Positions 1 through 64,000 of a stretch of DNA of 64,000 bases are shown piece after piece. How positions within the stretch are numbered: position 1 is the stretch's first letter; each line of letters starts with the position of its first letter. A program made the translations under genes and the position numbers. The stretch is from Convolutriloba macropyga (taxonomy: Eukaryota): assembly GCF_964194025.1 (NCBI RefSeq), contig NC_134475.1, positions 62,930,001-62,994,000 of the forward strand. Reading direction: 5' to 3'. Under the pieces are notes generated by a model. It was not told where the DNA came from. It saw only the letters and a program-made list of their open reading frames with translations, and made no database searches.

Positions 1-3000
1 AACGTCAAAGACTCCCAGTCTGACAACAGCACACAACCATATATAGTTATAAATTCTATATTAATTATAGCTTAATTGTAATTATAGTGATATTCAGCAC
101 TATCTAAAATCTAAAATGAAATTAACAATATCAATGTTAGATCAAGTCTCCGCCATTGGGTCAATCATTTCCTCATGTCAGTGAAACTCGTACTACATTC
201 GCCTCGGATGTTTATTAATATTTCTTGCAACAAAGTGTTTTAGCAGGCATATTACAAAATGAGAACCGTTCAAAAAAAAGACAAATCAAATGAGCGACAA
301 CGAATCTTGTTTCCACTGGATGACAATTTCATCCTAGTCTCATAGTTAATCCTGGAACGTTCTTAGTTTCTCTTCTCAACAATCCATCAATAATGCTGGC
401 GTAGTTATACATATATATTACAGCTAACTAGAATTAAACACCTAACACTAACTCCTAAAAATTGAAAAACGTAAAATTGAAAAACGAATATAACGTAAAA
501 CCTTGCACAGTCACCTACTATATTTCAATGTGTGCTGTCCTTGACTGAAAAAGGATTAAAGCTTTGCGGTTACAAGAAAAGAGATCAAAATTCGTGGAGG
601 AAATGAGCATAGAACGACTTTAAAAACAATCAAACCAATAAAAACAAAAAATAACTTGACTGAAGAGAGCCAAAATGTTGCTTTAAAAATACCGGATCCC
701 TACAGTGCAACATTCTAGAATGACAGGTTTTCCTATACGCACTGCCGCATTTTAAAAATTGCAAAGTGTGTTTCAAGCACGGCTCCGTGATTCTGCCGAA
801 GTTACTTCGAAACTCTGACCTATCTCGAAACGTTACGCGGTTCTCGATTGATGTCAGCTTTTCTTCGTGACTTCATCAGAGAGAAGTCACATTGTTTGGA
901 GCAAGCACTTTTAATGCTACTGTTTAGAAAAACCCGTCGAAGTTATAACTCAGTAAAAAAAAACTATGAAACAAAACAACCAAGAAATAGGCGCAGCTCA
1001 AATGTCAAAGAAATTTGATAAAGCATAACGATTTTGATATTTGAAATTCTCCACGAATTCTGCTAGCCGTCCATTTTTCAGATAAAATTCTAACAAACAT
1101 TTTATTTTGCAAAGAGGAGCTTCCTGAAAAACGTTCCAAAGATATAATTTGACAAAACCTTCAATATACACCATTTTACCGTTATTTTTCGTCGTTATTT
1201 TTTCGACAAAAGGTCAATTTCCAAAAATAGTCTTTCTTAGGATTTTTTCCGAATAAAACTTTACAAAAGCAGTCGTAATTACAAAAATTTGACATAATTC
1301 GTGCACAAAGCATGGTTACCATCTTGGTGTATGAATTCCTTAAAATTTGACGGAGGTTCGGCAGAATATTTTTTAAAAATAAGCTGGCATGATTTTTCTA
1401 TTTCGAATCCTGAATGCTGCCGTTAGACGCCAAGAAATCAAAATTTCTTATAATTTAAGCACTTTCATTGGGCAAGCAACATAAAAAAATTATTCTTGTT
1501 CAAAGTTGAGCATAGTTTAAGAGAAGACTAAATTAACTAAAAAAGGCTCCATACTTGAAAAACTAGCGACCGACGGTTCAAAAAATATCTCTGTGAATAC
1601 AAAAATGGGGGTGGGATATTAGGCGAAAACTCTTACTCTACTCAGGGTCAACACAGCCAATAATTTTGATTTAAAAAGTAACAGGAAAAAATGGTGTTAC
1701 ATAATAATAGCTTTAATGTAAATAGGCTGGAACTACCGGTTTAAAAAACACGCAAAAATTGGGGGAGTTGGGGTTAAATTACATCGTTAAAAAGCTTAGA
1801 CTTCAAAAATTCTGGTCAATTTTTGAATGTTTTTGTTTTTGGCTGTTTTTCTACGAAGTCAGTTGTTATAGCCCCTTAATTCTATTATATCAAGCAGATA
1901 TTGCAGCACGTCCTTTAATTGGTATTCGTCTAATTTCCACAGAACTTTAGTTCAGAGTTTTTGCCTAATGGCTGCAAAAATTCCCTTCGCCTGATATCCT
2001 ACGCCCCCAAAAATATTGCTCCAAATTTTGTTCAGAATTTCAAGTCAGTTTCTGGCTTCAAGTCAGATTCTAGCGATTAAGTTTCTAGCGCAAAATAATA
2101 CCTAGAAATAAGATTACCTAGCAAGATGACTCTTAGGAAGATAGGGTTGCTCAAACAATATTTGAATCTTTTGCTAATACCAATAAACTATAAACTATAG
2201 TCCACTAAATTAAAACGTAGACAAAGGTCTTTTTAAACAATTTGTTTGTGAATCCCATCAACTGTTTAATTGAGTATATACAATTACACGTTCCATGTTA
2301 ACAATCTTTGTGTTACCCTTAACCTGTCGTAGTTACGTATCAATGGAATTTTCTGTGCTACATAGATGCAGATACAATACACATTTTTGCTTCCATCGAA
2401 AACAACCAATAGATCACATTTAATGTTAAAACATTCTTGGGCAATAGTTATTATTTTTTTGTTACAATTCGGTTTAACTACTGGTTTCACTTTAAAAAAA
2501 GACATGTTGCAAAAAAAATTACACGTTAAGTTACACGCACAAGTCTTCACTCTCAAATAGTGCATATAACAAACATAACCCAAGTTAATATATTTAGCAG
2601 TGTTAAAAATGTTCAGCTTTAATTTTAGTTCAGTTAAAAAAGTGTTGGAATCACACAGATATAAAGCATTGCGCCCTCAAAATTTTTTTTCAAAAATTAT
2701 CAGATTCTGAGCAGACAGAAAAATCTACTTACAAATTTTATATTCCTCCATTACGGCAGTTTCACGCGCAGTTGACTAAATTTTACAGCGCAAAATCAAA
2801 CAGATTAAGAAATGTCGCGATGTAAATTAATTTTCAATTTGCCTGAAGGAAAAATAAATTAAGTTGGAAAATGATTAGAAACCTCTTTGAAAGCTGCCAT
2901 CAACATAAGAATCATTATTATCCCTTGAAGTCGGAGATAAAATAATCAGCGCAAATTGCGAACGAAACAAACAGGAAATCATCTACTTTCACAATACACT

Positions 3001-3405
3001 AGCTACGAGTGGAAATACTGGAGATTAATTATTATAATTCCCATTATGGTAAAACAGTGAGCGAATAAAACTAACAGCTTCCTCAGTTCCAAACACGTAG
3101 TTGTTGTAACCATAGAAATATTTATCCATAATACTGGAGAATAAATGGTATAAAAACAAGAATAATTATCTAGTTTTACCTACCCTCGACAATTGTGCAA
3201 AAATTATAATTAAACTGAACGATTTTTCGTTAAAATTCTAAGACAAAAGTAAATTAAGCACCCCAGAGATTTTAATGAGGTATGTTAATTTTGAAAATAA
3301 GAACTAGATTTTAAATGGCGAACTCAACCGAGTTTTCTAAAATGTACGTTACCAACATTATACTCGGTTGTTACTAACATTAAATGTATCGAAAGCGAAT
3401 TGAAC

Positions 3406-3809
3406 CATTGAATTTAAGGCCTCATCAGAAACTACAAATTAAAGCTACAAATGCAAAAACAGCTGACATAAAAACAAGAGACAAGGAGGCTCGGAAATGT
3501 GCGTTTGCACACAATGTTCCGACCCCTCTCAACTGCAAACGTTGCTCGATTCTCTAGCGAACAGAGCACAAAAAGCAAATTTTTGGAATTAAAATATAAC
3601 TTATATGGCATTTTGGAGCCATATAATTTTAAAGCCACTAAAGAATTTCAATTTTTTTCATTGATTAAATGATGCAAACACCAGACAATTAAGCTATTTA
3701 TAAATAGTGATCTGAGATGTACATTAGACAGAACTTTCTCTATAAAAGCATTGAATTTAAGGCCTCATCAGAAACCACAAATTGAAGCTACAAATACAAA
3801 AACAGCTGA
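3406..3809 (+). repeat. 61-bp direct repeat (3406-3466 and 3749-3809)
   Basis: cattgaatttaaggcctcatcagaaa...aaaaacagctga occurs twice. Confidence 0.85.
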
Positions 3810-4829
3810 AACAAACTTTAAAATTTTGTTGGCAACAGACGCAAAGATTAAACAATATAGTGGTATTCAATTTTTAGTTTGAATTGGAAAAATGTATAAA
3901 ATTTATCAAAAATTATTACCATCGCTTAAAGAAGGTCAATTAGTCTTGTCGCATTAGATGTTCATAGCGTCAAAATACACTGGAAAATCAGTCGCGACAA
4001 AAGGAGATAAATTGATCAAAAAAGTTTCCATTTTATGTGAATACATGCATTTTAAAAAATGTAAATTGAAAAGCGTAAATTAAAAAATCTTGGTTCAAGA
4101 CCAGAAAAGTTTCGAAATTCGAAAGGTTCCAAAATTCTGAATATTGTAAAAAACTGATTCCCGATAATAAATTTTTTGTTAAAAAATCTTTGACATGATT
4201 GCTTCTTCAATGAACGAGGTCCCAGAAAAATGCTCAATTTGAGAATTCAATTTGCATTTAAGTTTAAAAAAAACGGTTTTGAAAATGTATTATCCGAGCG
4301 TACACAAAATCAATAATTTTCATTACATCGATTTTCGCCTGGTTTACGGGTCAGCTCGTTCAGTTTTTGCTTTATATTTCTTTGGCTTCTTCGAGAATTT
4401 AAAAAGATAAGGAGTAGATTTATTACGTAGGACGGAGATATTTTTTTCAGATTTTCCAAGTGTTAATTAAAATAAACTTTTTATTAGAAACAGACGAAAA
4501 GATTAAAAATACTGGTAATCAATTTTTAGTTTTAATTGAAAAAATATGTCCCACGATTGGAGAATTTTAATGAACAACACGGTTTCGGTTAACTTTACCC
4601 AAAAAGTTTTCGTTTCCTGTTATATGCTTTAAAAAATTTTGTCAGAGAAAGAACGTTTGCATACAATTTTAATGTCAAGTTTTTAGAAAAGCTGCCATTC
4701 GGCCGTTTGCTTTCAAAATTGCACACATACGCTTAACCATTCAAAAAAAGCTTTTATAGTCCGTAGCATCAGGTTGAAACGCTAGCGAACACTTCAAAGG
4801 TCGAAGTTCAAATTTAAAACTAAACCGTC

Positions 4830-5345
4830 TAACGTCGGGTGAATTGCTCTCAATCAACCGGCTAGCGGTTGGCTTCGGTAGTAAAACTGGGGATTAGATA
4901 TGCTAGTATTGGTGTGTGTGTGTGGGGGGGGGGGTAAAGCAATGGGGGTACGGTTGAAGGGATGGACGAGAGGGGGTCAAAACCGCCAGATGGAGGAGGG
5001 CGGATTGCGGTGGAGCTACAGAGGGAGGTTAAGAACCGGAAACGACTCGAAGCGTCGTGCGACATATGTAAAACAGAATAATCAAAGAGAAAGAAACGGG
5101 TAGGTATGTGGGGGTCGGGGTAGTTAAGTAGCGCGTGGGGGGGGGGCTAGATAGGCGGGTGGGTAGATAGGTGATGTAGGTTGCGGGTTCTGTAAATTGG
5201 ATAGGAAGGAGGGGGCAGTTACTGGGAGGAAAACTTCTCAAATGACCTTCTGCCTTTGAACATCACCGACAGTTCTTAATTACTATGAATTAAGTAACTA
5301 AGCTACTGTTAAGATCCATTGTTCAAAAAGAAGTCAGCGGTTTAC
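4830..5345 (+). repeat. Dispersed repeat with a G-rich core; related segments at ~36477-36660 and ~46860-47045
   Basis: aacgtcgggtgaa(t/g)tgctctcaa at 4831 and 36477; aactaagctactgttaa..tcca.tgttc at ~5295 and ~46997; each is associated with G-run-rich DNA. Confidence 0.6.
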
Positions 5346-6761
5346 AACTAAAGTCGCTGTTCAAAAACTTTCAAAAAAACTCATACGAATGGTCTGCTCA
5401 TAATCTCATACAACTAGCGTGCTGATATACCATGGGGTCAAGGAAAAGCGTTGTTAGAGATCAAAAATTGGTGTTCATCACTTGCGTGCAAAAATGTGGA
5501 AGGTTCTGCTATTTTTAAAACATTCAAAATATTCATCCTTTTGTGAACTTGAAGATAAATTTTAATTCTTATTTAATGATCATTCAATAGCAAGAAATTC
5601 ACAAGTCAAAAGTTCAAGTCATGTACAAACTTGCTTCCGCTAAAAATACAAACCTAAACGTGTAGAATACCAATACTCCTCTCTGAGTCGTAAAAAGACC
5701 ACAGGAGTAACAAATTGCTACAAAAACTTCGTATGAGAGCAATTAAAAATTCATATATCCCTATATTGATGTTCATATGCACGACTACAGTTTTTCGAAC
5801 ATTCACTTGCGTTATAAGAAACTTCTTATAAACCTAAGACAGATCTTTCGGACCAGAATGTTTTAACCTAAACGAAGCACAAAGTTTCTTAGTCCTCGAA
5901 CTCGATCCTAAGAGAAGTTAGATTGATCGGCATATGTCCTGAATATGCACTATTAACTACTGACGACAGTACAGCTTTTCGAACTTGAATTGGTAAAACT
6001 AACGATATGGTTAAAATATGGAGTCAATTTCTAGTCTAAATTTTGGTTGGAATAACAAGGATACTAATTGGTTGACACGGGAGTTAAAAGTAGAGTTTGA
6101 TTGATTATTTATGGGAGATAGCACCCTGAATAGAATTAAAATTGAGCTGTGTGATACAATTCAAATTATGTTTGGAACCTGCGTCTCTGATTGGTCGGTA
6201 TATCCCAACATCCCATTGGTCAGAATCAGTTACTTTCTCTCAATCAATAGGATTCTTCAGAACTTCTGTTACGAGCACATCATGCATTAATGAAGGCTTT
6301 AATTTAGTAGTCGGTGATTTTTTTTAAAAAAAAAGTTACATTGGGTTGATAAAAGTCTAGTAAATACTTGTAGCGCGTTGTTAAAAAAGAAAAAGGGTTA
6401 AAATTGATGCTCAATTGCTGTTTTACCCCGTAAAAATTGCCCATCTTGACCACCGAAATAAATTTGCCTTTACCCATCTATAATTTTAAAACGTATATGC
6501 TTAGATTTACAATAATAATAATAATAATAATAGAAATAATAATAAATTGTTTACGGATCCGCATATTACAAGAGATATTACTTACAATATTTAAAAGACA
6601 ATTCACAATTTAGTACTTTAAATGCATTCCGATAGGACATCATCGACTCCTATGGATCGTTCGCAGATCCCAGATTTAAGCAAATGAGAACGCTCTGAAA
6701 AAAAGCGAAGAGACGTTTTAGACAAGAGACGCAGGTAGAAAACAAAAGTCATCAACATCAA

Positions 6762-8546
6762 TCAACAGTCGCCCATTTTCTCATGCAGAATTTTCTGCAT
6801 TCGCAGCTTTTCTTTCTTCAGCATTTCAGCCTGTGCGATCAGTTGAGTGTTCATTCTCTGTTGCTCGCAAGTTCTTTCTATCATTGCTTTATGATGTCTG
6901 TTAGACCTCCGCAGGTACAAACTGGTCCACGGCACAATGTTCTCAGGCGACAGGGGAAAATGTAGTGGCTTTACCTTATGTGGGTTATACAACCCGTTGT
7001 AAAATCTAGAACAATTTGACTGGATTGACAAATACTGCCATATTGACATGGTCTTTGAGAAAACAGCGTTTGAGATCCGCTCGCATTCATTGTTGCATAG
7101 AAAGTTCCCGAATGTTCTGGAATAAGCACTTTCAGCAAGGAAGATCAAAAAGGCTTCATTGAATTCAAACTGAGTAGGAAAACAACGTGTAAATTGCCAA
7201 ACAGCATCTAAGAACAACAAGAAGACTGGAGCCGCAACTTTTCTGGAATCTTTGGCTTTGTTTTGGACAAAGAGCGAGGACAGACGTTCTTCAAACGGAT
7301 GACCAGCCAAAACCCACTCACGATGAATGAGCTCCTGGAACCCTCGCATCCTCCGACATTCTGGGTCTGCGATAATTTGAGTCAACGAGGTACTACATAA
7401 CGTCGTATCCCTTCCCTCTAATCCATGAACAAGTACTGATGTGTATTCCTGATTAAGAATTTGGAACATCAAGCTCGCATGAATGATCAAACTCCTGACA
7501 TGGTCTAACCACTTTGAGCTCTCAATGGCAAGGAGATAACTTTCAACTGAGGAATGGTTCGCTTTCAGAGCCTTCATGAATTTGACCAGAGATTCCAACA
7601 TGTTGGACACGCGCTCCAGAGGTCGCTGAAAGTGATGGAATTTCGGTTTATAATCTTCAGATTCATAGCCCCCTCCGCGAACTTTGTCACTTGATGCATC
7701 CGCCTGTGATCTAGTATCAACAATATAGGAAACATTAATATTTTTGTTGTGCGGCGCTGATAATGCCAGAACATGGTAATCTTTCGGCGACGTTCGATTC
7801 ATGGAAGTCAGTAATGGTTGACTAGACCTGACTAAAGCCGTTTGTTTTGCTTCGTGAATAAAACAGACAACTGGGAACCTCCCACCCTCTCTAAACTTCG
7901 AAGACTGTACCAGGTCATCATCAGTAACTGTAACAGGAACTATAATTCTTTCGGGATAACTTTGGCAAACTCCGAAACCCTTGTTGACTTCTGAAATTCT
8001 AAACTGCATGTTTTGTGATCTTTTGTTCATTTTGTGCAACGTGCTCAGAAGGCTAAACATTTGCCACCCAGCACTGAAGTCATCTAAATTGGGAATTAAA
8101 GGATTATGATTCATATTAAAAGCAGGCATTAATTGAACTTGAGAACTTATTTTTTCCTTTCTAACTCTGATGAAAGATGCCACATTTGAACACTCCGAAC
8201 TCGTTTTGAAGGTAAACTTAAACGTGTAAAAATGCTTGCATACAAGCACTATGTGAGCATCAGGCGGTGTCAGAGACTCAATTAAGGAATCTATCAACTG
8301 ATAGTACAAAGTAAAGGGATCGTCAAAACAGTGATCCCGTTTCAGAATGCCCAGGACGTCGTGTCCACTTTTAGATACAGATCCACCCGAAAACTTTTTC
8401 ATATCAGTCACGCTGATGTACTGCATTTCAGTTGTTAAGGTTCCTTCAAATATCAGCGCCGGGGTGGTTCCACAAACTTCAACTCTAACATCCGGAACAT
8501 TTGGAGTCGCCTCCGGCTCAGCAATTATACAAAAATCAGAGGTCAT
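6762..8546 (-). CDS. MTMR9: Myotubularin-related protein 9-like (catalytically inactive myotubularin), single coding exon
   Basis: 594 aa from ATG 8546. Myotubularin motifs FRISEVNKGFGVCQSYP, SKFREGGRFPV, LVRSSQPL, LIHREWVLAGHPF, APVFLLFLDAVWQ and FEFNEAFL. The signature reads VLVHGLEGRDTT instead of the active VHCSDGWDRT, as in MTMR9. C-terminal coiled coil. TTTTCAG acceptor just upstream (AG 8555-8554). Confidence 0.85.
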   Translation of the reverse strand: MTSDFCIIAEPEATPNVPDVRVEVCGTTPALIFEGTLTTEMQYISVTDMKKFSGGSVSKSGHDVLGILKRDHCFDDPFTLYYQLIDSLIESLTPPDAHIVLVCKHFYTFKFTFKTSSECSNVASFIRVRKEKISSQVQLMPAFNMNHNPLIPNLDDFSAGWQMFSLLSTLHKMNKRSQNMQFRISEVNKGFGVCQSYPERIIVPVTVTDDDLVQSSKFREGGRFPVVCFIHEAKQTALVRSSQPLLTSMNRTSPKDYHVLALSAPHNKNINVSYIVDTRSQADASSDKVRGGGYESEDYKPKFHHFQRPLERVSNMLESLVKFMKALKANHSSVESYLLAIESSKWLDHVRSLIIHASLMFQILNQEYTSVLVHGLEGRDTTLCSTSLTQIIADPECRRMRGFQELIHREWVLAGHPFEERLSSLFVQNKAKDSRKVAAPVFLLFLDAVWQFTRCFPTQFEFNEAFLIFLAESAYSRTFGNFLCNNECERISNAVFSKTMSIWQYLSIQSNCSRFYNGLYNPHKVKPLHFPLSPENIVPWTSLYLRRSNRHHKAMIERTCEQQRMNTQLIAQAEMLKKEKLRMQKILHEKMGDC

Positions 8547-9737
8547 GATCAACCTGAAAAGATTATCTAATAAACATAAAACGACAAACGCCGGACGAAT
8601 TGCTCTCGAACGACTTGCGAGGCAAACAATTTAGAAGGTGGCATAGGCTAAAGAACTTTTATGATACAAAAATTCTGACTCGGTCGGGGTGCGAACTTGC
8701 TTCCTCTTGGATAAGAGTCGGCGACAGTTGCACTTCACTACACGGACTATGTACAATCTTGGCTCACAATCGCTTTATTATTTTAGCTACAGATTTTAAT
8801 TTCTGAATGCGCGCAATTAAAATCAGTCGAGATGTTTAGCGTGAAAGTCACTCAAGAAGTGAAATTGAAAGAATGTTCTAGCAGAAAACGCGCAAGAGAA
8901 AATTTTGCATAAGAATAGACACCCCCGTTACAATAATTGCTTCAGACTTCGTTTGAGAGCAATTAAAAACATTAGAGCAGTTAAAACGCAAAGGAAACAA
9001 GGCGACTTGGTAATGTGCAATTGCACATAAGGTTCCGACCCCGCTCATCCCCACAATTTTGGTATGATTGTCTACCAAATGAGGAACATAGAAAAACCCA
9101 AAAATTCAAGTATTTTTTTTGGTGAATGAACAAAAAGACAGCCTCCAAAGCAAATAACTCAGTGGTGGAGTGAAAAATGGTGCATTAGATTGATGAGATG
9201 TGCAAATAATCAGAAAGCGAGTCAAGACGAACAGTAATATCAAACAGCAACAACAACAACAACAACAACAGAAATTAATTACATCAAAAACTTCATGTCC
9301 GTTTTAAAAAACAAAACTTAATAACAAAGTCAAAATAGCGTCAGATAAAACTGATATTACACAAAATAACTTTCAATCCACCAGAAAAGATATGGGACTA
9401 CTCAATAAAAAAGGCTTGGTAGCAATTAAACGATAAGGAACAAAAACAGTAAAGTTGTAAAATTCGCTTAATTCGCTTAATAAAAACAATTAATTTCACA
9501 GTAATGAAAACCATTAGAAATCAACTAAAATATCTCTTAGATCTAACCTTACAAATTCTTCTATAGAAAGAATTAGGAACTGTCTGTATTCAATTTTTTA
9601 TGCGTTTACAAAAAGAACAACAAATAACAGAACAAAAAATCAATTGAAACTTGGCAGATAACGCATTCGAAACCATAAAGCCATACTATGGCCATCAAAA
9701 TATGTTCGATTACACATTCTGCGAGCACCGATAATGT

Positions 9738-10078
9738 ATTTTTAGGTATTTACCCATTTTTCTCGTTTTCTAGTTTTGTCACATTATCACGTTATTGACA
9801 GTTCGTATATTACAACATTGGTTTTCAAAATAAGGCACAATTGATATTATTAAAATCCTGGAAGATATAGATTATGATTTTAGCGGCTTCGACACTACTT
9901 TCTTGAAGAATTAGGTTACAGTGTCGAAGCCGCTAAAATCATAATCTATATCTTCCAGGATTTTAATAATATCAATTGTGCCTTATTTTGAAAACCAATG
10001 TTGTAATATACGAACTGTCAATAACGTGATAATGTGACAAAACTAGAAAACGAGAAAATTGGGCGAATACCTAAAAAT
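9738..10078. repeat. Long near-perfect inverted repeat (159-bp arms, 23-bp spacer); foldback/MITE-like
   Basis: 9738-9896 is the reverse complement of 9920-10078, with a few mismatches at the outer end. Confidence 0.9.
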
Positions 10079-12076
10079 TTTTTTTAAAAAACGTGAAATC
10101 TAGTAATATCAAAGCCAGAAAACCATAATTTAAGGCATAAAACCACAACAAATGTTGAATTTGATTTCAATAGAAGGAAAAGGCGGTCTTTCATTGCTGA
10201 CAATAAAGAGAAAATAGAGGCAAGTCATTATTTATTTAAAAATCCAATAATTTTAAAAGTCAAAACAACCATAAGCTTTCAAGTAATCAACTGGATACAA
10301 CAATGTGCAGCTAATTAGGAATCCAATTGGACCAATCATTAGTTAGCTTCGGTCTGAAATGTTCTGTCATTTAATTAATGTAGAAAAGATCAATTTTTTA
10401 AATTTTTATCGATTTTTAAAAAGACCGGCTGATTACAATCCGAATCATTTTTGGATTATACTAGTCCAATATTGGTCCAAAACTAGCCCTGCTAATGCTG
10501 TTTCTCGATGAGGAACACTTAATTATTCGAGTGTTCTAGATATTGATATTTAGTTAGTTAAAAACACAAAAAGATGCTGCGTTTTTGATAATCAACGAAT
10601 GAATTTAGCAATAAACGGCAGTTTTAATTACAGAGCACTCAACGAAATTTGAAGTACAAAAGCCCCATTTTGAGTCTAAAAAGATTGTGTTAATGGACGT
10701 TGGGTCTGTACTTCGTGTAAATTTAATCAAACTGGACTAAAGAAAATTATTTTGTGCTGTTTTTGATGAAAATCTTAATTTGAAAACATTTAGCCAGATT
10801 TTTTTGACAAAAAAATTCAAGAAAATAGCCTACAATAAAGTTTTTTGTCTTTAGAAATAAAAATCATAAACACTTTCTGAAAAATTAACAAATTTTAGCA
10901 AAATTGGCGAAGTTTTAGCCAAAAATTTTGAAAAATGTGAATAAAATCTCACCAAAATTCACTCTATTTTCTCAAAATTTAAACATCGATAACTTCCTGT
11001 AAAAAACGAAATTAATAAAATCTTTTTAATTCCATATTCTGCGCTGGAAAAGCTTTCTAATGATACCAGTCTCAACACCCAAAATTGACTGAACAAAAGA
11101 AAACCCATTTGAGTATATAGTTCCTTCCCCCTGAAGAGGGGTCGGAATAAAAAGTGGATCGGTAATATTTGTTCGCACGGTATTCTTACGCGGTATTCTT
11201 TCTGCGCCTCAAAATCTAATCCATACATTAAAAAACGTTCAATTATAATCTATAGGAGTATCTCATAGAAATGGTTAATTAACTGAAAAAACAGATCGCT
11301 GGATTTATAACGGGATTTAAAATGATTTCAATGAAACACTGCGTCGTATTACTTTAATTGAAAAAGTTTCTGTGCAATCTTCAGAGTTAAAAGAAGCCTT
11401 TGATGTTCTTTTTGTTAAAAAAGGAAATTAGCCTTTTCTCGATAATGATGAACTGGAAGCAAACTGTTTTCATATTTGCCAAGCTGTGATTCAAATTCCA
11501 TAATTAAATACACATAGAAATTGCTAGTTTGGTTTGAGAGCTCCAAAGGAAATTAGCACAACTTCAAAAATTGTAGTTCTTGAATATTTCGCCTCAGAAA
11601 TGCTAATAATCGATCTCTCTCGCAATAGACAATCGTGGGAGAAACTTAGTATTTGAGAAATTTATGCAGAGAATTTGTGATGACTTTCGGATAACTTTCA
11701 ATGCCAATTTTTTTTTTGCGTCAATTCCTTTGTCAATAGCTCCCCAATTAAATTTATGGAAGTACTTAGGAAGTACTTTTTTAGGATAGGAAAAGATGTT
11801 CCTTTGATATGTTGTGTTTGAGATCGATGATCAAAAGATGCTTTTTCTGCGCGTAAAAAATCAAGCAGAAAACGATTAAAATTTCAAAAACCCCAAATGG
11901 TTCCTGTAAATCTCTAATCTCTAGTGTGAGAAATTCTTACTGGTTCCGGATTGTTCGAAAAACAAAGCATAGTCACATGTTTTAGAATTAACATGAAAAA
12001 GCAGTTTTTGAGTAGATTATTAAAATGGATATCAAAATAGTAATGAAAGCAGTTTTACGGTGCCCAATAGAAGAAA

Positions 12077-12078
<2 letters not shown>

Positions 12079-12118
<40 letters not shown>
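12079..12118. repeat. (AT)n microsatellite
   Basis: Direct read. Confidence 0.95.
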
Positions 12119-12120
<2 letters not shown>

Positions 12121-12347
12121 CTCACTACTCATACCAAAAACTATTTAAAAAAACACGAAACCAAAAGGATAATCAATTCATTATTCAACCTATTAAGCGC
12201 TAATGCCAAAAACAATTTTCATTAAAAGCAGTTCAGACTAGGATTTTCTCCAATAATTAAAACAGGTTTTACGAAGTTTAGTTACAGATCATTTTAGCAT
12301 TGTAAAGCTAAGTAAATAACTAGAAACATTTGCAACCAGTGAGATAT

Positions 12348-12545
12348 TTTCTGCAGATCGATAAAGTACAAATGGCAAAAAGCGTTACCAAAATGGGCCA
12401 TTCCAAAAAGGCCAGGCTAGTATATAGTTTTTTTAAACCCTGATTACTAATCAGGGTTAAAAATCTATATACTAGCCTCTCTTTTTTTGGATTGGCCAAC
12501 TTTGATACCGCTTTTTACTATTTGTTCATTATCTATCTGCAGAAA
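12348..12545. repeat. Imperfect ~200-bp palindrome, MITE-like
   Basis: The arm tttctgcagat...ggctagtatatag...accctgatta pairs with taatcagggt...ctatatactagcc...atctgcagaaa; centre ~12446. Confidence 0.8.
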
Positions 12546-12918
12546 TTGCCTCAATGGTTGCAAATGTTTCTAGGTATATGCTTAGCTTTATTATGTTAAA
12601 ATGATCTATAATGAAAATTGGCGCATGAAATGGGGGTTGGAACAAAAAGTAAGACTGAAAATCGAGCTCAGTAAGAGCGACTTCAACACGAATATCAAAA
12701 AAATGCCTCGATAAGAACAACGTCATCGTTCTCATAAGATCCGCTTGAGGAAAACATACAATTAATAAAATTTGAAAAACAATTAAGGGGAAATAAATCA
12801 ATCAAAATAGCAAAAATTCATTTTACTTCAATATCTTACAAAACAAATACGAATAGAGAAAATGTCTCAGGCTAAAATTTACAGTCATATGTTGGGCTCA
12901 TACATAGAATATTTACAT

Positions 12919-13836
12919 TTAGAGATAGGCCTCAGACATACACCAAGGAGTAGAGGTAACATTACAGCTCAATTTCACATCAACCTGAATGTAGTTGTAA
13001 TTCTCAACTGATAAAGTAGTAATTCGGGGTAGAGAAGATAATTGCACGTCACGATACCCATAATGTCTGTCTCGTTTCCTTCTCGCAGACTCCAACCAGT
13101 TTTTGGAATCGCGACTACCTTTGGCGTTTGGAACACTGATATGTATAAAAGCGTTTTTTCTATTTAGCGGCAGCGACAACATAGATATATTTAGACCTTT
13201 TTCTGTAATTCGCAAACGAAATTCGTCATCTTCCAAACCCCAGCCCCAAAACTTATTTGAGAACCCGTTGGCTCTTTCGAAGTGCTCCCTGCGTATTAGC
13301 GTTACACCGCCAAAATAAGAGTCGAAATTGTAGAATGGGTGGTACTTAGGGGCAGTAAGATGTATTGGCCCAGAACTGTTCGGGTAAATATACTCTATTA
13401 GCGGACTATTGGGTAGCAAATCGATGTCGTGAAGAGCAAAATAGTCACAGTCGGGGTGTCCGTATAAGAATCCGACGTTGATCAGAGCTCCTCTGTTGAA
13501 CCTGTATCTATCAGCTTGGTTGATGATGTAAATTGAGTGACGTGTCAACTGATTGGAGAGAAATTCGCTCAGATACGGCACAAAAACGCTCAGCTGCGCC
13601 CATCTATCTCGATAAGGAACAACGACACATAGGTAATGCCTTGATTTTGGAATAGAAATTTTGGCATCTTTATTTTCAGAAATATATTTGCCCAAGTTTT
13701 CATCCTGGGGTGATGGGATGCTCATGAGCACAATAGGGTAGAGAATGATGAAAATTAAGCAGAACAGGACAGAGAATGTGAATATTATAGACACCAAGGG
13801 TGGCCTGTCAGAATAAGAATTGTACATAATTCTCAT
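12919..13836 (-). CDS. B4GALT7: Beta-1,4-galactosyltransferase 7 (xylosylprotein galactosyltransferase, GT7 family), single coding exon
   Basis: N-terminal type II TM segment, then VVVPYRDR, FNRGALINVGF, HDIDLLP (DxD), WGWGLEDDE and C-terminal C...TPWC. Start taken at the first in-frame ATG after a TTTTTAG acceptor. Confidence 0.9.
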   Translation of the reverse strand: MRIMYNSYSDRPPLVSIIFTFSVLFCLIFIILYPIVLMSIPSPQDENLGKYISENKDAKISIPKSRHYLCVVVPYRDRWAQLSVFVPYLSEFLSNQLTRHSIYIINQADRYRFNRGALINVGFLYGHPDCDYFALHDIDLLPNSPLIEYIYPNSSGPIHLTAPKYHPFYNFDSYFGGVTLIRREHFERANGFSNKFWGWGLEDDEFRLRITEKGLNISMLSLPLNRKNAFIHISVPNAKGSRDSKNWLESARRKRDRHYGYRDVQLSSLPRITTLSVENYNYIQVDVKLSCNVTSTPWCMSEAYL

Positions 13837-15765
13837 AAACTTGTTGTGTCCATCATTATACCTAAAAATAAGAGAATACAAAACCTCATGATGAAAACTT
13901 GTCGCAGGAGCTTTTAGCTATTTTCACTAAATTTACGTTGCAAACGTTTTCAAGGTCAAACTAGAAAAAAAATTATTCCCAGAGGCAAAATTTTTCAAAA
14001 TCTAGAAAATTTTATAAGGCGCATTTGCTCTTCTTGAGCGCTGGTATGACTGGTTGCTCAATTCATTTTCAATATCAATAAATTCCAGACCACTTCCAGA
14101 GCAGCAAAAAAAAACTAGGAAACTAGAAAACAACCCAAACATTGCTACAACACAAAAATTCAAACATGTTGTTGTAGCTGTCGCACAGAGCTGAAATTCG
14201 CAGGCAATTTTGGCGGGATACAGGCGCTTATTGCCGTTTTTATCTGGTACCCTATTTACGTTTTTATCATAGAGCAATGGAACAAAATCCAAACATCAAT
14301 TACAAAGCCCGTCTCAAAAAATTGAGTTTGAAAATCTCTAATGCGAAAGAATTGCTAAGATCAGCAGATAATAAAACAGCAAATAGTAAATAAAACACAG
14401 TTTCATTTCGATGCTTCGAATTGCTACATGACTGAGTTGATTTTGAAATTAAGCATTGAGCTCAGAAACCTCCATGCATTTAAATTTTTTCTTACCTACC
14501 ATTTACAGTTAACTGATTGAGTCGGTTGCAACTTTCTATTTTTTTAAAAACAAAAAACAGCATTGTAATAGACATTTAGCAGATATTCAACTGGTTTTCT
14601 AATACGAGTGCACGTTAAGTTTCAACAAAAGGCGCTTCTACTTCGTTGTCAATTGTAATCTTAGAACAACATGACTGTTGTCTTGCACTGCCATGCAAAT
14701 TAGAAGCAATGGAGGACAAAAGATAATTTTGAATTTTGATCAAACCAAAAAATTCTGAGCTCACTTAGATCTGAATGGTATTCTCAACCTTAAAAAAGTG
14801 TTTATGATGACGACTCTTTTTGTAGTTACTATTATATGCAATTTCTTAAAAACCAAGAGACAAATGCTGATAATCCTAATTTAATAACTTGAAAGGAATC
14901 TAGTTGAGCAATAAAAAATGGCAAATTAGAAACAAAGTCAGATTTACATTGGTAGCGAATTGAGCATTTTGGGCTCCAAAACTCTAACGTTAAACCTTTA
15001 ACCTTGAATTAAGGCTTTTCCAGCAGCTGCACCCCTCTAGGAGCTTCAAGGACTACTAGAGCTAATCTTGGCCCTGTAACACAACTTGATGCCCACTGGC
15101 CCTTACCTGTTTATACCATTTCGAAAGATCAAAGTCTATTGAAAAATTATGAAAACAAAAAAAATAGCAGGACAAATCCTGAAATACAATCCAGAAAATT
15201 GAATTCATAACTTAGAACTACTGTATCTGACCAGCAGAAGAATTGAACAATGCACGCCAAAAAGACAATATCACAACTTGAGAAACTACAAAAAATAAAC
15301 AAAGTATCACTGCTAAAACTCTTGAAGCATTAACCCTGAAGGCCAAATTTATTGAAATTTTATAAAATTCGATCTTTTAATATGCTCAAAGTCATTTTTG
15401 TCTCTTGAATCTCTCAAAAAATTAATATGGAAGACCTAAAACAGTTTCATTAGCCCTCAAAGAGCGAGAAACTCAGAAAATGACAAAAGTTTTAAAGAAA
15501 AATGGAAGCAAGTTTTCTAACTCTAAAATTTGTGATATTATTACATTCAGACCAATTGAAAAACCTCTAAAAACTATTCGATAACCGAATTCCACCCCTT
15601 ACAAATCTTTGTTGACCTATAAAGATCGTGAAGAGGGAACATGAAAAATTATTTTCAGAAAAATTACATCAAAAAAGTGCAAGAAGTCGTATTATTAAAA
15701 CGTTGTAAACATTCCTTTGTCCCTAGCAATTATTCTGTAAACTAACATCATACCCTAGACGTGGT

Positions 15766-16330
15766 TATCATGTGCTCAAATAATTAGTATTCGCTAGTGG
15801 TTGTTCATTTTGGTTGAAAGCAATTCTAGTTGATCAAATTGATTTGTTTACTCGAGTAAACTCTTTCAAATAACAACTTTTCTGGCAAGAACGAATACGT
15901 TGCTGAATTAACGATGGTTGTTCACAGCATTACAGCTTTAACAATTTAGCGAACGAAAATTGTGCTGAGCACCTATTACAATTTAACGATTTTTCTGTTA
16001 TTATTCACTATTGGATAGCTTTAGCGGTTTGGATCTTCGAATGGGTGAGTCGACAATCTTTTTCGACAACTGAAGATCTCCTCTGGTAAAAACTTTATTT
16101 CAGTAATACAACTGTTTATTAGCGAGCAACTATTTTGTCTGTTACAATTTTAATATCTTGTTATTTACATTCGAATATAGGCAAGTATTAAACAGATTTT
16201 TCCAAAGTTGATTGGAATTCAGTAGTAAAGTTCAATTATGTAATAATGTGAACAAAATGATGGCATAATAAGAGTTAGTTAAATAACAGTAAAAGGTCAA
16301 CGTTTGAACTTGGGTTTGAGCTACGTCATA
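15766..16330 (-). repeat. 3' LTR (565 bp)
   Basis: Direct repeat of 28699-29261; I counted about 4 substitutions and one 2-bp indel. Confidence 0.96.
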
Positions 16331-16340
16331 CTCCCCTCCT
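16331..16340 (-). promoter_or_regulatory. Polypurine tract
   Basis: Minus strand AGGAGGGGAG directly abuts the 3' LTR. Confidence 0.85.
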
Positions 16341-16650
16341 CAGGGAGACTTCCGGGCTCGAAAAACTTCGATATCCATCATTCAGCGACGAAGCTCAAAT
16401 CCGTAAAAGAGTAGAAGTTTGCCACAGTTCCATACCAGTTAGAAAGGATACATGCGAGTAGAAAAGAATAAATGATCGTCCAACAATAGTACCATTTGAT
16501 AAGATCAGAAGAAATTGCTCCACTCCAACCGAATAATAGTTAATGAAAAAGTGATCTGTCGCAGTATAGGAGGAACTATTGGTCTGCTGCAAGGGTATTC
16601 TTCTTCAGTTTGGTAGTGCACATTATACTTTACAATACAACTGCACTAAT

Positions 16651-18946
16651 TCAGAGATCAGTTTCAATGCGCTGAGAACAAGTTTGTGAGAGACATGGGT
16701 CTGAATTTGTTTCTACGGTTTTGTTCAACGTAGATAATGATGTGCGTGAGCGAGATTTACTTCTCGGTCTAGTGGCTTCAGTCAGAATGTGATAGTTGTC
16801 TTTCCATTTTTGTGGAATGGCATCAGCAGCAATGTTGTCCTTCACACTAATGACTGGTTTGACACCAATGTCGTCATTTTTTGGTTGAGGAATGATGGAA
16901 CAAATTTACGAATGATCTTAAATCTTTGATAAAGATAGAGAAACAAAATGTGTAAAATGATGTTCCCAATGAAAACAATAACTGTAAGCGACAAAGACAA
17001 TTTTAATGGGACGTATTCTTTGAATTCAGACACAAGTGTAGGCTTTAACGTTCTCATATCAGCAGTGATTGGTCTCGCAATCTGAACCAAGTCATCACTT
17101 GACTTTATTTTTGGGCTTCGAATCAGCTCTGCTCTCACTTTTCTCAGAAGCTCTACTCCCGCTGTTGTTCGAGACTCGAAGTAGGGCATCTGATCGATTT
17201 GTGGAATTTCGCTCATCAAATGCTCCAAGGGGTCTGGTAGCTTAACTTCGATAAGTTTCGCTTCAACTCGGTCGCAGCTCTCGAGATCGGATCGAATCTT
17301 CAAATTTTCTCCAACAATTATTTGATAGTTGCATTCGACTGTTATAATGCATATCTTGCATCCCGGAATTATTCTGTTCCATGACTTATGTACAGAATCA
17401 TGACTGTACTCACGCATTTCATAAGAATCTGAAGCCGAAGTGATTAGCCAAATGCCGTATCCTAAATTGGCAGCATTCGCTTGCGTAGGAAGGTAAAATA
17501 CTTCCGTGTCGCAAGTCTCCGCTGCTTTTAGGGTCGAACTAACGAAGAGGGTTGTCAGGCAAGAAGGATGATTCGTTTGGGTAGCGATAGTCTCATGGCA
17601 TATTCGGTATCTAGCTGATCCTAGACATGCCTCAACTGATCTTTTGAAAGTGTTACCGATTCCATTTGATCCTCTGATATGGCAAGATAGGGCGCTTCTA
17701 TGACCCATCGGATTGCCATACGAGGTTCTGGCTGTGGCATCGGAACTATTTGCGCCTGGTACGTAGAAAAAACAGTTTGTCGCGAAGCCAACGGAATGGC
17801 AAGTGTAAGAACTAGTCCTTCATCCAAAGTCACGACATCTCGAAGAAGTTTTGCGTCATAATATGATAATAAATCTGTTGGGGGTATGGCTAACGACAAT
17901 CTGCTACCACCTAAAGACTGGTCAGCAGCGACAGATTTCAGTATATCAAGTAGAGATTCCTTGGGTACCAAGGACATTGGTAAATGTTGTTGTAGTAAAG
18001 TTGGGATGGCATTTAGGACATTCATGCGATACGTGTAGAGAGCTGTTCTATAGCTTTTGACGTCCGTATAGAGCATTGAGAGAAGAGAGGCTGCTGTGTC
18101 GAAGTTGAAATTGAGCTGTTGGTTCGAGAACAGCATTTGGGTGCAGTCTCGTAGAATGTGGAAGTTGCCCTCGAAAACTTTAAATTGCTCCTCGATGATA
18201 GCCCAATTTTTATTCTGTGTCTCTATCATCTAGTTTTGTGTCTCTCTAATCTCTTTCAATTCATTCCCAACTAAGAAAAACTTTTCATCAGTTGCAGTTT
18301 TTATCTGCATTACGTAGTCCGTCAGTGATGAAGTGAAACTGTATAGTCGATCAATATTAGCTGCATTCTCTTTAGCTCTGTCTTGGCATGATCTAAAAAT
18401 GCCAGAGAGACCGCATCCGCCTCCATTTCCCATGAGGACACCAGAACCAAAGAGCCCTATTCCAGCCATAGCAGCGACTGCGACATGTGCTCCTCGTTCA
18501 ACTCGGTTGTTTGTTCCTCTGATTTCATCACTGTTGTGGAGAAAGGTTGAAGTTTCGTTTCGAATGAGTTGAACATCCAGACTCGACTTATTGACTTCTT
18601 TCTCTATCTTTGACATGATCCAATTAACATTGAAAGATGAGGCAATTCCATTAAAACTAGATGAGAAATCAAGTGGGCAGTGGATAGATGGTAATTTCCA
18701 CATGTCACTAAGGCGTTTGAGTAATGTATTCAACTCTGGTTTTAAGGAAAAGTTGTACGATGGATATGGAACCATGAATTGAACTGGTACGAACTTTTCG
18801 GCCAGCAGAACTTTCGTTTCTTCGTTGAAAAATATTCCTTTTTCGAGTACATCATCAAAGTTGCAATCTTCTGCTGTTTGAGCGGTACGAATACAGAATA
18901 AGATGAAATTAAGCATTATAGTGGCAAACTTCATCCTTCTAAACAT
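16651..18946 (-). pseudogene. env: env-like class I fusion glycoprotein, disrupted (stop at 18230-18232; frameshifts near 17640 and 16860)
   Basis: Signal peptide MKFATIMLNFILFCIRTAQT; RVER cleavage-like site followed by hydrophobic fusion peptide GAHVAVAAMAGIGLFGSGVLMG; heptad region; Cys-rich ectodomain; TM LSLSLTVIVFIGNIILHILFLYLY; Ser/Arg-rich tail in a shifted frame. Confidence 0.85.
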
Positions 18947-19423
18947 GAGAATAATTATGAGTTTGTTTCAGGAATGGAGTTTTATGGCAACTGTTACAGG
19001 TTTTAGTATGAGAACAAATATACGCATGTTTGTAAAACATTATTTTCAGTAAACAGTACCGCCTGTGGCATTAGGTGTAGGAACTTTTAGGTGAGAGTCA
19101 TGTATATTTGTAGTATAACAAATTCAGTTTAAATCCGTATCGCCGACTGTGGCGTTAGGTGTAAAAAACTACTTTGTTAGTTTGCTCTTTAATTTTGACA
19201 GTTCACAACTCAGTGCTCGGTTGTGAGTGGTGGAGGGACGTTACTTTTAATTGCGATAGTGTAATTGTTTTCTATTTTGCTTTTTATCAGGTGATAGTAC
19301 AATAACTTGCTTCTTATGCTCAATTGTTGCAAAATTATGTGTGAGCCTCAATGCGTCGTAGTTTTTTGCCAAGGTTTCTGTTTCCAAAGTGTCAAAAAGG
19401 TGAAAATCTATTTCAGAGACGAA

Positions 19424-20760
19424 ATGGATAGAACCCTTATGTTGAGAAGTAAAAACTTTATCAAAAATGGCAATAAACTAGGAAAGGAGGCTGCCTTGAC
19501 TTCGCAAGTGGACCGCGATTGTTGGGCGAAGCGGTTCAAGCGCTCTTATTTAAACAGTGAAGGCGAGTTACAGAGTGGTGGGAAAAAAGTTGCAACCGTT
19601 AAGAGCGTTGCGGAAGTGCTCGATGTTGCACATGTGAAGAACGGCATTCACCATGACCAGATAAAACCAATGGTGACGGCCTTAACAGCGGCAGGTCCAT
19701 TTCTTCCACCTTACACCGGAGGCCTTGAACAAGCAGTAAAAGAGTAAGTTTGTTGTGCTCCCTTGCTTTTTAGTGGCAACTAGGTTAGGCGATTACTAAA
19801 ATGCGGTGTCTGATGTTTGTAGATATAAACGATCTTGTCCAACTTGTTACAAGTATAATCATCGATACGATAAGTTCCTTGTGACGAGTTTGAGCACACG
19901 ACGGCGACAAGACCTTTGTACCGCACTAGATTCAGAATGGACGGCAAATCTTAGCGGGCACACAACGGATCCCGTTGTACTGGGAACGCCGGATCTAGGT
20001 GTAAAGACAACAAAACTGGCCGATGAGTACGGCCTATGTATGTTTGCCAGTGTTTACTATTTGCTAACTGGCGAGATATCAAGTAAGAACAGTCTCTCAA
20101 CTATTGTTTGACATCTTTGTGTGTTCCTATCGATCTCTTTTGTTTTTTGTTCTTAGAAACGAACGGTAAAGAAATGAAGAAAGCGAAGTGCTTTCGCTTG
20201 CGCCAAGCAAGTGGGCACAAAGTCATGCAAAATTTCAAGGCTTTCGAAGAATTGTGCCTTCATTGGCTTGATTATCAGATCAATCCGTTCGAAATTCACG
20301 ATTCAATGAACGGCACGGGACCTGTGGGAGACCACTGGGTAATTGTTTAACTCAAACTTTCACAAAATTGCTTGGTCTAGTTTTTTATCTTGGTCTCATT
20401 TAGTATTTGGCGTTGGCATATCTGATGGATGTAGACATCTGCGTCTACTTCGACTATGGCAACGATGATTCGGTCTGGGTCAGATACCATCATAGTCTAG
20501 ATTCACAGAACAACCACTCAGCCTTGCTTCTAGTGAACAAGCACATACCAGGGAGAGGGTATCACTGCGAACCTTTAATTGATGTGCCAAATGCCGAGTT
20601 AGTAAAAAATTCATCTTTTTCCATCTTTTTTTTTGAAAATCAACGTTTTTTTTTCATCTCTTTTTTTGTTTTTAGCGTTGACAATGAGTTCGATTCTCGC
20701 CTAGTAAATGGCGAAATAGTTCCTCGAGCTGCAAAAAGGCTGCGGACCGATAAAGACTAA
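19424..20760 (+). CDS. Spliced antisense accessory gene inside the provirus: integrase-type H2C2 zinc finger + OTU-like cysteine protease, 346 aa
   Basis: Exons 19424-19743, 19823-20082, 20157-20338, 20404-20597 and 20676-20760 (1041 nt). GT-AG introns of 79, 74, 65 and 78 bp, all phase-compatible. Motifs AHVKNGIHH...VKEYKRSCPTC, DEYGLCMFASVYYLLTG, LRQ, ALAYLMDVDICVY and GYHCEPL; basic tail KRLR. An extra upstream exon is possible (tttcag at 19411-19416). Confidence 0.8.
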
Positions 20761-21068
20761 AAACTGGTTTAAACTTTTCAGAACTCATAAAAATTTCATT
20801 GTTGGCATTCATTTATTTCCAAGCAGTTGAGTAAAGAAATGTTTGAAACTCATTGGAAATTTGCGGTTACTGTAGTGTTTGACCGTAGTTATGAAATCTG
20901 ATATTAATTATTTCAAATATTGTCTTTTTTTTAAAAAAAATTGTTATTTTTGTCATTTTCATGCAAAATCCGCCGTCTGGGGTAGGTTTGGAAAAAAATG
21001 TCAAAAGTTTGCAAAAAGAGCATTTCCAATAAGTCAGAGATGACCAGAAAGGATGTTTGTCCCCCCTT

Positions 21069-24000
21069 TTAGGGGTCTGGAACCAATTTTTGAAATAGAA
21101 AATTGACATTTTTGATTTTTTTTTTAAGTTTGGTTACCTTAATTTTTTCGAAGTTTCTTGAAGTAAGAAAACAAGACGTCCATATGAAAAGTGCACCAAT
21201 CGAAGCAACGAATGTGTTGCACTGTTTCGCACTTTCTTTTTCTACTGGAAAACTTTTTTTTAATATGAAAATGTGTAATTCAATTTGTAAGGAAGCCAAT
21301 TTTTGCAAAATAATTTTGCAAACATGAGGCCAATGCAGTCCTGCAGAATAGTCAGATTGCTGTATAGCAAGTTTTTTGATGTTTTTGTCTTTTATCTGAT
21401 GTTTCAAAGTAGATAAACATGCTGCTAGAGATGGGTAACTTGTTCGTTCGAATGCTGAATTTTTGGTTATCAAATTGAACACAGTCCGGTTTTTGATGTT
21501 GTCAAAAACAGAAATAACAGATCCTATTGAACACTGACTTGTTAGGTGATAAAGGTTGATGTGGTTTAAATTAATATTCATTTGCTTTAACTTCTCTAAT
21601 AAATTATCAATAGATGTAGTTTGGACTACAGTGTCATCAAATTGTTCAATAGTTGATTTGTGATAAAAAACTCTCAGATGACTTGCTTGTATATTACTAA
21701 TATTACTGGAATTGGTTTGTTCTGTGGCTTTTCTGATTCTAGATCTGCAACCAACAGCTAGTTTTGCTATTGGTGAAACTTCCTTTGATGACGTTGTTCT
21801 AGGAGTTGAAGTACTGGGTCCAGGTGCTTCAGTTTCACCTAATTGTTGATTTTTCACTTCTTCGCTTCTTTTGATGTTAAGTTTTGTCGCTCTTGATTCA
21901 GCTGCATCAGGATTTTTGACTAGACGTTCCATGTTTTTTCTATACGACTGCTTAATATTACTTTGTTTTTCCGACTTTTTTAAATGCGAATGTGGAATCA
22001 ACATCTTCCCGTCTATTGTACGAATCATGTGCGGGTGATCTTTAGAAGCAGGTGGTGGAGAACGTGTTCCTTTTTTGAATTGTACTTTTCGTGATTGAGT
22101 CTTTAATTGTCTTTCTTTGTCTTCAAATAAATTGCGTCCTGCTTCACGCTTAATTGTTATTGGTGTTTCTGTTTGCTCGTACTCATCGGACTGTGACTCC
22201 TCTTGCGTATTGGCGGGCTCTGTCGTGGTTTGCTGTGGCTCTCTGTCTGCGTTTTGTCCGTTGAACTGTTCAAATTGTTCAGTTTCACTTTCATTATTTA
22301 GTTCTGGGAAAAATGGAAGTTCAGCAAAGTTGTCTACGACTTCGTCATTTTCTTCTATTGGAATGTTGGCCATCTGCTCTCCTTGTAGGTTGCCCGCGTC
22401 TTCTGCCGGCTGAAAAGGCTGAGCAGGGACATGGGGAACTATTGGAGCTACAGCAGGTGCAGGCAGTGCTCCTGCTGCGGCTATTGGGAAAGAGAGTGTG
22501 ACTGTTGCAGGTTGTTGCTCTGTTTGATCTTCTTGATTTTCTTGTGGCACGTCGTCAATAAAGTGGTGTTCAAGCACTTTTGGAATTTGTTCATCGAACA
22601 ATTCTGGTTCTTGTCTGTTTTTTCCCAAAAGAGGATCAGGAACGAATTTGTCCGGATCAATGTCATCAAGATCTGATGGCTTCACGTTTGGTGTATAGGG
22701 TCTAAGTCTTATACGGTGTACACATTGTGTGAACAAAGTGCCAACCTTCCGAATCAGGTAGTTTGAATTTGTGAGTACTCTCTCAATTCGATACAACGGC
22801 AGCCAAACAGTCATTGATTTATATCCAAAGTCAGATTGATTCATGAGCTTTGGGTTAAGTAGCAGGCAAAACGAATAAAGTGCTAGAAGGCTTGAAAGTG
22901 CTTTTTCGTCATAGTATGTTCGATACTTGTGATAAGCGTGTATTAATTTTGACTTATTCTCGGAGAATTTTTGCTGCATAGCATCTTGCAATTGGATAAC
23001 AAAGTCAGATTTTGGATCAAGATTTTTCAAATTTTTATTATTGAACCTCACATCCAAGGGTTTAATCGGTTCACGACCGTGAAAAATTGATGTGGGTGTG
23101 CAACCTATTGACGAAAAATATGAGGTATTATGAATGTAGGTTGCTAGAGGCACATTTGTGCCAGTTGGACCATTGTTCATTCGTATTGAGTTTAAGAATT
23201 CTTTTCAGCGCTCCGTGTGCTCTCTCAACAACACCTACAGATTGCGCGTGCTTAAGTGTGGCGTGTTTAAGCTTTACTTCAAGCAATTGTGCTAACTCGT
23301 GCATTAGATCGGATACGAAACTACTGCCTAAGTCTGACAAAAATGTATGTGGTATATAACTGTGTTGGAAAAATATTGATGTGAGCTCTTGTGCTACTCT
23401 TTGTGCGCTTACATTAGTGAGTGGTACAGCAAAAAGGTTTTTCGAAAAAACATCAATACCAGTCAAAGCATACTTATAAACAGTTCCACGAAGTGGACCG
23501 ACTAGGTCGATTTGAAGCATGTCCCCGGGAAAAGACTGTAGTGATGATAAGCGTTGCAAAAATGTTTTTAGCACTTTATTGGAAATGAGTTTTGTCTGTA
23601 TACATGTTAAGCAATTTTTGACAGCATTTAGAAGATATTATGTAAATCCAGGAAAATAAAATCTTTTTCTGAACTCAAAGGCAGTTCTAACTACTCTTAT
23701 GTGTCCAGCAATTTTCGAATTCTGCAATCTATAGATTACCTCTTTCCAAAGGTGTTTAGGCAGGCAGTACTGGTTGTACAGAACTTTGCCAGTGTCATAA
23801 AAAAACTGTCGATACAGAACATCATTTTCAATTGTTAGTCTATTGAATTGCTTAGCGTATTTTTTGAGTGCGAATGATGCGTACTTGATATCCTCAACAG
23901 TGTTATTTTGTTTCCAAAAGATAACACGCTTGATAACTTCATCTAATGACTGCTCATGTTTAAGGTCGATAGGATTCAAGCGTTCAGTCAATTCGTGCAA

Positions 24001-26900
24001 AAAATCGGCAGGATCATGCATCAAAACTGCATTGAGTTCTGGAATTTTCGGTTTCAAACGAATGAAAGTTTGTATTTCAGCGTCGTCGGTTTTTGAACTT
24101 TGCTCCTCAATTTGTCTGAATATTCCATCTGGTATTCCAGATTGCTTCAACTTATCAAGCATTTCAATGCTGACGTTTGCTTTTTGTTCAAGTAAACACT
24201 CGATATTTGCCAATGAACTGAGTGATACGTCAAGCGTTTTGGCTGTTGATTCAATTTCTATCTCTCTAATTGGCATTCTATCCGTCAACTTTAGTTTCAT
24301 TGTTTGCGATGGGTCAGTTTGCGACCTCGAAAGGAAATCGGCAGCGTAATTTTCACTGCCAGGAATGTGAGCGATAACAAGGTTGTATGACAAAACACGG
24401 TCAAGAAAATTCCATAGCGACGGCGGAATACTTTTTGCTTGGAAAAATTGGGTTAAACTTTTGTTGTCAGTAAGGACTATTACAGCTTTTTCCGTACCCC
24501 AAAGATAATGAGAAAAATGCTCAAGGGCAAAATAAAGTGCAAGAAATTCCTTATAGTAGACTGAGAATTTAAGCTGAGCGTTATTAAACAGTTTTGAACC
24601 AAACGCCACTGGCGCATAAGTTTTTCTGTTCTCATTTTTGTTGTTTTTAACATAATCCTCAATCATCAGTACAAAACCGGTGCCAAAATAACTGGCATCG
24701 CAGAGTAGAACATACTGCAATCCTGGTTTAGCTAATCTTAACGTTAAATCGGTTGCTTTTACAAGATCGGCTTTGACTATTTCAAGATGTTTTTCGTGTT
24801 CCTCTGTTAAGACAGGTTCAATATCCTTTCTCCGTAGCTTGTAGAAGGGCATGAGTTTATCTCCCAAGTTGGGTATAAAATCACGCCAAAACTGGACAAA
24901 ACCTACTAGACGCTTTACCTGTTTTGGTGTTCGGGGTAACTTGATTGTTTTGAGAAACTTTTCGATTCTTTTTGATTCTGGTTGTATACCTTCTGTTGTT
25001 ATAATTTTTCCAAGAAACTTGACTTTTTGCGTGGCAAATGTACATTTATTTGGTGAAAGTTTAAGACCTGATGTTCTTATGCATTCAAAAATTTTTCTGA
25101 GACTTGGAATCAACTCATCAAATTTTTTTTTACTGCGCTTCCTATGTCATCCATATACTGAGTGCAGATGTTTGCTGCAAGACAAGAATCTAAATAGTGC
25201 CTGATAAATGAACTGATTCCTGTTACGGACTTGCTTAGACCTTGTGCTAAACACTTGTATGCATGTGCGAGAGGAAAAATTAAAGGCTAAAAGTTGGACT
25301 GAAAGATCATCCGCCATTTGAACACAGTGGTATGCCTGCGAACAATCAAGTTTTGTAAATAAGGATTTTCCTGCAAAGTGATTTGAAGCATCGCTCATGT
25401 TTGAGATTGGAAAATTACTATTGATATAGTCATTTCTTAACAGATGATTGATACGCCTTAAGTCAATAAGAATTCTCAGTTTGCCAGAATCTTTGCGTTG
25501 CGCAAATATTGGACTACTGTACTTTGAATGTGATAAGGTCGTGATCAAATTATAGTAGTGCATCAATGCAAGTTCTACTGTGAGCTCATCTCTCAGGTGT
25601 ATTGGCGTTTGTGGACTTTGAACATAAACAGGAAGGTTATGCTCAGGTGTGAGTTTGATCTTTAACTCTGTGTTATAACCTACATCGAAACGGTGTTTAG
25701 CAAATATATCAGAAAATTCCACTAGTAACTTTTCTACCTGACATTTTTGCTCAAAGGTTAAAACAGAATTTTGCCAATCGAACTTTTCAAGAATAAGGTC
25801 ACGATCTTTTGCGTTATTCTTGAGGTCAATTTTATCAAGATTTTGAAAGTGCAGAATTTGATCATAAATATCACGCTGCAAAGGAGACAATTTGCTGGGA
25901 TTGTCACAGGTTTCAGGGCTCGGAAACCAAAGTTTTTCATATTCTGGTTTTGGTCTGGTTTGGTTCAGAGGCTGAAAGTTTTTTGTTTGAACAAGTTGAT
26001 TAATTTCAGCTTCCAAGTTTTCGTGGCTTTTCATTTTTGCCAAAGCAATAAGCTGGGGGTCTACATTAACTAGCCTTTCTGTTTGTTTTTCATTCAAAAT
26101 TTCAAAAAAGGCGACTTTTGAATCAACACATAGGGTTATTTTGTGGTCAGTAATATTAAGTGCTGAAATGAAAACAACTTTTTTCATCTAATGTGCTCAA
26201 GGATGATGTTAGAGCTATTTCCGTTTCGTTTTCAAACTGAGCGCAAGGTATTATTACTCCACTGCAATTTTCTAAATTAGGAAAGCTCTTGTCGAGACAA
26301 CATTCAAGCAATTGATGTGAGTTGGGCTGTAGTTCGTGTTTTTTACTCAGTAATAGGGGAATTTTCTTCAATTTTTTAGATGTTTGCCTCTTTTTATCTT
26401 TTGGCTTTATTTCATTAAGTTGTATTGTCATTTCAGGTAATTTCAGTAAATTATAAGCGGGACTAATGTCGATAAAATTTTTCTTGAAGAAAGGGTTTCC
26501 TAAACTGACGGTATTCATTGTTGGAAGAACTAAAAAACTATCACTGAAATGATGATTGCCAATTGTGAATTTTACTTTGATTTGCTGTTTTACTACAACT
26601 GGGGCACTTGAAGCTAACTTAACAGTGTTATAAGTGGGTGATTCTACCTCAAAACAAATTTGTTTTTTCTCGAAATCATTTAATAAGGATAATGGGATAG
26701 CGTTTGAGCAAGATCCTGAGTCAATTAAAGCTCTTCGGCGGAGACTATTATCAAATTTTATTCTAACATAGGAGAGTTTCTCCTTCTAGAGGGATTACTG
26801 CGCAAATATTATCCTCAATCTGCATGTCTGGGTCTAGTGAAGTATTTGCATGTAAAGATGGATTTGATGAGCTGGTATCTAATGGAACTTGTGGCTTATC
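21069..26900 (-). pseudogene. pol: pol (protease-RT-RNase H-integrase-macrodomain), several frameshifts/stops
   Basis: PR ALIDSGS (~26720); RT LRILIDLRRIN, KLDCSQAYH and QYMDD (~25150); RNase H LCDASY, KEFLAL, TDNKSL and ADFLSR; IN zinc region GH...CLTC; core IDLVGPL, SDLGSSF and VVERAH. Confidence 0.93.
21258..21680 (-). other. TARG1/OARD1-like macrodomain at the integrase C-terminus
   Basis: NRTVFNLITKNSAFERTSYPSLAACLSTLK...NIKKLAI...GLHWPHVCKII...IELHIFIL parallels the C-terminal two-thirds of OARD1 (RYIYYLITK...PTYENL...SL...L.W..V..MI...I.VY.L). The N-terminal GDLF and GAGIA loops are not recognisable. Confidence 0.7.
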
Positions 26901-28128
26901 TAGTTTTTTGAAGACCGTTGGAACGGAAAATTTGTTCCACCTCTGCGTCCACGTGATCGCATTGAGCAATTAGTTGCCAAATGATTTGGATAACCGCAGA
27001 TATGGCAAATGATTTGGGAATATTGAGTAACAGGAACATGTGTTTCCTCAATTGGTTGAAAAACTTGAACAACTGGTTGCTCATTACTTGCTGTTTGTTG
27101 TTCTTGGATCGGTTGAAAGTTTTGCGGCGTTGTCCCCGCAAACTGTGGAGCATTAGGAGTATATTGGAAATTATTTTGAGCAGGGAATGAGAACTGGTTG
27201 TTGAAGTTATTGAAACCTCTGTATCCTCTCGATCTGCCATAGCCTCGAAAATTTCCTCGACTTCGGTAGTTTGAGTTGTTATATGAACCATTTGTCCACG
27301 GTTTGAGCCTCTAAAACCATTTCCCCGAAACTGATTTCCAAAATTCTGACTTTGTGAAAATTTTTGCTCATCGAAACGTTTATTTTGCTCCTCGACTTGC
27401 TTACTTAAAGCGCTCATTCTATTTTCCATAGATTCCTGCGTTTGGCTAAGTTTTGATAAAGCATTTATCAAATTATCTGAAATTGTTGGACTCACTTCGT
27501 TAAAAGCTCCGTCAATATAGTCCTCTTTTTTGCAAAGATCGTGGATGGTCAGTTGCTTCCTAGCTAAGAGGCATAAATCCTCAACTGTTGTGTTGTCTGG
27601 TTGTTCCAACAACTTTGCTCTAAGCCAGCTAGGCATACATTTTTTGAAAAAGCGCTTCGTCTGATTTTGTCTCTCTTGTTGTGCAAAACGTAAATTCTCA
27701 TCATTTCTAGCATCTACGGCATCTTGAGCCACCTGATCCGCTCCGGGTGGATACGCCTCGGGTATGGGATCAGGATAAGCTTTCAAAGTCATATTTTGCA
27801 AGGACACAAGAAAGTTTTCTGGTGAATCAGTTTTTGGGTCGAAACGAACGTTTTCTAACTTGATTACATGCAACTCTTGCAACTGTGGGTTGCAGAAATG
27901 GTTTCTTAACGCCGTTAAACTTAGGGCTAAATCATTGCATGTCGCTTCTGGTAAAGTCTGGAAATATCTCAGAGCTGCATCTCTCAGATGCAATTGCAAA
28001 AAGTTAGCCTGTTGGGCTCCTGCTACTGCTGCAACTCCTATAATGCTTCTTAAAAGATGCTCGAACTCTCGAAAACTTTCTTTATATGTACCGCTGAACG
28101 GTTTTAAGGCAATGTTAGGTTGTGCCAT
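26896..28128 (-). pseudogene. gag: gag with CCHC zinc knuckle (frameshift near 27290)
   Basis: Capsid-like N-terminus LKPFSG...FREFE...LHLRDAALRYF; the shifted frame encodes CHICGYPNHLATNC (~27010-26965) and ends SKN*. Confidence 0.88.
26903..26909 (-). promoter_or_regulatory. Putative -1 ribosomal frameshift heptamer A-AAA-AAC at the gag/pol junction
   Basis: Minus strand tcA AAA AAC tag immediately before the gag stop codon. Confidence 0.7.
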
Positions 28129-28680
28129 TTTATGTGCTCTAAGTTTAAATGTTTAAGCTTTGTAGTGTAGTTGAGTTGGTTGAACAGTGGTTCAACTTGC
28201 CGAGGAATTAAGAATTTTTGGTGTAGTCTCTTGGCTTGATGGCCTTAGACTTATTTAGAATTAAGATTAGAGTAAATGTAAAAGTTTCGAGCTTGACTAT
28301 TTCTGATAATTATATTTCCTTTCTGTGATCAATGTTTCAAATCAGTTTTCATGATTCAAATCAACAGAATGATATCAGGAACAGATTGTGGTGTGGCGTC
28401 ATTATAAAAGCACTGTATTAATTCACTGCACAAAAGGTGAAATCTAACGAACCCTTGTAGTCACTATGTTGTTGCGTCTGCCTATCAGCGTCAGCTCTGG
28501 CCACAGGGATATTGGTCACATGAAATCACAATTCCACCAAGCTGCAGTTCTCACTGTACTGATTTGAAACTGTACTGATTTGGATGGATACCGCTCGTGG
28601 TTCTGTTTTAGCCCTTCAATTCCGAAGTTGACAGTGGTGAGGATCTTCTCGAAGGTATTGGCTCACTATCCTGTCGATTG

Positions 28681-28698
28681 TCGTCCGTTCTGTCACCA
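28681..28698 (-). promoter_or_regulatory. Primer binding site
   Basis: TGGTGACAGAACGG directly follows the 5' LTR; the priming tRNA is uncertain (Leu-like at best). Confidence 0.75.
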
Positions 28699-29261
28699 TA
28701 TCATGTGCTCAAATAATTAGTATTTGCTAGTGGTTGTTCATTTTGGTGGAAAGCAATTCTAGTTGATCAAATTGATTTGTTTACTCGAGTAAACTCTTTC
28801 AAATAACAACTTTTCTGGCAAGAACGAATACGTTGCTGAATTAACGATGGTTGTTCACAGCATTACAGCTTTAACAATTTAGCGAACGAAAATTGTGCTG
28901 AGCACCTATTACAATTTAACGATTTTTCTGTTATTATTCACTATTGGATAGCTTTAGCGGTTTGGATCTTCGAATGGGTGAGTCGACAATCTTTTTCGAC
29001 AACTGAAGATCTCCTCTGGTAAAAACTTTATTTCAGTAATACAACTGTTTATTAGCGAGCAACTATTTTGTCTGTTACAATTTTAATATCTTGTTATTTA
29101 CATTCGAATATAGGCAAATATTACAGATTTTTCCAAAGTTGATTGGAATTCAGTAGTAAAGTTCAATTATGTAATAATGTGAACAAAATGATGGCATAAT
29201 AAGAGTTAGTTCAATAACAGTAAAAGGTCAACGTTTGAACTTGGGTTTGAGCTACGTCATA
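28699..29261 (-). repeat. 5' LTR (563 bp)
   Basis: Direct repeat of 15766-16330. Confidence 0.96.
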
Positions 29262-29564
29262 GTGGTTCCCTGGCACCCGAGGAACAAAAACTCAAAAAAC
29301 GACAAAAACTTGACACTTGCAAATTTTAAGGCTAATAAAAAACTGCTAAATTATAGTGATATTAAAAAGTTGGAAACAACTCTACTGCCACTATAAAGTA
29401 TAAACTATACACTATTATAAGACCCTAGAGCGGGTTTTCTGGTCCCTCAGGGTGGAAACTCGAAAATACAAATTTAAAAACTGATCTGTTTATCACGTTT
29501 TGAAAGAGGGCTTTACCTGTTTATCACGTTTTGAAAGAGGAAAGTCATTGAAAAATTGTGAAAA

Positions 29565-29900
29565 CATCTTACAAAAAAACGTACCAGGACAAGTCCTGGC
29601 ATATAATTCAAAGAATTTCCATTGATTAAACAAAAAACTAGACCTAGAACGGACTATGACCTGATTGCAAAAACCATTTAGAAAAAAATGCCATCAAAAA
29701 ATAGAAACAGTAAGTCAAAGCAAAAATGCCGCATGTGAATTCACGCCGCAAAACCACTCGCTTTTTCGCTCCACTTCCTGTTTCGGCGTGTTTCGCTTCG
29801 ATTTGACTTCAAAAATCATGAAAATATGTGAATGGATCTTAAAATACAGCGCCCCAATAAAATTCAAATTCTTTGAATTTAAAAATATACAGAGCCCCAC
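29565..29900 (+). repeat. Dispersed non-coding repeat family; related copies at ~32760-33310 and ~36220-36370
   Basis: Shared blocks caggacaag(t/c)cctg, aaaactagacctagaacgg, tttcgctccacttcc, tttgacttca and cagcgccccaata. Confidence 0.75.
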
Positions 29901-30249
29901 CACAATCCAATTCTTGGATCGTAAAAAACCTGTAGAATGCAAACGCTCCTCTTCAAGTCGAAAAAAGACCACAGGACTAATCTAATATCAAACTTTGACT
30001 GCAAATTAGAAAAACGCAAATTTATCTGCTTCATGCTGGTTGAATCTACGAATAGGATTGATCTTAAGATCAATCAACATGTACCCAGACTTGTAAAAAT
30101 GCTTTACCTTTAATTGTATAACATAACTTAACGGCTGCCTGAGATACCTATAACTAAGGCTCGGTTCTATTCATTAACAGCTTTAACATAAAATTTAAAT
30201 TTAACGAGCACATAAATTTCCCCCAAGATAAAACAGATATAGCTATAGT

Positions 30250-31008
30250 TTATCGGCCAACTTGACCCAAAGACTGATCCGTTTTCGGATTCGCAGTAAT
30301 TGCTTGGGCAGCAACAATTGTCTCATTAATTTGGGTCTGAAGCTTTCGAAGTTCATTAATGTGGAGTAAACGCAACACTTTAGCTGCATCTTTCACTTGC
30401 TGATCATTAACTTTTAATCCAAGCTCAACATCTTTTAGTTGAACTGTAATTGCAGGTTCTCTATTAGTTGTAAATTCTTCAACCGCTTCTTCTCGGAGCC
30501 TCGCATCACAGAAAATTGCTAGAGCTTTTAATACATGAAGATGCTGTTCGTGTTGCATGACATTAACAATCTTGGCACTTTCCATAACGCCATTCACAAA
30601 CTCAGACGATGTTGGATCTAAACTGTTCAGAGCGTCAATAGCAGCCGCAGCTGCAGCTTTACCAGAAAAGGTTCCGCTAACAATATTTTCTTTAGTCATT
30701 GGGCGGTATTTATCAGCATTGTCGCCGTATTCATAACGAACAGCTAAGTTTAATAACCAATTAGTTAGTCGAGCTCTATCAGGCCTAACAACTTCAGGAC
30801 ATTCAAGGTCATTTAGGTAATTCGCAAATGCTGTTTCCCAATTTGTAGAAGAATAACTCCGCAATGCAGCTCGATCTTCCTCTTTATACCACCTAATTTT
30901 TTGATCTTCCAACCACACGATTAGCATTCGAAACTTGGCCTCGTCATTTGGGTCAAACGACTCCGTCACAACGTAGTCAAGAGCATCCAGTTTTGCCTTG
31001 AACTTCAT
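30250..31008 (-). CDS. RTRAF: RNA transcription, translation and transport factor (CGI-99/C14orf166, tRNA ligase complex subunit), single coding exon
   Basis: FKAKLDALDY, IVWLEDQKIRWY, WLLNLAVRYEYGD and LRLLHINELRKLQTQINETIVAAQAITANPKTDQSLGQVGR. ATG 31008 follows a TTTTCAG acceptor. Confidence 0.93.
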   Translation of the reverse strand: MKFKAKLDALDYVVTESFDPNDEAKFRMLIVWLEDQKIRWYKEEDRAALRSYSSTNWETAFANYLNDLECPEVVRPDRARLTNWLLNLAVRYEYGDNADKYRPMTKENIVSGTFSGKAAAAAAIDALNSLDPTSSEFVNGVMESAKIVNVMQHEQHLHVLKALAIFCDARLREEAVEEFTTNREPAITVQLKDVELGLKVNDQQVKDAAKVLRLLHINELRKLQTQINETIVAAQAITANPKTDQSLGQVGR

Positions 31009-34000
31009 GAAACCTGAAAAATTTTTTGGCAATAGAAACAAGAGAAATAGAACGGCGCCCGAAAACAAAAAGTATCCACCCCTAATTCAGCCGAATTAAG
31101 GCTTTATGTTGGTTGAATTAATTAAAATATGGCATGGTGAACAAAACGAAGGCTTGTTACTCGTTAAAAACAAGCAAAATAATGAGAGATGAAAAACGTT
31201 CCTATAGATGAAAAACGTTCCTAATGAACTATAGATGAAGAGTCACTTGTTACTGAGGTATTATTTATATTTGGAAAAATTGAAAAGCTTTCAAGACAGT
31301 TTTCAAGTCTTTTATTTCGACTGTTTTGCATCGTAATAATTTCGTGTTGTACTGATTGTTTCTTTGCAGTTCTGTACCTCGAGCGATATTGGTCCTTCGC
31401 ACCAGACCAGTGATCTCAGAAGCCCGTCCATACCGGGTTTGTACGCTTCGGGCAATTATTTTGAAAACAGGGAAAAACAAACATTGACACTTTTTTTGTT
31501 ACAAACTTTTGAATTCTTGCAATCTGCGTGGTCTCCATTATCAAATAATCTTGGTTTATATTGATCTAAAATTTAAATGTTTGCTGATTATTTCTTATTG
31601 CCAATCTTAATGTTTTCTCCGATCTCTGACGTTTCTTCCTCTCTCCATCAGCCTTTTAACTCTCGTTTTTTTTACCTTTTAGACAATAGTTAATCATCAC
31701 AAAAAATTGGTAAGACTTATGATACTTAGGTACGTACTACGCGCGGAATGACTGTTGTCATTCGCTCGCTATCAACAAATAATTGAAGAAAGGTTACATC
31801 GCTACACAGGAACAAGAACCAAATTCGTCCTTGACAAGTTAAAATGAACTTTCACAAATATACAAGCAAATATTCGGCTTGAATTAGGTATAGATCAGAT
31901 GAGAATGAGGCAGCAAAAAGATCATGTGACAGTGGGTACAGAAAATCCTATATTTGGTGCGACCATCTCCAAAGTCGAAATACGTCGATGGATTTGGTAT
32001 CGATATAGACATAAACAGCAAAGTAAAATATCACATTAAAAGTTTAGCAAAACGCAGTCTCTTTTCCTTTTTGTCAGTAGTCGAATAATGTAGGATAGGG
32101 CGGTTGTGTTAAGCGAGGTTATAAGCCTCTTTTCAACTAAAACCAAAAAGAGCCGGCAGATTGCCGGAAAATAGCCGCTTGCGGCCTTCCATGGAATTGA
32201 AACAACAAAGAAATAAGATAGAGAGATTGACTTCCAGTCCTTTAATAGACCACTAGACTTTTTAGGTTAGATTCGGTCTGTCATTTTTAAGAGACACATA
32301 CGCTCTAAAAGGAAAAATTCATCATAGAGCTTTTTCAAATTTAATATTCTAAATCAAAAACTCAAGACTCTATACTCAAGAATTAGGGCATTTACGTTTG
32401 GCACTACCTGGATGAACACTATTGATCTTTAACTAGTAAATGTTCATAAAATTTGAAGTTCATTAAGTGATTTCAGAAGTCATTTTGAAATGCCAGCTAG
32501 CAATTGCTTTAATGAACTTTGATAACCGAATGCACTATGACTTAATGACCGGGATTTATATGCTTATCCTAATTCTTTTGATCTTCTGATTTTGCTATTT
32601 TGACTTTGACCGTTTTCACTACATTCAGTAATTCGATGCGCGAATGAATTTAAAATCCATTCACTTGAAATAGTGAAATAAGGCACAAACCAAGCTTGAA
32701 AATTGCGACTTTTGTTAAACTAAAAACGTGATCAAATCGGAAAGCGAACTTAAAAAATCATAGCAGGACAAGCCCTGACGTACATTTCAAAAAATTTTTA
32801 TTAGACTAAAGGAAAAACTAGACCTAGAACGGAGTGGATTGGGAAAACCATTTCCAAAAAAAAAAACAGATCAAAAATTTTGAAAAAAACCAGCAATTCA
32901 AAGTCAAAATGCCTCATGTGAACAAAAAAACACTAGCGACAAATGGATATTTGGTTCAAACAAAAAACTGGTCCTAGAATGAACTATGAATGGATTGGGA
33001 AATTAATTTAGAAAAAAAATCCGATCAAAAAAATCGGAAAAAAAAACAGTAAACATCAAAGTGAAATTACCGCATGTGAAAAAACCACCAGCGAGAAAGC
33101 GAATTTTTGTTCAAACACCGTTTCTCAATCTACCTGAAAATTAGAGCGAAAAAATTTCACGCCCCAAAACCACTCGCTTTTTCGCTCCACTTCCCGTTTC
33201 TCGCTGGTGGACCAAAATCACTGCTCCAATTTGACTTCAGAAATCATGAACAGATCTTAAAAAAAGACAGCGCCCCAATACAATTCAAATTCTTTGAATT
33301 GTAAAAACCACGATTTCCCAAATAATAGACGCTATAAAAAAACATTTTTAAACGAATTAAGAGCCCGATATTTTTCTTAACTTGCATCATGAGTCTTGGC
33401 GACATTTTTTTCAAACTGTTCACTCCTTCAGTTCAATTGCGAGGTGAAATGCTCAGAACATTTTTTGCTACGCTGTAAACAGCTGGTCCCTAAAAAATAT
33501 GTTTTCATAATGTGAAAAACCAATTAACTGTTTTTTAAAAAACATGGCAAAACGCTCAATGCGACACAGACATTGTGAGCAATTTAATAATTAAGCCCAA
33601 TTTTGTCCCCAATTTCAGCTCCCAACTCTCACAGCCCCCACTTTGTACCCTTCCCGTTTCCCTTTGCCAGGGATCCAAACTTGTGAACTACAAAAAAATA
33701 AAACGTTGTATTGTTAATATAAGTTACTGGACACCTTTCTAACTGGAACAATTTTGGCAACAATATCGAAAAAAAACAAGACTTTCCATTGATAAAAACA
33801 GAAAGAAAATTATACGCAGAAATTCAATTCTAAGCAACGAGTTCCTAAAATTTCTTTAAAATTTTCACCAACCCCAAATTAGTGGGCATCAAAAAATATT
33901 TAGACATGATTTTAGGCGGATACAAATTGCTCAAATTCCGGCGGTTTTTCCCAATTTTCTTTTTCAAAAATCATTTTTCTTTTTCCCCATTATTTTTTGT

Positions 34001-37000
34001 GTAGGGTTCGTTTTGTTTTCAATTTAGACGTTCTTTCAAGTCCAATTTCAAGCACCAATACCTTTCTAGCAAAATAATGTTTCAATTAAAACCCTTTTAT
34101 GACCTTTAGATTTAATAAACGAATGCAGAAGTTTATTGAGATAAAAGACAAGCATACACAAACAAAATTATCACATGATTGAACTAAAGTCCAAGAGAGA
34201 ATGAAATAACAAATAACTGCCCATAAAAAATCAGCTACTGAATATTAAACGTCAACGAAAACGTCAAAGTTTGCCTTCTTGGCAAAAACTTTAAAAGAAA
34301 CCACACCTAAAAATGCTTAGCATTACATTCGGAAAACATTTTAAAAAGTATCAAAAACCTCGAAAAACAGCTGCCAGTGAAAAGTTGTGACATATTCGCA
34401 GACTTGTTATTTCATCGCGCAATGAAAAACTTCTAAGAGAAATTTCATATTTTCAGATTGCTGCGATGTCAATTTGATTTAGAAGAATTTGGATAGCTAA
34501 GTATTGTAACTACAGTTTCTGTACTTGCGCGCAAAAAACCTTTATATAGATTGAGATATCATCAGTTGATCTTAAAATCTTCAATTACAGTAACCAAGAG
34601 TCCGATTAAAAACAATTGTGAGAATGTGGTAGGTTATGTGTCACTTAAACCCTATCTACGCTAATGAACACAATCGCTTCAACAAGAGTGAAAAGTGACG
34701 CCATGAACGCAGCTAAGTTAAAAATACACGAAAAAACAGATTGTAACTGAGCGTGACCTCACAGTTCAGTAGACCTGCATTATAAAAAACAAGTTAAAAA
34801 AGGTTTCAAGGAAAGAAATTTCAGTGCTGAGATATCAATTTGATATAGACAAAATCGTATAAATTAAAAAGTCCTTTCTATTAGCTGCTCTTAAATAACC
34901 TTCAATTACAGTGCCATAAACTCAGTTGCGCCTATCTACAGTTAAAGTGCATAGAAGTTTCTTTGCGAGTTAGAAAAATCATTTTTGAGGTAACTGAAGC
35001 CAGTTAATCACGCACGCGATTCAGTCGAGATTGCACGAATAAAAGAACAAAAGCAGACAGAGCGTGACATCATAGTGGTAGCAAAAATGTCGAACAAATA
35101 AAAACAAACATACCAGGAGAAGTCCTGAATCACAATCAAAACAAATAGAAGATCTAATAACATGTCTAAGTGACAACCTAACAAAAAAAAACAAAATGAA
35201 AACGAACAAGTTTACTGAAACAGTTTCCAAAAAATAACAATCACCTAGAATAACTAAGTTCACTTTTGCATTATCAAAAACCTAACATCACCTGTTATTA
35301 CTGAGACTATCTGCCTACGCGACGAAAACGACAATAAATGCGGGCAAAACAAAAAAATTCACTAATGTTATGAAAGGAATCAAAACCCATTAGCAATTAT
35401 TTTGAATCAATAACTAGATTAATTCATGCTTTCTTGGAAAACCAATGTGACCGCTTATCATTGGAACTATCTGAAAAGACTCAAAAAAGAAAAACAAAAC
35501 GGTTCAATTGCATAGTGCATTAATATTTTATGAAAACGCATAATACCGAGATCAATAAAATCTTTAGCTATCAACAGCCATTTTTAGTACGTTCAATTGC
35601 ATTTCATTAATAACCCAATATGACCAGTCATTAGAGCGACTAAAAGAGAAGACAACAAAAAAATGCAAAACTCAAAAATGGCGGGAGTTTTTTTGTAAAC
35701 AAAACTACAAAATCATAAAACCATTATCCGCCTATTGAGCGATTCAAAAAAAGCAACTAAGCAGTATTGGAAAACCTGGGTCGCCTTTAATATCCTTACT
35801 GAAAAAAACGAGCAAAAACCGTGAAAACAAACAAAAAAAGAGCACGCGAAAAAAATTCTCAAAAACCGATAACTTGTTCAACGCATATTTCTCACTCCAG
35901 TTTAAAAGCAGATCGCAAAAGTTCAAGAAACCAAGTTGACTTCTCCTCAAAAAGAAAGTCAAAAACGTGTGAACAGATCCTTAGAAAATTAGAACCCTAA
36001 AACAATGTAAATACTTGAGATTGTAAAAACCGAAAAAAATCAATAATAGCTCGCTTTCGCAGCCATTAAAACAAAAATAAGGCACAAAATAGCTGTGCTC
36101 AGATTTCACTAATTTTAAAAATCGATTGAAAAATCGAAGTCAAATTCTCTGGCATGAAAAAAATGCTATCAGAAAAGCTGACTTTGCTAAAAGTTCTTTA
36201 ATTGTGCTTAACTTAAGTGAAAAAAGCTCTTCGCACACCCTGTCGCTTTTCAGCTCCACTTCCCTTTTCCCGCGGCCAAAACAAGCACTCCCATTTGACT
36301 TCAAAAATCATCCAATATTTTAAAAAGACTGCACCCCAAAACAAATAAAAAATTTTTGAATTATAAAACGTAGCCGGAAGACTCCGGAATGGAGTCAAAG
36401 CGTAACTTCAACAGAAGCCAACATCCTTCTACAGTAAAAAAAATATTTTATTCAAACGAGGTCAACATAAACAATTAACGTCGGGTGAAGTGCTCTCAAA
36501 CGACTGGCGAGTAAGTTGTGGGAGTAAAGCGTACTGATTGCGAGTGAAATGAGTGGAAGGGGTGGGGGTGTGGATTGTGCGGATGGGATGGGAATGTTAC
36601 TGGGATTCAACAATTAAGAACTGCGCTTCATACTATGAAATTATGCCTCCCTAACAGTTTCAGTGAATAGTACATTTAAAAACTTATAAGGTGTAAGTCT
36701 CTAAGAGAATTGCTCAGCAACTTAATGTTTTTCTATCTCTACACTTAAAACCCTCTCCTAAAATCTCAAAATATAAAATTGAAAAATGATTCTCAACTTA
36801 CTGTCTTACTGTAGGATATATGCATTGTTAATCAATGACTAAGAATTATTAGACAAAATAATATGAACAATAATCACAACGAAAAAGGGAAAAGAAACAA
36901 AAATTGAAAATCTGTTATAAAATTTCTTAGAATTCCTTACAAGTTCCAACAATTTTTCTCCCAAACCCTTTAAATGCCGTTTCTGTAAACTCAGTAGTCA

Positions 37001-38474
37001 GCCACATAATAAATTGCACATTAAACAAGAAAAAGGAGGCCAACGCAAACAATAGCTCGTTTAAAAAAACTGATGTCTAATTTGAGTATCACAAGGCCAA
37101 TCAGTCAATCCTTGCGGAGAATTTCTCTTTGATCCATTACAGTAACAATACCCATAAAAACTTTGCAATGGGCAATCAAACAAAAATTAGCCAAAAATGG
37201 ACAAAACAGGAGAATTAGGTAGAAATAATCAAAAAAAATTAAAGGCCGAAATATGAATAGGTTTAATAAAAATTTCTCTGAAATAAACTATTTAATATTG
37301 ACATCAATCGAATCACAAAAATCGTTAAAATTTGTATAAAACGCCTCCAAATTGCATCTAGATGTCTAATATATCTTCAAAATAGCCAAGAACACCAAAA
37401 CGGACAAGTATTTGTTAATAAGTGTGAACAATCATTTGAGTGATAACAATTGCCAAAAAACTGCTTTCAATATCCGCAAAAAAAACTAGCTTAGCCGCAA
37501 ATATACTAGCTTAGCGAAATTTTTTTGACTATTCAACAAATTGACCGAAAAACCTAACACGTGCAATAGTCTCGCTGTGGTTCACCAGTAATAAAAAACT
37601 GTTTTTCAAAATCTTCACTGGTTTAGCGTCGTTATATGAGGGCAGGATCTGCAATCTTTTGGCCCAATCCCATCTTAGTGGGTATAAAACTGCGCACTCC
37701 TGAGCGGTCTATTTTTTGTAATTTACCTGAAAAAATAAACTCCTGACACGGAAAGGCATTGTGTGCAGGATCCTTTCACTTTAGTATTAAAGCCTTGTGA
37801 CTCGGAAAAGTTACCCAACTCAGTCCAGTTTATAATTTTTTGAATTTGTGCAGGGAGTTGGGGTGTCCACATTTTCAGGTTACTTTTTAGAGCCATTTAT
37901 TTTCCTCGTGCAAATGATTTTCGAAGATGTTGACCAGGATTTTGGTCCATCGCCAGACTTTGTGGTCAGTGTAGAATCTTTTTTGGACTTGTTCCGTCAT
38001 TTGATTAGGGTAGTCAGTTGCAAGTCGCTTTCTCGCTAACCGTCAACAACTTTCCAGCATTTAATGTAATCAAAAAAACGTAAATTTGTCCTGTCTTTTC
38101 CATCATGGTCCCAGCTTAGTGGGCATATAACATACAACGTTATCGTACAAATACCATAACTGCGGAGGGGCTAGAGTGAAAGATGAGAAGTTTGATTATT
38201 GTCAATTCATTTTCCATTCGATAAATGATTCGATACCAAAATAAATTGCCAATGAAATCCACGCAAACAACGTTCTTATGGAAGCGAAAAAATGGGGATA
38301 TATTTTGTCTGGCCCCACCTCGCACAGTGGGCAAATACTTGTACGTGCAAGGAAAAAAACAATTTAAAAAGGATGGGGGTTCATAAACTGCACTAGGTGG
38401 AGGGGAGTCAGAATGTATCCCCAAATAATATACAATTAAATTTACATTTACTTCTAGAAAAAACCGATTTAACT

Positions 38475-38750
38475 TCAATCAGTCAGCCACTGATCAACTA
38501 AATGCTGTTCTTTATTGTCAATCAAGCCATCTCTCAAAGCAACAAAAACTTCATAATCTTGTCGAGCTAAAACGATGTCTAATAGCTTTGAAGTTTTATC
38601 CAGTCTCGAGTTTAACGAATGCACTGATTCCAGCTCATATGAAGTTATTTTATGACGTGAGTGAATAAAATCAGCAACAAGATCAGGTGACTGCATTCTG
38701 GTAACCAGGTCGCTATATGCTGCCTGCAAGATTCGCGTAGAGTCTGCCAT
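38475..38750 (-). CDS. CARD (death-fold) domain-only protein, 91 aa
   Basis: Pattern L...YSDLV..M...LVADFI.S...IT..ELE.V....R.DK..KLLDIV..R....F..L...L....QHL is the six-helix CARD pattern; ATG start with in-frame stop. Confidence 0.7.
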   Translation of the reverse strand: MADSTRILQAAYSDLVTRMQSPDLVADFIHSRHKITSYELESVHSLNSRLDKTSKLLDIVLARQDYEVFVALRDGLIDNKEQHLVDQWLTD

Positions 38751-39578
38751 TACTCAATCCAATTTAGCGGCAACTGATGATCATAATTTTCTGCAACATA
38801 TCGTACCTTCAATGCAGTTTACGATCCCTGTTGTGAATTGTGCTGTTACGAGATATCACATTCCTGTGAGACGATGAAAAAAGCACAGCAGTTCGGGAGA
38901 ATCACCCAATACGTTTCGGTAAATATTAGAGGGTGAACTCGGATCAGCAAAATTTTACTTGAAAAAAACAACTAACGTAGGAAGAAGTGCAATCGAACGA
39001 CTATTGCGGCCTGCTTCAGTCAGGGGGAGCAACTCAACTCGAACGATCCGGGTCTTTCCCATCCCCCTCCAAGCTTAGTGGTCAGATAACCTATAGCCTC
39101 CAATCACGGTAATTATACCATAATGGGGGGGGGGGCTATAATGTGAAAGACACCGATCCACAGTCAGCAACCTCATTCAAGATATACACGAAATTATCCT
39201 TAATTATGACTCAGAATATAACCTACTTAGATGTAGAAATTGTCAATTAAAAATGAATTCGATTAACAAGAACTAAAAATGATGCACAATTGAATAAAAT
39301 GATGTACAAAGTATTTACACTTTTTTAAAAGAAACCAATTTGTCAAATCAAAATTAATTCTGATATTTAAAACAAACGCTGTCGAACTTTACGTTCATCG
39401 TCATGTTAAAACTGTTTCACAAATTGCTAAAGGATAAAAATGAATATGTACTTAAACTTGCCTGAGACCACAATTTAAACGATTCTAGGAACTAGCTTAA
39501 AACATCAAATCGAAAAATTTTCATTTATACAATACTTAGCCTAATTCCAACTTATATTTACAGCTGTTATCAATTTCT

Positions 39579-40013
39579 TTAAAAACATTTCCATTCCAAA
39601 TTTTTTGGCAATGTTTCTGTATTTCTAGGGTAATTCAGAATTTGCGCTAACCATAAGTAACCCTCTTGTGTGTTGTATATAGCTTCGATAGTCAACAGTT
39701 TCTCTGCTGTGCGACAGGCATCCAGAATTTTCCATTCAATGTCATTGGTGGAGCCACTACATTCAACAATATGTTGACCCACAAGTGAACCCTTCCTTTG
39801 ATGTTCTGATATCCTAAGGGTAACATGCCTGCTTGTCTGTCCAACAAAGATGGATCTGCATCCATTACCTTTTATCTCATATACAAAGTGAGATTTCAGG
39901 TCTCTATCGAAAGATGATTTTAGGCTGGGAGGCAAGATCTTAAATTTCGCGTTATGAATACCACTTGCAAGTCGAATAGTTTTTTTCAAATTGCTTGCAA
40001 AGTTTTAAGTAAG

Positions 40014-40103
<90 letters not shown>

Positions 40104-41170
40104 GGTTTAGGCACCACTTAAATACTCGCAAGTGCTTCAATATAAAGGTTCTATCCGATAAGGTTGCCTCTGTATTGTAGAAGAATTGTTGGTTTATCAT
40201 GATCTAGTCTTGCTTTTTTGATGCTCTTTTGGTGTTGTTTACAATTGATCTTTAATGCCAATTGATCTTGACTTTGACTAAATCTATCTAGCTCTACGCA
40301 ATGAGTTAAATAACAGCAAAAATTTGAAATCTTTTACAGTTTAAATTCAATTTACATTTTCTTTACATTTAATAAACCCAATAAAAGAGTCCTTTGAGTT
40401 TGTCAAAATACCTGGGTATTTTACTTTCTCTGCTTTTTGCTAAACTGTTTTTGTCCTCAGTCCCATCTGTTACTTTGGGGTTGACAACATTTCGAATTAT
40501 CATGTACCAAATTATTTCGTCAAATCGTGTAAGTCGCATTTGAACTATTATTTATTAAGTCAATTCCCACCCCGGTTTCAAATCGCGTATTTAAATGCGT
40601 TTTTAACCTTCAGATATAGAGCGCTTCAATTGTCATTAATTTTCGACCCCGCAACATTCACCGAGATTTTGTCCTAACGGAGAGTATTTTTCTGCTTTTC
40701 TGAAATTCTTGTTTTAACATGTCGATTAGATTGTCGAACACATTGTAATTTGAACACACTACAGGAAGCTTTATGCGCCACGTAATATTTCGAATTTCTA
40801 CCAATACATGATTTCTGGCTGGGCAACCAACCTGCTCATACTTTTGTTGTGAAGATGACTTTATTGTCATACAATTTTTTGAGTTGCATTCGCAAATTAT
40901 TGAGTGAAGTTTCGTTATTGAACAACAAAGTTTGTACTGAGATGCTATATCTAGAGAACATATTCTGTAACGTTTTCGTTAGTGATTATTTCATTTAGGG
41001 TCTCAATGTCAATACTGGATGACAATTCAGTTGGATACGGATTTCTTCTATCCAGATTTTTATTAAGCGCAACATGAAATGATCTGCAATCAGTAGTTGC
41101 TTTGAAACTCTTATAAATAGTCCTTTGAATCACGTTTTTTGTCGTAACGGCCCACAGCTAAGGAAAATTG
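39579..41170 (-). mobile_element. Penelope-like element remnant (RT C-terminal part 40951-41170; GIY-YIG endonuclease 39579-40010), split by an insertion
   Basis: VYEIKGNGCRSIFVGQTSRHVTLRISEH...EA is a GIY-YIG motif; the upstream fragment resembles the PLE thumb/linker. Confidence 0.75.
40015..40102. repeat. (TTA)n tract; probable 3' tail of a minus-strand insertion occupying ~40015-40950
   Basis: About 29 perfect units located at the break in the Penelope frame. Confidence 0.8.
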
Positions 41171-41204
41171 AGAGGGAGAGAAAGACTTTATTCTCTTTCG
41201 AGAA

Positions 41205-44200
41205 CCATTATTATTTTAGCATATACTCTTGATAAGTTTGCATGAAGTACAGACACAACAAATAAAGAATGTACATGTAATTTCTAGATCGAATGTTTTT
41301 CGCATGAGGTAGCTCTTCACAGCTTTCTTGTTGTAGCTGTCATAGCCACCGATGATTTTGTTTCTGAACAAATAGTTGGCAATTAAAACTGAAGGACCGA
41401 AGAATGAGATGCTAGCGTGCTTATGGTGGTTCTTTAATTGCAGGATATTTGTGGATGATCCGCGCAAACACCGGGAAGGCTCCTGAAATACTACATACTG
41501 TGAGTGATCATAGTTGTACTTATCTAACATCAGTTACGATAGAAAAGAGAAAGTAATATATTCGAGTTGATAGCAGAGTGGCAGAAAATTGTTGTCTTTA
41601 AGTTGCTCCAGGTAAGATGATTTTCGTCCAAATATCCATAAGAAGCAGGAACGCTGGAAATTCTCAAATTTTTTAGGCATGGATACATCGGATACCACGC
41701 AGGAAACCCATATAAAAGTACGGAGAGGACAAGGCTCCGGTAAAGGTGGAGCTTGACATGAGACGGAGTATTGAAAGGTATTTTCGCTTTCAGACTGAAG
41801 AAACATTGTCGAGCTTTACAGAGTTTAGAAGTAACGTGGAAACCCCATTTCAGATCATTACTGATGTATAGACCCAGATCCTTGTGTGAAGAGACGTTTT
41901 CCAGTACTTCATGTTGTGTCGTAGAAATCTTAGCTGAGCCATTAAAGTGCAAACATTTAGTCTTACATGCATTTGCAATCATACCATTGCAGATATTCCA
42001 AGAATAAAGGCGCCAAAGATCGTCGTGGAAATTCAGGTCGGTGAAAAGCATATTAAGGTCATCTGCGAACAACCAAACCATTGAATCAAGGAAAATGCTT
42101 GGTAAATCGTTCACGAAAACCAAAAAAAGGGACCCAGTACGGAGCCCTGCGGTACACCGCTAAGACAAGGAAGAAGTTTCGTCTTTGACTTATTGACTTG
42201 TGTAAATTGATACCTGTTGCAAAGGTACGACTCCAAAAGTGCAAAAATTACCATCAAGCCTAAAACGGTTTTTCAACCAAGATAGTGTTTGGGACCTAAA
42301 ACGGTTTTTCAACCAAGTTTTTCAACCAAGATAGTGTGTGGGACCTTATCAAAGGCCTTCTCATAGTCAAAATAAATGGCAAACTTGTGTTGAGATTTAC
42401 AGCTAAAAACTTTTTCGAGGTAACCCAAAAGTTGCAGGACTGCTCCTCTGTGCGACTGGAAGCCAAAATGCTGTGGGTGAAGCTCCTTACTCAAGCATGA
42501 ATAAAGATAATTGAATATAATTCTTTCAAATAGCAGGGATACTTTTGGAAGTAGGCTGATCGGCCGATAAAATTTGATATTGTTGCGAGAACCACCTTTG
42601 AAGAGCGGACTGATACGAGCAACCTTCCATATTGCCAGAAACGTACGGCAAAAAATAACTGAACAGAACAAAGGATACAACAGTGAACCAAATAGATAAG
42701 GTGAACTCTTCAGAAGTTTTGTTGAAGCGGCAGATTGATTTTGAGTCAAAGCGGCAGATTGATTTTGACGATATCTTTTATAATCGATTCAACAGAAAAA
42801 GATGAGAGAACGTGTTCTAACTTTATGTTATCACCAAAAAGTGTGGTGTCGACATCATAGACTTTGTCATTGAAATTTGATGCAAAGAAATTATTGAAAC
42901 ATTCGGGTACTTCATTTTCGTCAATTGCTTTACTATTGAAAAACATGTGATTAGGAATTGGGGAATCCTTCAAGCTATTCAAAAGAGCGAGACATTGGTT
43001 TGTAGTTAAAGTTAATGATCCATTGACGAAGACAACTTTATCGAGCTCTATTGATCGAGTGTAATCTTCCTCCAGAGACTTAAGCTGCTGCAGGTTCAGA
43101 CGCGAGGGATTTTTCGAACACTTTCGTTTTGCAGTATTTAATTTGTTCAAACAATGTATCGTATGTGAGCTATAATAAAAAGGTGAGACCATCCGTATCT
43201 TACGCTTCCTAGGAATACAGGTGTCAATACTCCATGCCAAAACGGAATAAAAATCATCAACATTCTCTCCACAAGGGTAATTATTAAAATTTAAGGATCT
43301 CCAAGTTGTTTCGAAGTTGATATGATGCTGATAATTTGAGAGAATACTGGAAAAATTCCACGGCGCATGATTTGTTCAAGGCATTGCAGTAATTCAAAAG
43401 GATAGGTAGATGATCACTCAGACCTGTTCTGTCCTTAATCGATAACCCATGAATATTGTCATCATTTGGAACAATGTTGTCAAGTATATTTCCATGAAAA
43501 TGTGTTTTTCCAGAAGTAATGAGCAGTGAGGCCCAGTGAACCAAAGTAATCAACAAAAACCATTTCACGACAGGTTGGACTATACATTGTAGACCAGCCA
43601 GTGTCAGGAAAATTAAAATCACCCATAATAGATAAGGTAAGTGTAAACACATCAGGAATGTACATATGGGTAGCTTGTTTTATAGTCTTATCACAGAACT
43701 CTTTGAAAGAATCGAACGGAACATTGTACGGGCTGGATACTGGGGGTAGATAACAAAGAATGAAAATAGCAATCCTGGTTGAATTTATTCTTATTAGAAA
43801 AGCAGTCGCAAAATCAATCTAAACCAATATGAAGGTCGAGAAAAGCTAGTTCACAATTTTTTCGACAGATGGCAATGATACCTCCATGGGGTGCATCTTA
43901 ACGATCTTTTTCAGATAAAACTCTAAAACCACCAAACAGGGAGGAAAAATAGTCATTGAATAGTGGAGATAATCATGTTTCAGTAATTAGTGCAATATCA
44001 ATTCGATAGAAATCCAACAAGTAGACTAAATCTACAAGTTTGTCTTGAGTATTCATTCCACGAATATTAAACAGGAGCATGTTGTAGTTAGTTAGTCAAT
44101 CAGGCTTGGAAGATATTTGGCTAGCAAGAGAACTAAGTAATTCATCGGCAGAAAGTTGGTCGTTAAATAATTTCCCATCATAGAAGAGTTGCAAGTTACG

Positions 44201-44960
44201 GATACGCATGCGGTTTCGTTCCAAGCCTTTGTTGATTAGGTTATATCTAAGTCCAAGAAGTGCTTTCTCCTTTTATCGGTCAAGTCAATTCATCTTTGGT
44301 TTTACAAACACGCCAGTGCCTTTCAACATATAGGCATTTGCCATCAAGAGTCGTTTGTCGTAAACAGAGTTCAATTTAATTTCAATCGGCCGCGGTTTAG
44401 CTGCGGGATCGGGTCTCTTTTTACCAAGTCTGGAAGAGTTGACCACAATATTAGGGGAAATTTGTATGGAGTTCAAAATTTCAGATGTCTCATGTTCTGT
44501 TGCATTGTCAAGATTTCCTTCTTTCACGTTGTAAAGCACGACAGTTTGCGATGCAGCAACATTGTAGTCGTGTTCATCCAGTGACTTTTTAACAACATCA
44601 CTCCAGCAGGAGGACGAAGTGAAAGTCGAAGTGTAATTGTTTTGATTGGGCGAAGAAGATCTCAAACAGGCCTTGACCTCATCCAGTTTAGAATCGATGG
44701 AAGAAGAAAGAGAATTCGATGACTTAGCTTGTTTCAAGTGTTCCACTGTATCCTTGAGAAGAAACACAAGCCACTCCTTGGTCAGCTTCCCCGTCAAGCC
44801 TCGAAACTGCTCAGGATCCGCCGACAGCAGCTTGTTCACACTGGGGTAGTAATCCTTACCACCGACACTTGATGTTGAAGTTGACCTCGCTTTCGATTGA
44901 TCGTCAGGCATAACGAATTTGAAACTAATTAATTCGAGAATGTTCAGACGGAGTTTTTGG
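41205..44960 (-). mobile_element. Near full-length degenerate LINE (CR1/L2-like): ORF1 from 44911, ORF2 APE-RT from ~44080
   Basis: APE motifs FNIRGM, ITET, MGDFNFP and SDH; RT motifs YRPISLLP, QHFGF, DYEKAFDKV, GVPQGS and LFADDL; short (AAT)n tail; small internal tandem duplications. Confidence 0.9.
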
Positions 44961-45399
44961 AAAAATCAGCTATCAGTGAAACCTATCTGAGGCTTCGTAT
45001 GGTAATGTAGGGAATAATCTCGTATAATATCTTCCGCCGGAATCTGAAATCCCCGGTAACTCGGGCTACCCAAACAAAGTCCGGCCTCTGATGCCACAGT
45101 AAATAACAACAATCAAGAGCTGAAACAGAATTAAATCGCCTCCCGGGTGCAATTGGAGACTATTTAAAAAGTTTATCACAACAATTAGGCTAAATTAGGT
45201 TATGCCGGTATGAGCAGACTTTGGATACCGACGACAGCTATTATGCCTGTCGTCATTTAAGCTTATGCTCAGCTGCAGCAAGGCCAGATTTCTATTCACG
45301 TCGGTTATAGAGTGAATTGTCAGTTTCTTTGAGGTGAATTTGCTTTCTGGAGGGACTCTTAAAGATTCCATCTTAAAGTGCACACTAAGTCATCTATTT

Positions 45400-46150
45400 A
45401 ACTTTTGAACGATTTCAATAAAAATACTTACATTACTTGTACATTGATTTCCGAAAAATGAAGTATTGTATATGTCTGGAATAACGAAAGGCGGTCTCAA
45501 TCTTTGCAGTTACCTAGGCGGGCATCAGAAAGTAAGGGCAGGAAACGATACCTCAACTGAACTCTGTGTTCATAATGGGGTGCAGCAGGTATCTTTACTG
45601 GGTCCACTTCTTTTCCTGGATTTCTTTAATGAATTATCTGACAGTGTCATGCTGATTAGCTATGGTTACGCCATCAATTTCAATCTCATTGACTCAAAAA
45701 AAAACAACTGACTTAAGAATTTGGCGCGCGGCGAAAAAACTACATGTCCTTAATCCTCTGTAAAAAAAAACAGAAACTCATTCACTAGCTCTCTAGTGCC
45801 AATTATTAGCTATGCTATTCATTTTGAAAGCCTAAGTCCCACAAACTCAAAAACGTCCAGGAGTTAGGTGGATTTTCAGCACCAACGATCAAAGTTACTA
45901 TAATAATCTGTTAAAATATGCCTTCCTACAGCTATCGCTTTACAAAGAACTTTTCTATTCTTCTTTTCTCCAAAACAATGCTTGGCAAAGTTCACCTTAA
46001 GTGGAAGGGCTATATCACAATAAAGACAAGAAGTCCACTTGAGCACAATTATCAGGAAACGTCAGTTATCACAGTTTCAGGTTGGAAAATGTTAATCTAA
46101 CTTATGGAACAAAGCAGGTCAACTTGCAAATATCTTCAATTGTTTCTTCC
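45400..46150 (+). mobile_element. Highly degraded LINE RT fragment
   Basis: NGVQQVSLLGPLLFL..FNEL is a decayed GVPQGSxLGPLLF motif. Confidence 0.65.
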
Positions 46151-47420
46151 AAATTGACGTAATATTTGTCGATCAATACCAGGACCAGCTTCTAATTTTC
46201 TAGCCATGGAATATTGTGCAAAAGTATTGCTTCGATGAAAAGATACTGAACACGTTATATGTGTGAAACCATTCAATGAAACGACGGAAATTAGTATAAT
46301 TGCAAATTCCAGAGGGACATCCCTTAATCATGCGGACAAAAAATGGTAAAAACAAACACAGAATTGTAAATAGCACGCAGAAACATATTACATTGCACTG
46401 GTCACCTAGTGAAACTGGGAATTTGCAAAACTCTGATGCTCTCTATCCTAACGTAAGGCGTGTATCGTTTCGAGAATTTTCGAACTCACTTGGGTAATTC
46501 GTACTCAAACTACGCGATCTGTTGCCATTACCAATGTTCTTGCAATTGAATAATCTTTTAAACTTATCATCATTGCCAGAATAAGACAACCATCCTGACA
46601 AACAGCATGCAGAACGTCTGCGCGAGCAACGACACATGAATCTACCTCGACAGCCAACGCCGAATAAGCTCGAAGATAATTCTTCTTCAGAAAAAGTTGA
46701 TTATCAAATCGACTTGACCCGCTCGTGAATGTTAATGTCGAAGTGGCTCGAAACGAAAAACTTCGAAAGCAATGTGGAAATTTGTGGAAACAAAGTTTTT
46801 CAAATGGAATTTAGCTCTCTCGCTGCCGACAGAATCGTGACAACTGGACAGTTCTACAAAAGCATAGGGGTGTAGGTGGAGAGGGATTTAGGTTGTCACG
46901 TGGTGTTGGTGAATGGGCACTATGTGGAACCAGGATTTCCCAAATTGCCTTTTCATCTTGAATATTACCAGCAGTTCCAAGTGACTATACATTACAAACT
47001 AAGCTACTGTTAAAGTCCAATGTTCGAAAACAGAAATCAGCTTAAAAAACAGAGGTGAATGATCGAAAAGAACGAAGTCGAACTTCAAGATAAAATCAAT
47101 AGCCTAATGAAATTGGACATTATTTTAAAAATCAGAGTCAGCTCTACTTTAAGTGTCTGAGTAGGCGCGGGTAGGGCGAAGTAGGGGCAGGTGGGAGGTA
47201 TAGAGGTTTGGTATAAAGTTATCGCAATTGTATTAGTTAATAGGATTTAGTAATGTGGTGTGTCATTTCATACAACTAGTCTTTTGTTCTTCTACGCGAG
47301 AATGTATTCCAATCCGCACAGGTTGCTTAATAACAACCAAAAAAGTACGGAAACGAAATACGCCATTTGGCATTCTTCGAGGTATTTAATAAGTTTATCA
47401 CGACAATGGGAAGAGACCCT

Positions 47421-49795
47421 AACGTAATATCAAAAGCTGTTATTAGACCAACTATATATTGTTTACAAGTAGTGGAGACACTATAATCTGAAAAAAACTA
47501 GCATATCTTCGTTTTACTAAATAAAACTCAAATTCATTTAATTTCGGATTAACAAAGTGGAGAACCTGGGTGTAGGGGGAAATTTCCTAAAGATTGTAGC
47601 CAGTTACCTACCAAATAGAAAACAATACGTGAAAGTAAATGACTCGGAATCTGAAACTGTACCAGTAACCAGTGGTGTCCCCCAAGGATCTCTCCTAGGT
47701 CCCCTACTTTTCATAATATATATAAACGATCTTCCACAACAAACATCAAAATGCTCTGCGTTTGGATACGCAGATGATTTCAAGCTTGCATCAACAAATC
47801 CAGCAAATATACAAAGTGATCTGGAAAAAAATCGAAAAATGGTGCCATAACAACAAAATGCAACTCAATGAAAGCAAATGTCACATCCTACCGATTAAAG
47901 TAAACGAAAAAAACTGGCACTCCTTTATACTTAACTCTAAAACTCTCTCAAATAAAAGCGAGCAAAAAGATCTGGGTATAACTATGGCTATTAAGTTATC
48001 ATGGAAAGCGAATATTAAGAAACGTTGTAGCAAAGCCTGGAAAGCGTTTTATTTCCTAAAACGAAACATATCAAACCTTGCATCGCAAACAACAAAACTC
48101 AATGCATATGTCGGCTACGTTATACCAGTCATAAGTTATGCCTCACAAGCATGGTTCCGAATAAGACCGAAAGCAAAGACATCGAGCGCATTCAAAGAAA
48201 AGCAACGTCGTGGATAATCAGTAACTGGGAAATTAGTTACAAGCAAAGACTGACCACACTGAAGTTGCTGCCATTGTCATATTACTTTGAATTGCATGAT
48301 CTATTAATGCTCATCTCACTGCTTAAAGGATCTTACAATATAAAAATACCCATTCAAACAAACAATAATGAAGGGTTGTTAAGCACACGTCAAAACGAGC
48401 TAATAACAATTAATAAAACAAGAACAAGGAAGGCTGATGAAAACTTCTGGAAAAGAACCAGTTATTTACTAAATATAATACGAAAAGTAAGGAACTTCGA
48501 GTAAGGAACGTAATATCAAAAGCTGTTATTAGACCAACTATATATTGTTTACAAGTAGTGGAGACACTATAATCTGAAAAAAACTAGCATATCTTCGTTT
48601 TACTAAATAAAACTCAAATTCATTTAATTTCGGATTAACAAAGTGGAGAACCTGGGTGTAGGGGGAAATTTCCTAAAGATTTTAGCCAGTTACCTATCAA
48701 ATAGAAAACAATACGTGAAAGTAAATGACTCGGAATCTGAAACTGTACCAGTAACCAGTGGTGTCCCCCAAGGATTTCTCCTAGGTCCCCTACTTTTCAT
48801 AATATATATAAACGATCTTCCACAACAAACATCAAAATGCTCTGCGTTTGGATACGCAGATGATTTCAAGCTTGCATCAACAAATCCAGCAAATATACAA
48901 AGTGATCTGGAAAAAAATCGAAAAATGGTGCCATAACAACAAAATGCAACTCAATGAAAGCAAATGTCACATCCTACCGATTAAAGTAAACGAAAAAAAC
49001 TGGCACTCCTTTATACTTAACTCTAAAACTCTCTCAAATAAAAGCGAGCAAAAAGATCTAGGTATAACTATGGCTATTAAGTTATCATGGAAAGCGAATA
49101 TTAAGAAACGTTGTAGCAAAGCCTGGAAAGCGTTTTATTTCCTAAAACGAAACATATCAAACCTTGCATCGCAAACAACAAAACTCAATGCATATGTCGG
49201 CTACGTTATACCAGTCATAAGTTATGCCTCACAAGCATGGTTCCGAATAAGACCGAAAGCAAAGACATCGAGCGCATTCAAAGAAAAGCAACGTCGTGGA
49301 TAATCAGTAACTGGGAAATTAGTTACAAGCAAAGACTGACCACACTGAAGTTGCTGCCATTGTCATATTACTTTGAATTGCATGATCTATTAATGCTCAT
49401 CTCACTGCTTAAAGGATCTTACAATATAAAAATACCCATTCAAACAAACAATAATGAAGGGTTGTTAAGCACACGTCAAAACGAGCTAATAACAATTAAT
49501 AAAACAAGAACAAGGAAGGCTGATGAAAACTTCTGGAAAAGAACCAGTTATTTACTAAATATAATACGAAAATAAAGGAACTTCGATCTCGATCAAATTG
49601 ATAAGAAATATTTAACAAAAATATACTGGAACTACTTCTTCAAATGTTGTTCGGAAGTCAACTTATGTTCCTGGGCTTTCAACTGCAGCTGTGGACATTG
49701 TAACCCGGTGCAGAAGCTCAGCTCAGTCGTTATTTGAAGGGTGCAAACCCATGTGGAAAGACCCACAGAAGCCTAAACTCTCTCTCTCTCTCTAA
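47421..49795 (+). mobile_element. 5'-truncated LINE RT fragment in a 1086-bp tandem duplication (units start 47421 and 48507)
   Basis: SGVPQGSLLGPLLF and GYADDFKL. The ORFs repeat at an exact 1086 offset with shared frameshifts. The second copy runs on to a CSCGHC C-terminus and a (CT)n tail. Confidence 0.92.
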
Positions 49796-50506
49796 TACAT
49801 CTTTTTCCCGTGGGCTATTGTGCTTTCTGATACACAGTAACGTGCTCTTTAACATCCCATAATTTGTAAATAGGGCTTACAAAACACTGTAGGCCGAAGC
49901 AGCATAGATCAAAATTAAATTTTCGGCGTAATACTACTCGAACTTCTGATCAAATTCCAAAACTACTTCCATTTGTCTCCTACACTCTCAATGGTAGCGC
50001 AAGGGTTTCATACTGGTCAGCCAATTACTGACATCATCGGGAAATTTTAATGCGCTGAAAATAGTAGTAAAATCTTCACGTGTTAAGGGTTGACAAAATT
50101 CTAGCTAACACTCCAGCGGCCAAGCATGAAGACGGAGGCCAAGCATGAAGAGGAAGTGAAATAATTTGAGTGAAAAGTATGGGATAAAACAAGGGATTCA
50201 ACCACCAGTAAAATTTGTCCCTTTCTCCTAACGCTAATCGCGCATGTCGAATCGGGCCAAATTTTACTGTTTATTGAATCCCTTGTTTTATCTACTACTA
50301 TATATTAGCTCTGAATTCAATAAAAAATCAATTAAAATCAAAAATAAAACAAAAAAAATCAAAAAATCAAAGCAAAATTTACATTTCACTCTTTAAGAGG
50401 GATTCACTCTTATTCGGAGTGATCCCCAGTAGAAAAGATTGCTCTTTTTCGCTCTTAAAGAGTGAATCCCTCTTTTTTGATATTTTTTAAATTTTTTTTA
50501 TACTTT

Positions 50507-50930
50507 TTATTTCAAATTATCTATACTTTCCAATAAATTTATATTTTCTTTTATTTTTTCTATATTTATTCCATTATTAATAAGAAATGATACAAAATTA
50601 TAGTATTTACATGAAAAACTATCAGCGAAACTGCTTCGCAGATCCTCTGTTTGGTTAATAACTAAAGGACTTACAGCTCTAGGACTTTGCCAACTAGGAT
50701 TAATTGTTTTATCCGCGAAGCGGCTACACCGATCAGTTATATTTCTACTAAATCCTCTAGTCAATTCTATATCTGAATGTTGTTTCTTTACATGAGCCCG
50801 TATCCCATCATATCTCACAACAGAAGTACAATATGGAAAATTAACTTTAGCTGAAGTACAGCTTCTACATGTATACTTACCCTCATCAAAATTATTTAGT
50901 GGTTTTATTTAATTACACTTATTAAAACAT
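50507..50930 (-). pseudogene. Small zinc-finger-like viral ORF, disrupted
   Basis: (C/F)PYCTSVVRYDGIRAHVKKQH resembles a C2H2 finger; upstream CRSC. Confidence 0.45.
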
Positions 50931-50934
50931 CTAG

Positions 50935-51378
50935 TTAATACTTCTGAGCTGGGGTTAAGGTTAGGGTTAGGGATAAGGTTAGGGTTAGGGTTAGGATCTG
51001 AGTTAGAGTTATAGTCATATATAGAACCAGAACCAGAACTAGAGCTAGAACTGGGGTTAGAACCAGAACCAGAACTAGAACTAGAACTAGAACTAGGGTT
51101 AGGACTAGAGTTAGAATTAGGGTTAGAACTAGAACTAGGGTTAGAACTAGAATTAGAATTAGAATTAGAACTAGGGTTGGAACTAGAATTAGAACTAGAA
51201 CTAGATTCATTTTATAAAGAACAACCCCATGGGGAAAATCATTAGCACAAATACCACTTAATTTTATATTACCACACATACATTTATCAGTTTTATCTTT
51301 ATGAAATGATTCATAATTATATTTTAAAACAGCAATGTTTCCACATTTATAGTTACACTCTAAACATTGTAAAAGCAT
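50935..51378 (-). CDS. Hypothetical viral ORF: CxxC...H N-terminus followed by hexamer-repeat sequence
   Basis: MLLQCLECNYKC...; preceded by TAAAAATG. The 3' half is a hexanucleotide array whose true reading frame is uncertain. Confidence 0.4.
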   Translation of the reverse strand: MLLQCLECNYKCGNIAVLKYNYESFHKDKTDKCMCGNIKLSGICANDFPHGVVLYKMNLVLVLILVPTLVLILILILVLTLVLVLTLILTLVLTLVLVLVLVLVLVLTPVLALVLVLVLYMTITLTQILTLTLTLSLTLTLTPAQKY

Positions 51379-51495
51379 TTTTAATAGATAAAATTATCAG
51401 TGAACGAGCTTTGCTCGTGGTTCTCCAACGAACTTTGTTCGTGGTTTACCAAACTGCTCAACGGAGTTGTTTTGCAAATTCGCAGATAATATTAG

Positions 51496-53229
51496 CTATG
51501 CTGTAGAATCGGTGTACAAATTTTGTTGATAATATTTAGCCATGATTTCAATTAAATCTTTAGTATTATCTTTCGATGTGATACACTTTGTTAAATATTT
51601 ATTTCGTAAAGTATTGAGTGTATTAGTCTTACATCTCTTATCTAAAATCAAATCAAGGTCTAAGTCTTTTTTATCTTTAACAAAATTTATAATCTCTTCT
51701 CTAAATTCTTCATCATTTATATATAGTTTGTTTAAAAACCTTCCTCCCTTTCTATTCAAAATTCCCATCACTTCAATGACGAAGTCACAGTTACACTGAT
51801 TAGTATACGAACTTTGTTCGTGGTTTACCAAACTGCTTCCTTGATCAGTATAACTGCTTCCCTGATCTATATATTCCTCTTGGATCATGGAACCTGCTTC
51901 GCAGATCGAAGAATTGGGGTAACCACTTCGTGGATCGGACTTTGTCCATGTTTCACCTTCCAACTCTTCTCCATATTCAACATTAACTAATGTATTTACT
52001 CTACTCAACATTGTACTTGCTCCCATTGCTACAGTTCTAACATTTCTTGATATTGAATCAGGATAAAAACAATTAAATGTAAATAAACCTGTGCCTATAA
52101 TTCCATCAATATTTGATAACATTTTCATACCATTTCCCTTAACCATTTCTTTAGTTAGAACATCATTCTGAATTTTAATATTATTTAAAGTAAGAAGTAT
52201 TTTAAAATAAAACTGATAATTATCATGATTAATAACATTTCTATCTGTTGCATTAACCATTAGTGGTTTCATATACGCTATAAGTTTATTTATATCTTCT
52301 CTTTCTAAATCATTTTTTAAACTAAGAGCTTTTAAATCAAGGAAACCAACTCTTGAAACATATATCATTGCTATTACTACTAATAATAATAAAAGTATTT
52401 TCCTTTTTATTATATTTAATTATACCATAACGAAGTTCATCTGACATTCCATCTGTACAATTATAATAGTTACTTTTCAATTCACTAATTATTTTATTGA
52501 AGTCATGTTCACATTTATCTATCTCATTAAAGTTTTTGAATAGGTCAGGTCCATTATAAGTTGTTAAATGAATACTATCACAACTCATTCTTGCTGTATT
52601 AATTATTTGAGCTGGTTTATGACACATTACAATCATTTGAATATTATAATATCTACCTTCAGTAAAAAATAACCTATATCCTTTTTTAACCTATCACCCA
52701 TATCATCAAGTACTATTACACAATTTTAAAATTTATGCATATTATTTTTTGTGATCATATTTATATCACATTTATTAAACCCAGTATAAAACTTATTAGA
52801 CTCAGGATCTATCCATTCTCTGTCATCTTTGCACACTATAACAATGGACCTTTGATCTTGATCTTGATCAGTGAAACTGCTTCGCAGATCTTGAACTTGA
52901 TCTTGAACTTGAACTTGATCTCGAACTTGATCTTGATCTTGATCTTGAAATTGATCTCGAACTTGATCTTGATCTTGATCTTGATCTTGGTTTTGGACTG
53001 AGTATAACTTTAAATATTGTCTAATAAAATAGGTTTTGCCTGTACCAGTTCTACCATAAACAATAGTATGTAATGGTGACTTTTCATATTCAAAACTAAC
53101 TAGACTCCTATTCATAAATCCACCAAAGCTTTCTTCTAGTTTTGTATATTTACTTGGTCTTGAATCATATATTATATAACAAATTCCAATAATAATAATA
53201 AAAATAAAAACTGCACTACCTGTTTCCAT
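51496..53229 (-). pseudogene. A32/FtsK-like P-loop ATPase with N-terminal TM and long C-terminal extension, broken into three ORFs
   Basis: Walker A GRTGTGKT; Walker B VIVLDD (~52720); FTEGRYYNIQMIVMCH (A32 GRHxN-like). ORFs 52726-53229, 52337-52636 and 51496-52368 abut or overlap. Confidence 0.7.
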
Positions 53230-53313
53230 TTTTATATAATAAATATAGATTCGATTTAGATTTAGATTTAAACATAGACTTAGACTTAGATTTAATAAAT
53301 TTATTATATAAAA

Positions 53314-53905
53314 ATGCTCATACTAATTTTTGAGGAATTCAATAATAAATTTAATATTGATAGTAATGCTATGAGTGATATCAGAATAAAAGATATAGGT
53401 AAAGTTTTAAGTCTAACACCAATTGAGATTGTAATGAGAGATGATAAACCAGAAATGGTAAGTGAACCTAACTCTAACATTATTGTAACTCTACATCCAA
53501 CTGAAGGTACACATTGGGTTTTAGTTATAAGAAGAGAAGGTGGTCCTGTGTATTACTTTGATAGTTTTGGTGTAGAAACTCCACAATTATTCCTAGAGGA
53601 ATATGTTGATCTAGGCTCTAATGAGAGAATTCAACAATATTATGAATCTTATTGTGGGGCTTATTGTTTATACATGATCTATCTTATTGATAGAGGATTT
53701 AGAATTAAAAGTGCTTTGAATATTCTAGTTAATCAATGTAAATATGCAGGAATATATAATGAGTGTTCTTGTTTAAGTTGTAGTAGAGTTGGTGATAAAG
53801 ATAAGGATAATAAAAATGATAAAGTTAATGATCTACGAAGTAGTTTTGCTAATAATGATAATGATAATGTTAATGATAAGGATAATGTCATTGATAATGA
53901 TAATG

Positions 53906-53964
<59 letters not shown>

Positions 53965-54723
53965 TTTATATATCTATTTGATGAAAAATATCAAATGAGT
54001 AAATCTAATAGGAATAGCAATAGTAATAGCATTAGTAATAGTCCTACTAATAATATCCATGAAGCGGTTTCACCGATATCTGTAAACATAAATGATGATC
54101 TATATTTATGGTTAAATGATGATGATATAATTACTGAAGCCGCATTCCCAGATAACTTTAGATGTATAATATCTGGTCCTAGTGAATGTGGTAAGACATT
54201 CTTATTTAAAAAACTAATTCTAGCTAGTATATACTTTGATTAGCTATACATCATTTGACCTACTGGTGATCAGTACCATGATATAGAAAAAATAAACCCA
54301 AAAGCAGATGTTGAATTTATTAAAGATATAAAAGATTTACCATCTCCTGATAAACTACCCAAAGACTTAAAGAAACTAATGATATTTGATGATGTTAGAG
54401 CCAAAGAACCAGTTATTAATGAATACTTTTGTAGAGGTAGACATAATAACTGTAATATGATATATCTTAATCAAAACCTGTTCTCTCTGGATAGGCAGAG
54501 TGTTAGAGAGAACTGTAATCTATTTATTTTATTTGAACAGAGGTAAAGTCCTCATATCTATATATCAAGATTTCTTTAATAATGTTGAACTTAGTTATAA
54601 TGATTTTGCTAATATATGTAATAAGGTATGGAAAGAGCTTTATAATTTTATTGTCACTGATATAACTAAAAATGAAAATATTAATGGTAAGTAAGAATTA
54701 ATTGGGATCGGAGAGTTTTGTAA
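53314..54723 (+). pseudogene. Adenain-like cysteine protease in frame with a second A32-like packaging ATPase (stops at 54241 and ~54256, later frameshift)
   Basis: Protease GTHWV...YYFDSFG...IQ....SYCGAYC; (DN)n linker; Walker A GPSECGKT; LMIFDD; GRHNNCNMIYLNQ; RENCNLFILF. Confidence 0.8.
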
Positions 54724-54737
54724 TTTAGTTTAAGTTT

Positions 54738-54907
54738 AAGTATCAGGAAACCTGCTTCGCAGATAAGTGTAAGTCTAAGTACAAATCTAAGTATCGGGAA
54801 CCTCCTTCGCAGATAAGTCTAAGTACAAATATCAGGGAACCTGCTTCGTAGATAAGTGTAAGTACAAGTATCGGGGAACCTGCTTCGCAGATAAGTGTAA
54901 GTGTAAA
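54738..54907 (+). repeat. Four tandem ~40-50-bp units containing GGAACCTGCTTCGCAGATAAG
   Basis: Direct read; located between convergent genes. Confidence 0.9.
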
Positions 54908-54924
54908 TCAGATCAACGAAGTTG

Positions 54925-55770
54925 TTAACACAGACGTAAAGTAAAACTTAATACATCACCATTAAAGTCCATAGGTCTTCCATGCTCATCTTTAATATGA
55001 AATTCAATATATTCCATTATATCTTTAGTTACATTTTGATACAAGATATTAGTTGGTATAATATTTATCAAGTAACCTGGTGGTTCAGTTAGATTAAAAG
55101 TATATAGTATGTCTGTATCTTTACCATTATCCTTAGCTCCAGATTTCACATCATTACAATGAATGTTAATAGTACTAAAACCCACAATATCATTAATTTT
55201 CTGAGATTTATATCTACTTTTTTTTAAAAAATTTTTTCTAAATCCTAATAATGAGGCTAGTGAGTTTGTTATATCAAAGCTGAGTGCTCCTTGTTTTATT
55301 TCCATTAAACATTTCATCGTATTCTTATCAGGTTCTATAATAACATTATCATCAGTTTCTTCTTTTATTAATTCTGCTATGTCAGTTAACTCATATGCTC
55401 CCGGTGTAATATTTGAATATAGCAACGGGATTCCTTTATAATTATAATTAAGTATAGATGTAATGTTTGGGCTTGAGGTAGAGATAGGGTTAAGGTTAGG
55501 GTCAGAGCTAAGAGCCCGAGGTAGAGCTTCATCATCTTCTATAACAGTACTAGCATATAAGAATTGATTAATTCTCCTATTCGCATTAAACACCGAATTA
55601 AAAACAGATAATCTAATTAAACCTAATTTTATTGTATTAAGTATAGGTTCACTAAAGTTAAACTTTTCTGTTGGTTTTATCATTATAAAGTTAGGTGTAT
55701 ACTCTTCTTTTGTTTTAGTTAAAGCTTCTTGTATATTTTGTAGTTCATATAAAATCAAATTGTCTGTCAT
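54925..55770 (-). CDS. Putative minor capsid (penton-like) protein
   Basis: LASLLGF, INIHCN, ILYTF...PPGY.I...P..I.Y and I.DEHGRPMDFNG...SFTL, the pattern of Polinton minor capsid proteins. Confidence 0.72.
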   Translation of the reverse strand: MTDNLILYELQNIQEALTKTKEEYTPNFIMIKPTEKFNFSEPILNTIKLGLIRLSVFNSVFNANRRINQFLYASTVIEDDEALPRALSSDPNLNPISTSSPNITSILNYNYKGIPLLYSNITPGAYELTDIAELIKEETDDNVIIEPDKNTMKCLMEIKQGALSFDITNSLASLLGFRKNFLKKSRYKSQKINDIVGFSTINIHCNDVKSGAKDNGKDTDILYTFNLTEPPGYLINIIPTNILYQNVTKDIMEYIEFHIKDEHGRPMDFNGDVLSFTLRLC

Positions 55771-55786
55771 TTATTATCTAATAAAT

Positions 55787-56684
55787 ATGGATTTTAATTT
55801 GGATACAACTTATGGTTATAATAATGATATACACAAAAGTAAGATAAGAAAATATAAACCTAATAATCTAGCAACAATGAATACGGTTAATACCAATATT
55901 AATATCATACTCAATAGAGCAGAGAATCACTTAAATTTGCGTGATTCATATCTAGAGATAGAGTTTGTTGTATCAGATGATGCTGGTGGTGTATTTGCTA
56001 ATGATGCTAATATCAGATTAGTTAATTATGGTATAATGGCATTGTTTAGTTCAATTAAGCTTGAAACTAGAGGTGGTAGGACTATTGAATATATAGATCA
56101 TTGTCATCCTAATCTATTGATGTATAAGTTATTAACTAGTACTGATGATGAATATGAGAGTGGTTTTGTTAGAAATCAGTGTAATAGAGACAGTCAACTT
56201 AAAGGTGACCATATTGCTGCACATCGATGATTATATAATGTATATGATGATTAAGATGAGTGATCTGTTTGGTTTCGTAAATGATTTAGAAAAGATTATA
56301 TATGGTTTAGGATTTAAACTAATATTAAAAATGAATAATAATGATAGAGCTCTATATAGAGTTAATGCTGATCCTGGTGCATTTGCCAATGATGGTAATA
56401 TAGAAATTAGAGATATATCATGGTGTGTACCTAGAATTGATCCTAGTAATGATAATAGAATTATTGTGCAGAAAGGATTAAATAAAAAGAATAATGTAGA
56501 CTTTAGTTATTATGAAAGAAAGACATTTTACAAGAATGTACCCAATGCTACTAACTTCTTGTTTGATCTAGGTATGGAAAGTGGTATGGAAAGACCGCAA
56601 TATATAATAGTTGGTTTAGAAAATAATAATGTTAATGAACAAACTCATGATGCAAGTACGTTTGATGTAATGAATCATAGCTAA
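55787..56684 (+). pseudogene. Putative double-jelly-roll major capsid protein, frameshifted (~56225) and 3'-truncated
   Basis: DSYLEIEF, NYGIMALFSSIKL..GG..IE, L.DLFGF..D..KII and ERPQYIIVG; context next to penton, ATPase and protease genes. Confidence 0.75.
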
Positions 56685-57029
56685 AGTTATTAAAAATTGT
56701 AAATCATCGCAATAAAGTGATAATTTAAATTCATTAATAGCACCAACAAATCGTTAAGTTTAAAACTGAGGTAGAATTGCTTTGCTAATCCACAACATAA
56801 AATATATGACCTTTTGCATGACAAAATGAGCGAAGAATGGTTAAATCAGACTGATTAAAAATTAATCATTTAACTTCTCTTTACTGTTTGTAACAATCGT
56901 TTGACTAATGCAATTGCAGGGAGATCATTTGCAGGTGCAATGATTATGTTGACATTTCTAATGTCAATTTTAATTTTATTACCAATTACTTATCTATATT
57001 GTTCTAATCGTGTTTTTCTAGTTATTCAT

Positions 57030-60000
57030 TTTTGTTGTTGTTGTTGTGAATTTACGACTGCTTGTCGAGGGGTCGTTCTGACCCTTGAGTCTTGCTTTCA
57101 AAGAATTGTCCGTAAAATACTGCATCGGTGACAATCGCAACACAGTTGCCGCCACGTGCAGATATTTTGAGAGTTGAACGATTTATTAACAAACTTCCTC
57201 ATCAAGTTTAGTATTCGGTTTTTCAGTCCACGCAGTTCCATAAAAATTATTTCATTGTCGTTTCGGCTTGCTAGTCTGCAATTTGTGAAAACAAATTCAT
57301 TTCGCGCCTTTTCGAGCCTTACTTTTCAGAGCGTGTACAATTCTGTGGATCTTCCTCGAACCTGTTTATTTCAGGTACTTCAATATCGTCTCTTCCTTCT
57401 TGAGTAAGCTTTGAGAGAGTGAGATCCTTCATCTGCATGTACATTGGTAATGGCAAGATATTCAAAAGCCTCAGATGATTCTCGTAGGGCTCGTTTCGTC
57501 CTGTTATCCACCTCACATTTTTCCGCTGTAGTTTTTCAAGATTGCCTAATTCAGATTTTGAGGGCGTGGTACAGTAGCTTCCATATAACAAGACTGGCAG
57601 AACCAGCGATTTGTATAATCCCAGTTTCATGAAGGGCTTTGCGGCATAGGCGACGTTCCTCATCAAATAATGGACTCTGTTTACTTTATTGAGTCTAGCA
57701 TTTATATGAGCCGACCAAGTCAGTTTCTTACTGACGTTTATAGCAAGGTCCTTGACTGCTTGCAGGGAGTTTAAATTTTGATTTAAGAGTTCTGGCCCTT
57801 AAGAGTTCTGGTCAAAATCCTTTTCTGGCCCTCTTATGTTTAGTATTTCACACTTGTCGACTGCAAGTTGCATTTTGTTTGTCGCTGCCCCGTTTTGTAC
57901 TGCATTTATGTCCTCCTGGAATTTGGTGTCACTGTATCCTATTGAGAGAATCTTCAAGTCATCGGCAAACAGGTATGGATTGCTAAACCTTAGGACATCT
58001 GATAGGTAGTTGATGAGTATACAGAACAGAAGGTGTCCAAGAAGAGATCCTTGGTGTACACCAATTGTGATTTCTAAAATCCTGGAGCTTGTGTTATCAG
58101 CTCTGACGAATTGTCTTCTATTGTGGAAATAGTAAACCAAAACTTCGAGGAAGCATCCGTGCACACCAATTTGACCGACTTTGATGAGTAATTATTTATG
58201 CGGTACTTTGTCGAAAGCTTTGAAGAAGTTAGAGTGGAAGGTAACTATATTGTCACTTGTGTTCTTGTCCATTGCCTCGTAAATATTTTTCAGGAAGGAA
58301 AGCATATTTGTAGTTACAGATCTACCTCGAACAAAACCATGCTGATGCTTGCTCAAGTGTTTTTCAAAGTGTTCATATAGTCGCTCGTACATCCAATTTT
58401 CGAAAAATTTACTGTCGATATTCAGTAGAGAAACCGGACGATAATTCGTGACCAGCTTCCTGTCGCTTTTATAAATAGGGGTGACTGATGCAATTTTCCC
58501 TTGGTCGGGAATTTTTCTCAAGCGCTTTTTGTTCTTAAAGACTAGGTATAAGACATCAGTCATTGGTTTCACTGTTTTTTGGTAGAAGATAGGGGGGTAC
58601 CCGTTTGGTGGGCATCTGGTCTTAGTGATGTCGAGCTCCGATTGTAATCGATTAATTTTTTTGCTTTGATATACCGAAGTTTGTTAAAGTCGGGTTCATA
58701 GAATTGATGTCTTCTATGCTAAAGGAATGTTTAGGAGTGTAGACAGAATGAGAGAAGTTGTTTAATAGGTTCACTTTATCTTCAATGTTGGATGCTGATC
58801 TTCCACCTTTGGTTAGAACTTTTGGGAGGTTTGGTGACTTATTAAGACTTTCGAGATGTTTGAAGATCACATTTGTGTCTCTGGTTCTCATTATTTTGTC
58901 TTGACAATTACACCGATCTATTTCTGCGGCCTCTGTCACAACGTTTTGAAATTTCCTTACAATGTTTTTGCGATATGACGTTGGTTTGTTCGCTACTAGT
59001 TTACGGTGAGTGTTCAACTTCTTCATCAAATTGGACGTACTTGGTGTAATCCAAGGTGGTAGAGATTGCCTATGCCTGGTCCTATAGGGAATCGTTGCTT
59101 GTGCTACCTTGTAGAAAAAGTCGTACATCTCTTCGCACATGTTGTTTATGTTTGTATGTTGGTGTAACACACTGGTTTGAAGTCAGCAATTTTGATCATT
59201 TCGCCTACTTCCGAGTAATCGGCTCTTCCAAAACTTCGAAAAGTTCTCAAAGTTGGTTTCATTTCTGTATGAGGGCACTCAACTAGAAGACTGATTGCCT
59301 TTTGATCTGAGCAGTTAAATGTTCTTGTGAATTCTTTGTCAAGAGCGGAGTGCATGTAACAATTTCGATTGAAAGCAACGTCCAGTATGTTGTTTTCGCG
59401 GGTGTTAAAACCAACATTTTGAAGAAAATAGTTGTTTCCAAAGAGTTCTTGTACTTGCTGTTCGTCAATGTCCTCACTTGAGAAGTTTTGCCAGTTTGTG
59501 TTCGGAAAGTTAAGATCTCCACAGATTATTGCTGTGCTGTTTTTTGGTAGGGCTGACAGAAGTGCTCCAAAGTCCTCTTGTTTATATCTGTACCAACTTC
59601 CTTTCGGGGGTTGTAGAACACAGAAACAAAAAAACTGAGTTTGTTAATTTCTAGTCTGCAGGTGAGTGAACAGTCGTGTTGGTCAGTAATAAGTTGTTTA
59701 GATGCTAGGATATTTTTGATGGCGATCTTTGCCCCTCCGTAAGTGCTGTTTTCCGCATCTTGTTTTCTGTCTGATCTATATATGGTGTAGTTGTCTAAGA
59801 GTAGTTCAGATGATGAAATTTTTTCGTTTTACCATGTTTCGCAAGCACAATTAATGTTATAGTCATTGAGCATTACTGCATTAGCAAAGTTCGATCTTTT
59901 TTCCAGGCTTGCTAGGCTTCTTGTATTGATTAGAAGAATTTTGATGAAACTTGGTCACCGTCCTTCATGGTTATCTCCTAGATCTACTTTTTGCCATCAT

Positions 60001-60860
60001 TGAACAACTCGAGGTTTCAGTTTCAGTTTATCGCGGGGAATATTTTCCTCAGGTAGTTCTCTTCGTTTTTTGAGACACAAATTATCTTTGATTGCGTCTT
60101 TTTTTGACAAGGCTGGTAAATTGAACACATCTTTCTCAGTTAGAACGGTTCGTTTTTCTTGAAACTCTTTCGCTAAAACTAATCTGGAATCGTTCAGTCG
60201 GAAGCGTCAGAAGTAGTGTCCGTGTTTTTTCCTGGTGTTGCTGAATTTACCCAGTCGTTTTAGCTCCGTTATTTGGGTTGTGACTCCTATTCGGTTTAAC
60301 ACATCGTTAAATTCATTCGTAGTGGGGAGAAAATTCTTGGCTTTAGCTTTGTCGGGGTCTTCTGGAAACCCTTGTATTCGAATGTTTTTTCTCATATTGT
60401 GATCCAAATCAAGCGGCTCTTTGGAGTGTGCTTTGGATGTAGCAACTACCTTTCTTGGCTGGACTGCAACAGCCGCCGCATAGCTCTTATCTACTTTTTT
60501 GCATGTAGTTTTAATGGCATTATTCACTATTGTATCAACGACTGCTGTTATTCTCTCTTCCATTGTCTGCAATTTTTTGTTGATCTCCTGCGTTTCTGTT
60601 TCAATCTTTTCATTCATCTTGTCAATTGTTCGACATTTTATAAAGTTGTCTTTTTCATTATTATTCAGACATTTTACACCGAGAAGCATTGCCAGTTGAA
60701 CCTCTTCTTTGAGACCATTAACTGCAACTTGCGTAAGTCCAGTACAACTTGGCTCAAAGTGCCTGTGAACATTAGAGGCGACGCATATGTATCTTGGCGA
60801 TGTTTGATTTATCACTTTTTTTCACGTATTGCAACTTTTTGTCATTGTTAAGGAGGGAAA
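57030..60860 (-). mobile_element. Near full-length degenerate LINE (CR1/L2-like) with Cys-rich ORF1 N-terminus
   Basis: ORF1 60815-~59950; APE INTRSL, CETW, YRSDR and CGDLNFP; RT NYRPVSLL, QHGF, KAFDKV and YLFADDLK; C-terminal CDCHRC; (CAA)n tail at ~57033-57046. Confidence 0.9.
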
Positions 60861-63800
60861 AATAAAACGAGACTCAAGGAACAGAAAGAGAGATAATGAT
60901 AGGAGTCTTGACAACTAAATCCAGTTTCCTAACAACAGAAGAAGAGTCGATACAAAGTTTTGTTCGAAGCCTGGACATTTAAATCCAGTCTTTTCACAAA
61001 AACTTACTATAAATTATTCAATGTCCTGAGGTTTCTTCCAGTTTCTGTTGTTTCGCTTTTCGTTGTTGCTTGTTCGGCTTCTTTCGTTTCTTTAAGAGTC
61101 TATAGAGGTCGATACCGTTATTGATAACAATTTCGAGACTATGAATTTCTAAGGAATGTTGTAGGTGAAGCTCGTTTTACTCGTTGGTCTGTGAGCTGTC
61201 TTTTCGTTCACTGTTAGATACGAGATCCTTGACTACGTTGACCACCGGTATGTTCAGTGTTTTCAGCTCTGACTACATGCCGGGTACAACCTCTCGCTTG
61301 CAATACACAACACCTACTATTTGTTTCAAAGCCCGTAATTGAAACCTTTGATGATGTCCGTAATCGAAATCTTTGATGATGTTCTGTAGCGATTTTTTTG
61401 GGTTTCGTGCAAGTGGACGTAGACAAATACCAGTGTCACTCTAGACGTTTGCTGATAGTGTCTGCTTTTAATGTAGTTGAGGGTCTCTTGTTTGTAGAGC
61501 GTGCTCTAACGAACTTGCTCCAATAATAATAGCAACCATCAGAAAGATAAGGGGGCCACCTCGGCTGCCCCGTAAATCATGTTAATCTGAAACTATTCAA
61601 TTTAAAGGCGTCAGATTTTCAAAAGCCTACATTTTTGTGTATGTAGGCTTCTGAAAATTTCACCTCTTTCGGACCACTTGTCTTCTCAAATACCTCAACT
61701 TTTGCATATTTGCAGAAGAGATCAATAAATGCTAGAAAAAATGTCTTGGTTCATTTTGCTATTAATTGCGCCACCAAGGTCAAATTGGATCTTATCTTCT
61801 GCTTTGAATCTAAACAATGTTCAGGAGGTTTCTCTTCGGATTTTAGTGTGACGGAGTTTAGATATTATCTATGTTTGTACCGGGTTTAGAGAGGGCTGCT
61901 TTTTTGGTGTTTTACATATGTTCGGCCAAAAGCATATTAACCATGGAAAATCATACCACATCCACCAGGACGCGTCAGGTGCAACGATTCCACGACGGCT
62001 ACTCGGATTGATTAATTTTTCATTTACGCATGCATACCCTGAACGTGCATGTAGACCACGCCAAAAGAAGTGAAAATACGCATTAAAGTCAGCCTCGTTC
62101 AACGTTTTGGAAGGCGCGTCTCGTTATTCCTTGAGGACCACGTCTTTGGAGATGAGCACTACCAAGAACAATTTTGTGAACAATTGTGTGAGATTGTTTT
62201 CAAAAACTTCCTCATGTGAAAGTTCAGTTGATGGTGATGAACGGATATCCTCGGTTGACATCCTAACTGCATTTTTATTTGAGTTGGGTATTGAATGAAA
62301 GGTAACGCGATTGGTGTTCCAGGGGGTTTGATGTCTCGTCAAGGAATTGTCTCGCTCATTATTAAATTTATTGAAGATTGAAGTCGCGCAGCATTCGCAG
62401 GTTTATTTACAAGCAATTGTGTTGTACCAGAGGTTAAAACAGAAAGCAATGTGGATTTGTTTACTTTACAAGCATTCGTGGCGCGAAAAGAATATTCACT
62501 ATTTACCTAATTAATTCGCTGTGATTGACACTTTTTGAGATTTTGTGAAATTTTTGCAACTGCAACACGAAAACTGTTTGTTGTTGCAACCGCAAACTCC
62601 CCGTTATTTTCGTTAATAACTTTTGCATTTGAATTTGGTGGGCGCGAACTGTAATTCTACTGGTTCCATTTCAGCACCCGTAATGTGATGAAAGTAAAAA
62701 TCAAATGTTCTTTAAACGATCCACCTAACGTGTTTTCCCATTTTTTGAAAAAGTTTTATTTGAACAAGGTTTTTTTCCCTTTAGAGAATAATGCACGAGG
62801 ATCTGCATTGAAAAAGAAGTACTTTCCCGAGAGATCAATCTTTAAAAACTCTATAGACAAAATCACTCCCTCAATTTCTAATTCAATAACGCTAAATCGT
62901 TCTTCGTTTTTTTAAGGAAATGTGATGCTAAAAATACAGTACTCCAACAAGCAATTGAACGTTTTTCTAGTGAGGCTTCAAAACCAAAACGAGATGCATC
63001 CTTTTGATTGCGAATTTCCAAGTTTAGATTATCTTTTGTTTTCTGTTGCTACTTGCTTTTTGATAATCGGGAAATGCGCCTCAATTTTCTGATAAAATAC
63101 AATTTTAGTTTTTCTGCACAATATCGGACAAAAAGTAATGGGTAACCGGTGTGACATAATTGTTACAAATTAAGTATGAAATTATCCAGACAGTGAACTG
63201 AACCCAAGAAAGATCTTAAATGTTTAAGGTAGATAGGGGCTGTTAGTTTGGGTATTACGGATGCTGTTAATATCTAAAGAATTTTACCTGATTGTCTTAA
63301 TTTATGCCCTAAACTCAATTCCTTTGTAGGCAAAATGACAATTAGGTAGATTTATTCAAAAATTATCATCATCAAGTTTCTTTAAGACGTATATGGAATA
63401 ACTTTAATCGCTCTTTCTGTGAAGCTAGACTAACAATAACAAAAACGTCTAGGAGAAGTGAGTATTATGGAGACCGATTTGTGTGTAATTCATTACTTTT
63501 AGGAACACCGCTGGCTTGTCAGTTAAACCATAAAAACCAATTATATTTCTGTAAGTTCCAGTAGATTCACCACTGAAGAAAATTGAACCTGCAATGGCTT
63601 GAAGTTTCTAATAATTGACTGTATATGTATTTCAAATTGAGTTTTGTGAAATAAGCAGTTTCACGTGTGCAATTTTTGATAAGATCTTCTTGAGTTGTGT
63701 CGATAAGATTGAAAATTGTCAATGTTTGAAATTTGACTTTTATTTTTATGAATTGCCTCATTTTTCAGATTAGAATAAAAAACAGCTTTATTTTACTTTT

Positions 63801-64000
63801 CTCATTTTACAGTAATAACAATAAGGGAAACGAAATTTTATCAGAGCAACTATCTATTCGTTCGTGTTCCTCATCACTTAAATTTTTGAGTTCCGTTTTT
63901 AACAAATCTTGTTATTTAAATGAGACTGTACCTGCTTTTTGATGTATTCGAGTGTAATTTTCAGGAAAATCTGAATTAACTGTATGTATTTGACTTACGT

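Follow-up and report, generated by a model that had tools for sequence, protein, structure and literature searches.

We describe here an intron-containing gene that lies antisense to the genes of an LTR provirus of the Ty3/gypsy type, in a slot between pol and env, within a stretch of 64,000 nucleotides of the Convolutriloba macropyga genome (referred to below as the window). The gene is a fixed component of many element families and not a one-off insertion. As judged from sequence identities, the slot is exchangeable, and near-identical element backbones hold different versions of the gene. From these comparisons and from structural models, we propose with moderate confidence that a lineage of env-bearing Ty3/gypsy elements carries a spliced accessory gene for counter-silencing enzymes, which would keep the provirus out of silent chromatin.

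A sequence-only reading of the window had described the gene as an open frame of 346 aa in five exons and four introns, antisense to the element and between pol and env. Its coordinates, GT-AG ends and phases were all reproduced here, as was its placement, with the gene on the plus strand and the surrounding element on the minus strand (Table 1). The joined frame (346 aa plus stop) contains no internal stops. The four introns, of 79, 74, 65 and 78 nt, are 21-42% G+C and 39-58% T in composition, and the exons are 45-46% G+C. The motifs first noticed in the protein are present at H70 and H76 (H..H), C112 and C115 (CxxC), C179 (20037-20039), H308 (20563-20565) and residue 339 (KRLR); we take the basic KRLR motif of exon 5 to be NLS-like. 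Four sequencing runs behaved as whole-genome DNA, and their contigs read through the introns.

Table 1. Features of the provirus and of its antisense gene (window coordinates)
Feature	Position	Strand	Remarks
Target-site duplication GTGGT	15761..15765; second copy 29262-29266		
3' LTR	15766..16330	-	ends TAT...ATA, not TG...CA
Polypurine tract	16331..16341	-	precedes 3' LTR
env-like gene	16842..18967	-	three reading-frame pieces
Two copies of 16-nt core motif	19063..19162		candidate internal promoter element
Exchangeable cassette	19167..21603		antisense gene and integrase macrodomain end
Exon 1	19424..19743	+	integrase-like N-terminal extension; two His (H70, H76) of putative HHCC zinc module
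Intron 1	19744..19822	+	GT-AG, phase 2; phase retained in diverged families
Exon 2	19823..20082	+	zinc-module CxxC, linker, OTU N-terminal extension, putative catalytic Cys loop (C179)
Intron 2	20083..20156	+	GT-AG, phase 1
Exon 3	20157..20338	+	predicted helical region of OTU
Intron 3	20339..20403	+	GT-AG, phase 0, directly 3' of Trp codon
Exon 4	20404..20597	+	predicted OTU strands, His loop (H308, E310)
Intron 4	20598..20675	+	GT-AG, phase 2
Exon 5	20676..20760	+	conserved tail, basic NLS-like motif, stop
pol	21069..26785	-	protease, RT, RNase H, integrase, long tail; spread over several frames here
Macrodomain, TARG1/OARD1-like	21255..21680	-	end of integrase; diverged in window family
gag-like ORF	26896..28152	-	assigned by position; no Pfam match
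Candidate primer-binding site	28680..28698	-	begins TGG, abuts 5' LTR
5' LTR	28699..29261	-	99% identical to 3' LTR

The surrounding element is 13.5 kb long and has the features of a Ty3/gypsy element: paired LTRs (99% identical), a 5-bp target duplication, a candidate primer-binding site, a polypurine tract, RT and RNase H of the gypsy type, and the gypsy order of Pfam domains (protease, RT, RNase H, zinc finger, integrase core). The best solved relative of pol was Ty3 Gag-Pol (E 9e-18). The env-like ORF, which has a signal-like start, a basic cleavage site with a hydrophobic peptide and a C-terminal hydrophobic segment, gave no informative match in Pfam or PDB; its anatomy is that of a putative envelope fusion protein. 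The pol-env gap measures about 2100 nt; within it, about 300 bp separate the end of the antisense gene from the pol stop, which is on the other strand, and 480 bp separate the divergent starts of the antisense gene and env. The 16-nt core motif found twice upstream of the gene occurs also in a related locus, L066, and partly in another, L010, and is absent from six other loci examined; no 9-mer was common to more than four of the eight env-proximal intergenic regions.

Several other observations were made in the window. An extremely high-depth dispersed repeat at 29500-29960 adjoins the 5' LTR; related sequences occur at 15100-15200, 32750-33300 and 35100-36370. Host-type genes in long single frames were recognized with Pfam at 6762-8630 (myotubularin), 12919-13917 (galactosyltransferase) and 30250-31086 (RLL/RTRAF). 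The region from 50900 to 61000 is A+T-rich; long ORFs are numerous there on either strand, and it contains tandem repeats that look coding. Elsewhere, 1086 bp are directly duplicated at 47421/48507, and a hairpin of 159 nt is found at 9738-10078.

We searched the 1.18-Gb genome for relatives of the gene. The whole gene region gave nine full-length matches at 95-100% identity, the window copy included, and one partial match at 85%; exon 4 alone gave at least 131 matches among 150 candidates scored. Of 21 diverged exon-4 loci, 19 had the pol tail downstream and in opposite orientation, and of 10 exon-1 loci, 9 had env upstream; six more distant loci all had pol, env or both once their flanks were added. 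A splice search in which no phases were imposed returned phases 2, 1, 0 and 2 in 14 of 26 modelled loci, which span six families with 25-54% amino-acid identity in the protein, and the other 12 had stops, frameshifts or no full model. Intron 3 lay in phase 0 after a TGG codon in 23 of the 26. The gene model of L062 is doubtful at its last exon, and alignment rows were left out for stop codons or wrong frame at L031 (exon 4), L038 and L021 (exon 2) and L049 (exon 1). The presumptive catalytic Cys and His are invariant in all six families, and dN/dS relative to the window copy was 0.25-0.60 in 8 of 8 pairs (most distant pair, dS 0.40 and dN 0.10), these pairs having one shared reference and thus not being independent of each other.

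The gene is found in most copies, is conserved and is antisense to gag-pol, as is characteristic of antisense accessory ORFs. Sibling copies, conserved position and purifying selection bear out the original proposal of a retroelement accessory gene. It had been suggested that genomic copies and related families be aligned, with dN/dS below 1 expected at a shared position, and this is what we observed. Because position, phases and dN/dS are kept across families, the opposite possibility, a one-off nested insertion bounded by terminal inverted repeats and missing from siblings, is refuted: siblings keep the gene, and no inverted repeats of 40 nt or more were listed around it among 25 of 26 pairs. 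The initial caution that 1 kb of intact frame is not significant by itself, and might be due to chance, is answered by the phases and dN/dS across families.

The state of individual copies speaks against the reading proposed here. Eight close insertions that arose independently were compared: frameshifts are present in three, and in three (L002, L007 and L008) either the catalytic Cys or the catalytic His has been replaced by a change private to that copy. With 60 private changes distributed over 346 sites, 0.35 catalytic hits would be expected (Poisson P ~0.005, calculated post hoc). A cost of active copies to the host is one possible cause of this excess; chance is another. We also noted tandem duplications of the antisense gene or cassette in single loci (L036/L037/L059, L054/L056 and L005/L006); an 85%-identical subfamily copy, L010, in which an LTR is joined straight to mid-exon 4, with gag and pol missing; and, in the most numerous family (L062/L094, L063/L097), a non-coding stretch of 3-5 kb, repetitive within itself, that separates the gene from the end of pol.

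From profile comparisons and fold searches, we regard the OTU fold of the C-terminal half of the protein as established, as the sequence-only reading had supposed when it pointed to an OTU-like protease with candidate Cys and His. In hhalign comparisons, the gene-family profile matched seven OTU domains of the same genome (found with Pfam PF02338, six of them above cut-off) with a probability of 97.7 over 162 columns and with the catalytic Cys and His in register, and 30 column shuffles gave values of 0.35 or less. Exon 2 alone reached a probability of 95.5 against the Pfam-positive OTUs, and exon 4 alone reached 59.8 against OTUs. The OTU profile scored 28-33 bits in five of six family proteins and at most -0.7 in reversed ones. 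The candidate triad is C179, H308 and E310, the third residue being at His+2 and replaced by N in one family; the residue at Cys-3 differs from the usual Asp. Exons 1 and 4 were modelled separately. With the exon-4 model (pLDDT 87.3), Foldseek ranks 1-8 were all OTU-family proteases, each with E of at least 0.41 and none individually significant, and VIA ranks 1-3 were OTU (Z 3.1-3.8). OTUD1, OTUD3 and Otu2 were the first matches, and many of the top ones were viral OTU proteases. The ESM Atlas connected exon 4 to OTU-like clusters at 0.89, which we treat as a lead only. OTU domains are deubiquitinases, and several RNA viruses use them against host defence; we infer that the antisense protein is likewise a deubiquitinase.

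Scanned as single exons, the gene gave no match to Pfam OTU (PF02338), Integrase_H2C2 or any other informative family, in four exons and in 30 proteins, the OTU domain being spread over three exons; a PDB sequence search with the exon-2 and exon-4 profiles gave no match, nor did exon 4 searched among longer proteins. No spliced full-length homologue was present in protein collections, where the 6 and 26 matches obtained were single-exon or intron-read-through ORFs. One candidate homologue, P0022, was rejected as a repeat artefact. No relatives were found among viral contigs, and the sole weak match to a metagenome contig (L099) was discarded, since the exon profiles gave it no support. Two proteins from public assemblies, P0013 and P0006, have best matches in this genome of just 52% and 42%, respectively, and for this reason the gene family is probably present in other genomes as well.

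The N-terminal half gave a less definite result. The exon-1 model (pLDDT 78.9), compared with 48,161 chains, had foamy-virus integrase residues 8-90 as its top match (Z 5.5, rmsd 3.6, 76 aligned) and Ty3 integrase residues 26-125 as its second (Z 4.9, rmsd 4.2, 89 aligned), the next chain being at 3.9; these Z values are middling. A zinc-module profile, for which we had sought the ligand pattern H-x(3-7)-H-x(23-35)-C-x2-C, aligned with 13 gypsy zinc fingers with the four ligands in register and a probability of just 8.6, with shuffles reaching 2.0. The ESM Atlas returned no usable match for exon 1. Only ~25 residues separate the CxxC from the OTU extension, with no DDE core between them. The probable architecture of the protein is thus a fusion of an integrase N-terminal module with an OTU domain, the catalytic core being absent. 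The fold check proposed with the sequence-only reading was accordingly positive for the OTU domain (hhalign, and Foldseek with exon 4) and weaker for its H2C2-like zinc finger, for which the ligand register and the integrase folds speak and the profile match says little.

A further domain, a TARG1-like macrodomain, is attached to the end of the integrase encoded on the other strand. A profile of seven family members matched PDB 4j5r with an E of 3e-19, and the window sequence alone gave no macrodomain match; the domain is canonical-looking in the L062/L063 family (L097:244-786) and degenerate in the window family. Our literature search turned up no report of a macrodomain joined to the integrase of a gypsy LTR retrotransposon.

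Exchange of the slot was inferred from pairwise identities, and is seen most clearly in L066. This locus is 90-98% identical to the window element in env and pol, with an integrase core that is 94-100% identical, yet no blastn alignment was obtained across 19167-21603, where forced alignment gave 41-62% identity, although the sequences flanking this stretch on either side align at 91%. Its antisense gene is a different version, 22-45% identical by exon (22-26% in exon 1), and the macrodomain end was exchanged along with it. Approximately half of 18 long pol matches at 94% identity or more adjoin this second version, as judged by exon-4 identity, and L038 and L065 are 78% identical to each other in the macrodomain vs 39% in exon 4. 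Read depth over the cassette in the four DNA runs was about half that over pol and env; although no measure of copy number, this fits the presence of two cassette types.

An OTU exon was missing from the neighbourhood of twelve pol matches at ~70% identity. Among these, L100 has the usual arrangement of env, a small antisense ORF for a membrane protein, and pol tail, gave no match to the three exon profiles, and holds in its slot an antisense JmjC gene with a canonical phase-0 intron. The JmjC exon matched Pfam Cupin_8 (E 2.5e-6, above cut-off) and JmjC (E 0.0017); its nearest solved relatives were PHF8, PHF2 and KDM7A, at weak E values of 0.002-0.02, with which the H-x-D...H iron ligands and the 2-oxoglutarate Lys are aligned. 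This exon was present at all 12 such pol matches, in antisense position and 2.2-3.0 kb from the pol match. Among the 41 pol matches listed, 29 were paired with OTU, 12 with JmjC and none with neither, pairing being by coordinates, and L100 being the one locus read at sequence level. In a sister family, then, the slot holds a JmjC gene. Its product may be a histone demethylase, to which the matches are weak; hydroxylation of other substrates is the activity of many members of the JmjC class. The JmjC gene itself (L100:1976-2835, in G000:C1:55178300-55182299) has 103 genome matches, of which 12 are those beside the examined pol matches, and others include tandem arrays on C2, C11 and C15. Both in OTU families and in JmjC families, env is separated from the enzyme gene by a second small antisense ORF of ~95 aa (L100:1490-1783, L065:1092-1427, L022:97-327 and L057:737-847), which the window family lacks. 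This ORF has a signal-like start, a W..CC.NG motif and a hydrophobic end, and no informative match in Pfam.

How such a gene might persist and act can be outlined as follows. Introns antisense to the genomic RNA of a retroelement escape the spliceosome and survive reverse transcription: the packaged genomic RNA has the opposite sense, so that the introns go unseen by the spliceosome and are copied along with the remainder of the element. The gene must consequently be expressed from the integrated copy. Transcription would start from an internal promoter, probably in the 480 bp next to env, for which the duplicated 16-nt motif is a candidate. The predicted nuclear deubiquitinase would be brought to element DNA or chromatin by its integrase-derived DNA- and zinc-binding module and there would strip repressive ubiquitin from targets such as histone H2A or silencing factors, and the JmjC version would take off repressive methyl marks. 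The slot would thus be a counter-silencing module, turned over in an arms race with the host. The two types of cargo belong to enzyme classes that take modifications off proteins, each has a basic tail, and the nearest solved JmjC relatives are, if weakly, KDM7-like; the simplest purpose that the two could share would be to keep the provirus from silent chromatin. A more elaborate version, which we advance tentatively and hold to be somewhat short of probable, is that the elements maintain a modular antisense slot for spliced erasers of chromatin marks (an integrase-guided deubiquitinase or a histone demethylase) beside an ADP-ribose macrodomain fused to integrase, that the contents are swapped by recombination to escape silencing, and that fully active copies cost the host so much that dead catalytic sites are over-represented among the insertions still present.

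Other functions have to be weighed against counter-silencing. The protein could guard the replication machinery, its module docking on the intasome or particle and its OTU domain deubiquitinating integrase or Gag, in concert with the macrodomain. The resemblance of the N-terminal part to the integrase N-terminal extension and zinc domain, which in solved intasomes touch the catalytic core and viral DNA, agrees with such a role, as does the joint exchange of the macrodomain end and the gene in L066; ubiquitination of retroviral integrase, which has reportedly been reviewed (PMC3738961), we also count in its favor. However, the JmjC alternative in the same slot is left unexplained, and the near-identity of the L066 integrase core, at an exon-1 identity of 22-26%, is a poor fit with a co-evolved contact. 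We consider this explanation unlikely, while according it appreciable weight. We give rather little credence to self-restraint, that is, control of copy number by the lone integrase module as a dominant inhibitor or by antisense dsRNA, with the enzyme being secondary. The end of the gene near the pol stop and the complementarity of its RNA to genomic RNA are compatible with it, and a role of this kind for antisense ORFs is discussed in the accessible text of PMC7264820, but an RNA-only function requires neither the invariant catalytic residues of six families nor their low dN/dS, nor two different enzymes.

Much the same degree of doubt attaches to the idea that chromatin silencing is not the target and that the enzyme works, in cells entered by means of env, against innate antiviral signalling or against ubiquitin-dependent clearance, as pairs of OTU and macrodomain do in RNA viruses. 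The elements have env, a macrodomain and, in several families, the second small antisense membrane-protein ORF, and viral OTU proteases are prominent among the top fold matches; the roles of viral OTUs are reportedly treated in PMC3968130. Against this, a nuclear site of action is indicated by the NLS-like tail, by an N-terminus of the DNA-binding type and by the JmjC alternative, and an intron-containing gene would be expressed only after integration. As for a functionless fragment of a Ginger1 or Helitron transposon, inserted once, we find it highly improbable. Zinc finger, OTU domain and introns recall Ginger1, as described in the part of PMC2836005 available to us, and the OTU domain is akin to Helitron OTUs of this genome. 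Yet open frames, splice sites and catalytic residues are kept at 25-54% identity with dN/dS well below 1, there is no DDE core, and no inverted repeat of 40 nt or more surrounds the gene among 25 of 26 pairs listed; the flanks are pol and env in all families. Conserved position, phases, catalytic residues and dN/dS together contradict a functionless passenger.

The sequence-only reading had itself offered a captured or nested Ginger derivative as its alternative. As a one-off event this is not sustained, the gene being fixed in many families and its OTU domain being nearer to the Helitron type than to three Ginger1-like proteins: P0055, P0056 and P0059 matched in the Cys loop only, at 6-7 bits, whereas Helitron-type OTUs matched with the upstream extension included, at up to 20 bits. 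A Ginger1 donor was not detected in the genome, in that none of 68 scored P0056 matches (of 7262 candidates) reached the OTU domain. Remote Ginger1 ancestry may nevertheless apply.

If counter-silencing is the correct reading, these elements would encode an enzymatic anti-silencing system of retrotransposon origin. In a 2019 review, transposon-encoded anti-silencing mechanisms numbered only three, every one of them from plants, and the author or authors found it surprising that there were so few (PMC6719617, accessible portion). The two antisense genes alternating in one slot have recognizable, assayable folds whose predicted targets are both major classes of repressive histone mark, so that active erasure of host silencing by retrotransposons becomes testable with standard enzyme and reporter assays; they also show a route by which retroelements acquire whole multi-intron genes. 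Four features appear to be new: the enzyme cargo, the fusion to an integrase module, the location of the gene in the pol-env interval, and the alternation of OTU and JmjC in one slot. Antisense genes of the OTU or JmjC kind were not found for LTR elements in our literature search, the scope of which lay outside Repbase, subscription journals and supplements, nor in the portions available of PMC4402516, PMC2836005, PMC5408684, PMC7264820, PMC6431247, PMC12477816, PMC6338049, PMC13547354, PMC6719617 and PMC13524379. Surveys limited to short pol-env gaps or to sense ORFs would miss such genes: in the text of PMC13524379 open to us, a first filter allowed 1000 nt between pol and env, compared to about 2100 nt in the window element, and the words antisense, OTU and accessory do not occur there. 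The layout of gag, pol and env is otherwise that of metazoan env-carrying Ty3/gypsy elements such as Oikopleura Tor3b/4b, and in Tor4b env is expressed from an internal promoter after pol (PMC4402516, in part).

Among known systems, Ginger1 transposases, as far as PMC2836005 could be consulted, contain YPYY, H2C2, DDE, GPY/F and OTU domains and 1-4 introns, and the gene described here, with a putative integrase-type zinc finger and an OTU domain in one intron-containing unit, resembles a Ginger1 gene from which the middle has been removed. It differs in having neither the DDE core nor the GPY/F region and in replicating within an LTR element. Helitrons and Helentrons have the closest type of OTU that we found, N-terminal extension included, but there the domain is inside a Rep-helicase polyprotein, in contrast to the separate spliced gene with an integrase-like module observed here. 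OTU domains in animal Helentrons are noted in the accessible part of PMC6431247. In this genome, we observed OTU domains in open frames of ~2500 aa (G000 C4:51.2 Mb, C10:43.2-43.6 Mb and C2:35.7 Mb), which are probably Helitron polyproteins, their relatives having Helitron_like_N.

An intron-bearing antisense gene is not new per se, and brtn of the Boty element is reported to contain introns. The HBZ gene of HTLV-1, a vertebrate retrovirus, is spliced, lies opposite the viral genes and is driven from the 3' LTR. It is thus similar to the present gene in being a spliced gene on the opposite strand, as in deltaretroviruses generally, but encodes a regulatory bZIP protein. The HTLV antisense promoter is mentioned in the consulted part of PMC7264820. 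VANC of Arabidopsis VANDAL elements is, like the protein described here, a transposon-encoded accessory protein with a proposed anti-silencing function and is divergent between families; it belongs, however, to a plant DNA transposon and is non-enzymatic as described in the section of PMC6719617 available, as opposed to predicted enzymes in a retroelement. Boty brtn (Botrytis), maize Grande gene23, rice RIRE2 and Silene Retand likewise have a conserved extra antisense gene downstream of pol, that of Grande having its own promoter, and in the text of PMC7264820 accessible to us these ORFs lie between pol and the 3' LTR and are assigned no enzyme function. In contrast, the antisense gene described here lies between pol and env, has recognizable enzyme folds and is swappable.
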